Sequence record: PP754824.1
Reading direction: 5' to 3' (one strand)
DNA length: 42,515 nt
Source of the DNA: a phage
A model generated the notes under the pieces. The model did not search any database. It was given only the letters and a program-made list of their open reading frames with translations, and had not been told where the DNA came from. Below are positions 1 through 42,515 of this stretch, piece by piece. The translations under genes were made by a program, and so were the position numbers. The stretch's first letter is position 1; the number at the start of each line of letters is the position of its first letter.

Positions 1-381
1 AGAACGTCCCACTTTAGCGGCAACAACGCCACTTTCATTTACGAAAACCTTGTCACCAAATGCCGGAGCAGCTGCAAGAGTAGTGCGAACCCAAATACGA
101 CCAGAAGTCATTACGTTAACTGCCTCAAGGCCGCGAGCCTGACCATCTGGAGTCTCATAATGAGATTTAACAACAACGCCGTAAGGTTTAATTGCAGTTC
201 CTGATATAGCCGGAAGGGCAACAACCTTGTGACCATCTACTGGCTGAGCGGTGCTAACACCTACGAATGTTCCAACCGGGATTCTAGTGGCAGCAGTACC
301 ACCAACTACACAAGCACCATCGATATTATACAGGGAAGTATCAGCTACCATACCTGCCAGAGCTACAGAACGAATTGCCAT
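1..381 (-). CDS. 5' portion of a ~165-aa structural gene that wraps across the window ends (continues at 42275..42515); candidate head decoration protein by position
   Basis: ATG at 381 preceded by GGAG RBS; reading frame is open to position 1 and continues in the identical sequence at the window end; sits between protease/scaffold and major capsid genes as gpD does in lambda. Confidence 0.5.
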   Translation of the reverse strand, partial: MAIRSVALAGMVADTSLYNIDGACVVGGTAATRIPVGTFVGVSTAQPVDGHKVVALPAISGTAIKPYGVVVKSHYETPDGQARGLEAVNVMTSGRIWVRTTLAAAPAFGDKVFVNESGVVAAKVGRS

Positions 382-392
382 TATCTATCTCC

Positions 393-1505
393 TTACTTTT
401 TAATTTTAGCCAGACGAGCACGTGGGTCTAATTTCTTAGGTTCGTCAGCTTTGTCAGATTTGTCGGAAGCTACGGTAGCTTTACGAACTTCAGCCATTTT
501 ATCAGAATCCTTGGCAATGTCGAACGCTGCGTCGATGTATGCGTCGGATTTATCAGCAACATCAAGGCCGGAAACTTCTTTAACGTAAGCTACTTTTATG
601 CCTTTAGCATCCAGACCATCAGTCTTAATTCCAACCTCTGCGGCTACAGTAACCAGAGCGGCAAGTGCTTCAGCGTCGGCTTTAGCAGCTTTAACGGCTT
701 TCTCGATTTCAGCAGGCATCGCGTCTACTTTAGCCTTCAGCGCATCACGCTCAGCTTCAATGCAGTCGGCTTTGGTTTTAGCGTCAACTGCATCTTTTTT
801 AATAGCTTCAATGTGTGCGGCAACTTCTGGAGAGATTTCGAACTCCTGGGCGCCATCCAGTTTAATCTTAACCATTTCTTTAACATCCTCTTTAATAGAA
901 TCAACGCTGTCAGTATACGGGTTTTCCTGTTCTGCGTCCATATTCAATTTTGCAACACCTGCGCGACCTTTGTATACCATTGCAACGTGATTAACAATAA
1001 TGTTAGTTTGCAGTGCATCAAAACGAACCCAGTCAGGTGGAATTTCATCTTGGGACTCGTAATCACCATCCAACTTGTATTCACCAGTCTCATTACTCCC
1101 CCAACCTGGAGACTCAACATCAACAGTCGAGTAGCCTACAGATAACTCGGCGGCAATGCCAGATTTAGCTTTCTCGATTGATTCCTTGTCGTAAACGGTT
1201 AGTGGAACTACCACGTTCGAATCCTGACGCATTGCTGAGCCAGACACTGAGCCTACAACTACCTGCTTGGCATTATCAACGTTAACAAACACGTGGCCTA
1301 AGGTAATCGGCTTGCCCTGATAACTTGCAAGAGAATCAGCTTTAAAGACCTCTGAAGCTGGCCTAAATTCGCGTCGTTCCGAGCCATCTGGCAGGTAGTA
1401 TGATTGCACGCCTACGCGAGCAACCACAGGTGTATCTACCAGGAATCCGTTTTCGTCAAATCGCGCTTTAACTTTTGCACTGTCATAACGAATTTTAGCT
1501 TTCAA
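393..1505 (-). CDS. prohead protease / scaffolding-like head morphogenesis protein (370 aa)
   Basis: Position directly downstream of portal; Ala/Lys/Glu/Asp-rich coiled-coil-like C-terminal half typical of scaffold proteins; family assignment is tentative. Confidence 0.5.
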   Translation of the reverse strand: MKAKIRYDSAKVKARFDENGFLVDTPVVARVGVQSYYLPDGSERREFRPASEVFKADSLASYQGKPITLGHVFVNVDNAKQVVVGSVSGSAMRQDSNVVVPLTVYDKESIEKAKSGIAAELSVGYSTVDVESPGWGSNETGEYKLDGDYESQDEIPPDWVRFDALQTNIIVNHVAMVYKGRAGVAKLNMDAEQENPYTDSVDSIKEDVKEMVKIKLDGAQEFEISPEVAAHIEAIKKDAVDAKTKADCIEAERDALKAKVDAMPAEIEKAVKAAKADAEALAALVTVAAEVGIKTDGLDAKGIKVAYVKEVSGLDVADKSDAYIDAAFDIAKDSDKMAEVRKATVASDKSDKADEPKKLDPRARLAKIKK

Positions 1506-2796
1506 TTACAATCTCCTCTTTTGGTGATTCTTCTTGTGCGGGCTGCTCAGTTACAATCGAACCTTCACCAATCTTAACCTCAGGGGCTAATGCGCGCAAG
1601 GTATCTCGTGCTTCATCTGCGTCCATTACTCCGTTAGTGATGAGAGTGGCGATTGAATCAACGTTATTCTTCAGTATTTCAGCGCGGTCCTTCTTCGATT
1701 CCTGAGCTAGCGGATTAAACTCAACTGACCATTCCTGCTCGGTTGTGATGAACGGGATTAAAAAACCAAGAACAGGGAGTAATTCTTCATTTCTCTTGCG
1801 GTCGATTAGTTTATGGAATGTCTCCAATGCTGTGTTTTGGCTTGATGACAAACCACCAACGTTACGGCCTTTGAGGATGATTTCATGAATACCACTCAGA
1901 GCAACAATCCTGTCGAATTTCTTATCCAGGAATCCATCAATCCCACCAATATCCGAGTTCAGAACACTGTACTCTTCAGACTCTGCATCAATACCAATCG
2001 CGCGACCAACGCCGGAATTATCATCAACCTGAGCCAGCCTTAACCTTGCCGCACCAAAACCTTCTGCGTCGTCACACAATTCAGCAAGCCCCTTCGCCTT
2101 CCATACCGCCTGTTGCTTACGGCGCAATAACTGGGTTGCCAGTTTCTCGCACGTCTGATAATCCTTGATTGCCTCCAGTAGGTCAGGAACCAGAACGCTA
2201 GCACCCCACCCATCATTGCCGAGACGCAATGAGCTAGGAATCTTCTCTCCATCCATAATGTGAACTCGAGAGTAATGCACATCATAAAACGTGGAGCTAC
2301 CTTCAGGTGTTATGCGGTACGTTAGTGGTTTTCCAAATCGAACATTGCGAGGATTCTCCTCCTTCGCTTGCACCCTCACCTGACTGCGATCGTATACTCG
2401 AAGCGATTCAAGTTCAGCACCTTCACGTACCGGACTAGTTAGCGCACGATTATCCTTAACGATAGCCACAATAGCTGAGCCGCCGAACAACCTCGCCCAT
2501 GACCATGCGTCAGAGATTGACTCGTTGACCTTTAGGTAATCCCACCTTGACCAGAATTCACCCTCGTTATCAATGCCATCAATATGGAAACCTGCGGCGA
2601 TTGCTGTCTCTGGGATGGTATCGACGATGCGGCGAACCAGTGAGTTAGACACGTAAAGTGAATCGGCGAATGGTGGCGCAAGGTAAGTGTTGCCGAATTG
2701 CCCGTAAATCTCGCTACCATCACTAGTTCCACCCAGGAACTGCGTGGCGTATGAATCTGCTTTTACCATTTTCTTGCTCCAATAAAAAAGCCCCAT
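1495..2796 (-). CDS. portal protein (433 aa)
   Basis: Size and position immediately downstream of terminase large subunit; start overlaps upstream gene end. Confidence 0.7.
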   Translation of the reverse strand: MGLFYWSKKMVKADSYATQFLGGTSDGSEIYGQFGNTYLAPPFADSLYVSNSLVRRIVDTIPETAIAAGFHIDGIDNEGEFWSRWDYLKVNESISDAWSWARLFGGSAIVAIVKDNRALTSPVREGAELESLRVYDRSQVRVQAKEENPRNVRFGKPLTYRITPEGSSTFYDVHYSRVHIMDGEKIPSSLRLGNDGWGASVLVPDLLEAIKDYQTCEKLATQLLRRKQQAVWKAKGLAELCDDAEGFGAARLRLAQVDDNSGVGRAIGIDAESEEYSVLNSDIGGIDGFLDKKFDRIVALSGIHEIILKGRNVGGLSSSQNTALETFHKLIDRKRNEELLPVLGFLIPFITTEQEWSVEFNPLAQESKKDRAEILKNNVDSIATLITNGVMDADEARDTLRALAPEVKIGEGSIVTEQPAQEESPKEEIVIES

Positions 2797-2818
2797 TTAA
2801 GAGGCTAGTTTATCACGC

Positions 2819-4390
2819 TTATTTAATTCCTGCTAATCGCATCATTCTCGCTTTAGGGTCTTCTGCGATGTTCAGTACCAGGTTGACAGCCATCGTCAAA
2901 CAGTCTATCTGGTCATCGTGCGAGTGAGAATCATCTGCCGTAAATGCTGAAATCTCTGTTAGCAATCCGTTAAGCCAATTTGCTGACTCCGGCAGGATAA
3001 CGTTGCCAGCCTTAATCTGAGGAAGTGCACTCATTACGCGAGTCAGCTTGTCGTTATCTGGCACGTATGGCTCGATAGGCGTTCGCATAACCCTTCCTGC
3101 TGATTGAATCAGACCTATACCAGATGCTTTCTTCTCGATGATGATTTTACGAAGGATACCATCTGTCTGATTGGATGCCCTTGCCATCCTCTCGAAGTCT
3201 AATAGCTCTGCCTCTAGCTCTGGCGCCTCCCATTTACCACGTCGCTGGTCTAACAGGTAAATCTTGCCATCCTTATAGCCCCAGAGTTGCAGTACACTAA
3301 AGTCACTGTAGCTTTTAGTGGTCATCGCGGTATCAAGCGTCATGAACCTGTAATCGTACTTAGCTGGCGGTCGCAGGGTGTCACTAATGCGCTGGAGCCA
3401 GTCTACGTTAATCAGGTTGCCACCTAGAGCTACAGGCTCCTGAGCATATTGACTAAGGAATGTGTAAGGATCAGCATCACGCATGGCTATCAAGTCTTCT
3501 ATTGATTCCTTTGCTGGGAAGTAGCTGTAATACTTAACCCCATCGCGCTCTACAAATGGCGAAGAAAGAACGTCATCTATAAACTGCTGCCTAATCCATT
3601 CAGGAAGCGTGTCGGCGTATTCTTCCGTGACTATTGCTGGAATTTTAACCACGTCGAATTTTATCCCCATCTGCCCGGACTCCATGAAGTGACTAGTGTC
3701 AAGAACATGAAGCCTTTGCTGAACGGCTAATATTGGAGTCTCTTTTCCCTTAACTGAACTCGCCCTTCGTGAGCGAATTGTGTTCTTGAGAAGCATATTA
3801 ACAGCCTCCCTCCTTACATTACTAAGCGCATCATCTGGCTTCAGCGGGTCATCAAGCATTATGCATCCACTGTAATCATCGGTCATGTAACCACCACGCG
3901 AACCAGTCACCTGTCCAGCCATTGCCTTAGATATCGATTCAAACCTCACCTTTCCATCTTCATCTAGAACCTGAATCTCATCATCCCTGCAAGTCCCAAA
4001 TGAGCAAGGCCAAAGTTCCTGAAACTCCTTTGACTTAATCAGGTCGCGCACACGCTTTGAGTTACGCTTAACCAATGAGTCAGAGAACGACAAACTAAGA
4101 TTTCTAACCTTCTTAATCTTGATCATGCTATATACAGGGAAATGTATACTAAAGAGCTCGGTTTTGGCTGATCCAGGAGCTACGTTTATGATGGTATCCT
4201 TTCTCTTACCATCAAGAATCTCATCTATGACACGACAAAGGTATTTAGCATGCCAATTCATTTTGAATCTCTCGCCTTGCGTTATCTGAAAGAAGCACCG
4301 CAAGAACCCTTCGAAACTATGCTCAGAGATTGCCTTTATAGCCATCTTTTCAGCGTGAGTCAGTTCATCCCAGACTATTAATTCACTCAT
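2819..4390 (-). CDS. terL: terminase large subunit
   Basis: Walker A-like VAPGSAKT, Walker B-like CIMLDD, acidic C-terminal nuclease region; 523 aa. Confidence 0.9.
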   Translation of the reverse strand: MSELIVWDELTHAEKMAIKAISEHSFEGFLRCFFQITQGERFKMNWHAKYLCRVIDEILDGKRKDTIINVAPGSAKTELFSIHFPVYSMIKIKKVRNLSLSFSDSLVKRNSKRVRDLIKSKEFQELWPCSFGTCRDDEIQVLDEDGKVRFESISKAMAGQVTGSRGGYMTDDYSGCIMLDDPLKPDDALSNVRREAVNMLLKNTIRSRRASSVKGKETPILAVQQRLHVLDTSHFMESGQMGIKFDVVKIPAIVTEEYADTLPEWIRQQFIDDVLSSPFVERDGVKYYSYFPAKESIEDLIAMRDADPYTFLSQYAQEPVALGGNLINVDWLQRISDTLRPPAKYDYRFMTLDTAMTTKSYSDFSVLQLWGYKDGKIYLLDQRRGKWEAPELEAELLDFERMARASNQTDGILRKIIIEKKASGIGLIQSAGRVMRTPIEPYVPDNDKLTRVMSALPQIKAGNVILPESANWLNGLLTEISAFTADDSHSHDDQIDCLTMAVNLVLNIAEDPKARMMRLAGIK

Positions 4391-4392
4391 TG

Positions 4393-4899
4393 TTACGCTC
4401 TCGTATTTAGGTAGCCTTTATTTTCAGAGCCATGATTTTCATGATATCCGTTCAATTTGTCATACTGCGACCTTGCCAATGCAGCCTCCTCTATAGTGTC
4501 CTTGTAGCATATGAAGACTGTTTTACCAAACTCTCTAGCCTGAACAAGCCATCTATTCTCTCTTTTGCACCAGCTTACACCGTTTATTCCGCTTTTATTT
4601 CTTGATGATAGTGATCTGTTATTTGAGTTCTCTTTATTGCTTACTAACCTTAAGTTCTCTATTCTATTGTCACTTCTATTTTGGTTTATGTGATCTATGT
4701 ACATGCCTTTAGGGATTGCTCCATTGTGCATCTCCCACACCACCCTGTGACACCTGTATGCTTTTTGTCTATACTTTAGTATCACATAGCCAAATTTATC
4801 AACTCTTCCGGCCACCTCTCCAACCTTTGATACATTTGCTACTTTTACCTTTCTTATTAAAAGCCCGTCTCTATATTCAAAAATATCATGCCAATTCAT
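4393..4899 (-). CDS. HNH homing endonuclease (HNH_3 + AP2-like domain)
   Basis: IDHINQNRSDNRIENLRLVS HNH motif followed by SGINGVSWCKRENRW AP2-like segment; N-terminus MNWHDIFEYRDGLL is paralogous to 33191..33661; inserted between terS and terL. Confidence 0.85.
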   Translation of the reverse strand: MNWHDIFEYRDGLLIRKVKVANVSKVGEVAGRVDKFGYVILKYRQKAYRCHRVVWEMHNGAIPKGMYIDHINQNRSDNRIENLRLVSNKENSNNRSLSSRNKSGINGVSWCKRENRWLVQAREFGKTVFICYKDTIEEAALARSQYDKLNGYHENHGSENKGYLNTRA

Positions 4900-4927
4900 A
4901 TGATCACCTCGCTAGTTTGTTGGGCCC

Positions 4928-4970
4928 ATTATCTCATTGATTGGGCCTCTTCTTTTAACAAAAAGTGCTA
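4928..4970 (-). promoter_or_regulatory. conserved promoter box, variant TAGCACTTTTTGTTAA, 22-nt spacer, -10 GATAAT
   Basis: Member of the repeated box family; the -10 lies inside an inverted repeat GGGCCCA..TGGGCC; about 30 nt upstream of the HNH start. Confidence 0.5.
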
Positions 4971-5492
4971 CAGCTTACTAATCACAGACTCCAGCGCTTC
5001 CTTCATCGTGCCAACGTCGTTAGCTGAAGAGTTATTGCTTATAGTAATCTCCTGCGGCTTATCGATGCCAAGTTCTTTGGAAATCATGCCAGGGTTAACA
5101 ATGCCAGACGCTGCCAGCTGATACTTCTGCTCGCGAATCACGGAATCAATGAATGCAATTACCTCGTCATAACCCGCCGACTTCCTCCATTTCTCTATTG
5201 CGCTATGGGTAACACCGCAGTAAAGGCAGAATCCTGTTAGTGTGAAGACTCGTGGCTTGTGCACCAGATTCTCGGTTACGACACCCTGGAAGCTGGCTGT
5301 CTCAATTGCCTTGATTGCCTGGCTCTCAGCCCATGAGAAGTATTTCACGGCCAGGTCGAATAGCTGCTCTGGGGTCATTATTCGGTTTTTGGACAGAGTT
5401 GTAATGTCAGAATACTTTTTGTTGTACATGGCTTTGAAGTTGCCAGAGCGAATCTTTTCTTGCGCCTGGCTGGTGAAGTTTTCGTCTTTCAT
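4968..5492 (-). CDS. putative terminase small subunit (174 aa)
   Basis: First gene after the early/late terminator and immediately upstream (HNH insertion apart) of terL; assignment by position and size. Confidence 0.5.
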   Translation of the reverse strand: MKDENFTSQAQEKIRSGNFKAMYNKKYSDITTLSKNRIMTPEQLFDLAVKYFSWAESQAIKAIETASFQGVVTENLVHKPRVFTLTGFCLYCGVTHSAIEKWRKSAGYDEVIAFIDSVIREQKYQLAASGIVNPGMISKELGIDKPQEITISNNSSANDVGTMKEALESVISKL

Positions 5493-5537
5493 TTGTGACC
5501 TCCTTTGTTGATGTAAGATTATACCATATTACAGACG

Positions 5538-5561
5538 TAAAAAAGCCCTCAAGAAGAGGGC
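5538..5561 (-). terminator. rho-independent terminator (minus strand)
   Basis: Hairpin GCCCTCTTCTTGAGGGC followed by a T-run on the minus strand; separates the early gene/tRNA region from the packaging operon. Confidence 0.6.
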
Positions 5562-5614
5562 GAATTATCGAACAACAACGAGAGAGATGAAACAACCAGA
5601 GAGTAGAACTTCTT

Positions 5615-5797
5615 TTACTTTCGCTCACGAACGTAAGTTACTAGGAATTTGTGGTAATCCGGGTCGGCACCAGACATTACCTTTACTTTCGCTACCGCTT
5701 CCTCTGAGGACTCAGCGGTAACCGACGCGATAAATTCTTGCTGACAATTCTTACAGCTTCGACCCATTAAGCGGATTGAAAGCTTAACATCCCACAT
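5615..5797 (-). CDS. hypothetical protein (60 aa)
   Basis: ORF track only. Confidence 0.4.
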   Translation of the reverse strand: MWDVKLSIRLMGRSCKNCQQEFIASVTAESSEEAVAKVKVMSGADPDYHKFLVTYVRERK

Positions 5798-5813
5798 AAT
5801 GAATCTCCTTTAT

Positions 5814-5889
5814 TGGTGTTCCGCGCTGGACTCGAACCAGCAACTAAGACTTAGGAGGTCTTTGCGTTATCCTGTTACGCCAGCAGAAC
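5814..5889 (-). tRNA. tRNA-Arg (anticodon CCU), CCA encoded
   Basis: Hand-folded cloverleaf on the minus strand: 7-bp acceptor stem GTTCTGC/GCGGAAC (one G-U), D-arm GCGT/ACGC, anticodon stem AAGAC/GTCTT with loop CTCCTAA, T-arm GCTGG-TTCGAGT-CCAGC, discriminator A, CCA. Confidence 0.8.
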
Positions 5890-5900
5890 AAATATTTAAG

Positions 5901-5917
5901 TAGCGATTGCGCTATTT
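5901..5917 (-). promoter_or_regulatory. box-family variant (AATAGCGCAATCGCTA) 12 nt upstream of the tRNA
   Basis: Palindromic variant of the repeated box; no -10 at the usual 22-nt spacing, which would fall inside the tRNA. Confidence 0.35.
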
Positions 5918-6088
5918 AAAGATTGCTGGTTACGCCTCCAGCGTCGAGTTTCTCGACCGGTTATTGAGGTTTGCGCCTTATCCTCTTTGGCCAACTTGCC
6001 ATGCACGCTACTTAATTAGCAATGGACTTTGTGTTGCGCTCCGTGCGCCGTTCTAGCTTGGCTAGCTCGTATGCCTACGAGATAAATA

Positions 6089-6355
6089 CTAATACTTTCC
6101 TGTCAGTGATGCAATCTCTTTTTCATACCTAACGAAATCCAGCGTGCTTTTACAAACCATTAGGTCAACATTTGAGTTAACAATCTTCCCGCAAACTGTA
6201 CAGATTAGCTTTGTCCTACACCCATCCTGATACGAATCCTCAAACCAACTTATGCGTCGGAATAATCTATATTTATGCTTATGTAGAATTCCGACCTTAA
6301 ACATTAGTGACTTGATCTTATTCATAAAGGCTATTCCCATTCTCATCGTGGTCAA
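6089..6355 (-). CDS. hypothetical protein (88 aa)
   Basis: ORF track only. Confidence 0.4.
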   Translation of the reverse strand: MTTMRMGIAFMNKIKSLMFKVGILHKHKYRLFRRISWFEDSYQDGCRTKLICTVCGKIVNSNVDLMVCKSTLDFVRYEKEIASLTGKY

Positions 6356-6554
6356 CGCGACCTTTTCTATACCCAGCTATCCACACAAATTTATCCCTCG
6401 CAATTAGCGTAGACACAGGACCCCAAACCTGAGTAATCAGTGCTGCGACAACTTTATCGTCTTTCTTCTTTGCGCCCAACTTTCCGTACTCGTCGTTCAG
6501 CTTGTCAGCCTGGTGCTTAACTGCGTTGAAGTATGCATCTTCTAATCCGAACAT
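6318..6554 (-). CDS. hypothetical protein (78 aa)
   Basis: ORF track; promoter box and -10 upstream. Confidence 0.45.
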   Translation of the reverse strand: MFGLEDAYFNAVKHQADKLNDEYGKLGAKKKDDKVVAALITQVWGPVSTLIARDKFVWIAGYRKGRVDHDENGNSLYE

Positions 6555-6583
6555 TTTCTGCCCTCTCGTTGTTTGATTGGTTG

Positions 6584-6630
6584 ATTATATGGCATCAATG
6601 CCTGTCACGTTTAGCTATTCGTGCTGTCTA
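6584..6630 (-). promoter_or_regulatory. conserved promoter box (CAGCACGAATAGCTAA), 22-nt spacer, -10 TATAAT
   Basis: Box overlaps the 3' end of the upstream small ORF; spacer contains hairpin GGCATTGATGCC. Confidence 0.55.
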
Positions 6631-6769
6631 CATCTGGCCCTCTATCAAAAGTTGCTAATACTTCGTCTGTATCGCCATCGCACTCAAACGTGTCACCGTA
6701 TTTCTCATTGAAGTAGATTAAATCCTCAACAAATTCATCACATTTCGGGAATAAACATGTGTTAAGCAT
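6611..6769 (-). CDS. small hypothetical protein (52 aa)
   Basis: ATG at 6769 overlaps stop of upstream ORF (ATGCTTAA); below the 60-aa ORF-track cutoff; stop codon lies inside the promoter box. Confidence 0.35.
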   Translation of the reverse strand: MLNTCLFPKCDEFVEDLIYFNEKYGDTFECDGDTDEVLATFDRGPDVDSTNS

Positions 6770-6920
6770 TTTTCTTATCCTCGCCCTTATTTAGACCACG
6801 CTTTTCCTCACGCTCTTTCCAGATATTCATTAACTCAAAGTACATCATGGCAATCTCGCCAGTCTCAGCATCATCCATCATTCTCTTAGCCCACTGGCTT
6901 GGTTTTTCGTAGTTATCCAT
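6762..6920 (-). CDS. small hypothetical protein (52 aa)
   Basis: Hand-translated minus-strand ORF in a tightly packed early gene array. Confidence 0.3.
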   Translation of the reverse strand: MDNYEKPSQWAKRMMDDAETGEIAMMYFELMNIWKEREEKRGLNKGEDKKNA

Positions 6921-6938
6921 CTAATCGCATGCCTTAAA

Positions 6939-7073
6939 TTATAGTTCGTTAGAATGCGTTTTAGCATCGTCTACGGCTGCCGAAATAATGTAAATAATCG
7001 CGAAGCCCAGAGACCACAACAACCATGGTAAAGCCTCAACTAAAACCTCGTCAATCATAAGTTCCGTGTGCAT
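6939..7073 (-). CDS. small hydrophobic protein (44 aa)
   Basis: Hand-translated; contains hydrophobic stretch LPWLLWSLGFAIIYIISAAV. Confidence 0.3.
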   Translation of the reverse strand: MHTELMIDEVLVEALPWLLWSLGFAIIYIISAAVDDAKTHSNEL

Positions 7074-7083
7074 CTTGTTTTCC

Positions 7084-7263
7084 TTAAATCTTGTTCAATT
7101 GCTCAAGAATTTCGTAAGCCAGTTCTCTAGCTTGCTCTTCTGTTAAGTGGATGGTGTGAACTTGAGGTTCGTCACGCATTCCGCAAGCCTGAGCAATGAT
7201 GAATGTTGCGTAGCCGTCGGAGTGGTTAGCCTGAAGTTTTGGTTCTGATTGTCGGAATCTCAT
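7084..7263 (-). CDS. small hypothetical protein (59 aa)
   Basis: ATGA start/stop overlap with the upstream gene 7260..7469. Confidence 0.35.
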   Translation of the reverse strand: MRFRQSEPKLQANHSDGYATFIIAQACGMRDEPQVHTIHLTEEQARELAYEILEQLNKI

Positions 7264-7469
7264 TCTTCAATTACCTCGTATTCGCCTTCTTGCAAACTAA
7301 TCTCGTTGCCGATTGTTACTAAATCAGTATCACGAATCGCCTGAACTGATAAGCTACCATCTTTATACTTACCGGAAACATCAACAATATCACCAACCTG
7401 GAAACCGCAATCAGCAAGGCTAAGTTCGTCACCATCAGCAATGTCAACTTCAATAATCTTGATTCTCAT
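7260..7469 (-). CDS. small acidic protein (69 aa)
   Basis: ORF track; strongly D/E-rich; promoter box plus CATAAT upstream and TGGAG RBS. Confidence 0.5.
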   Translation of the reverse strand: MRIKIIEVDIADGDELSLADCGFQVGDIVDVSGKYKDGSLSVQAIRDTDLVTIGNEISLQEGEYEVIEE

Positions 7470-7500
7470 CTCTATACTCCATCGTGTTGTCGATGTGGTA

Positions 7501-7548
7501 ATTATGCCGGATTTCTCCGGCGATTGTTTAGCAATTCGTGCTATTGTC
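7501..7548 (-). promoter_or_regulatory. conserved promoter box (AATAGCACGAATTGCTAAACAATCGCC), 22-nt spacer, -10 CATAAT
   Basis: Canonical box copy; TAG stop of 7541..7879 lies inside the box; spacer hairpin CCGGAGAAATCCGG. Confidence 0.6.
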
Positions 7549-7879
7549 CATTCAGGAGTAATTTAGCTTCCCGATAAAACTCCATCGCCGCCTCAACCTC
7601 TTCCTCGCTGTACCGCAAGTGGTATGGTAGTCTACTAGGATGCTCACCTTCGTATACTTTGAAGTTAGGTTCCCAACACTCATCAAGGATTGCAGGGTGA
7701 ACATAAATCTTATCACCAATCATGCAGACGAGATTCATCTTCTCTAGGTCTGGGATAAGTCCCTCCTGAAGCCTCGCCGTTAGTCTGACATTACGTGAAT
7801 CAACTGGTTTTGATTTCCTGAGGCCTTCGTATAATGACCTAACACCAAGCACCCCTTTCCCGTTTCTTCCCATTTTCAT
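7541..7879 (-). CDS. stand-alone paralogue of the C-terminal domain of the 527-aa P-loop protein (112 aa)
   Basis: NGKGVLGVRSLYE...MIGDKIYVHP aligns with NGKGVVGVRSLYE...LIGDKIYINP at the C-terminus of 10672..12255. Confidence 0.6.
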   Translation of the reverse strand: MKMGRNGKGVLGVRSLYEGLRKSKPVDSRNVRLTARLQEGLIPDLEKMNLVCMIGDKIYVHPAILDECWEPNFKVYEGEHPSRLPYHLRYSEEEVEAAMEFYREAKLLLNGQ

Positions 7880-7966
7880 AATTAGATTAACAAGAACCGC
7901 ATGCTCGCTACCTTTGTAGATTGACGATGCATCAGGGCGACCCCAGAAGCGCTGAGTTTGCCGATA

Positions 7967-8074
7967 TCAGTTATTACTGATTGCCACGCGAAGAATTGAG
8001 TAACCATCACGCTGCGCAATTCTTACGATTTCCTCGCCACTTAGCTTCACATCATTGAAATCAAACATTCCCAT
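7967..8074 (-). pseudogene. short ORF (35 aa) paralogous to the N-terminus of the 527-aa P-loop protein; probable remnant of an internally deleted gene copy
   Basis: MGMFDFNDVKLSGEEIVRIAQRDGYSILRVAISNN versus MFDFNEDKLSVEQVMAIAATDNLPPLRVAINAN; followed about 85 nt later by the C-terminal-domain paralogue. Confidence 0.45.
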
Positions 8075-8592
8075 TATTTGGTCTCCTTGATAAGTTCCTG
8101 GTAAGCGGTTAGTGCGAACATTGCGCCATTAAGCTCCTCGCCTTTCAGGTGGATTACGCTCGGAGTAACTGCAAGAAGTCGCTTCTTGAACTTCTCAATG
8201 ATAGCCGCCTCCCTCTCTTCCCCTGCTTTGCTTCGTGAGCCATGATTGATTGCACCAGGAACAAGCGAGATTACCGCAGAACGAACCTCCTCACCATTAA
8301 ACTCCATATCCTTTATCGAGAACATGGACCTGACGTTTGCAGCCTTAATTTCAGGCATGCGACTTACTGTGTTTGAAACGTATGAGGACTTCAGCTTATT
8401 GAGATTGTACTTACCATCCGGCTTAAGGTCTTCATCATAAACCTTGCTAATTTCCTCCTTGCTAAGCCCGTACACCTGGCGAACAATCATACGCACTGGT
8501 ACTGCAAATGATTTCGTGTCGCTATTTAAAGCCTGAGTCGCCATGTAGCGAACTACTTCACCAAGACTTACTGCTTCTTTACGTTCTGACAT
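8074..8592 (-). CDS. hypothetical early protein (172 aa)
   Basis: ORF track; first gene of the leftward early unit. Confidence 0.55.
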   Translation of the reverse strand: MSERKEAVSLGEVVRYMATQALNSDTKSFAVPVRMIVRQVYGLSKEEISKVYDEDLKPDGKYNLNKLKSSYVSNTVSRMPEIKAANVRSMFSIKDMEFNGEEVRSAVISLVPGAINHGSRSKAGEEREAAIIEKFKKRLLAVTPSVIHLKGEELNGAMFALTAYQELIKETK

Positions 8593-8634
8593 TCTTATTA
8601 CTCCTGATTGGTTGCTCTTCGTTAAGATGCATCC

Positions 8635-8662
8635 ATAGTATCACACATCTACATGTTATCAA
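8635..8662 (-). promoter_or_regulatory. candidate sigma70-type early leftward promoter (-35 TTGATA, 16-nt spacer, -10 TACTAT)
   Basis: Read on the minus strand about 40 nt upstream of the 8592 start; overlaps three spaced TGTTATC repeats. Confidence 0.4.
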
Positions 8663-8845
8663 GTGTTATCTCATGTTATTTTCAGCCAGATACGCCAAAC
8701 CACTCTGAGAGCCGCGCCAGAAGCGGTGTAAATGTCGTGTGTATGAATTTCCGCGGAAATGTCGGGGGTATACCTATATATATTAATATAGATAAATATA
8801 GTCATTTTCATAAAAAACTATCGACCCTCCCCATATGACAGATAT

Positions 8846-8950
8846 ACAAGATATACATATATATAATAATAATAATAATAATAAAGTAAAAGGTTGATAT
8901 ATATAGATATTATTATGTAACCATTGCGTAATTGCGCGTTATAGGCGTAC
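8846..8950. repeat. AT-rich ~100-bp element, copy A, with (TAA)n microsatellite
   Basis: Near-identical to 24310..24420: shared GATATACA, (ATA/TAA)n, AGTAAAAGGTTGATATATATAGATATT, ATGTAACCA, TGCGTAA. Confidence 0.7.
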
Positions 8951-9111
8951 AGCATTCCTACGGAGGGTGGGTGCATCTACACAACATAACTTCGGTAACG
9001 TGTACATCCAAAATGGCTCAGCCAGAATCAAAATCAACTTGTATGGTAGTCCTTCCTCTATTCATTCACTCCAACACAAATAATTGCTAAATTCGCAACA
9101 ATCAAAAAAAT

Positions 9112-9180
9112 CATTGCATCAGATGCAATATTGCTATATGTGCAATAATGAGATGAATCATTGCAATAACTGCAATAATA
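9112..9180. repeat. iteron-like cluster of five TGCAAT(A) repeats including palindrome ATTGCATCAGATGCAAT
   Basis: Direct reading of the non-coding region just upstream of the rightward early promoter. Confidence 0.5.
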
Positions 9181-9193
9181 CATAAACCCAACG

Positions 9194-9239
9194 AATAGCA
9201 CTTTTTGCTAATGACAAACATTGGTAACGAGACCATAAT
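9194..9239 (+). promoter_or_regulatory. conserved promoter box (AATAGCACTTTTTGCTAA), about 22-nt spacer, -10 CATAAT
   Basis: Plus-strand copy ahead of the rightward early genes; leader CATCAACAACGAGGAGAGAGAT precedes the ATG at 9267. Confidence 0.55.
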
Positions 9240-9266
9240 GAATCCATCAACAACGAGGAGAGAGAT

Positions 9267-9464
9267 ATGAAACTTAAAGACGAAGCGTATGAGCAGCTAA
9301 AGCAGGAATGCGCTCTGATTGGGTTGAACGAGATGTACAGCGATATGGTTTTGCGCGGCAAGATTGATATTGACCTCGCTAAGCAATTCCAGTCAGATGA
9401 TGAGTATCTATGTTGTGATGGCTTGGGCTGTGACGAATGTTTACCCTGGCAAGGAATGAGATGA
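9267..9464 (+). CDS. hypothetical early protein (65 aa, Cys-rich C-terminus)
   Basis: ORF track; RBS GAGGAG. Confidence 0.5.
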   Translation: MKLKDEAYEQLKQECALIGLNEMYSDMVLRGKIDIDLAKQFQSDDEYLCCDGLGCDECLPWQGMR

Positions 9465-9655
9465 TGAAAGTTAAGTGCTTAAATAATCTTAATGATGGAA
9501 CCTGGGAATTTAGAAACGGAAAGCATTACATTTATGATGAAATTTATGGTTACGTAGTTGGTGACAACTTCAAACCAGTTTACTGCTACATTGATGATGG
9601 ACGTGTCATTGCAGCAATTAAAAATAGGCTTATTTTTGAAACAGTAGAAGGTTAG
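9461..9655 (+). CDS. hypothetical early protein (start trimmed to the ATGA overlap)
   Basis: ORF track 9437..9655; ATG at 9461 overlaps the upstream TGA stop. Confidence 0.45.
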   Translation: MMKVKCLNNLNDGTWEFRNGKHYIYDEIYGYVVGDNFKPVYCYIDDGRVIAAIKNRLIFETVEG

Positions 9656-9656
9656 C

Positions 9657-9860
9657 ATGAAACTACTTTGCACCAATATCATTAAAGACTTTAACGACGC
9701 GTTCAATAAGGGCTCTGAATACAACGCTACCGATTTCAAAGATGACATGTGCCTTGTTACCGGAGAGCGTCCACATAAGCATCACGACACGTTTCAGGCT
9801 CTTAAATGCCTTGATTACGTCGTCATCCCAGGCATCGCAACTTTTAAGGTGATTGAATAA
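9657..9860 (+). CDS. hypothetical early protein (67 aa)
   Basis: ORF track. Confidence 0.45.
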   Translation: MKLLCTNIIKDFNDAFNKGSEYNATDFKDDMCLVTGERPHKHHDTFQALKCLDYVVIPGIATFKVIE

Positions 9861-10021
9861 TGCTATTACCATCTGAGATTAACTATTTTGATCTGGAAGT
9901 TATTAGTTCTTACAGCGGCAAGGGCTGGCCTTGCGGGGAATGGTTCAACGAGGACTTGCTTGAATCTCACGAGATTATGCTTAAGGCGATTGAGAAGGCG
10001 AGAAATAGCACGAATTGCTAA
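9860..10021 (+). CDS. small hypothetical protein (53 aa)
   Basis: Hand-translated; ATG overlaps upstream TAA; coding 3' end (ARNSTNC) is encoded by the promoter box. Confidence 0.35.
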   Translation: MLLPSEINYFDLEVISSYSGKGWPCGEWFNEDLLESHEIMLKAIEKARNSTNC

Positions 10022-10048
10022 AGCCCTTCGGGGCTTTTGTTGTATAGT
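10004..10048 (+). promoter_or_regulatory. conserved promoter box (AATAGCACGAATTGCTAA), 22-nt spacer, -10 TATAGT
   Basis: Canonical box; spacer is hairpin AGCCCTTCGGGGCT plus T-run; leader CATCGAAACGAAAGAG. Confidence 0.6.
10021..10038 (+). terminator. rho-independent terminator-like hairpin inside the promoter spacer
   Basis: AGCCCTTCGGGGCT followed by TTTTGTTG. Confidence 0.5.
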
Positions 10049-10080
10049 TTCCTCATCGAAACGAAAGAGAACAAGTAATC

Positions 10081-10245
10081 ATGTTTGACAACTTTTACGA
10101 CGCGATGGAAGAGGCAGTTTTCAGGGCCTCGCTTGATGGAAAGATTTACGGTTTAGTTCAGAAAGTTGATAAGATTGTTGTGCGTATCGTGCGCAAATCA
10201 GTACCAAACAAATTCATGTGGACTACAAAAGAGAGGGCTGAATAA
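10081..10245 (+). CDS. small hypothetical protein (54 aa)
   Basis: Hand-translated; TAATG overlap with the next gene. Confidence 0.35.
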   Translation: MFDNFYDAMEEAVFRASLDGKIYGLVQKVDKIVVRIVRKSVPNKFMWTTKERAE

Positions 10246-10598
10246 TGACTACTACCATAACTAAAAATTTCATTAGCAAAGACAACCAACTGTTTAAAGC
10301 TCGCGTTAAAGATGGTGTCGAGCAAATCAAGAAAGATGGCAAATGGGTTAATCTGGAAGAACGTGGTAAATACATTAAGACCAGAACGCTTTACGTGACA
10401 CATGTTAACCACAAATCTGGCGTTAAGAAGGATTTCAAAGAAGGAAAGAGATACCAGGTGCTAATGCATAGCGGGATGGGTCAGTCTGCTGGTTACATTT
10501 ACGACGAAGATGGTAATGCATGGCAGCTATATCGAAGCGAAGATGTTGGTTTCTACACTCTTTGCCAGACTTACCTATTTGAATCATCTTACAAATAG
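10245..10598 (+). CDS. hypothetical protein (117 aa)
   Basis: ORF track. Confidence 0.5.
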   Translation: MTTTITKNFISKDNQLFKARVKDGVEQIKKDGKWVNLEERGKYIKTRTLYVTHVNHKSGVKKDFKEGKRYQVLMHSGMGQSAGYIYDEDGNAWQLYRSEDVGFYTLCQTYLFESSYK

Positions 10599-10641
10599 CA
10601 GCACGAATTGATAATGCATTATAAGCGGCTGTTGATATAAT
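10594..10641 (+). promoter_or_regulatory. conserved promoter box (AATAGCAGCACGAATTGATAA), 22-nt spacer, -10 TATAAT
   Basis: The -10 lies inside inverted repeat AGCGGC..GCCGCT; upstream of the 527-aa P-loop gene. Confidence 0.55.
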
Positions 10642-10671
10642 GGCCGCTCAGAAACAATACGGAGAGAAGTA

Positions 10672-12255
10672 ATGTTTGATTTCAACGAAGATAAACTATC
10701 TGTTGAACAAGTTATGGCGATTGCCGCGACCGACAACCTCCCACCGCTTCGCGTGGCCATTAATGCAAATGGCTATCGGCAGTCTCAATCATTCTGGAAA
10801 ACACCTGTGGAGATTGACGCAGGTAATGACAAGTACCCTGTAATATCTCTAGGCAATGACATTGATGTTGTTGGTAAGCTCTCGGCAAATATTGCTCGCT
10901 CAGTTCAGTTCCCAGAGTCATCAGCATACATGCACTTTTTGGGTTGTGTGTCCGCTGCGATGCTAGGGCGCTTTACTGTTGAGTATCACGGAACCCAGCA
11001 GCCAACATCGCTTTACGTGGTAACTAGCCAGCCGCCATCTACTGGTAAGTCAGCCATTAACTCTCTGTCAATTGCGCCAATGATTGCTGAGACTGAGCGT
11101 TTGAACGAGGTGCGTAAACGTGACCGCAAAAAGATTATGGCTAAGCTGTCTGCGCTAGCAAAAGAAATGAAACAGGAGAAGTCACCATCTGAGATGGCTT
11201 CACTGTTTGAGGAGAAGGAAGATTTAGAGGAAAAGCTCGAGAAGCTGTGCGATATCGTATTCCCGGTCTCAGATACTACGCCAGAAGGTCTTGCACGAAT
11301 CAACAACCGCCAGGGTAACTTTGCGGTCATCTCGGATGAGGCAACAAGCGTCAACTCATTATTGGGCATGACATACGGTGATGGTTCCAAGAAAACGAAC
11401 AGCGAGCTTGTACTTAAAGCGTGGGATGCTGGTAACGTATCTATTGCCCGCGCTAACGCAGAAAACAACATGAGTTTCGTGGCAATGGGGTGCATCTCTG
11501 TAATTGCTCAGGATGAAACAATCAATGCGATTATGAATGCTGGTGCGCGTGGTATTGGTGTTTCCGAGCGTTTCCTTCTGGTGCGTGAAAAGTCATTTCT
11601 TGGAGACCGCGTGTTTGTTGATGAGAATGGCGATTCAACATACGAGGCTATTGATGATGGTCTTAAAGCAGACTATTTCCGTCTCGTTCATGAAATTATG
11701 AATGAAGTTGAAGTGAAACTGACAGTAAGTGCGTCATCCATGCGCTACCTTAACCGAGCTCGCCAGGAAATGGAACCGCATCTTGGTGATGGCGGTAAAT
11801 ATTCCCACACGATGTTACGTGGTGCTCTTGGTAAATTTGATAAGCAAGCAATCCGTATTGCCTCAGTATTGCACGTTATTCGCAACTGGTTCGCACCGGC
11901 GGGGTCGAGTCCGCAGAAATCAAGAGAGATTGAGCTTGAAACAATGCAAGAAGCGGTTATGATTTTCCACGAGTTAAGCAAGACTTATTTGTCGTCCGCT
12001 AGTGCTGCTGGTCATGCTGGTGATAATGCTGAAATGAATAAGCTGGTTGATATCCTGATTAAGCAAGGTAAGAATGGGAAGGGTGTTGTTGGCGTTCGCT
12101 CACTGTATGAAGCAGCACGCAAAGTTAAACCTTTTGAAGGACAGGCTGGCGTAATGACTCGCATCAAGGACCACTTGGTTCCTATGCTTGATGAGAAAAA
12201 CTATACATGCCTGATTGGTGATAAGATTTACATTAATCCGCGATTGTTGGGGTGA
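10672..12255 (+). CDS. P-loop NTPase, putative replication initiation/helicase-type protein (527 aa)
   Basis: Walker A-like QPPSTGKSA and Walker B-like AVISDEAT; N- and C-terminal segments have paralogues at 7541..8074. Confidence 0.55.
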   Translation: MFDFNEDKLSVEQVMAIAATDNLPPLRVAINANGYRQSQSFWKTPVEIDAGNDKYPVISLGNDIDVVGKLSANIARSVQFPESSAYMHFLGCVSAAMLGRFTVEYHGTQQPTSLYVVTSQPPSTGKSAINSLSIAPMIAETERLNEVRKRDRKKIMAKLSALAKEMKQEKSPSEMASLFEEKEDLEEKLEKLCDIVFPVSDTTPEGLARINNRQGNFAVISDEATSVNSLLGMTYGDGSKKTNSELVLKAWDAGNVSIARANAENNMSFVAMGCISVIAQDETINAIMNAGARGIGVSERFLLVREKSFLGDRVFVDENGDSTYEAIDDGLKADYFRLVHEIMNEVEVKLTVSASSMRYLNRARQEMEPHLGDGGKYSHTMLRGALGKFDKQAIRIASVLHVIRNWFAPAGSSPQKSREIELETMQEAVMIFHELSKTYLSSASAAGHAGDNAEMNKLVDILIKQGKNGKGVVGVRSLYEAARKVKPFEGQAGVMTRIKDHLVPMLDEKNYTCLIGDKIYINPRLLG

Positions 12256-12258
12256 TAG

Positions 12259-12594
12259 ATGTTTCTACTCGACGTATACAAGTTCTGCGAAGGATACAGG
12301 AACTTCAACCGCCAGCACCTGGCAAGATTCATCTACAAGCACAAGGATTGTGCAAGGATGGCTAAGGCCGCTGGAGTTGATGAAAGGTATTTTGCATCTA
12401 GTTGCTCGAAGGAGTTTATGGCGAGAATGCTTACGGCTGGTTATCTTGATGGAGTTAATGGCGTGTACTGGTCAAAGGGTTCAGGCAAGAGGCCATTCCA
12501 GTTTGAGTTTATGAGCCTTGAAGGTAAGTCTAGTGCTTATGTTAATGAGATGATGAATATAGCAACCATGAGTGACGAAGAATTGTTTGCATAA
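12259..12594 (+). CDS. hypothetical protein (111 aa)
   Basis: ORF track. Confidence 0.45.
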   Translation: MFLLDVYKFCEGYRNFNRQHLARFIYKHKDCARMAKAAGVDERYFASSCSKEFMARMLTAGYLDGVNGVYWSKGSGKRPFQFEFMSLEGKSSAYVNEMMNIATMSDEELFA

Positions 12595-12621
12595 AAATAG
12601 CCCCATTACGGGGCTTTTTTG
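12594..12621. terminator. bidirectional rho-independent terminator at a convergent junction
   Basis: AAAAAT-AGCCCCATTACGGGGCT-TTTTTGTTTTT. Confidence 0.7.
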
Positions 12622-12992
12622 TTTTTCCTGAATATTACCAAAAGCAGAATGATGATGATGCACAACATAATTCCACTTCCAACCCACGGGATTGCAGAAG
12701 AATCATTGTTTGTGATTTCAATCTTCTCAGCTGTGATTGTTGACGCTTTGATTGAGTTATCAGAAGTCTTCTTACCGCTTGAGCTATCAAGAGTGTCAAC
12801 ATTAGAGTTCTTCAACTCAGCCTTTGCATTGGAACTTGAATAAACCTTGTTTGTCAGACCTACGCCAACCTTATTGTTCTCCGCTCCAGCCTGGGCGCTA
12901 ATCTCTGGCTTACTGCCAATCAATCCGGTCAGTGCTGATGTTGCCGAACAACCAGAAAGAAGAATTGCCGCAGCAATTAATACAGTCTTCAT
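12606..12992 (-). CDS. unimolecular spanin (outer-membrane lipoprotein signal plus C-terminal transmembrane segment)
   Basis: Lipobox LLSGC near the N-terminus and hydrophobic C-terminus IMLCIIIILLLVIF followed by RKNKK; architecture of phage T1 gp11-type u-spanins. Confidence 0.65.
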   Translation of the reverse strand: MKTVLIAAAILLSGCSATSALTGLIGSKPEISAQAGAENNKVGVGLTNKVYSSSNAKAELKNSNVDTLDSSSGKKTSDNSIKASTITAEKIEITNNDSSAIPWVGSGIMLCIIIILLLVIFRKNKKAP

Positions 12993-13474
12993 TTACCAAC
13001 CCCGCTTAAGCACAATTTAATCTCCTCGTTACGCCTGTTTACGAGACCCTTGACTACCTTCAGCTTGCCATTTATTCGAGCCTTGTTCCACATCCCGAGA
13101 GCCTTGCAACCCTGCTCAACTTTACCCTGGTTAATCAGCCGTACAGCCGTTGACTTCCTCATTGCAGAACCGCCAACGTTATAACTAAAGCTGATTAACG
13201 CCGCCCTTGTTTCTGGTGAAATTGGATAGGTAACTGCATCCTGCACATACTTACCATGAATCTTAATGTGCCTCTCCAGCAAGTTACGGCACTCCCTTGC
13301 GCTGTATACTTTACCAACAATAACATCTGGGCCAGTCACACCAGAACAAACCGTAGGTATGCCAGCAATATCCATATATGGCCTGTACCCTACACCCTCA
13401 ACAAGCTCAATAACCGGCGCTGCGATGTATATTGCCGCTGCCGTCGCTGCACTAATTATCAGCCTTTGCTTCAT
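12989..13474 (-). CDS. SAR endolysin (GH24 lysozyme with N-terminal signal-anchor-release domain)
   Basis: Catalytic-triad pattern E-x8-D-x5-T (LVEGVGYRPYMDIAGIPTVCSG) after a weakly hydrophobic N-terminal segment AATAAAIYIAAPVI. Confidence 0.8.
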   Translation of the reverse strand: MKQRLIISAATAAAIYIAAPVIELVEGVGYRPYMDIAGIPTVCSGVTGPDVIVGKVYSARECRNLLERHIKIHGKYVQDAVTYPISPETRAALISFSYNVGGSAMRKSTAVRLINQGKVEQGCKALGMWNKARINGKLKVVKGLVNRRNEEIKLCLSGVGK

Positions 13475-13689
13475 TACTTACTCCTTATCTTGATTGCTGT
13501 TTTTAAGTCTCCTGATTCAAGTGCTCGTCGAATCGCCTGGCTATCCTTAAACTTCCAGTAAGACCCCCATAACCCAAAAACGATAAGAGCTACAAGGCTG
13601 ATTATTGCGACTGTGATTTGACCAGTTGCGGCGCCAGTTACAGCAGCCCCGCCAGTTGATGCCGTGGCGGCGTTAAGTACTTCCCTCAT
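13474..13689 (-). CDS. putative holin/pinholin (71 aa from the internal ATG)
   Basis: Single hydrophobic segment ITVAIISLVALIVFGLWGSYW and charged C-terminus; immediately upstream of the endolysin; the ORF-track start at 13767 would run into the upstream terminator. Confidence 0.5.
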   Translation of the reverse strand: MREVLNAATASTGGAAVTGAATGQITVAIISLVALIVFGLWGSYWKFKDSQAIRRALESGDLKTAIKIRSK

Positions 13690-13763
13690 GTGATCACCTT
13701 TAAATCCTAATTTGTCAATAGATAGTGTAAATATAATACAGTAGGCCAGTTCGGATTGTAAGC

Positions 13764-13790
13764 ACAAAAAAGGGGAGCCAAAAGGCCCCC
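13764..13790 (-). terminator. rho-independent terminator (minus strand)
   Basis: GGGGGGCCTTTTGGCTCCCC followed by TTTTTT on the minus strand. Confidence 0.6.
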
Positions 13791-13817
13791 CACTTGTAAA
13801 ACTATGTTTTTGATGTG

Positions 13818-13991
13818 TTAATCTGCGATAATAAATTCCACCAAAGAGCCATCAATCGGCGCAAGGATGTGAGTCATATCGTCGCCATAAATCTTGTAGT
13901 AACCGCTACCAAGATGCTCGCCGCTGTATGGCTGATTCTCAGTAAACGGAAGCGTCTTTGAGTTGTTTTTCACGCAGTATAGTTTAGTCAT
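13818..13991 (-). CDS. small hypothetical protein (57 aa)
   Basis: Hand-translated; promoter box, TATAAT and RBS upstream. Confidence 0.4.
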   Translation of the reverse strand: MTKLYCVKNNSKTLPFTENQPYSGEHLGSGYYKIYGDDMTHILAPIDGSLVEFIIAD

Positions 13992-14022
13992 TTTTGAATC
14001 CTCTGTTGTTTTCGATTTGGTG

Positions 14023-14067
14023 ATTATACCTAATTGCTGTGGCGATTGTTTAGCGATTAGTGCTATT
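14023..14067 (-). promoter_or_regulatory. conserved promoter box (AATAGCACTAATCGCTAAACAATCGCC), 22-nt spacer, -10 TATAAT
   Basis: Canonical architecture; leader AATCGAAAACAACAGAGG. Confidence 0.6.
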
Positions 14068-14069
14068 TA

Positions 14070-15209
14070 TTACATTCCAGGTCGATAGATATGACGACCA
14101 ACCTCGCCAAACTCTTTGTGATAAACAATCGCGGCAGCCTGACGATATGAGCGCCACCCCCCTCGTGCTGCATACGCATCCTTGCTTGCTAGTGCTGGAT
14201 GTACTTCGTCAATACCAAGAGTGCACTCTGTTACTGTTGCGTGGTGAAAATGCCCGGAATGGCAATAAACGAACTCGCATTCACCAAAGTCTTTCCTGTA
14301 ATCAGTTGCCATAGCTGCAAGTCTACCTTCCGCTTTCTTCATTGTGTGACCATGAGTGTAGCCAAGTAGTGTTGAGCCAAATCTTGTCTTGTGCATAATC
14401 GCAGGGCTTACATCAACAAAGACACGACTCTCATTTTCATAAAATGCAGCCATCGCAGCCCGAAGCCAGATCATGCCGCTTTGGTCATGATTTCCCTCGA
14501 TAATTTGAATGTCAACACTTTTATGCTTTTTAAGCATCTTTTCTACAGCGCCACGAATTGATCTAATTGCGATGTAGACTAACTTAGCGTAACGGCTATC
14601 TTGGTCAAGGCAGTGGCCACTAGCTGGAGTTACCGCCTCAAGACCATCTGAGTGGAGATAATCACCGCCAACAAGGATGACTGCCTTTTCTGAAGCTGGC
14701 GAAACTGATATTGCATGGTCAAAGTATGAGCCCATTAGTTTTTCTGCCGTTGCCGTGTCATAATTTTCACCAGACTCGTGGCGATGGGCCATCATTCCAA
14801 TATGTATGTCGAAAATTGGATACAGTGTCATTAGGTCAGGGTTTGTATCTTTGCCTGAATGCTTAACTTCCTCACACTTTGGCAACTCAGAACAGAAAGC
14901 CTCTCGCGCTTGCTCGAGCATAATTTCAAGGCGTTCATTATCAACGCTCGTCTTAACCCAGCGCAGCTTCTCATTCCCATCCGCATCAATCATGGTTGAA
15001 GTACCCTTGACTAAATAGCCGTCCGGCACTAACTTCTTGATACCATCATTGCCATGCCCAAACAAACCACTCTTAGCTAACTTACTGCGACGAAGTTCAA
15101 CGTTGCGAATGTTCATGTCGTACTTCTCCGCAATCGCCTTGTTAGTCATGCCGTTTTTAAGTTCTTCGATTAGCTGATCGTTGGTAATCTTTGCTACTGT
15201 CATTTTCAA
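14070..15209 (-). CDS. calcineurin-like metallophosphoesterase with N-terminal helix-turn-helix domain (379 aa)
   Basis: Metallophosphatase signature blocks DIHIG, GGDYLHSDG, EGNHD, GYTHGH, CHSGHFHH; N-terminal 50 aa resemble an HTH (NKAIAEKYDMNIRNVELRRSKL). Confidence 0.65.
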   Translation of the reverse strand: MKMTVAKITNDQLIEELKNGMTNKAIAEKYDMNIRNVELRRSKLAKSGLFGHGNDGIKKLVPDGYLVKGTSTMIDADGNEKLRWVKTSVDNERLEIMLEQAREAFCSELPKCEEVKHSGKDTNPDLMTLYPIFDIHIGMMAHRHESGENYDTATAEKLMGSYFDHAISVSPASEKAVILVGGDYLHSDGLEAVTPASGHCLDQDSRYAKLVYIAIRSIRGAVEKMLKKHKSVDIQIIEGNHDQSGMIWLRAAMAAFYENESRVFVDVSPAIMHKTRFGSTLLGYTHGHTMKKAEGRLAAMATDYRKDFGECEFVYCHSGHFHHATVTECTLGIDEVHPALASKDAYAARGGWRSYRQAAAIVYHKEFGEVGRHIYRPGM

Positions 15210-15284
15210 ATCCTTAGTTCATCACGATAAAATATAAGATAGTAAAGCTAAACAGTGGTACTAATACTACTAGGGCGGCGTACT

Positions 15285-15536
15285 TCATACAACCTCCTTC
15301 AGCCAGTAATCAATTAAATTCGCACTAATTGCTAATTTCTCGTCCAGGTCAGTCATGCAGAGATTGCCGCACGCTGGCGAGTAATAAATCTGAACCCACT
15401 TTCCATCCTTCGTCTTCGCATTAACATCCGCATAGTCAGGAGGAAACCAATCAGCAATAGGTATCGCCCTAAACTTAGCACCACTACTCCCACTCACCAA
15501 ATCATAATGCTCAGGCTGAAAATCTAATCCAAACAT
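15285..15536 (-). CDS. hypothetical protein (83 aa)
   Basis: ORF track. Confidence 0.45.
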   Translation of the reverse strand: MFGLDFQPEHYDLVSGSSGAKFRAIPIADWFPPDYADVNAKTKDGKWVQIYYSPACGNLCMTDLDEKLAISANLIDYWLKEVV

Positions 15537-15538
15537 AA

Positions 15539-15781
15539 CTAACCCTTCGTTATCTTAAATTTGAATCCCTGCTCTTTCAGGAACTCATTTGTGTCTATCG
15601 TTACGCCAGGCTTAACCCTGACATACTTGCGCGGCCTTTCATCCATGTACGTAAATTTACCGTTGAAAATAACGCTGATATCTTTTATATCAAAATACTT
15701 AGATATCATCTTAATGTCATCCTGAAGCCCAGCCTCTGCGCAGTGGGTCCATACCGCGGCCCTTCCTGTTTCAACTATCAT
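15539..15781 (-). CDS. hypothetical protein (80 aa)
   Basis: ORF track. Confidence 0.45.
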   Translation of the reverse strand: MIVETGRAAVWTHCAEAGLQDDIKMISKYFDIKDISVIFNGKFTYMDERPRKYVRVKPGVTIDTNEFLKEQGFKFKITKG

Positions 15782-15903
15782 AAGCCGTATGCCATTTTCA
15801 GGTATTCACGAGCGCACACCCATGACCATTGTGAATTATTCTTAACAGCGTCAATCGCATAAACCTGTGCAATCTCGAACATCTCTTTATCTAAGATTTT
15901 CAT
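15778..15903 (-). CDS. small hypothetical protein (41 aa)
   Basis: Hand-translated; ATGA and TAATG overlaps with both neighbours. Confidence 0.3.
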   Translation of the reverse strand: MKILDKEMFEIAQVYAIDAVKNNSQWSWVCAREYLKMAYGL

Positions 15904-16124
15904 TATTTAAAATCCTCTGGGCAATCTTTCTTCATCTCTGCAATGTCTGCAACCATTCGGTCGCGCCACGTTTCGATATCAGTTCGCAAGTAATCTTCCT
16001 CAAAACTATAATCCAGGCAACGAGCCAAATCCCAAACATCACCTTTATATCCAGCCTTGTGCAACTCCTGCGATGCCATTGCCTGAAATAACTCCCACTG
16101 CTTGTCAAAGGTTAAAATCGCCAT
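15903..16124 (-). CDS. small acidic protein (73 aa)
   Basis: ORF track; D/E-rich. Confidence 0.45.
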   Translation of the reverse strand: MAILTFDKQWELFQAMASQELHKAGYKGDVWDLARCLDYSFEEDYLRTDIETWRDRMVADIAEMKKDCPEDFK

Positions 16125-16324
16125 TACTCAGATACCTCATCAAATTTCTCGCCAAACGCGTTTTTAACAGTTTCTAAATCGTCTTTGTAAGTTGGGCTGA
16201 CTTCAAATGCGTAGTTAACATCTTCAACATCAATAAGAATATAACCATCATCTGTGATAGCAAGTGAGTATTGGTAACCGGTCTTGCGTGATTCGTAGAA
16301 TTTTCCAGTATAGATAGTAGCCAT
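16124..16324 (-). CDS. small acidic protein (66 aa)
   Basis: ORF track; D/E-rich; promoter box upstream. Confidence 0.45.
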   Translation of the reverse strand: MATIYTGKFYESRKTGYQYSLAITDDGYILIDVEDVNYAFEVSPTYKDDLETVKNAFGEKFDEVSE

Positions 16325-16362
16325 TTTCTTTCTCTCTTCGTGTGTTTCGTTTCGATGAAGTG

Positions 16363-16407
16363 ATAATACACCACTTCATCAATTCGTCTTTAGCAATTCG
16401 TGCTATT
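16363..16407 (-). promoter_or_regulatory. conserved promoter box (AATAGCACGAATTGCTAA), 22-nt spacer, -10 TATTAT
   Basis: TAG stop of 16403..16822 lies in the box; -10 inside inverted repeat GATGAAGTG..CACTTCATC; leader CATCGAAACGAAACACACG. Confidence 0.6.
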
Positions 16408-16822
16408 TTCTAATCATCTCTGCGAATGCAGCAAGAAAACCATCTCTGCCGTAGGCAACTCCTGCGAAACCGCCTGATTCCCTTACGCTTTTTAGGAATG
16501 ACTTTTGCTCATCACTTACTGGGCTAGCCTGTGTTTTCCCAGCCCTCTTTAGCTCTATTGCGCCAAATGGATAACTTCCTCGTAATGACTCAGGTATTAG
16601 AAATAGGCAGTCTGATACGCCTTTAAGAAGTCCTTTAGCCTGGTCTTTCCTTGCCTGACCAATGCTCTTCATTGATTCATTAACTGTGTGCCAGTAAACA
16701 ACCTGCGGATAGTTATACTTAACCCAATCAGAGCAAAAGATTTGTTCGTCGTCTTCCTTCGGGCATGACTTCACCGGGCCGCCATAGAACTCGAGGTAGT
16801 CAGTTTTGTCTGTAACTTTCAT
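16403..16822 (-). CDS. VRR-NUC domain nuclease (139 aa)
   Basis: PD-(D/E)xK-type pattern GVSDCLFLIP ... GAIELK. Confidence 0.65.
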   Translation of the reverse strand: MKVTDKTDYLEFYGGPVKSCPKEDDEQIFCSDWVKYNYPQVVYWHTVNESMKSIGQARKDQAKGLLKGVSDCLFLIPESLRGSYPFGAIELKRAGKTQASPVSDEQKSFLKSVRESGGFAGVAYGRDGFLAAFAEMIRK

Positions 16823-18813
16823 AACAATTCTCCAAAATTCTTAAAAGCGATTATATCTTTACCTTTGCCGTTTTTTCTATGTGTAACCTGCACTGGTGCG
16901 CGGAACTTATCCACGTTCGCCATAATCATTCTCGCATTGCGAAGTCTGCCAATTCTTGTGGCTTCAGCGCGATTCTCTATATGAGCAAGGCAGAAGTTCT
17001 TCCATAGCACGCTGCAAACTCGATGGTCAGACTCGGGGTTGAAGAATTCCCATGCATTAAACCGATCTCCGTTATGAGCCATGATATTGTACTTAACAAC
17101 AATTCCGGTTTGATTCTTACTTAAGCCAACTTGAAAATCATAAACAAGAAGGTAATCACCACGACGATACATCTTACCTGTAAGGTTAGCATTGGGGTCT
17201 TTAAGCATCTCTCCGCACTCTCGACAGACCTTCGCTGCTATATCATTGCGAGTCCCGCACCCTTTTTTGATAATAGCCTTTGTCTGCAGGTCTGTAATAT
17301 CTTCACAAACTGTAAAAGTAAAGAAGTGCTCACATCTCTTTCCGTCAATCTTATTTCCGCATCTACGAGCAAAAGGCGAATTCTCGTATGAGCAAATTGG
17401 GCACACTCGAACCTCTGAATCACCATTGCGTGATGACTTAAACTTCTCGGCCTGAATCTCTTCAATTATTGGATCAAAGTAAAGTTCAGCCATATCATCA
17501 AGTGCGCCAGCAAAGTCCAGGACTAAGTGGTCATCCTTTTTCATACCAATTTCAATATGTTTCTTCTTGAGAATTCGCATTCCACGACCAAGAAGCTGAA
17601 TCATTAATGTCAGGCTTCCAATCCTGCGGAGTATGACACTTGTGTCCCACGGAGGCACCGAAACGCCTGTGGTTAAGCATCCAATCTGAAAAATAATCTT
17701 GTACTTTCCGGTCTGGCATTCATCTAGAATTTCCCTTCTCTTCTTCTCACCAGTGGAATCAGTGATTATCGCGTAAGGATAACCATCGGGTAGAGCAGCA
17801 GCCGCTTCATCGCAGTGCATTTTACCAGCGCAAGTTACCAGTGCGGCGTTACGTGTTTCAAGTATTTTGATAACGAACCCCATTATCTTTTGTGTCATCG
17901 TCTGGTTTTCGTGAATCTTTGCAGCCATTGCATCCATTTCTTTTTTGCTGAAATCCTTAACGCCATCACTTCCATCAGGTGCAAACTCGCTAAGGTCATA
18001 ACCCAAATCACCAACCTCACCGTAAACAGTTGGAACAACGAATCCCAAATCAACCAGGTAACTGGTCGGAACTTGCATTACCGTCTTGCGCCAGAAGCCA
18101 CGAATATTTGGGTTACTAACTACAATGTGGTCGTTGTTACGATACGGGCTACCAGTCAAGCCGAATATACGGAGCTCGCGACCATACTTCTCTTTGCAGC
18201 GGCGCTTCATTTCAGTGATGATTAGTGTGTACTGCGCACGACCAGTTCCAAGAAATCCGGTATTCACTCCATCCTTGAAAACCATTTCGCCTTTCTTGGT
18301 GCTCATTTGCTCAAATGTCTCTTCGTTCTCTTCAGCTTCTACGATATCCATGTGGTCCACCATGTGTGCCTCATCTATTGCGATAACCGCAGGAACATAG
18401 TCACCAAGACCCTTAAACAATCCATTGGCAGCCGTTCCTTCACTAGCCACTATGGTTGGGTAATAAACTGATTTAACGTTAAGGCCAGCGCAATATACGC
18501 TATTACGAATGCCAAAGCTGCGAAGTTCTTCAGCGTTCTGACTGATAATTTCAGACTGGCGAGAAAGTACCATATAAGGAAGGCCAAGTTGCTCCATGCG
18601 TTTACCAATCATGGCAATAATGATTGTCTTGCCAGCCGATACAGACAGGTCTGCGATGAACGGAGCTTCGTACTTAGCAATATTCTTGCCGATTTGGTCG
18701 AATGTCACGCACTGGAATGGATACGGCGTAATATCTCCAAACTGATAGTCTCTCTGAATCTGCTTAATCTTTTCTTGGTCAAAGTTTGCCACTAAGCGTT
18801 CTACTGGAAGCAT
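16819..18813 (-). CDS. SF2 DEAD/DEAH-box helicase with C-terminal zinc-ribbon region (664 aa)
   Basis: Motif I SVSAGKT, motif II IDEAH, helicase C-terminal region, then Cys clusters CPICS...RRCGN and CRECG. Confidence 0.85.
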   Translation of the reverse strand: MLPVERLVANFDQEKIKQIQRDYQFGDITPYPFQCVTFDQIGKNIAKYEAPFIADLSVSAGKTIIIAMIGKRMEQLGLPYMVLSRQSEIISQNAEELRSFGIRNSVYCAGLNVKSVYYPTIVASEGTAANGLFKGLGDYVPAVIAIDEAHMVDHMDIVEAEENEETFEQMSTKKGEMVFKDGVNTGFLGTGRAQYTLIITEMKRRCKEKYGRELRIFGLTGSPYRNNDHIVVSNPNIRGFWRKTVMQVPTSYLVDLGFVVPTVYGEVGDLGYDLSEFAPDGSDGVKDFSKKEMDAMAAKIHENQTMTQKIMGFVIKILETRNAALVTCAGKMHCDEAAAALPDGYPYAIITDSTGEKKRREILDECQTGKYKIIFQIGCLTTGVSVPPWDTSVILRRIGSLTLMIQLLGRGMRILKKKHIEIGMKKDDHLVLDFAGALDDMAELYFDPIIEEIQAEKFKSSRNGDSEVRVCPICSYENSPFARRCGNKIDGKRCEHFFTFTVCEDITDLQTKAIIKKGCGTRNDIAAKVCRECGEMLKDPNANLTGKMYRRGDYLLVYDFQVGLSKNQTGIVVKYNIMAHNGDRFNAWEFFNPESDHRVCSVLWKNFCLAHIENRAEATRIGRLRNARMIMANVDKFRAPVQVTHRKNGKGKDIIAFKNFGELL

Positions 18814-18853
18814 TTTAAATATCCTGATAGTTCTTTAGTTCGTTGCATTGATG

Positions 18854-18897
18854 TATAATAACAGCCATCGAACCCATTGTTTAACAAAAAGTGCTAT
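18854..18897 (-). promoter_or_regulatory. conserved promoter box, variant AATAGCACTTTTTGTTAA, about 22-nt spacer, -10 TATTAT
   Basis: Upstream of the helicase start at 18813; sits in the divergent region before the plus-strand gene at 18910. Confidence 0.5.
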
Positions 18898-18909
18898 TGA
18901 GGTAATGAG

Positions 18910-19392
18910 ATGTGTGAAATCGACAAGCGAACTATTAACGGCAATAACGGAACCGTGCGCACAAAAGACAAAAAGCAACGCAAACGACCATCAGGCTACT
19001 ACGTATTGAAAGATGAGGTAAAGGCTGGGCTACGTGCTCGCCTGGAGATGGTTCTTGATTTCTACGGTACAAAGGCGAACATCGCAAAGCAGTTAAATGT
19101 GTCCAACCAAGCTGTATCGGAATGGTTTAACCGCGGTATGATTTCGGCTCGAGGGGCTCAGCGAGCACATAATGCGTACAAGCGAAATAAGGAGGGATTT
19201 CGAGCTACATTCTGCCGACCAGACCTGCAATTCGACGGAAACGGAAAACCGCTAACACTTCGATGCAAGAAGCGCCATATGCTTCGCGTAGTTACCGATG
19301 CAGAACTAGCAACAAAGCCACCCTGTCGACCATGGCGAAAGAATAAGATTGCCAACGAAGCCGCACGAAAAGCTAAAGAAAGATCTGAATGA
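18910..19392 (+). CDS. HTH DNA-binding protein (YdaS/Cro-like), putative transcriptional regulator (160 aa)
   Basis: GTKANIAKQLNVSNQAVSEWFNRGMIS resembles Cro/YdaS-type helix-turn-helix; basic flanks. Confidence 0.55.
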   Translation: MCEIDKRTINGNNGTVRTKDKKQRKRPSGYYVLKDEVKAGLRARLEMVLDFYGTKANIAKQLNVSNQAVSEWFNRGMISARGAQRAHNAYKRNKEGFRATFCRPDLQFDGNGKPLTLRCKKRHMLRVVTDAELATKPPCRPWRKNKIANEAARKAKERSE

Positions 19393-19403
19393 GTATGTAT
19401 AAT

Positions 19404-19432
19404 GCCCTCAAGTTAAATGCGAGGGCTTTTTT
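19404..19432 (+). terminator. rho-independent terminator
   Basis: GCCCTCAAGTTAAATGCGAGGGC followed by TTTTTT; abuts the ATG at 19433. Confidence 0.6.
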
Positions 19433-20356
19433 ATGCATCACGATAAGAATGAAGTTTTGTCAAAAATGAAGGGCATGTGGTCAAAGTTTTACGAATCTCA
19501 CATGGGCTGGACAAAAGAAAACCTTAGCAAGAAACACGGGCCATGCCCTTACTGCTTTGGTAAGGATAGGTTTCGTTTTACTGATGAATTAAATAACGAG
19601 AAAGGTAATGGCGCTGCAATTTGCAGTCAGTGCGGTAATGATACAGGTATAGGATGGGTCATGAAGTGCACTGGATTGTCCTTCACCGATTCAGTAAATT
19701 TGCTTGGTGACTGGCTGAACTTAACACCAATTGAGGTTATAGTTAAAGCAAACAAGCAAGCGTCGAGAACTCAGCGATACAAAATGGGTGCCCATGTCGA
19801 CCACGAGAAAGTTCTGGAGGTAATGGAGAGAACCATGAGAGTCGAATCAAGTCCACTCACGACATACGAGGGTATTTACCTTAGTGATGGTTTTGATGTT
19901 GGTATCGCTAAGGATGGTTCAATGATTCACGCAACCCCATGCTCTATGGTTTATGAGGATGGGCTTGGTGATGAGTTTTGTAACGTAATGTTTATTGATG
20001 AGGATTCAAATGTTAAGTTCCTTGCTGGTGATTACACTCGTGATTCTGTTTCCGTTATTGGTTCTAGGCAGGATAATAGTTACACTTATGTTGTCGACAA
20101 TTACATTGATGGCGTACATGTTCACCTTGCTACTGGGGGTCGCGAGGTGTTTGTTGCTTTCTCCTGTTACAATATGGAGATGGTTATCCACCGCGACAGG
20201 TCAAGAAGGTTCAGGATTGCTTGCCGCGATTGTGATACTGATATACTCGCTGTCGCTGACGATCGTAATGTTGATGTGGTGATTCCTAACGACGGGAGGT
20301 CATTTAAAACAGGAATACGCAAGAAAATATACAAAGCCAACGACTTACTAAACTAA
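19433..20356 (+). CDS. putative DNA primase with N-terminal zinc ribbon (307 aa)
   Basis: CPYC-x21-CSQC zinc-ribbon as in phage primases; catalytic-domain assignment is tentative. Confidence 0.5.
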   Translation: MHHDKNEVLSKMKGMWSKFYESHMGWTKENLSKKHGPCPYCFGKDRFRFTDELNNEKGNGAAICSQCGNDTGIGWVMKCTGLSFTDSVNLLGDWLNLTPIEVIVKANKQASRTQRYKMGAHVDHEKVLEVMERTMRVESSPLTTYEGIYLSDGFDVGIAKDGSMIHATPCSMVYEDGLGDEFCNVMFIDEDSNVKFLAGDYTRDSVSVIGSRQDNSYTYVVDNYIDGVHVHLATGGREVFVAFSCYNMEMVIHRDRSRRFRIACRDCDTDILAVADDRNVDVVIPNDGRSFKTGIRKKIYKANDLLN

Positions 20357-20376
20357 CCTCCTTCGGGAGGTTTTTT
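20357..20376 (+). terminator. rho-independent terminator
   Basis: CCTCCTTCGGGAGG followed by TTTTTT. Confidence 0.7.
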
Positions 20377-20407
20377 ATTGCCTGAAAGATGGTAGAATGA
20401 ATTTTAT

Positions 20408-20423
20408 CAATTAGTGCTATTTT
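20408..20423 (-). promoter_or_regulatory. box-family copy in anomalous orientation upstream of the plus-strand tail fibre gene
   Basis: Plus strand reads CAATTAGTGCTATTTT, i.e. the box on the minus strand; no good -10 at the 22-nt spacing. Confidence 0.3.
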
Positions 20424-20441
20424 ACAAACGGAGACTTTACA

Positions 20442-21620
20442 ATGGCAATTTATGATTCTGGCACAGCAAGCCTGGCAGCCAACGGTACCGTAACTGGTAC
20501 TGGAACCAACTGGATGGCTCCGCTTACTCTCATTCGTGTAGGCGCCACTATTGTGTTCAAAACTGAACCAGTGAAGATTTACACTATCTCTGAAATTATC
20601 AGCGATACGCAGATTAATGTATACAACCCAAATTCTGAAACCGTTGCTGCTGGAACTGGTTACGCCATTCTTCTTCATGATGGTATTACAGTTCAGGGTT
20701 TGGCACAGGACGTAGCCGAGACGCTTAGATTTTATCAGTCAAATAATTATGTGAGCGGTGGTGATGATGGGAATGTAAAATTAGAGAACGGAGGAACAGG
20801 AGCTAGTACAGCACCTGAAGCGCGTAACAACCTCGGGCTTGGTCCATTGTCCACAGTTAATGTGGCTCCAATAGAGAACGGAGGAACAGGAGCTAGTACA
20901 GCACCTGAAGCGCGTAACAACCTCGGGCTTGGAACTTCTGCTGTCATTGATCATGGCTATGATCCTGGGCAGGTTCAACTAGTTTTTGGATCAAGGATAA
21001 TGCGAACCGACAAGCCCAAAACAACCTGGACGTATGGATATGAACCTATTAGTCCAACCAACTTATACTACCTAGATTATGTTGTATTTATGGATATGCC
21101 TGGACCAACTGCTAGAGAGTGGGCTCAGCTTGCCGTTTCTTATGCGGAAAGGAGATGCTATATAGCTAACTCAACTTATAATAACGGCCTTGGGTTCATG
21201 GAACTTTACCACTCACAAAACGTAACCGTAGACTCTAACGGTTTCCTTAAAAAGGCTTCTCCTATAATTAAAGTCTTCAGTGATGGTGGTTTTGAAACAA
21301 ACGAGCAATCAAAGGGAGCTACAGTGGAGAGAGTTTCCACTGGTGTTTATAGGGTATCAGGTGTGCTTGGTCTAAATTCGGATGCCTCCTGGGGTGGTGT
21401 TAATGGTGGCTTTGAGATACCTTTAGATGCAAACAAGCAGCCAAGAATATGGCTAGATTATGAGGTTGAGTCTAATGGCTCAATAGTAGTAAAAACTTAC
21501 CATCGAACTCACGATTCATCCCCGTCCTTTGCAAGAAATAAAGTTGAAGGTTTTAGTAACGGCGATCCTATAGATATTCCTTCTGACTCTTTCGTTTCAA
21601 TTCGAGTAAATATGCCATAA
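20442..21620 (+). CDS. tail fibre protein with tandem fibre-repeat motifs (392 aa)
   Basis: Two copies of ENGGTGASTAPEARNNLGLG (phage tail-fibre repeat type); separate plus-strand transcription unit with own RBS and terminator. Confidence 0.7.
   Translation: MAIYDSGTASLAANGTVTGTGTNWMAPLTLIRVGATIVFKTEPVKIYTISEIISDTQINVYNPNSETVAAGTGYAILLHDGITVQGLAQDVAETLRFYQSNNYVSGGDDGNVKLENGGTGASTAPEARNNLGLGPLSTVNVAPIENGGTGASTAPEARNNLGLGTSAVIDHGYDPGQVQLVFGSRIMRTDKPKTTWTYGYEPISPTNLYYLDYVVFMDMPGPTAREWAQLAVSYAERRCYIANSTYNNGLGFMELYHSQNVTVDSNGFLKKASPIIKVFSDGGFETNEQSKGATVERVSTGVYRVSGVLGLNSDASWGGVNGGFEIPLDANKQPRIWLDYEVESNGSIVVKTYHRTHDSSPSFARNKVEGFSNGDPIDIPSDSFVSIRVNMP
20784..20932 (+). repeat. two perfect 59-bp direct repeats (20784..20842 and 20874..20932) inside the tail fibre gene
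   Basis: Identical nucleotide strings GAGAACGGAGGAACAGGAGCTAGTACAGCACCTGAAGCGCGTAACAACCTCGGGCTTGG. Confidence 0.9.
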
Positions 21621-21623
21621 AAA

Positions 21624-21640
21624 AGCCCCCGAAAGGGGCT
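21624..21640. terminator. bidirectional rho-independent terminator
   Basis: AAAAA-AGCCCCCGAAAGGGGCT-TTGTCTTTT between convergent tail fibre and SSB genes. Confidence 0.7.
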
Positions 21641-21650
21641 TTGTCTTTTA

Positions 21651-22082
21651 TCAGAAGGGGATATCATCCTCGAAGTTCTTCTGCTGTTGAGGTTGACGCT
21701 GCTGCTGTTGTTGCTGTTGCTGCTGCTGTTGTTGCTGCTGCTGTTGTTGCTGAGGTTGTGAATCACCACGCTGACTAAACTCAAGTCGAGGGTTGTTCAT
21801 ATTGATCGTTACGTAGGTCTTACCATCTTTATCACGAACATCAACAGCCAGGCTTTCAGCGCTCACGCTAACAACTTTACCCTCCTGGAACGCCTCGTTG
21901 TACCAATCTAACATTGACTCTTTAGCGAAGAAGACGGCGCGATAGTTACTATACTGTGCATTCCCATCTTTATCCTTGTATCTCTCACTCAAGTCAACCG
22001 CAAACATTTTCCAGTTACCATTTGCGTTTTGACCTTCTTTGGTGAATGGGGCGCGGCGAATCTGACCAGTAATTACGTGCAT
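21651..22082 (-). CDS. ssb: single-stranded DNA-binding protein with poly-Gln linker and acidic DDIPF tail
   Basis: OB-fold-like N-terminal region, run of about 20 Gln, C-terminal FEDDIPF as in bacterial and phage SSBs. Confidence 0.85.
   Translation of the reverse strand: MHVITGQIRRAPFTKEGQNANGNWKMFAVDLSERYKDKDGNAQYSNYRAVFFAKESMLDWYNEAFQEGKVVSVSAESLAVDVRDKDGKTYVTINMNNPRLEFSQRGDSQPQQQQQQQQQQQQQQQQQQRQPQQQKNFEDDIPF
21680..21758 (-). repeat. CAG/CAA trinucleotide tract encoding the SSB poly-Q linker
   Basis: Plus strand shows (CTG/TTG)n over about 75 nt. Confidence 0.9.
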
Positions 22083-22125
22083 GCTTTATCTCTCTATGTT
22101 TGTTGGGGCCGCAGCCCCGTTAAAT

Positions 22126-22776
22126 TTAGAATGTGTCGATTTGTTGTGATTCTACTTTAATCTTTTCTTCAGGACTACTTTTTTCTGTAACTTTCTTTGG
22201 TGTTGCTGGGTTGAAGCCAGTCATCGCATTTGCCTCAATCTCTGCCTTGCGCTCGATAATGTGAGGTTCAAAAACCTTCCATCCAGCCGCATCAAGTGAC
22301 TGCTTAGCCTCTTTCCAGACGTTACGAAGTTCATCAAGAGTATTGCATTTCTCTAGCTCTCGCTTGAAATCCTTAACGCCTTTGGCTGCAAGATTTCCGT
22401 CATCATCAGCCTGGCTAAGACCCAAGGCAGCTGTGATACCGTAGCGACGAGCGTATGTTAAAGCTGATCCGTAACCTTGTGCATCATTCTTGCTGATTGG
22501 GACTATCATTAAGAAGCTTACCCACTCTCCAGATTCAACATGAAACAGCTTTGTCTCGACCTTCATGCGATTTGTTTGTTCGTCATCAATCACACTCTGG
22601 AACATCACCAAACCACACTCATATAAACCAGGCTCAACAGCCGCCAAAACGTCTTCTAAGGTAGCGTATTTATTCTTTAAGTGAGAGTTCTGCTTAGACT
22701 TTTCAGCCTTCGCAAATAGCGATTTAGCAGTGTGAAGCGCTTTTAAAATTGATTTGCATAATTCTGAAATTTGCAT
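22126..22776 (-). CDS. Erf-like single-strand annealing protein (216 aa)
   Basis: GYGSALTYARRYGITAALGL resembles the ERF-family core; sits between SSB and exonuclease. Confidence 0.6.
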   Translation of the reverse strand: MQISELCKSILKALHTAKSLFAKAEKSKQNSHLKNKYATLEDVLAAVEPGLYECGLVMFQSVIDDEQTNRMKVETKLFHVESGEWVSFLMIVPISKNDAQGYGSALTYARRYGITAALGLSQADDDGNLAAKGVKDFKRELEKCNTLDELRNVWKEAKQSLDAAGWKVFEPHIIERKAEIEANAMTGFNPATPKKVTEKSSPEEKIKVESQQIDTF

Positions 22777-22805
22777 CTTTAACCTCGTTCGTTGTTGATT
22801 GGATA

Positions 22806-22850
22806 ACTATACCTAAGTCATCCCGTTTTGTTTTAGCAATTCGTGCTGTT
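22806..22850 (-). promoter_or_regulatory. conserved promoter box (CAGCACGAATTGCTAA), 22-nt spacer, -10 TATAGT
   Basis: Box overlaps the stop of the exonuclease gene; leader AATCAACAACGAACGAGG. Confidence 0.6.
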
Positions 22851-23815
22851 TAGATTTCTTTGTATTGCTTTAGAGCCCACTCAGGGACTAGTAGTTCTTG
22901 CTCTGTTATGCCGTTCGAGTACCCAGGCCAGATATCTAGCTCCTTGCACTTCTTGTAAGTGGCAAGTGCCTCAAGATACTGGAGACGACCAATGCGAAGC
23001 TGTTCGTCAGTTAGGGTGTACAGCATTGGTAAGTATGGCTCCACCTTCTCCTGTGCCAGCAACCCCACAACAACCTTGCGCTTCTCGTTGAATGCTTTCA
23101 CAAACAGATCACGCTGAAGTGCCATTTTTGCAAGGTATCCGTGGTTGAATGCTGACTTACCGAATCCTTCCGGGCTTGCGTCTGCTGTCGTTTTGTAATC
23201 TGTGATCCGAACTGCTCCATCAACAACATCAACGTGGTCAATTCGAATCTTAACGCCGACTCCTAGAATCTCACCGAAGATCGATAACTCTTTCTGCGCC
23301 GTCTTACTGTTCACGATCGCATTATACGCCGGAATGTTGCAGAGGACCTCACACATCGCTACAACCTTGTCATAGTCTACTGCGCTAACTAGCTCCTTAC
23401 CATCCGCAAGCGCCTGGGCGCTCTCCTGCTGCTCAATTAACCATCCAACGGGCCAATCCTCACCAGATCGATACATCATCTCTATAAGCTCGCTATACCC
23501 CTTACCTGACGTGCCAGCTACACCAACTTCTTTAAGTGCTGATGATAATCCAGACTGACTTGTAATTAAGCCTTCAATCGAGTCAAGGTCTGTTGCGCGA
23601 AGGTATTCTTTTTCGAATACATCTTGCTCTAAAATCATCGTGTGGCTTAGCGTGCCGAACTTAAGCGCCTTGCTATCATTGTTGCGCTGCTTAAACTTCC
23701 ACTTGGCTGGTGATCCCTGGATAATCTCGACAAGCGAGCTACCTGAGATGTGTTCAGTTTCAGCGTGGTAAGCCTCGTTGCTTAGCTCCTCTCGCGTAAA
23801 AACTTTAAAGCTCAT
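22850..23815 (-). CDS. PD-(D/E)xK exonuclease (Cas4/RecB-nuclease-like) (321 aa)
   Basis: RIDHVDVVDGAVRITDYKTT motif block typical of phage recombination exonucleases. Confidence 0.65.
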   Translation of the reverse strand: MSFKVFTREELSNEAYHAETEHISGSSLVEIIQGSPAKWKFKQRNNDSKALKFGTLSHTMILEQDVFEKEYLRATDLDSIEGLITSQSGLSSALKEVGVAGTSGKGYSELIEMMYRSGEDWPVGWLIEQQESAQALADGKELVSAVDYDKVVAMCEVLCNIPAYNAIVNSKTAQKELSIFGEILGVGVKIRIDHVDVVDGAVRITDYKTTADASPEGFGKSAFNHGYLAKMALQRDLFVKAFNEKRKVVVGLLAQEKVEPYLPMLYTLTDEQLRIGRLQYLEALATYKKCKELDIWPGYSNGITEQELLVPEWALKQYKEI

Positions 23816-23818
23816 AAC

Positions 23819-24013
23819 TCACCCCTTGACCTTAACTACTTTAACAGACTTCAAATCTTCTTCAGTGAAGTAACCGGTCAGTACATCGCGGGCTTCTCCT
23901 TTGGTCTCGAATCTGTCTGCTTCGTTCTTATCCGTGGTGTAACCGGCCTCTCCTCCAAAGTAGCAGTCGCCGAACAGTGCGTTGTTTTTCTCTTTGATAA
24001 TGTAGTAGGTCAT
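23819..24013 (-). CDS. hypothetical protein (64 aa)
   Basis: ORF track. Confidence 0.45.
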   Translation of the reverse strand: MTYYIIKEKNNALFGDCYFGGEAGYTTDKNEADRFETKGEARDVLTGYFTEEDLKSVKVVKVKG

Positions 24014-24235
24014 TTATATATCTCTCTGGTTGATTGCTTTCGATGAGGTAACTATATATTCAGCACCGTAACCAGTCCAATTGGTTTTGCCAATCGTTGA
24101 TTTAAGTTTACGCGTGAATCTTTGTAATTTCGTGTAGGCATTGGCACTAGTTACGCTTTTTGGCATCTCAAGCCAGCCATAGCTCAATGTAAACATCGTG
24201 TATATCGTGTATGCCGTTTCTCGCTGAGGGTGCAT
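24014..24235 (-). CDS. hypothetical protein (73 aa)
   Basis: ORF track. Confidence 0.45.
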   Translation of the reverse strand: MHPQRETAYTIYTMFTLSYGWLEMPKSVTSANAYTKLQRFTRKLKSTIGKTNWTGYGAEYIVTSSKAINQRDI

Positions 24236-24309
24236 TGGTATAGCTGCCGCGCAATACTGTATAAATACACATGATATTAAAATTATAACCGGAACACTCT
24301 ATAGAAGTA

Positions 24310-24420
24310 GTTACATGATATACACAGTAATATATATAATAATAATAATAAGAGTAAAAGGTTGATATATATAGATATTTTAATGTAACCAATGCGTAAA
24401 TTGGCGTAACAGCGCGTATA
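24310..24420. repeat. AT-rich ~100-bp element, copy B, with (TAA)n microsatellite
   Basis: Near-identical to 8846..8950; lies in the second divergent intergenic region. Confidence 0.7.
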
Positions 24421-24499
24421 TCATTTCCCGCGGATGAGATTGTATACATCGAGTTACATCGGTTACGTGTAACTGTGATTTATGGTGAAATTGTCGATA

Positions 24500-24544
24500 A
24501 ATAGCACGATTTGCTAAAGACAACTGGCTATCTTTAGGTATATT
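24500..24544 (+). promoter_or_regulatory. conserved promoter box (AATAGCACGATTTGCTAA), 22-nt spacer, -10 TATATT
   Basis: Plus-strand copy ahead of the 24625..26101 gene set. Confidence 0.55.
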
Positions 24545-24624
24545 TAGGCGCGTGGCGGCAATGGTGCTGTCAACTCCTCCTCAAATTGAGGAAAAGAACT
24601 TAGTTAACTCCTCAAATCTTAGGA

Positions 24625-25314
24625 ATGAAAAACAAAAGAGAGACGAAAATGAACTTAGCATTACTTAATGAAGACGTAAAAATGAATAGTTATCAGTTTT
24701 TAAATGAAGTTATCAACCCAGCGAGGTTGATCGCTGGGGAGTCCAATGTTCGACACAATGACTTTGTTGAGAGAATAGAGGATGAGCTTGAAGGGTTTGA
24801 GTTTGACTACGAAAGTTTCGTAATCAAGAGTGAGGGTAGAGGAGGTTATAGAAAGTCAATCAACTCACCAGTGCTCAATATGGAACAGATGCTTTTGATT
24901 GGGATGAGAGAATCAAAGTTCGTTCGTCGCGCAGTGCTTGCTAAGCTTAAAGAAATGCAAAGCACCATCAACAAGCAAGCGGAAGTAATCAGTCAGATGG
25001 TAAGCATTGATGAACTTAAAGAGGAAAGAATGAAGAATGGATACCTGCAAGCGCAGAATGCTCACTTGATCCAGAGAATCGTAGCTGAGCAGCGAATTAC
25101 TGAAATCACCCTGTCAGATAAGGAACTTGACAAGAAGATTGATGAGCTAGCGTGCGAGGCTCGGCAGTGCTGGTCAAGTCGCTCTGATGAGATGGAGTTG
25201 AGATTCAAGTATGAAACACAGTGCTTCGCACTTAAGGAAAAGGTAGGTGCACTGACTGGATTGATTGAGAATAATCTAGGAATTGATATCAAGTTGCTAC
25301 TTAAAGATAAGTAG
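24625..25314 (+). CDS. hypothetical protein with coiled-coil C-terminal half (229 aa)
   Basis: ORF track; alternative ATG at 24649; TAG stop is followed by a degenerate box TAGCACTAATGACC. Confidence 0.5.
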   Translation: MKNKRETKMNLALLNEDVKMNSYQFLNEVINPARLIAGESNVRHNDFVERIEDELEGFEFDYESFVIKSEGRGGYRKSINSPVLNMEQMLLIGMRESKFVRRAVLAKLKEMQSTINKQAEVISQMVSIDELKEERMKNGYLQAQNAHLIQRIVAEQRITEITLSDKELDKKIDELACEARQCWSSRSDEMELRFKYETQCFALKEKVGALTGLIENNLGIDIKLLLKDK

Positions 25315-25456
25315 CACTAATGACCACAATAAGATGTGGTCATTTAAAGTGACTGCAATAAAATGCAGCATGTAGTAACCACTACTCAGCAGCAGAATCG
25401 GAATGTTATGATGTCAGTTAATAGCGTAATGCAAATCGAAAACAAGGCGGTATAAG

Positions 25457-25726
25457 ATGAACTACGAGAAAGAGATTGCAAAAGCGAAGAAAGAGCTCAA
25501 TGAAAAGGTTGTGACAATCCTGGTAAACAACGCTCTTTTTGTTAAGCGCGCAGAGTTACTAGCAGATGACGACCCTGTCAGAAATGAGTTAATAAATCAC
25601 ATCACTGAGTCTTCATTTATTATCTCTGGCGCCCTTAAATGCACGGTCGAGCAGGCTCTTAACTTGATATTCGCTTATCGGCATTACAATGTTAAGTCCA
25701 TTCCTGGCTGTGAGGATATTCACTAA
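25457..25726 (+). CDS. hypothetical protein (89 aa)
   Basis: ORF track. Confidence 0.45.
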   Translation: MNYEKEIAKAKKELNEKVVTILVNNALFVKRAELLADDDPVRNELINHITESSFIISGALKCTVEQALNLIFAYRHYNVKSIPGCEDIH

Positions 25727-25769
25727 TAGCACTAATTGCTAAACACTTATCGCAAGGATGCGGTATTAT
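25725..25769 (+). promoter_or_regulatory. conserved promoter box (AATAGCACTAATTGCTAA), 22-nt spacer, -10 TATTAT
   Basis: Leader CATCGAAACGAAACACAC then RBS AAGGAA and ATG at 25810. Confidence 0.6.
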
Positions 25770-25809
25770 CTTTCCATCGAAACGAAACACACTTACTAAG
25801 GAATACAAA

Positions 25810-25914
25810 ATGACTAACTTAACTACTAACGTAATCTCTGCAATCTTCGGTGTAGCAGCTACTGGTTTCTTCGTATGGCTTCTGATGCTGGCTAGCAACT
25901 TTAAAGGGTTCTAA
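25810..25914 (+). CDS. small membrane protein (34 aa)
   Basis: Hand-translated MTNLTTNVISAIFGVAATGFFVWLLMLASNFKGF; single hydrophobic helix. Confidence 0.35.
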   Translation: MTNLTTNVISAIFGVAATGFFVWLLMLASNFKGF

Positions 25915-25915
25915 G

Positions 25916-26101
25916 ATGAAAAAATTAATCGTTATCACTGCAATGATTTTAGCTGGTTGTTCAGGCGGTGAAAGAACTATAGTTCTTATCAGTGACTACT
26001 CAGTTACAATTAGAGGTTGTGAATACAGCAATGGAGAGGTAAATCAAAATCTTTATTCGGTTTTACCAGCTGGATATTGTTTTAACAAGAAGGCCCATTA
26101 A
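25916..26101 (+). CDS. small lipoprotein (61 aa), candidate Llp/Cor-like superinfection-exclusion factor
   Basis: Signal peptide with lipobox ILAGC; convergent with and adjacent to the putative receptor-binding gene. Confidence 0.5.
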   Translation: MKKLIVITAMILAGCSGGERTIVLISDYSVTIRGCEYSNGEVNQNLYSVLPAGYCFNKKAH

Positions 26102-26112
26102 GGGCCTTATTT
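26091..26112. terminator. bidirectional terminator-like hairpin
   Basis: AGGCCCATTAAGGGCCT followed by TATTTTTATTT between convergent genes. Confidence 0.55.
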
Positions 26113-26910
26113 TTATTTGTTTTCCTTTCTTATCTCAACTGGATTGTAATTAAGAGGCAGCCTCGAGGTGTCGCAAACCATAACTTGCGTCCTCATATTG
26201 CCAACCCAGCCGCCAGTTGGTGAAACATCAAGGTATACACCTGTAGGTATTATGGATATAAATAGATTACCGGATGAGTCAAGGTGACAGCATTCATTAT
26301 AGTAGTACCCACCCTGCAATGATGTTTCAACCCACCCCCTACCAACAGGCATTGATAATGCTGAGTTTGATACGTTCGCGGAGTTGACAATATTCCCGAC
26401 GTTAGTCCAGTTACTACCACCTTCCTGATCTGAATGGTTTGGATAACTTGGATCAAGCCATAGCACATCCCTAAGTTTGAGGAAGTACCAGCCAGAATCA
26501 AAGATTATAGAACCAGATTCATTAAATATCTGCATTCCATAATCACTTCTTTCTGGCGGGATCCACTTGTCAAATATGTAATACTCTACAGTTCCTAGCG
26601 GTATGTTCCACCACTTGAATAGGTCTATGCTTGTCTTTGTTATTGTGGTATTTGGGTTAACAAAATCAGGTGATATTTTGTTAACTCCAGGCTTCTGGCT
26701 TATCCTTGACCTACTTTCGTTCATCTTTAGAAATAGAAGAGGCGAATTCATTCCTGTGGTCATGAGGCTAATTGCAGATGTGGAGTTTGCATATGAGTAG
26801 AAATTTGAATCATTAAATGTACCAGAACTTCTTAGTACGTAATTTACATCCTCTGCGTCAGCAACCTTTAAACCATAGTCATTTATTAGTTCAACACCAT
26901 AATCACTCAT
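26113..26910 (-). CDS. tail-associated protein, candidate receptor-binding / distal fibre protein (265 aa)
   Basis: Last gene of the tail operon downstream of J; Asn/Ser/Gly/Tyr/Trp-rich like beta-structured fibre tips. Confidence 0.4.
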   Translation of the reverse strand: MSDYGVELINDYGLKVADAEDVNYVLRSSGTFNDSNFYSYANSTSAISLMTTGMNSPLLFLKMNESRSRISQKPGVNKISPDFVNPNTTITKTSIDLFKWWNIPLGTVEYYIFDKWIPPERSDYGMQIFNESGSIIFDSGWYFLKLRDVLWLDPSYPNHSDQEGGSNWTNVGNIVNSANVSNSALSMPVGRGWVETSLQGGYYYNECCHLDSSGNLFISIIPTGVYLDVSPTGGWVGNMRTQVMVCDTSRLPLNYNPVEIRKENK

Positions 26911-27278
26911 TTATTATAAACTCCTAAGTGAACATCAACACCACCAACTGCAAGTATGTACCCAAGATCGTCCGGATAGGAAACATGCCTGTTTGTATAC
27001 CTGAGTGTAACTGCATTTCCAGATATTATTATATCAGGTGATACTGGATACCAGTTAGTAGATGCAGGGACCACCACCCCTGTTCTGGTATTGCAATGCG
27101 CATAAGGCGTTCCATTTGAGAAGTTAACATTAAATGAGACTTCCCATGGTATGTTTGCAGATAAAGCCCTTATCAGTGGCACGCTATAAGTGAATAGCCT
27201 CCTGCTCATTATGCTGCTATTGTCAGCTACAAGCCGCCCCGCAGAATCGTACATCTCCCAACCATACAAACCAGCCAT
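26907..27278 (-). CDS. tail-associated hypothetical protein (123 aa)
   Basis: ORF track; immediately downstream of J. Confidence 0.4.
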   Translation of the reverse strand: MAGLYGWEMYDSAGRLVADNSSIMSRRLFTYSVPLIRALSANIPWEVSFNVNFSNGTPYAHCNTRTGVVVPASTNWYPVSPDIIISGNAVTLRYTNRHVSYPDDLGYILAVGGVDVHLGVYNK

Positions 27279-27319
27279 ACAAATAAAACCTTAGGCGGGA
27301 TTTACCCGCCAATAATTTA

Positions 27320-30300
27320 TTAACCCAAGTATCCTAATTTTACCCTAACCACTCCATTCCGGTCCAGGACTCTCATCTTGCCACGATCGGAACCCCTAAG
27401 CGTCAATCCATCATCCTTATCTAGCCTCCAGCCTGAATTTGTACCCCAGTCATTAGACTGAATAAAGTTACCAATCTTCGCGTTACTGATTGAGCCATCG
27501 CCGATAACTGCACTCTTGATGATTACGTTTCCATTCTCGACAACGAAGGGGAGTTGCCACTGACCGGAGCCGGAACCAATGCCGTTACTGATAGCGAATC
27601 TGTTTGCGTCAAAAATGAATTGACTACGAACATTGTCACCAGTGCCGACAAGCTCCATGCTCATACCGGATGAATAAGTCTGTCCATTGTATTTCAGGCC
27701 AAGACTAATTCCGTACTGCACACCAGTCGATGTGGCATTAGAGAATGCGTCCAGCTTCTGGTTTAAAGCCGCCTCATTTTCACCAAGTCTTGCTGATAGA
27801 GTCGTGTCTGCAGTAGTCCTTGCTTCTGTCTCTGTGGCTAATGCAGTCTGAACTTCTGTAATCGATGCTACAACTTCATCATCTATCTGCGCCTTAAGGG
27901 CCGTTAGAGCCTCTACGCGCGCCTGAGTTTCATCGGCTATGAGATTCACAGCCTGAACATATTCAGCCTTACGCTTGCCGTTCTCCTTTGTCATTCTGCG
28001 AACATCGCCATCATTAGCCAGTGCGTTCTCGATAATTGCCTCAGCTTGATTCTGAATGTCCTGATTCTTTTGAATCGCATTCTGCTCGAGGTATTTGAAT
28101 CCTTCTGAACCTTCAATATCAACCTTGATGAAATCATTGATAATGTTTGCGTCGTCAGTACTCATGCCTCTTGCGAAATTAGACCAATCAGAGGTATTTC
28201 CGATTCTGTCAATCAATCTTGCGCGATACCAAATCACCTTACCTGGCTGAATTGGCGTATGCCAGTATTCGTAGGCAGGATAAGGAAGTAACGTAAGCAA
28301 ACTTGCATTATCAGGATTGTAAGTACCATCACCATTATCTGGAACCTGCTGAAGCTCAGTGTAAGCAGTATCGCCAGAGCCTTCAGGGAATCCCCATTTA
28401 ACACGGATACCAAATACTTCATCAGTTGACGCCGTGATAACCGTAGGTGCCGATGGGCGACCAATCTTGCCAGTTAGCGATACCGTTACAATACCAGACC
28501 AGGCAGACACGTTTTCAGTATCTGATACGCTGCGAACCCTAACGTCATAAATTCCTGCGTAAATACCTTCGATATCAACCTCTGTGCTAGCTGTTCTTGG
28601 TACGTTAATCCAGTTGCCATTCTCTTTTCTCCACTGAACATTGTAGGTTTTAGCGTATGGCGCTTTATCCCACCCGATAACCATCGTCTCAACTGATAAT
28701 CCTTGAACAACCTTGCTGTAGCTTGACACTGTTAAATTCTCAGGTGGCGACAATCTATCAGGCTCTACGACTGAAGTTGGACGGTCAACAATATTAACGC
28801 CGTAGTCAATCTCGTCATACTTGTTAGGGTCATACTCCACCGCAGTAATCGTGTACTGAAATGAATCAGAGCCGTCAGTATCTGCCTTTTGAATCCCGGT
28901 CACAACATACTGCTGAAGCGCAAGGTTATCCTTATCAATTGCGAACACAGTGTCTGGCTGAGCTACAAAACTGAAAGCAGTGTTAAGGTTGATTGTTCTG
29001 CCGTCTTCCGAAACACTGGCAATAGTTCTTGCCTCCGGGCTTCCGTCTGGCTTGTTAAGAATAATTCTGTCACCCGGCGCTGCGTCAACTTTAAACGGTG
29101 TAAAAACCTGTAGCCCCTGCACTGATTCAATGCGGCCGGAAAGGTTCAACTGATAGTTGCTCGACCATGCCGCATCATTAACTGCAATAACCTCGCCAAT
29201 CATCGGAATCATGCCTTCCAACCCGGTAGTGAAGCTGATAGTTTCGCTTCTCAGGTTGGTTTTTAGGAGCCATCTGCCGCGTCTGTTTGCTTCACTTCTG
29301 CGAGTGCAGCCAATTGCCGTAAGGTCGACTGGATTAAACCCGAACCTGCGAGTAGCCTCAAGCTCAAATACTGGCTCAACATCCTGCTGATAGTTGTTCT
29401 CTACATCATCAAACTGAACGTTTGCCGTGGTGTAAAGACTTTTATCGCTGGCAAATGTGCGACTGAACAATCCGTTTACAACGTTATCATTGGTGAAGAT
29501 GTAAGATGGGTTGCGAGGCTTATCAACCACGATGCCAATCTTTTCGCCGTCATAGAAAGTCAGGCCGCGAAAGATTGAACAGATATCACGAATTAGCGTG
29601 TAAGCCTCAACCTTGTTCTGTACAACCATATCGCAAAGGTAACGCGGCTCTAAGCCACCCTTGCCATCTGGAACCATCTGGTCACAGAATTGTGCAGCTT
29701 CGTACAGGCCCCACTTATCAATCTCTACACCCAGCTCTCGCTGGTCAAGTCCGTAACGGCGGTTTGTTACTAGGTCATAAAGAACCCATGCTGGGTTGTT
29801 TGACCATGCCATCTTGAATAGACCATTCCATGTGCCGCTATAAGTTCTGGTTTCAGGGTTATAGTTTGTAGGAACCTGAATCAACTTCCATCTCTTCTTG
29901 ATTGAGATTGTTGGGATGCCGTTAGGGAACAAGTCAGAACCAAACTCAACGTAAACCAGAGCCGTAAGCGGATAGCGGAATTTAGCGTCAATTACTTCCT
30001 GATAGGTTGTAATCTGCATACCGTTAACCAGGGTGCTACTTGTTGAATCCGGCGTAATCTTACGGATGCGAACAAGCGCGCTATCAAATTCTGCCGGAAG
30101 GTTTACGCGAATGCTTCGGTCGTAACCTGTAGTGGTCTTTCCGTTAGCAACTCCGCGAGTGTATTCCTGGTAAGCGCCACCATTAACAGAAAGGTCAATT
30201 GCATACTCGCAGGTTGTTCCGTTCAGGTCTCCATTGCTTTCTTGCTTAACCAGTCGAGGCCAGAATAGCTTAACTCGAATTGCCGAAAGCTGGCTGTTAT

Positions 30301-30676
30301 TAACCGCAATGATGTACGGGGTATCGTTCGTAATTTCCCTGGAAGCCTGAATCTCTGAGTTCGCACCGTCAAGCCCAGCGATATAGTCCTGATATTGCGT
30401 ACCAGCGCGAAACTCGGCGCGAACACCTTCATAGTTGTAGGTGCCATTCTGATTTTGCACTGGAACATCAGCAAGGTATAAATCCTTCAATGAGAAGTTA
30501 GGGTCCACCTCTCCGTCAGCAACCGCAAGTAATACCTTAACCTTGTTAAGTGAAATTAGGTTATCTTCCTGCTCCACTGGTTGATGCTGCTTCTGGTTAC
30601 CGCCTTTGGCACCATAAATCTTAATTTCTTCAGCCATATCACAAAGCCTCATGTTTGTTTTGATCATTTGTGCCAT
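27320..30676 (-). CDS. tail tip central fibre / host specificity protein J (1118 aa)
   Basis: Colinear similarity to lambda gpJ, e.g. QVPTNYNPETRTYSGTWNGLFK and RRGRWLLKTNL versus lambda LQVPSNYNPQTRQYSGIWDGTFK and HRAGLWLIKTEL. Confidence 0.85.
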   Translation of the reverse strand: MAQMIKTNMRLCDMAEEIKIYGAKGGNQKQHQPVEQEDNLISLNKVKVLLAVADGEVDPNFSLKDLYLADVPVQNQNGTYNYEGVRAEFRAGTQYQDYIAGLDGANSEIQASREITNDTPYIIAVNNSQLSAIRVKLFWPRLVKQESNGDLNGTTCEYAIDLSVNGGAYQEYTRGVANGKTTTGYDRSIRVNLPAEFDSALVRIRKITPDSTSSTLVNGMQITTYQEVIDAKFRYPLTALVYVEFGSDLFPNGIPTISIKKRWKLIQVPTNYNPETRTYSGTWNGLFKMAWSNNPAWVLYDLVTNRRYGLDQRELGVEIDKWGLYEAAQFCDQMVPDGKGGLEPRYLCDMVVQNKVEAYTLIRDICSIFRGLTFYDGEKIGIVVDKPRNPSYIFTNDNVVNGLFSRTFASDKSLYTTANVQFDDVENNYQQDVEPVFELEATRRFGFNPVDLTAIGCTRRSEANRRGRWLLKTNLRSETISFTTGLEGMIPMIGEVIAVNDAAWSSNYQLNLSGRIESVQGLQVFTPFKVDAAPGDRIILNKPDGSPEARTIASVSEDGRTINLNTAFSFVAQPDTVFAIDKDNLALQQYVVTGIQKADTDGSDSFQYTITAVEYDPNKYDEIDYGVNIVDRPTSVVEPDRLSPPENLTVSSYSKVVQGLSVETMVIGWDKAPYAKTYNVQWRKENGNWINVPRTASTEVDIEGIYAGIYDVRVRSVSDTENVSAWSGIVTVSLTGKIGRPSAPTVITASTDEVFGIRVKWGFPEGSGDTAYTELQQVPDNGDGTYNPDNASLLTLLPYPAYEYWHTPIQPGKVIWYRARLIDRIGNTSDWSNFARGMSTDDANIINDFIKVDIEGSEGFKYLEQNAIQKNQDIQNQAEAIIENALANDGDVRRMTKENGKRKAEYVQAVNLIADETQARVEALTALKAQIDDEVVASITEVQTALATETEARTTADTTLSARLGENEAALNQKLDAFSNATSTGVQYGISLGLKYNGQTYSSGMSMELVGTGDNVRSQFIFDANRFAISNGIGSGSGQWQLPFVVENGNVIIKSAVIGDGSISNAKIGNFIQSNDWGTNSGWRLDKDDGLTLRGSDRGKMRVLDRNGVVRVKLGYLG

Positions 30677-30685
30677 TCTACACTA

Positions 30686-30710
30686 AATAAAAAACCCGCA
30701 CTAGGCGGGT
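30686..30710 (-). terminator. terminator-like hairpin upstream of J
   Basis: ACCCGCCTAGTGCGGGT followed by TTTTTTATTT on the minus strand between I and J. Confidence 0.5.
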
Positions 30711-30717
30711 ATGATAT

Positions 30718-31290
30718 TTAAGCATTGTCTTCAGAATAGCTTCCCGCACTAAACACGGAGCCGCCAACCGTTCTATAACCATATGGAAGGCAAACTGGAT
30801 AACCAGCCGCTACCGTGTTTACAGCAGAGCCGAATGCGTAAGAAGCTCTATTGCTTGTCTGGTTACTTTGGTCTTTTAATCCGGTAGCTTGAGGTGAAAG
30901 AAGCTGGGCAATGCCGCCAGCAGCCAGAGAAACACCAGCGCCAATCAAGTAAACCTGCCCAGTGAAGATGCCAACTGTAATAAGCGCGGCACCTAGTATT
31001 GTCTGAAATAACCCACCAGACTTACGACCCTGCGGAACTGGAAGAATGCGTATCTCCTGAACGGCGCTAAAATCAGCAACTCTATGCTCATTAACATTTC
31101 TACCATCCACAAAAATTGCATACCTGGTGTTTTGCCCCACATGGCTATTCATGAACTCCTTGAAGGCTGGAATCTGAGAACAAAGCGCCCTCATTGCCTC
31201 AGGCACACTGTTTACTGCCATTTGGTGAACCTTGCCAAACTTGCGACCTAGAGATAGGCCTAACTTAATATCAATCAGTTTCTGGGTCAT
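30718..31290 (-). CDS. tail assembly protein I-like (190 aa)
   Basis: Position between K and J; Gly/Ala-rich hydrophobic C-terminal half. Confidence 0.6.
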   Translation of the reverse strand: MTQKLIDIKLGLSLGRKFGKVHQMAVNSVPEAMRALCSQIPAFKEFMNSHVGQNTRYAIFVDGRNVNEHRVADFSAVQEIRILPVPQGRKSGGLFQTILGAALITVGIFTGQVYLIGAGVSLAAGGIAQLLSPQATGLKDQSNQTSNRASYAFGSAVNTVAAGYPVCLPYGYRTVGGSVFSAGSYSEDNA

Positions 31291-32029
31291 AAATTACATC
31301 CTCTGGTAAATCCTTATGGCGAACAATGCGAACAGTTCGCTCGCGCCAGTAATAGGAATAAATATCTACAGAACTCATTTTACCATAAAGGTGATGTATG
31401 AATCTGTTGTTGCCAATGTAGATTCCTGCGTGGTTAGTAACCTCGCTTTGTACTTGCATCATGATCATTGAGCCAATTGGAATATCTGAAGTTTTTACTA
31501 GCTCAAAACCTTCCTTAACCCAGTTGTCGTCATAGATATTTTCCCCGTACCTCTTCTCCCACCACGGGTAATTAACTCGGTAGTCGTTTAGTTTGACGCT
31601 GTATTTTTTGTGAAATCCCATGACTAACTCCCAGCAATCAAAGCTACCCAAACCCCACGGTCGACCAATCAGTGGCATTGTTGATGGTTCAAGTATCCTC
31701 ATGTCTCCTTCTGGAATACTGACGATAACATAAGGGATCTCGCACTCGTTGCAGCTACAGATATCCGCTGGGCTAGGTCTTGTTGTCGCACCATCACCAG
31801 TGTGGGAGTGAACTACGTAAACAATTGACTCGTTATCAACCAGATTAAATGCAATGTCGGCATACTCATTTGAATCAAGTACAAACTCATTTTCAGGGTC
31901 TTTGCTGACATTGGTTATTCTATGATACTTCTGCGCACGACCCTTCTGCGTAACAACTCCACAGCACTCATGCGGGTAAACTTCCTTTGCGTGCTGGAAA
32001 ATTTCCAGTTTAACCTTTGAACTTAACAT
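31271..32029 (-). CDS. tail assembly protein K-like (MPN/JAB + NlpC/P60 domains)
   Basis: ECCGVV ... HSHTGDGATTRPSPADI (JAMM-like) followed by a Cys/His block CWELVMGFH ... HHLYG; start trimmed to the ATG at 32029 to avoid overlap with L. Confidence 0.75.
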   Translation of the reverse strand: MLSSKVKLEIFQHAKEVYPHECCGVVTQKGRAQKYHRITNVSKDPENEFVLDSNEYADIAFNLVDNESIVYVVHSHTGDGATTRPSPADICSCNECEIPYVIVSIPEGDMRILEPSTMPLIGRPWGLGSFDCWELVMGFHKKYSVKLNDYRVNYPWWEKRYGENIYDDNWVKEGFELVKTSDIPIGSMIMMQVQSEVTNHAGIYIGNNRFIHHLYGKMSSVDIYSYYWRERTVRIVRHKDLPEDVIYDPETD

Positions 32030-32042
32030 TAATAAATACCTC

Positions 32043-32810
32043 TTAGTTCTGATTGGCCTTTGCCTGAAGGCTTGCTGCCGCACAACCGCCGAAATCCAAT
32101 TGATTGTTAGCGCCAAATCTAATTTTGCAACTGTTTACCGTTCCGGAGCAGAAGTCTAATGAGGGATCACTAACTGGGTTATCATCTTTATCAAAGTATC
32201 GGTTTCCAGCATAGGCGCAACCATTGCCGCTACGATACCAGCCACGAGAAGCCCAATAGCAAACTGACTGAACAAGTCGCGCTGGAATGTAAATTCCATC
32301 CATATCCATTGGGCTACTTAGCTCAAACGAGGCAGTCTTGTAGTCAACCTGCTTTGGTCGCTCAATGAAGTAAACGAATCGTCGATAGTCCCCATCAGCG
32401 ATGCTTCCGTCTTCATTGATGTTATCGCGCGTAGTAATCCAGATAGTAACCTTAGCCTTAACTAGACCATTGTATTCACGAATCAATGCGCTAATGCGCT
32501 GGTCTACGTTTGATACTGTCAGAGTAACCTTGTTTGCCTTGCCGTCAGAAGTCATATTGATACCCGAGATACCAAATGGTCGGGGCCCATACTCTTCACC
32601 GCGGAAGGTAATTGTCTTCTCTGGCAGTGGCTCTCCGTTCATTTGGGCCAGCATGATTTCCTCTGGCGTGTATGAGATGTTTTCATTGTGGAAATTATAA
32701 ACGAGACTACCAAATGCCGTCCCATCAACCTGGATTAGTGTCACAATCTCGCCAGGGAAAAGGCTTTGCAACTGATTTTCAAACTTTGGACTTAACATGA
32801 TTTTCTCCAA
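32043..32810 (-). CDS. minor tail protein L-like (255 aa)
   Basis: Position and C-terminal Cys cluster (CYWAS...GNGCAY...CSGTVNSCK...GGC) as in lambda gpL. Confidence 0.7.
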   Translation of the reverse strand: MEKIMLSPKFENQLQSLFPGEIVTLIQVDGTAFGSLVYNFHNENISYTPEEIMLAQMNGEPLPEKTITFRGEEYGPRPFGISGINMTSDGKANKVTLTVSNVDQRISALIREYNGLVKAKVTIWITTRDNINEDGSIADGDYRRFVYFIERPKQVDYKTASFELSSPMDMDGIYIPARLVQSVCYWASRGWYRSGNGCAYAGNRYFDKDDNPVSDPSLDFCSGTVNSCKIRFGANNQLDFGGCAAASLQAKANQN

Positions 32811-32836
32811 TAAAAAAAAGCCCCTAATGGGGCTTA
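32811..32836 (-). terminator. terminator-like hairpin between M and L
   Basis: AGCCCCATTAGGGGCT followed by TTTTTTTT on the minus strand. Confidence 0.5.
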
Positions 32837-32838
32837 GT

Positions 32839-33189
32839 TTAACGCATTGAGCTAAAGACTTCCACGAATTGCATGCTTACAGTCTGAACTTCGCTACTTA
32901 ATGGCGTTACACTGATGCTATCTTGCTGAATAACAAACATAGAAGTATCGCCTTGCGGTGTTCTCCAGAAGAATGGTGTGATGATGTGATTGAAACAGAA
33001 ATCCATAACCTCACGCCAGTTCTTGTTTGTGTAAGTCATCTGGTAGCTGCGCTTATTGCTGCGGTATCCTCCCGTCCCTCTTTGTTCATAACCATTGCCA
33101 AAGCTAACAATACGCACGTTATTGGTGTTAGAGAATGTCGCGCCTCCATTTTGAATCTGAGTGCAAAAATTAAACGTATCTAGAGCCAT
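32839..33189 (-). CDS. minor tail protein M-like (116 aa)
   Basis: Size and position directly after the tape measure gene (HNH insertion apart). Confidence 0.6.
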   Translation of the reverse strand: MALDTFNFCTQIQNGGATFSNTNNVRIVSFGNGYEQRGTGGYRSNKRSYQMTYTNKNWREVMDFCFNHIITPFFWRTPQGDTSMFVIQQDSISVTPLSSEVQTVSMQFVEVFSSMR

Positions 33190-33190
33190 A

Positions 33191-33661
33191 TTATTTACCC
33201 CCGTGATTTTTGTGATAATTAAGGGCTATCTCTGCGCTTTTTCTCGCTTTTACAGCCTCTTCAAAATTGCTTGTTGTTAATAGAATTCTCTTACCTATCT
33301 TTGATATAAATTTTTTCTTTGTTTTGCAGTAACTAACCACGACAACGCCAGTTTTATTTGATGAGTACATGCTTTTGTTTTTCATGTTATCACTCTTCGT
33401 TACCAGTCTTATGTTTGATATGTTGTTGTTTTTTCTAGAGTGGTCAATGTGATCAATTTCCATGTCATCAGCTATTCTTCCATTAAACATTTCCCATACA
33501 ACCCTATGGGCCATTACCTTTACACGCTTGTATTGAACGATTATGTAACCTCTCTTTTCACAAAAGAAACCAGCAACATCGCCAATATTGTATTGTATTG
33601 CTGGCTTTATCTTCCAATAAAGAACGCCATTTCTATAATCAAAAATATCATTCCAGTTCAT
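33191..33661 (-). CDS. HNH homing endonuclease (156 aa)
   Basis: EIDHIDHSRKNNNISNIRLVT HNH motif; N-terminus MNWNDIFDYRNGVLYWKIK paralogous to 4393..4899; inserted between tape measure and M. Confidence 0.85.
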   Translation of the reverse strand: MNWNDIFDYRNGVLYWKIKPAIQYNIGDVAGFFCEKRGYIIVQYKRVKVMAHRVVWEMFNGRIADDMEIDHIDHSRKNNNISNIRLVTKSDNMKNKSMYSSNKTGVVVVSYCKTKKKFISKIGKRILLTTSNFEEAVKARKSAEIALNYHKNHGGK

Positions 33662-33689
33662 TTTATCTCCTTATGATTTTAATGAGTTG

Positions 33690-33734
33690 ATTATAGCAAG
33701 CCAAATCCTTTTGGCTTTACCATTTTGTGCTATT
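33690..33734 (-). promoter_or_regulatory. conserved promoter box variant (AATAGCACAAAATGGTAA), 22-nt spacer, -10 TATAAT
   Basis: Spacer hairpin AGCCAAAAGGATTTGGCT; RBS AAGGAG; drives the HNH gene. Confidence 0.55.
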
Positions 33735-36717
33735 AGTTGAAACCTCTCAAATAAGCAAATGCTCTGCCGCCCTGCTGGAAAGACTGAGCAATCTCTTCTG
33801 CTACAATTGCCTTAACGCCATTTTGCAGCGCCTTGGCCTGTTCCGGGTCGCTTCCAATCCCACTATTAACGTTAACGGTTATTCCGCTAACATTAACATC
33901 TGCACCACCAGAAACCAAGCCGCCATTTGCATAGCCCGAAGGCCCGCCTACAACACCGCCATTTGCGTAACCTCTCATCAATGCGTAAAGGTTTTTAACA
34001 CCAATCCTGCTTGTTGCTTCTTTTGTGAATACAAACTCCCCCTTATGTACAGTGCCTGCTGGTTGATATTTTCCACCGTCTCCAGTGTAACCGCCGCTAG
34101 CAAAGCCACCGCCAATCGCAGATGCGATAGACCCAATCGCGCCACCAGTACCACCAAAGCTACTTAAGCTAGACTCGATAGCCTTAACAATAAGAAGCTG
34201 AGTTGCAATTCTTGCAATCTGCTTGAGTATGTTTACAGTAAACTCCCTGAAGTTTGTTTCTCCAGTGGTTACAAGGTCAGTAATCTGGTCAGTAATGCCT
34301 TCAAATACCTTAGTGGTTAAACTTCCGGCAATTGAGAAAGCATCTGTAGCGCTTTCAGCCCAGTTAGCAAAGGATTGATTCACGCCAGCAAGCCAGTTTT
34401 CACGTAGCGCATCCTCTTGAGCATAGAAATTACGCCTTGCTTCGAGTAAAGCCTGAAAATCAGTGTCATCTACAGAGCCACCTTTGTTTAACTGATTGGA
34501 CTGAAGCGACTGAATCTCTCTGGCTCTCTGCTTCTCCCTGTCAGATAAATTAGCAGCAAGCGAAACATTATTTGCTTCATTCTTAATCTGCACAGTCTTC
34601 TTAAGGTTGTCATCAAGTAACTTGTTTGACCTCTCCTGAAGCACAATCTGGTCACCAAGCTCAGCCTTCTGTTTAGCCTGTTCAAGAATGATATTCTTCT
34701 GCGCAAGTAACTTGGCTTGTGATTTTGTAAGCGTACCATCCGCTTGCCTTTGCTCAAGTATTGCAAACTTCGCTTCTTCCTGGAATAACTGCTTGCGTTC
34801 GTTGCTTATTACATCACTTATTTTCTTGTGCTCTTGTAAAACCTTCAGCTGAGCCTGAAGAGCAAGAACACCAGATTCATAAGATAAAGTTAAATCCATT
34901 TCTTCTTTTACTGCCTTATTCCTCTCGCTCCTCGATTTCTTTATTGCATCAAGCTCGTCTGCTAGCGCTTTCTTCCTTGCTCCGAACTCCTTATCTGTTG
35001 ATGCATTATTCCCGCTCAGGTTAGTGTTATTGTTGCTCTCGACATAACCAAGTTCACCCTTCCTGATTCTCGCGTCTCGCTCAGCTATGCTTTTAGCTAA
35101 CTCAATGTTTTGCTTCTTGGCAGCATCGACAATCTTTTGCTGCTCAGCGATTGCTTCATTGCCTAAATCGCCAAGTCCCGGGATTGACTGAAGCGTCTTG
35201 GTTGCAGCGATAGCAAATTCACCAAGAAGAATGTCGCCTGAGTTTATGAACGACCTTATCTGCTCAATCGTCCCAGCAACAACGTCAGTTATTAAGTTAA
35301 GAGCACCAAGTGTCCTTTTGCCGATATCATCCCAAATATTACTTACAAACTTCCTGAAGCTATTCCATGCACTTTCTAGCGGATTGAGGCTTAGTGCAAC
35401 ATCTTCTAGCCTGTTTTCCATAACGTTAGCAAATAACTCAGTAGCTGCTGTTACAGCCTCAGTCTCTCCCGCTGTCTTCCTTAAGTTCTCTATGTGTTTT
35501 AACTGCCCACTTTGAAGGAAGTTAAATTGCTTATCAAGCTCAGCAAGGCCTTTAACAGGGTCTTTTGTAATTTGGTCAAAGTACCCGAGAATGGTCTTTG
35601 AATCGGTTGATGTTACTGCCGCCCACTGCGCTGTTGCCTTAGTTATCTTGTCTATCTGCGTAAGAGTTAGGTTTCCGTTTGCCACAAGGCTATTGGCTAT
35701 TTCCTGAATAAGTCCGCGAGTAGCTAGTGTTGATCTCTCAATTCCATCAACAACCTGATTTATCTGCGCTGTAGACGTGATAGTTGAGTTGCCAACCAAC
35801 GTTATCGTAGATGCTAGTCCTCGAGCATTCTTATCGGCCTGATAAGCCGCAACACCCAAAGCGCCAAGAGCCAGGCCTAGAGTCCCAACAACTGCTGTTA
35901 ATGGGTTAATGGCTGCCAGTGCAAACCTTGCTGTATTTCCAATACCGCCAAAACTATCCTTAATCTGCCCACCCTGTTGGATTGCAACAAGCCAGACTGG
36001 CATGCCGCTAGCAAGGGAAGTTCCGATATCTGTAATCTGAGCGGGTAGCTGGCGAATCGCTTGCTTGTACTGACCGGCGCTTAAACCTGACTTAAGAAAA
36101 GCGGAACTCTGCTTCTGCAACTGAACAGCAGATGCCTCGGCAGCCTTACCAATCCTGTCGATAATAGGCGCAGCTTGGTCACTAACCCCTAGCTGAGCAG
36201 CCTTAAGCTGAAGCAGTTCAGTCCTTGTAAGGCTTGCTGCATTCGCCTCGTTCTCAAGAGATTGAATGAACTTTTGCGCCGCTGCTGTTGCCTTTTCTTT
36301 GTCTATTGATGCCTGGAGTGCAGCCCGACCTTCCTCGCTAAGAGCAGCTTTAGACCTGTTGAGCTTATTGATTTGAGTTTCAATAACAGAGCCAAGCCTG
36401 AAGAATTCTTCATCAGGAACTATCCCAGATTCAAATGCTTTGTCTAATTCAGTTGCTGCCTTCTGCAACTTCTGGAATTTAGCGGCAGTTGGGTCTATGG
36501 CTTTCTGAAGTGATGCGAAAGATTTGCGCTGTTCCTCAAGCTGCCTTGCAGTGTCCCTTGCTTGAGTCTTGGCTACAAGCTCGGCGTTGATGAAGCTATT
36601 GATTCCCGTTGCAGCTTGCTCGTTTGCTTGCCTGAATTTCTGTAATGATTGCGTACCCTTATCGACCTGAGCGACGTCGACGGCTAGCGTGATACCAGCA
36701 ATTTCGTTAGTTGCCAT
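33733..36717 (-). CDS. tail tape measure protein (994 aa)
   Basis: Long Ala/Gln/Lys-rich alpha-helical protein with Gly-rich C-terminal segment, downstream of the G/G-T chaperone pair. Confidence 0.9.
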   Translation of the reverse strand: MATNEIAGITLAVDVAQVDKGTQSLQKFRQANEQAATGINSFINAELVAKTQARDTARQLEEQRKSFASLQKAIDPTAAKFQKLQKAATELDKAFESGIVPDEEFFRLGSVIETQINKLNRSKAALSEEGRAALQASIDKEKATAAAQKFIQSLENEANAASLTRTELLQLKAAQLGVSDQAAPIIDRIGKAAEASAVQLQKQSSAFLKSGLSAGQYKQAIRQLPAQITDIGTSLASGMPVWLVAIQQGGQIKDSFGGIGNTARFALAAINPLTAVVGTLGLALGALGVAAYQADKNARGLASTITLVGNSTITSTAQINQVVDGIERSTLATRGLIQEIANSLVANGNLTLTQIDKITKATAQWAAVTSTDSKTILGYFDQITKDPVKGLAELDKQFNFLQSGQLKHIENLRKTAGETEAVTAATELFANVMENRLEDVALSLNPLESAWNSFRKFVSNIWDDIGKRTLGALNLITDVVAGTIEQIRSFINSGDILLGEFAIAATKTLQSIPGLGDLGNEAIAEQQKIVDAAKKQNIELAKSIAERDARIRKGELGYVESNNNTNLSGNNASTDKEFGARKKALADELDAIKKSRSERNKAVKEEMDLTLSYESGVLALQAQLKVLQEHKKISDVISNERKQLFQEEAKFAILEQRQADGTLTKSQAKLLAQKNIILEQAKQKAELGDQIVLQERSNKLLDDNLKKTVQIKNEANNVSLAANLSDREKQRAREIQSLQSNQLNKGGSVDDTDFQALLEARRNFYAQEDALRENWLAGVNQSFANWAESATDAFSIAGSLTTKVFEGITDQITDLVTTGETNFREFTVNILKQIARIATQLLIVKAIESSLSSFGGTGGAIGSIASAIGGGFASGGYTGDGGKYQPAGTVHKGEFVFTKEATSRIGVKNLYALMRGYANGGVVGGPSGYANGGLVSGGADVNVSGITVNVNSGIGSDPEQAKALQNGVKAIVAEEIAQSFQQGGRAFAYLRGFN

Positions 36718-36721
36718 ATTG

Positions 36722-36750
36722 TCTCCATAATAAAAAAGCCACCCCGAAGG
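36722..36750 (-). terminator. terminator-like hairpin upstream of the tape measure gene
   Basis: Imperfect hairpin AGCCATCCTTCGGGGTGGCT followed by TTTTTT on the minus strand. Confidence 0.4.
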
Positions 36751-36754
36751 ATGG

Positions 36755-37081
36755 CTATTTCTTGGCGTTCATCATATCTAAGGCTTTAGCCTCAAGTATT
36801 CTGATATCGTTAAGTACCATTTCTTCATCATCTATTTTATAGACTTTGAACAAGAATGGAAGGCAATTATAATCAAGGCCTGTGGCACCGCAAGCACCTA
36901 CTCGCCATTGTGTCGACATAGCACAGTACACATCCCAGCTTTGCATCATTGTTTCATCGAAGTGTAACTCTTCAGGCTCCTCACCTTCATAATCGGAACG
37001 TTTCATTCCGATAGCTTCGAGTTCGGCATCCGTTGGCGGTGACTGGTATTGTAAGTATACTGCGCGTTTTAGTTTTTTACT
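36755..37081 (-). CDS. tail assembly chaperone G-T, -1 frame extension (fusion made by programmed frameshift from 37069..37383)
   Basis: Reading the -1 frame from the A_AAA_AAC slippery heptamer runs without a stop into ORF 36755..37006. Confidence 0.65.
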   Translation of the reverse strand, partial: SKKLKRAVYLQYQSPPTDAELEAIGMKRSDYEGEEPEELHFDETMMQSWDVYCAMSTQWRVGACGATGLDYNCLPFLFKVYKIDDEEMVLNDIRILEAKALDMMNAKK

Positions 37082-37383
37082 CGCTGCCCTGCAAGTGCTT
37101 TCATGTAGCTATCCATTAGCGATGGAACTGCACCAGGGAAAAGGTTTGCAAACTCATCGACGTTCTCATCGTTAAATGGTTCTTCTAAATCCCAGTCAGA
37201 GCAGATTTCGCTAATCAATTCCTTAGTGCTGAAGTTTTCACGATTAAGAATCTCCTGTAACTCAGATGATTTCTTGTGCTTAACTGTTAAGACTACTTCT
37301 GCGTCCTCTCCATTCGCAAGCTGAAACTTAACTGGAAGTTTAAAGTCAGGAAGCGCCTTAAGTGAAAGTTTGAATTTTGCCAT
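37069..37383 (-). CDS. tail assembly chaperone G-like (104 aa)
   Basis: Position upstream of tape measure; acidic; ends just after the slippery heptamer. Confidence 0.7.
   Translation of the reverse strand: MAKFKLSLKALPDFKLPVKFQLANGEDAEVVLTVKHKKSSELQEILNRENFSTKELISEICSDWDLEEPFNDENVDEFANLFPGAVPSLMDSYMKALAGQRVKN
37072..37078 (-). other. programmed -1 ribosomal frameshift slippery site A_AAA_AAC
   Basis: Minus-strand codons GTA AAA AAC TAA; plus strand shows GTTTTTT. Confidence 0.65.
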
Positions 37384-37418
37384 CTCGTTATCTCCTTTGT
37401 TTATGTTGAATGATTATA

Positions 37419-37667
37419 TTACTTTGATTCGTTTTTTACAATGTTGTGAGCAACTTCGGTGCACACTTCGCGACCATAGTGCAGAATCTGGTTTGTCTTA
37501 TCGCCAGCTACTTTTTCACAATGCGAATATGCACTATTAAATTCATGTTCATACTTTATTGCATCAGAGTTTGCGGTTGCGCCACCAGTTGGGTTGACAA
37601 TCTGAATTGCCAGGTAGAAAGCACCAAGAGCAGCAGTAAGTTTGATGATATTTTTAACGTTGTTCAT
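37419..37667 (-). CDS. small secreted protein with signal peptide (82 aa)
   Basis: N-terminal signal-like segment IIKLTAALGAFYLAIQIV; mature part has three Cys; inserted between major tail and G. Confidence 0.5.
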   Translation of the reverse strand: MNNVKNIIKLTAALGAFYLAIQIVNPTGGATANSDAIKYEHEFNSAYSHCEKVAGDKTNQILHYGREVCTEVAHNIVKNESK

Positions 37668-37685
37668 TTTGTTTTCTCTCTCGTT

Positions 37686-37826
37686 TTAGCGATTACGCAG
37701 CGCTATCACAATTAAAGCAAGCAAAGCAGATACGAAGTAAGTGCCTATGGCTGCACCTAATGATACCCAAAAGGTTAGACCTGTAGCATAATAGAAAAAA
37801 GCGGTCAGCATACCAATTAAAATCAT
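37686..37826 (-). CDS. small membrane protein (46 aa from the internal ATG)
   Basis: MILIGMLTAFFYYATGLTFWVSLGAAIGTYFVSALLALIVIAL; RBS GAGGT; the ORF-track GTG start at 37886 would overlap the -10. Confidence 0.45.
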   Translation of the reverse strand: MILIGMLTAFFYYATGLTFWVSLGAAIGTYFVSALLALIVIALRNR

Positions 37827-37865
37827 TTTGCTTACCTCTATAATCCATCTCGTTTCGATAAAGTA

Positions 37866-37909
37866 ATAATAGCAAATCCCTGCCACACGTCTTTAACAAA
37901 AAGTGCTAT
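37866..37909 (-). promoter_or_regulatory. conserved promoter box variant (ATAGCACTTTTTGTTAA), 22-nt spacer, -10 TATTAT
   Basis: Immediately after the major-tail terminator; leader TTATCGAAACGAGATGG. Confidence 0.55.
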
Positions 37910-37912
37910 CAA

Positions 37913-37940
37913 TAAAAAACCCTCCGAAGAGGGTTAATTT
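37913..37940 (-). terminator. rho-independent terminator after the major tail gene
   Basis: AACCCTCTTCGGAGGGTT followed by TTTTTT on the minus strand. Confidence 0.7.
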
Positions 37941-38599
37941 TATACTAGCTCAGAAGCCACAGAACTCAGCCTACCACGGATGGATACCGCGATGGATACC
38001 GTTTCGATTTCGTTAACACCAATGCTCGGGGTGTCGTTGAAAGAGATAGTGCCAGACTGAAGTCGCATCTCACTAGCGCGAGGCACGAACAGACGGATAG
38101 CAACAACCTGACCAGACTCATCATAGTTACGCAGAATCGGATATACCGGGTTGGTGTATTCGTGCGCGAACGTGTAGGTGTTAGTTACCGCAGACTTATA
38201 GGTTGGAATCTTTTGCTCGCGGTCATCAGATAAACACTGGAAGTTAACGAACTGCTGTTCGCCGCCGTCAGTGGATACATCCTGAACACAAGGAACTTCA
38301 AACCAGCTAAGAATCTTAACTACTTCACCAGTTAAACCGGCTGGAAACTTAGTGTTGTTGGAGGTATCAATACCTTCAACAGTTACGTCCGAACCAGATA
38401 CCGCGGTGACACGAACTTGCTTATCAGCCAGAAGTGTTGAAGCTGAGCTGGTGAACAGCAGGTAATCCCCGCGCGCAATACCTGTGGCGTCGGACAAAGT
38501 TAAAACAGGAGCAACAGCATTGGTAATTGCTGTTACGTCGATAGTATTACCCCTAGTGCCCTCTACGAAGACCTGGGTGCCATTGCTGAGATGGGCCAT
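37940..38599 (-). CDS. major tail (tube) protein (219 aa)
   Basis: Position upstream of G/G-T and downstream of the head-tail joining genes; followed by a strong terminator. Confidence 0.6.
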   Translation of the reverse strand: MAHLSNGTQVFVEGTRGNTIDVTAITNAVAPVLTLSDATGIARGDYLLFTSSASTLLADKQVRVTAVSGSDVTVEGIDTSNNTKFPAGLTGEVVKILSWFEVPCVQDVSTDGGEQQFVNFQCLSDDREQKIPTYKSAVTNTYTFAHEYTNPVYPILRNYDESGQVVAIRLFVPRASEMRLQSGTISFNDTPSIGVNEIETVSIAVSIRGRLSSVASELV

Positions 38600-38610
38600 A
38601 TATTTTCCTT

Positions 38611-39009
38611 TTAGTCAAGACGAACATAGAAACGAACTGGAATAAACCAGCCAGATTTTGACTTCACTACCGGGTGAACTACTCCGCCCTCATAAATGTA
38701 GCCTGTGTCAAGCATTGTACCATCAAGCATTGATTCTGCCAATTGATTCGCCAACCTCCTTGCGCTATCAACACCATCACCTGGTGAGAAAAATACAGAG
38801 ACCTGAACCATGCCGACATAGTATTTGCACTTGCGACTCAAGCTATAGGTTACGGTATCGGCCTCAGTGTAGTCGTACTTCAGCCACATACCGCCATTAC
38901 TTGGAGGAGAGAATGCTACGTTTTCGTAGGAGATTGGATACCTGACTGGAAACGTTTTAACCAAATCAGTCACAAACCTCCTTGATGCTAAAGATAGCTC
39001 ATACTGCAT
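38611..39009 (-). CDS. tail terminator-like protein (gpU position) (132 aa)
   Basis: Gene order only. Confidence 0.45.
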   Translation of the reverse strand: MQYELSLASRRFVTDLVKTFPVRYPISYENVAFSPPSNGGMWLKYDYTEADTVTYSLSRKCKYYVGMVQVSVFFSPGDGVDSARRLANQLAESMLDGTMLDTGYIYEGGVVHPVVKSKSGWFIPVRFYVRLD

Positions 39010-39455
39010 TATCGTTTACTCCTCGCTTCAGCAACGGCTTCCTCAAAGTATCGACCAAGTCTGATATTAACTACACCAAGTACACCTGCTGGCGCTTGCT
39101 GCGATGCACCGTATTCAAGATCTGACGCATAATCTAGCCTGTTGGTTATGTAGATAACCTTTGTTGCTGGTGAGTTAGCTACTGCTCTGGCTTGTCTTGC
39201 AAGGTACCTTTTTGTATCACCGCCAGTCTTGTCGTAATCATTTAACGACTGTACTGCTGGTGAGTTTGCTGTAATCTGCCAGTTAGCCTTAAACCTACCA
39301 GTATCAACAGGAGATAAATCAACAATGGCGTTAGCTGCTTTAATTACAGTGCCTGAAACAATTTCAGAAAAACCATCATCAGCTCTTGAAATCCAGTCAT
39401 TGATAGAGTTCGTGAATGTAGCTAAGCCACCAACATTATTAGCCATAAGCAGCAA
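39009..39455 (-). CDS. tail completion-like protein (gpZ position) (148 aa)
   Basis: Gene order only. Confidence 0.45.
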   Translation of the reverse strand: MLLMANNVGGLATFTNSINDWISRADDGFSEIVSGTVIKAANAIVDLSPVDTGRFKANWQITANSPAVQSLNDYDKTGGDTKRYLARQARAVANSPATKVIYITNRLDYASDLEYGASQQAPAGVLGVVNIRLGRYFEEAVAEARSKR

Positions 39456-39822
39456 TCCTCCTCAGAATTGGCCTGTATGCGACTACAGTACCTGTTGGTT
39501 TCACTGGTCTCGGGTCGACTACAGTGTAAGTTTCATCGTCCACAATAATCCTGTAGCCCTGTAAGATTGGGACTTCGGAAGTGAAGATTCCACGCTTATC
39601 GCCAAACTGAATATACTCACCATCAATATCTCTGGTTTTAATCTCCCTCACCAGCCCCTTGATTAATGCAGTGCCGCCAGATACAGGAACCTCGACACCA
39701 TCGACAATCTCCACCCCACCTTTACCAGTTTCCATGGTAAACGTACCATCGCCATCACTAAAGATATTGATTCCCGTTCGCATTAATGATTCGATTTGAG
39801 AGTAATTCATCGGCAACCGCAC
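39439..39822 (-). CDS. head-tail joining protein (gpFII position) (127 aa)
   Basis: Gene order only. Confidence 0.45.
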   Translation of the reverse strand: MRLPMNYSQIESLMRTGINIFSDGDGTFTMETGKGGVEIVDGVEVPVSGGTALIKGLVREIKTRDIDGEYIQFGDKRGIFTSEVPILQGYRIIVDDETYTVVDPRPVKPTGTVVAYRPILRRIAAYG

Positions 39823-40217
39823 CCACGCCCACCGGACGTAACCAATCCAAAGCCACCACCTTTCTTACGCAGAAGGTTCCAGTACAGACGACCCCACGGG
39901 GTGGAAGTCAGTGCTGATTGTGATTGAGACGTTGATTCATAGCTGATAGAGAACTCACCACTCAGTGAGTAACTTGCCACCTTCTTACCGTAATCATCCA
40001 AAGACTCATTCTGCTTAAGTGCACCATCAAGAAAGGCAATGTGCATAGTGTACAGTGCCAGTGCCTTGTAAGCATCATCACCAAACTTACTGGTACAGAT
40101 GTAAAGCTTGGCTAGCTCAAGCCATACGTCAAGTGTTTCATCAGAAACATTCTTAAGGGCAGGAACTAATGACCTCATGAATGCTAATGCTTGTTCGTTC
40201 ATATTACCTCCATACAA
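39807..40217 (-). CDS. head-tail connector / head completion protein (136 aa)
   Basis: Gene order only. Confidence 0.45.
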   Translation of the reverse strand: MYGGNMNEQALAFMRSLVPALKNVSDETLDVWLELAKLYICTSKFGDDAYKALALYTMHIAFLDGALKQNESLDDYGKKVASYSLSGEFSISYESTSQSQSALTSTPWGRLYWNLLRKKGGGFGLVTSGGRGCGCR

Positions 40218-40243
40218 AAACGGACGCCGAAGCGCCCATTTTG

Positions 40244-40489
40244 TTATTTGTACTCGTTGCCAGTCTCGGCTTCAGAGATGGTCTTTGGTTCTTTGCGTTT
40301 TTTCTGACTGTTGATTTCTTGCGCCACTTCTTTAGTTGCCTTGTAGTCACCTTCAATGGTGAGTTTACCTTCAGCAATCAGGCGTTTCAGTCCATCACAA
40401 AGCTCACTTGCTTCAATTGTGTCGCCAGGTAAGTATTTAGCACCTTTATAAACAATCATGCACGCGCCAGTGTGTTCTAACTTAATCAT
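40244..40489 (-). CDS. hypothetical protein (81 aa)
   Basis: ORF track. Confidence 0.45.
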   Translation of the reverse strand: MIKLEHTGACMIVYKGAKYLPGDTIEASELCDGLKRLIAEGKLTIEGDYKATKEVAQEINSQKKRKEPKTISEAETGNEYK

Positions 40490-40519
40490 TACTTGCTCCT
40501 TTTATTAATTGATGATTGA

Positions 40520-41128
40520 TTATAGCACTAAACAATCGCCTTCGTGAACCCCATTGGCGTTTCCGTACTCGCCGAATATTTCTTTACACCAACTGTCGTA
40601 ACACTCCTTAGCCTCTTCAATTGTGTCAAACCTTTTAGCCATCCTTACATCTCCGCAATCCTTTTGTATCTGGGCTTTCCACTTCCCCCTTGATTTATCG
40701 TAGCTAACACCTTTAAATCCACTCTTGTTCCTTTTGTATAGGCTCGTATTCATCATGTTCTCACTTCGAGTAACAACCCTTAGGTTTTCCACCCTATTGT
40801 TTAATGAGTTACCATCAATGTGATCTATCTCACCTGTCGGCCAACTCCTGTGATGATAAAACCACTTTAACTTATGCATTGAAACGTGAAACTTCTTCCC
40901 GGAAACTTTAATACATAGCTTCCACATCTTACTTTCTGGGCATGTTGGGTTTGGAGTGAATTCACCTCCAGCAACCTTTCCGGCGCACCTTGAATTCCAT
41001 ACATTTGTAAACCTATCATTTCCCGGCTTTACTTTCCATGTCATAACGGGACTTTCAGAATCTGATTCAAGTCTTGATGTTAGCTCTTCGTGAGTTAGTA
41101 GTTCTTCAATTTTCATTTTCGCCTCCAT
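40520..41128 (-). CDS. HNH homing endonuclease (HNH_3 + AP2-like) (202 aa)
   Basis: EIDHIDGNSLNNRVENLRVVT HNH motif and SGFKGVSYDKSRGKWKAQI AP2-like segment; inserted after the major capsid gene. Confidence 0.85.
   Translation of the reverse strand: MEAKMKIEELLTHEELTSRLESDSESPVMTWKVKPGNDRFTNVWNSRCAGKVAGGEFTPNPTCPESKMWKLCIKVSGKKFHVSMHKLKWFYHHRSWPTGEIDHIDGNSLNNRVENLRVVTRSENMMNTSLYKRNKSGFKGVSYDKSRGKWKAQIQKDCGDVRMAKRFDTIEEAKECYDSWCKEIFGEYGNANGVHEGDCLVL
40521..40540 (+). promoter_or_regulatory. truncated box copy (ATAGCAC joined directly to TAAACAATCGCC) at the 3' edge of the HNH insertion
   Basis: Plus strand reads TATAGCACTAAACAATCGCC: the two halves of the long box lacking GAATTGC. Confidence 0.3.
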
Positions 41129-41144
41129 TGTTTTGATGGAAACA

Positions 41145-41190
41145 AAAATACCACCTTTCGGTGGTATTGTTTTGTCATTTAGTGCTATTA
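41145..41190 (-). promoter_or_regulatory. box-family copy (AATAGCACTAAATGACAAAAC) upstream of the HNH gene, overlapping the major-capsid terminator
   Basis: Box followed by hairpin ATACCACCGAAAGGTGGTAT and TATTTT; RBS GGAGG before the ATG at 41128. Confidence 0.45.
41147..41172 (-). terminator. rho-independent terminator after the major capsid gene
   Basis: ATACCACCGAAAGGTGGTAT followed by TTTTGTTT on the minus strand. Confidence 0.65.
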
Positions 41191-42132
41191 GGCAAAGGTA
41201 ATTCCTTTGATAGCTGCCACTGTAAGAGGGCGATATAAAATCAAACCTGTCGCCTTAGAGGTTACAGGGAAGCGGAAGTGAAGATCACGAGGCTGACCAG
41301 GTAAAACGTTTGTAACTTCCGGAATCTCGATGCTCATGTTGAGCGGATCCTTTTCAAACGCCAGCGCAGCTTTACCGCCAGCACCATCGTAGTTATCCAG
41401 GAACTGCATAAAGCGCAGGGTTACACCTGGGTTGTTACGAGTAAACAACTCGCCATAGCTCAGGGTTGTATTATCAACAAGGCGCTGCATTACACGGCGA
41501 GCGGAAGCTGGCAGCAGAATGTCAGTTACATGGTGGAGGCCCTGTGTGCTGGTTTCTACAGCATCAATCATTGCGGTAACGTCGTTAACCGCGTTAATTG
41601 GATTGCTCCAGTTTGGAGTTGCAACAACGTTGTTGATGTTCGGCTGGTTAAATACGCTTACGATGCCGTGAGGTGCAGAGCCAGACCATACCAGTTTATC
41701 AAGCAGGTTGTCGTGAGCTTCAAAAGCCAAAGCCTGTTTGCGAGCGGACAGTGACTGACCAGTAGCAGCGCCAACTTTAATCTCATCAACTGAGATCATA
41801 AACGCATTACCGAAGCGGAATACTTTACCCTGCTTCTCGGTCATGAAAGCATCAACCAGCGGCAGGTCGTCAGAGTAATCAGCGATGATCTGAGCAATAC
41901 CAACACCATCGAACTCATGGTATTCGAAGTATTTCGCGTGACCAGGGATTTCGTTGGTTACTGGGAAGATGTTGACAACTGAGTTGTCTGCGTATTCTTT
42001 TTCGTAAGCGCGATTCAGTGATGCGGTTAACTGCTTAACGGTCCAGATACCAGCAGCATCAGCCTTATCTACGCCCATTTGCTCTAGGTGAGCGGTGATT
42101 TTTGCTTGTTCTGCATCAAATTTAATGGCCAT
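41188..42132 (-). CDS. major capsid protein (lambda gpE-like) (314 aa)
   Basis: Size, position after the wrap-around gene and before the head-tail joining genes; flanked by strong hairpin terminators as expected for the most abundant late transcript. Confidence 0.7.
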   Translation of the reverse strand: MAIKFDAEQAKITAHLEQMGVDKADAAGIWTVKQLTASLNRAYEKEYADNSVVNIFPVTNEIPGHAKYFEYHEFDGVGIAQIIADYSDDLPLVDAFMTEKQGKVFRFGNAFMISVDEIKVGAATGQSLSARKQALAFEAHDNLLDKLVWSGSAPHGIVSVFNQPNINNVVATPNWSNPINAVNDVTAMIDAVETSTQGLHHVTDILLPASARRVMQRLVDNTTLSYGELFTRNNPGVTLRFMQFLDNYDGAGGKAALAFEKDPLNMSIEIPEVTNVLPGQPRDLHFRFPVTSKATGLILYRPLTVAAIKGITFA

Positions 42133-42232
42133 TCTTGTTTATTCCTTTTCAGTTAGGTATGTACGAGTCAATTATACACTAGTTTGAGGACCGCGCAATG
42201 ATTCTATCATGACCAAGCGGAAGGTATAAAAA

Positions 42233-42250
42233 AACCTCCCGAAGGAGGTT
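42233..42250. terminator. bidirectional terminator-like hairpin upstream of the major capsid gene
   Basis: AAAAAAA-CCTCCCGAAGGAGG-TTGTTTATTT. Confidence 0.55.
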
Positions 42251-42274
42251 GTTTATTTGTGCATTCAGATTTTG

Positions 42275-42515
42275 TTAAGCCACAGTTGAGTCTGCGGATT
42301 GAATCAGCTGAACTTCAACCAGTGCGCCATCAACGCTTTCACTAGCTGATACATAGCCACCAGCAAATGTGAAACCAGTTCCCCAGGTAGAACGTCCCAC
42401 TTTAGCGGCAACAACGCCACTTTCATTTACGAAAACCTTGTCACCAAATGCCGGAGCAGCTGCAAGAGTAGTGCGAACCCAAATACGACCAGAAGTCATT
42501 ACGTTAACTGCCTCA
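42275..42515 (-). CDS. 3' portion of the wrap-around structural gene (joins 1..381)
   Basis: Frame is open from the window end down to the TAA at 42275; the last 127 nt duplicate positions 1..127. Confidence 0.5.
   Translation of the reverse strand, partial: EAVNVMTSGRIWVRTTLAAAPAFGDKVFVNESGVVAAKVGRSTWGTGFTFAGGYVSASESVDGALVEVQLIQSADSTVA
42389..42515. repeat. 127-bp exact duplicate of positions 1..127 (terminal overlap of a circular or terminally redundant genome)
   Basis: Direct comparison of the first and last 127 nt. Confidence 0.95.

What the first reader, a model, noticed from the sequence alone, without database searches (positions are those of the whole stretch)
37419..37940. Two-gene insertion (secreted protein and small membrane protein) with own promoter inside the tail operon
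Between the major tail gene (with strong terminator at 37913..37940) and the G chaperone lie a promoter box plus TATTAT, a 46-aa membrane protein, and an 82-aa secreted Cys-containing protein. Lambda-like tail clusters normally have nothing here. Autonomously transcribed insertions of this kind often encode host-interaction or exclusion functions.
Basis: partly seen in the sequence, partly recalled or inferred. Interest (0 to 1): 0.5.

Follow-up and report, generated by a model that had tools for sequence, protein, structure and literature searches.

The report
Exported accessory genes in tail operon
Between the tail-tube gene and the tail-chaperone gene of this T1/Rtp-like E. coli phage sit two real small genes for cell-envelope proteins; their function is untested, and the best guess is that they protect the infected cell from further phage attack.

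Summary
The window is a Braunvirinae (Rtp-like) coliphage, 99.9% identical to Rao1, TR2 and TR3. On the minus strand the region reads: major tail gene, UUCG-loop terminator, promoter, 46-aa two-helix membrane ORF, 82-aa signal-peptide protein with two conserved Cys, then the G/T chaperones with no terminator in between.

The interpretation needs correcting. The terminator and promoter did not arrive with an insertion. They are conserved in every Braunvirinae genome examined, and the promoter belongs to a family with at least 7 copies in the window. The 82-aa gene is the usual occupant of this slot (82 phage records). A ~127-aa lipoprotein replaces it in Rtp, AugustePiccard, MM01, RobRod40 and TR1. 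The slot is empty in T1 and four other Drexlerviridae examined outside Braunvirinae. Only the 46-aa ORF is a recent insertion of about 169 bp, and it sits behind a different copy of the same promoter in phage phiA2-1.

Both slot protein families are orphans with no sequence or fold relatives. In 27 of 27 loci the slot family tracks the central module of the tape measure protein, although the chaperone genes between them group differently. This suggests exclusion aimed at the tape measure at the injection stage. One distant counter-example (BEK12A) and physical linkage keep confidence modest.

The parts
37940..38599 (-). Major tail (tube) protein gene, the upstream border of the slot.
   Evidence: PF08813 Phage_tail_3 E=7.7e-67; phrog_584 E=1.6e-85.
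37908..37935 (-). Intrinsic terminator: stem AACCCUC/GAGGGUU, UUCG loop, U-run.
   Evidence: -10.5 to -11.1 kcal/mol, z=-2.8. Invariant in 6 Braunvirinae.
37866..37909 (-). Promoter of a phage-wide family. Upstream motif ATAGCACTTTTTGTTAAAG (37909..37891), 19-nt spacer, TG (37874..37873), -10 hexamer TATTAT (37871..37866).
   Evidence: Motif found 5 times against 0.01 expected. 7-8 copies in the window, six of them directly upstream of a same-strand gene, and 14 copies in T1. Promoter activity is inferred, not measured.
37827..37860 (-). Conserved leader (TATCGAAACGAGATG...) containing the Shine-Dalgarno AGAGG of the 46-aa ORF. The predicted transcription start is near 37859.
   Evidence: A similar CATCRAAACGA leader follows most other promoter copies. 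It is unstructured as RNA.
37686..37826 (-). 46-aa hydrophobic protein, predicted two-helix hairpin with a C-terminal RNR. A recent cassette of about 169 bp flanked by the 8-bp direct repeat AAACGAGA (37855..37848 and 37686..37679).
   Evidence: Absent from ES, IMM-001, IME542, TR1 and Rtp. Present in TR2, TR3, CY1 and Rao1, and at another locus in phiA2-1. dN/dS 0.19. Weak phrog_16572 hit, E=1.9e-4.
37419..37667 (-). 82-aa exported protein. Predicted signal peptide is residues 1-32 (cleavage after A-T-A). The mature ~50-residue part is a helical hairpin with invariant Cys50 and Cys69.
   Evidence: phrog_22925 E=2.4e-28. 82 phage records, all at this slot in the loci inspected. Alignment. AF2 mean pLDDT 67.6, with the 10-residue blocks covering the hairpin (residues 31-80) at 69-82. 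dN/dS 0.20 and 0.08.
37069..37383 (-). Tail assembly chaperone G, the downstream border. It is co-transcribed with the small genes.
   Evidence: PF08748 E=1.3e-32. No hairpin in the 35-nt spacer (0 kcal/mol).
36755..37006 (-). T part of the chaperone (DUF1799), followed by a terminator at 36756..36737.
   Evidence: PF08809 E=3.8e-14. Terminator.
34884..35904 (-). Central module of the tape measure protein (residues ~271-611 of the 994-aa protein encoded at 36717..33733), here the 'A' type. This is the segment whose type tracks the slot gene family.

Best explanation
Shown or directly read from sequence:
- The spacer between the tail-tube gene and the chaperone gene carries a conserved terminator followed by a promoter of the phage's own promoter family.
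- In Braunvirinae, the position just behind that promoter is occupied by small accessory genes for exported proteins.
- In this phage these are a 46-aa two-helix inner-membrane peptide and an 82-aa Sec-exported, probably disulfide-bonded helical hairpin.
- They are the first cistrons of the transcript that continues into G, T and the tape measure gene.
- They are not needed for making tails, because the other Drexlerviridae subfamilies examined lack them.
- Genes of this kind move between copies of the promoter, probably by recombination in the shared promoter and leader sequence.

Inferred:
- The proteins act in the envelope of the infected cell.
- The most likely job is superinfection exclusion after adsorption: blocking the periplasmic or inner-membrane step of DNA injection by phages of the same kind.
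- The central module of the incoming tape measure protein is the probable target.
- The 46-aa peptide is an optional helper or an independent small membrane effector.
For: - Export signals. The 82-aa protein has a Sec-type N-terminus with an invariant NPTG and A at -1. The alternative occupant has a lipobox, LLAGC or LTGC.
- Accessory status. The slot is empty in T1, AHS24, FritzSarasin, IMGroot and K50.
- Real genes. dN/dS is 0.19, 0.20 and 0.08.
- Promoter family. It precedes the helicase gene, small early-region genes and the window's Cor-like exclusion cassette. That cassette has the same build: promoter, a 34-aa membrane ORF, then an exported lipoprotein.
- Receptor-masking exclusion is already covered elsewhere: Rtp45 in Rtp (bioRxiv 10.1101/2025.07.07.663478) and the Cor-like ORF at 25916..26101 here. 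The slot type does not follow the receptor. AugustePiccard (lipoprotein slot) and JeanPiccard and OzMSK (82-aa slot) all use LptD (PMC13035648).
- Link to the tape measure. In 27 of 27 loci the 82-aa gene goes with central module A and the lipoprotein with module B. A and B are 17-21% identical, while the flanks of the protein are 69-94% identical. The intervening G/T genes group differently: TR1 has window-type G/T (99% and 96%) but a lipoprotein and module B. Database counts match: 82 records hold the 82-aa gene and 82 hold module A at >=59% identity. Module B at >=88% occurs only in the five lipoprotein phages.
- Precedents for exported or membrane proteins that target an incoming tail component: HK97 gp15, TP-J34 Ltp (both as summarised in PMC10883804) and T4 Spackle (PMC7677548).
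Against: - There is no functional data of any kind.
- The tape measure link could be plain physical linkage (about 1.5 kb apart) plus replacement of a G/T patch, which leaves both flanks paired without any selection.
- At fine scale the two do not co-vary. The TR1 lipoprotein is 30% identical to Rtp34 although the tape measure centres are 96% identical. The ACG-M12 slot protein is 48% identical to that of IME542 although the centres are 97% identical. L039 and L041 carry a window-type slot protein (82-88%) with a centre only 57-59% identical.
- BEK12A and BEK26 (Tempevirinae) carry a distant Rtp34-like lipoprotein at an unlinked early-region promoter, together with an A-like tape measure centre.
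- Phages with A-like or B-like modules in other subfamilies have no slot gene.
- One family member has Glu at -3 of the predicted cleavage site, so the protein may stay anchored rather than being released.
- The promoter also feeds G/T, so it does not mark the small genes as a separate regulatory class.
Confidence: 0.35

Rival explanations
1. The proteins have an envelope function unrelated to the tape measure. Examples are a second adsorption-level mask, protection of progeny from cell debris, or an antagonist of an envelope-associated host defence. Under this reading the association with the tape measure module is only linkage and shared history.
For: The export signals are present. BEK12A has a distant lipoprotein homologue together with an A-like tape measure, and the two are unlinked. 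There is no fine-scale co-variation. Replacement of a G/T patch explains the discordant grouping without invoking selection.
Against: No mixed pairing appears in 27 loci or in the matching database counts. A dedicated receptor-masking gene already exists elsewhere in the genome. No PADLOC or anti-defence family hit was found.
Confidence: 0.25
2. The proteins control lysis timing, acting as an antiholin-like or holin-modulating pair comparable to T4 RI. The 46-aa membrane peptide and the periplasmic 82-aa protein would tune the pinholin and SAR-endolysin system.
For: In phiA2-1 the 46-aa cassette sits just upstream of the SH3 gene, holin, endolysin and spanin genes. Both products are envelope proteins. 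From my own knowledge, T4 RI is likewise a small periplasmic helical protein with an N-terminal signal.
Against: In the window and in about 80 other genomes the 82-aa gene lies in the tail operon, far from the lysis cassette at 13767..12606. The phiA2-1 position is simply another copy of the same promoter. No similarity to any holin or antiholin family was found. The lipoprotein alternative does not fit the antiholin picture.
Confidence: 0.1
3. The proteins are tail-assembly factors or minor virion proteins specific to the type of tape measure.
For: They are located between the tail tube gene and the chaperones and are co-transcribed with G/T. The slot family tracks the tape measure central module.
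Against: A Sec signal or a lipobox sends the products out of the cytoplasm, where tails are assembled. The Drexlerviridae outside Braunvirinae that were examined, which have A-like or B-like tape measures, lack any such gene. The canonical G/GT chaperones are present.
Confidence: 0.05
4. The ORFs are cargo with little or no benefit to the phage. They are carried along because the promoter and leader sequence acts as a recombination joint.
For: The 46-aa ORF is sporadic: it is found in 4 close relatives and in phiA2-1. The junction of its cassette lies inside the shared leader and the first five codons (MNNVK) of the next gene.
Against: Both ORFs are under purifying selection. The 82-aa gene is retained in all 82 A-type genomes, at 42-94% pairwise identity among the five compared.
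Confidence: 0.1

Closest known systems
HK97 gp15 (a moron in the tail operon that gives injection-stage superinfection exclusion)
   Same: A small envelope protein encoded inside a siphophage tail gene cluster next to the chaperone and tape measure genes. [quoted passage not shown]
   Different: No sequence relationship was found: the only PHROG hit is the unannotated phrog_22925. HK97 is temperate and gp15 is expressed from the prophage, whereas this phage family is virulent. No exclusion has been shown here.
T4 Spackle (gp61.3)
   Same: It comes from a virulent phage. The precursor is small (97 aa) with a cleaved periplasmic signal, and the mature protein is a 75-residue helical bundle with one disulfide. 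It binds a tail-tip component of the superinfecting phage in the periplasm (PMC7677548).
   Different: No sequence or fold match was found in PDB searches. Spackle's target is a lysozyme domain, and the tape measure here has none.
TP-J34 Ltp
   Same: [quoted passage not shown] 2013, cited in PMC3952083 and PMC10883804). It is comparable to the lipoprotein that occupies this slot in Rtp and TR1.
   Different: It belongs to a temperate phage of a Gram-positive host and has no detectable homology. It is not encoded in the tail operon.
Cor / Llp / Rtp45 receptor-masking lipoproteins
   Same: Small exported proteins of T1-like and T5-like phages made during infection. In this window the Cor-like cassette uses the same promoter family and the same layout of a small membrane ORF followed by an exported protein.
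   Different: The 82-aa protein has no lipobox, is not next to the receptor-binding genes and is not homologous. The phage already has a Cor-like gene at 25916..26101. The slot type does not follow receptor use (PMC13035648).
Morons (an autonomous promoter-gene-terminator unit between conserved phage genes)
   Same: Extra genes between two conserved structural genes, with a promoter directly upstream. They are present in some relatives and absent in others.
   Different: There is no downstream terminator. The promoter and upstream terminator are resident features that are conserved whatever the cargo. Base composition does not stand out (39.7-39.8% G+C against 40.6-40.9% for G and T).

Membership tests
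Moron (autonomous transcription unit) | Own promoter immediately upstream of the extra gene | tested here: met
   A promoter-family copy lies at 37909..37866. However, it is conserved in relatives with different cargo. T1 and FritzSarasin, whose slots are empty, carry an inverted copy of the motif in this spacer.
Moron (autonomous transcription unit) | Own terminator immediately downstream | tested here: not met
   The 35-nt spacer to G folds at 0 kcal/mol and no terminator was called there.
Moron (autonomous transcription unit) | Present or absent among otherwise collinear relatives | tested here: met
   The slot is empty in T1, AHS24, FritzSarasin, IMGroot and K50. The 46-aa ORF is absent from ES, IMM-001 and IME542.
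Moron (autonomous transcription unit) | Base composition distinct from neighbouring genes | tested here: not met
   39.7-39.8% G+C, against 40.6% for G, 40.9% for T and 43.9% for the window.
Sec-exported periplasmic protein (82-aa ORF) | Positively charged n-region, hydrophobic h-region, small residues at -3 and -1 | tested here: met
   K5 and K9; hydrophobic core at residues 10-24 (mean Kyte-Doolittle 1.9); NPTG; A-T-A before N33; A at -1 is invariant. No dedicated predictor was available. One homologue has E at -3.
Tape-measure-directed injection-blocking exclusion (HK97 gp15 / Ltp type) | Located in the envelope | tested here: met
   Predicted from a signal peptide or a lipobox only.
Tape-measure-directed injection-blocking exclusion (HK97 gp15 / Ltp type) | Specificity set by the tape measure protein of the excluded phage | tested here: inconclusive
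   The family-level pairing with the central module holds in 27 of 27 loci. There is no fine-scale co-variation, and BEK12A is a distant counter-example.
Tape-measure-directed injection-blocking exclusion (HK97 gp15 / Ltp type) | Blocks DNA entry without blocking adsorption | not testable with these tools
   Needs plating-efficiency, adsorption and DNA-entry assays.
Tape-measure-directed injection-blocking exclusion (HK97 gp15 / Ltp type) | Sequence or fold homology to gp15 or Ltp | tested here: not met
   No annotated PHROG, Pfam, NCBIfam or PDB match.
T4 Spackle | Homology to Spackle, and a lysozyme domain in the tail as target | tested here: not met
   No PDB sequence or fold hit. The tape measure contains only TMP_2 and Tape_meas_lam_C domains.
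Cor/Llp/Rtp45 receptor-masking lipoproteins | Lipobox Cys, and a gene adjacent to the receptor-binding protein genes | tested here: not met
   The 82-aa protein has no Cys at its cleavage site and lies 7 kb from the J/RBP genes. A separate Cor-like gene is present (phrog_1119, E=7e-5).

The most novel reading that the evidence does not exclude
The exported slot protein and the central module of the tape measure form a matched pair that is kept together through recombination. After injection, the tape measure of the infecting phage remains as a conduit across the periplasm and inner membrane. The newly made slot protein (the 82-aa hairpin for module A, the lipoprotein for module B) binds that module. 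This would seal the resident channel and at the same time disable the conduit of any later phage carrying the same module. It would be a modular 'injection device plus its own plug' system in a virulent phage.
Probability: 0.15. Interest if true: 0.7.

Novelty: new variant of a known kind. Interest (0 to 1): 0.45.

Why it matters
T1/Rtp-like phages are common laboratory and fermentation contaminants and are candidates for phage therapy. Their only characterised self-protection is receptor masking by Cor or Rtp45.

If the slot proteins are a second exclusion layer that acts after adsorption and is matched to the tape measure module, three things would follow:
- Cross-resistance between these phages could be predicted from the two module types.
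- There would be a simple handle on the poorly understood periplasmic step of siphophage DNA injection.
- Two new small periplasmic inhibitor folds would be added.

Separately, the shared promoter and leader sequence seems to act as a portable joint that moves small genes between transcription-unit starts. This is a tidy, testable mechanism for mosaicism in virulent phages.

Tried and rejected
- Homology. Pfam, PHROGs, NCBIfam and PADLOC gave nothing informative for the 46-aa, 82-aa, Rtp34 and TR1 proteins. The word-indexed 5.8-billion-protein search returned only close relatives. A profile search of 1.84 billion cluster representatives returned a single cluster. PDB sequence searches gave nothing.
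- A common origin for the 82-aa protein and the lipoprotein. Their local Cys motifs look alike, but BLASTP gave E=0.07, so this was rejected.
- Slot type determined by receptor. Rejected, because LptD-dependent phages carry either type (PMC13035648).
- RNA element in the spacer or leader. There is no Rfam family and the leader is unstructured.
- Host origin of the 46-aa cassette. No match in 5,426 complete E. coli genomes.
- Weak tblastn hits of the 46-aa peptide to small ORFs of T7-like phages (E=3-9) were treated as hydrophobic composition.
- Literature. No paper in the library mentions phage gene rtp34 or the promoter motif, and no virion proteome for a Braunvirinae phage was found.

Full report
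**Identity and layout.** The window is almost a whole genome of a virulent E. coli siphophage of Drexlerviridae/Braunvirinae (genus Christensenvirus). The region 36700-38650 is 99.8-99.9% identical to phages Rao1, TR2, TR3 and CY1. The genes of interest are on the minus strand, in this order:
- major tail protein, 38599..37940 (PF08813);
- terminator, 37935..37918, followed by a U-run;
- promoter-like element, 37909..37866;
- a 46-aa ORF, 37826..37686;
- an 82-aa ORF, 37667..37419;
- chaperone G, 37383..37069 (PF08748);
- T, 37006..36755 (DUF1799);
- a second terminator, 36756..36737;
- tape measure protein, 36717..33733.

**Observation check.**
- The terminator is a 7-bp G+C stem with a UUCG loop and U6 (-10.5 to -11.1 kcal/mol, z=-2.8).
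- The "promoter box plus TATTAT" is the motif ATAGCACTTTTTGTTAAAG, then 19 nt, then TGcTATTAT.
- The 46-aa product (MILIGMLTAFFYYATGLTFWVSLGAAIGTYFVSALLALIVIALRNR) is hydrophobic throughout and ends in RNR. This fits a two-helix hairpin with both ends in the cytoplasm.
- The 82-aa product has K5 and K9, a 15-residue hydrophobic core, an invariant IVNPTG, A-x-A before Asn33, and two invariant Cys at positions 50 and 69.
- AF2 models it as a signal helix plus a two-helix hairpin (mean pLDDT 67.6; the 10-residue blocks covering residues 31-80 score 69-82).
- Both ORFs are under purifying selection: dN/dS is 0.19 for the 46-aa ORF, and 0.20 and 0.08 for the 82-aa ORF. For comparison, G scores 0.01 and the tail tube gene 0.07.

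**The terminator and promoter are resident punctuation, not part of an insertion.**
- An alignment of the spacer from six Braunvirinae shows the terminator, the motif and the leader (CATCGAAACGA...) conserved whichever gene follows.
- The motif occurs 5 times in the window at up to 3 mismatches (0.01 expected). A looser scan finds 7 copies, and a degenerate copy lies before 13991.
- Most copies have a -10-like hexamer, often with TG, about 20 nt downstream. Six of the eight lie directly upstream of a gene on the same strand: an HNH gene at 4899, small early-region genes at 9267, the helicase gene at 18813, the Cor-like cassette, the SH3-like gene before the holin, and the slot studied here. 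The copy at 24502(+) is followed by an anti-repressor-like ORF about 105 nt downstream. The copy at 20419(-) has no clear -10 hexamer and runs into a terminator-like hairpin opposite a convergent gene.
- T1 has 14 copies at the same threshold.
- The upstream motif lies too far from the -10 hexamer (TTGTTA is 22 nt away) to be a -35 box. By position and A/T pattern it resembles an UP element combined with an extended -10. That reading is my inference, and no transcript data exist.
- There is no terminator between the 82-aa gene and G (0 kcal/mol). The small genes are therefore the leading cistrons of the G-T(-tape measure) unit.

**What occupies the slot in relatives.**
- Outside Braunvirinae the slot is empty. 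T1, AHS24, FritzSarasin, IMGroot and K50 have only a 16-113 bp spacer.
- Within Braunvirinae the slot is filled in every genome examined. The 82-aa family occurs in 82 phage records. The five members compared differ by as much as 42-94% pairwise identity.
- In Rtp (rtp34), AugustePiccard, MM01, RobRod40 and TR1 the slot instead holds an unrelated ~127-aa lipoprotein with lipobox LLAGC or LTGC. BLASTP between the two families gives E=0.07.
- The 46-aa ORF is found only in the window's closest relatives. It is missing from ES, AN_ECEAS and IMM-001, whose 82-aa proteins are 84-88% identical to the window's.
- The insert is about 169 bp and is bounded by the 8-bp repeat AAACGAGA, which lies within the family leader.
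- Phage phiA2-1 has a 91% identical copy elsewhere, behind another copy of the same promoter just upstream of its SH3, holin, endolysin and spanin genes. Homology runs from the motif through the ORF into the first five codons (MNNVK) of the next, unrelated gene.
- A distant homologue of the lipoprotein (144 aa, 26-29% identity, same Cys and PSKPSD motifs) sits in the Tempevirinae phages BEK12A and BEK26, between the resolvase and Dam methylase genes, again directly behind a promoter-family copy.
- Together these cases suggest that the promoter-proximal position is a landing pad. The shared promoter and leader sequence would be the recombination joint that moves small genes between transcription-unit starts.

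**Function: what the searches excluded.**
- Neither slot family has any relative of known function in Pfam, PHROGs, NCBIfam, PADLOC, PDB sequences, 5.8 billion clustered proteins or 1.84 billion cluster representatives.
- Neither model matches a known fold.
- Receptor masking is already provided elsewhere. In Rtp it is the lipoprotein Rtp45, which binds LptDE (bioRxiv 10.1101/2025.07.07.663478).
- The window has a Cor-like lipoprotein gene at 25916..26101 (phrog_1119, E=7e-5). It is preceded by a 34-aa membrane ORF and by a copy of the same promoter and leader. This is the same build as the finding.
- The slot type does not follow the receptor. AugustePiccard (lipoprotein slot) and JeanPiccard and OzMSK (82-aa slot) are all LptD-dependent (PMC13035648).

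**Function: the one positive lead.**
- Per-gene identity matrices for ten phages show that the slot family matches the type of the tape measure protein's central module (window residues ~271-611).
- The 82-aa gene goes with module A (tape measure of ~991 aa). The lipoprotein goes with module B (~921 aa).
- The A and B centres are 17-21% identical, whereas the N- and C-terminal parts of the protein are 69-94% identical.
- The G and T genes that lie between the slot and the tape measure gene group differently: {window, ES, TR1} against the rest, at 98-99% identity within that group and ~70% between groups for G. TR1 therefore has window-type chaperones but a lipoprotein and module B. IME542, JeanPiccard and ACG-M12 have Rtp-type chaperones but the 82-aa gene and module A.
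- The pairing holds in 27 of 27 loci, including IMG/VR, ENA and Logan contigs. These make up 7 distinct combinations.
- The database counts agree. 82 records hold the 82-aa gene and 82 hold module A at >=59% identity. Module B at >=88% identity occurs only in the five lipoprotein phages.
- If the 7 combinations were independent, a perfect pairing would have a chance of about 1 in 35. They are not phylogenetically independent, so this figure is only indicative.

**Cautions on that lead.**
- The two loci are only about 1.5 kb apart. Replacing a G/T patch leaves both flanks paired without any selection.
- TR1's mosaic structure cannot be resolved well enough to count independent events.
- There is no fine-scale co-variation. 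The TR1 lipoprotein is 30% identical to Rtp34 while the tape measure centres are 96% identical. The ACG-M12 slot protein is 48% identical to that of IME542 while the centres are 97% identical. L039 and L041 have a window-type slot protein with a third A variant (57-59%).
- BEK12A combines a distant lipoprotein homologue with an A-like centre (49%).
- A-like and B-like modules exist in subfamilies that lack slot genes.

**Best reading.** The small genes encode accessory, exported proteins made in the infected cell. Their most likely role is exclusion after adsorption, at the injection stage, with the incoming tape measure centre as the probable target. The mode of action would resemble HK97 gp15, TP-J34 Ltp (both summarised in PMC10883804) and T4 Spackle. 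Spackle is also a cleaved, roughly 75-residue, disulfide-bonded helical periplasmic protein of a virulent phage (PMC7677548). Membership of any of these families is not supported, because there is no homology and the tape measure has no lysozyme domain. I put this reading at 0.35. The rivals are:
- an envelope role unrelated to the tape measure (0.25);
- lysis control (0.10);
- near-neutral cargo (0.10);
- an assembly or virion role (0.05). The export signals, and the absence of the genes from the other subfamilies examined, argue against this last one.

**Verdict.** It is wrong about the unit being autonomous and about the promoter arriving with an insertion. The finding is an uncharacterised variant of a known theme. 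It comes with a concrete, cheap experimental test and a modestly surprising link to the tape measure module.

Noticed in passing
window 4954-4970(-), 9196-9212(+), 18880-18896(-), 20403-20419(-), 24502-24518(+), 25727-25743(+), 37892-37908(-), and a degenerate copy just upstream of 13991(-): A phage-wide promoter family: ATAGCACTTTTTGYTAAA, about 20 nt, a TATTAT-like -10 hexamer (often preceded by TG), then a conserved leader CATCRAAACGA. T1 has 14 copies. I found no description of it in the searched literature.
   Followed up: partly
L009 (T1) 1480-1610; L011 (FritzSarasin) 1493-1610; L044 (BEK12A) 1976-2085: In T1, FritzSarasin and BEK12A the spacer between the tail tube and chaperone genes carries the same motif in the opposite orientation, with its own TG-extended -10 pointing back into the tail tube gene. 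This could be an antisense promoter. T1 has a second antisense copy near 15085.
   Followed up: no
window 25727-26130 (+): A Cor-like exclusion cassette: a promoter-family copy, a leader, an unannotated 34-aa membrane ORF (25810..25914), a 61-aa lipoprotein (25916..26101; lipobox ILAGC; phrog_1119 E=7e-5) and a terminator. The architecture matches that of the finding.
   Followed up: partly
window 34884-35904 (-); L002, L016-L023: The tape measure gene is mosaic. A central segment of ~340 aa (module A) is replaced by an unrelated ~270-aa segment (module B) in Rtp, AugustePiccard, MM01, RobRod40 and TR1. The window's tape measure protein is only 91-92% identical to those of Rao1 and TR2, although the adjacent slot region is 99.9% identical.
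   Followed up: yes
window 13818-13991 (-); L007 2643-3031: A 57-aa protein lies just upstream of the holin gene. It is probably the standalone SH3 domain that PMC13164509 describes as part of the Drexlerviridae lysis module, though I did not run a domain search on it. phiA2-1 has a tandem paralogue (GP46) whose first five codons were replaced by MNNVK at the cassette junction.
   Followed up: partly
L042 4441-4875 (BEK12A) and BEK26: A distant homologue of the Rtp34 lipoprotein sits in the early region between the resolvase and Dam methylase genes of two Tempevirinae phages, behind a promoter-family copy.
   Followed up: yes
window 5817-5889 (-): One tRNA gene (Rfam RF00005, 59 bits). The anticodon was not determined.
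   Followed up: no
window 33191-33661 (-), 4393-4899 (-), 40520-41128 (-): Three ORFs interrupt the structural gene blocks. 4393-4899 has an HNH-type motif in its translation. The other two sit where relatives annotate HNH endonucleases (between the tape measure and M-like genes, and near the capsid gene). The one after the tape measure gene is present in some relatives and absent in others (ES lacks it; IME542 and TR1 have it).
   Followed up: no
L033 790-1737 (Logan contig SRR30205944_476645): A metagenomic relative has a 315-aa major tail protein, about 95 residues longer than usual. It also has a 131-aa lipoprotein variant in the slot and a divergent B-type tape measure centre (72%).
   Followed up: no
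GenBank records OP251154 (TR2), OR466728 (ES), MF630922 (IMM-001): Public annotations of this region are unreliable. The tail tube gene is labelled 'major capsid protein' or 'tail assembly protein', the 82-aa gene is labelled 'exonuclease', and the 46-aa ORF is unannotated in TR2, CY1 and Rao1.
   Followed up: no
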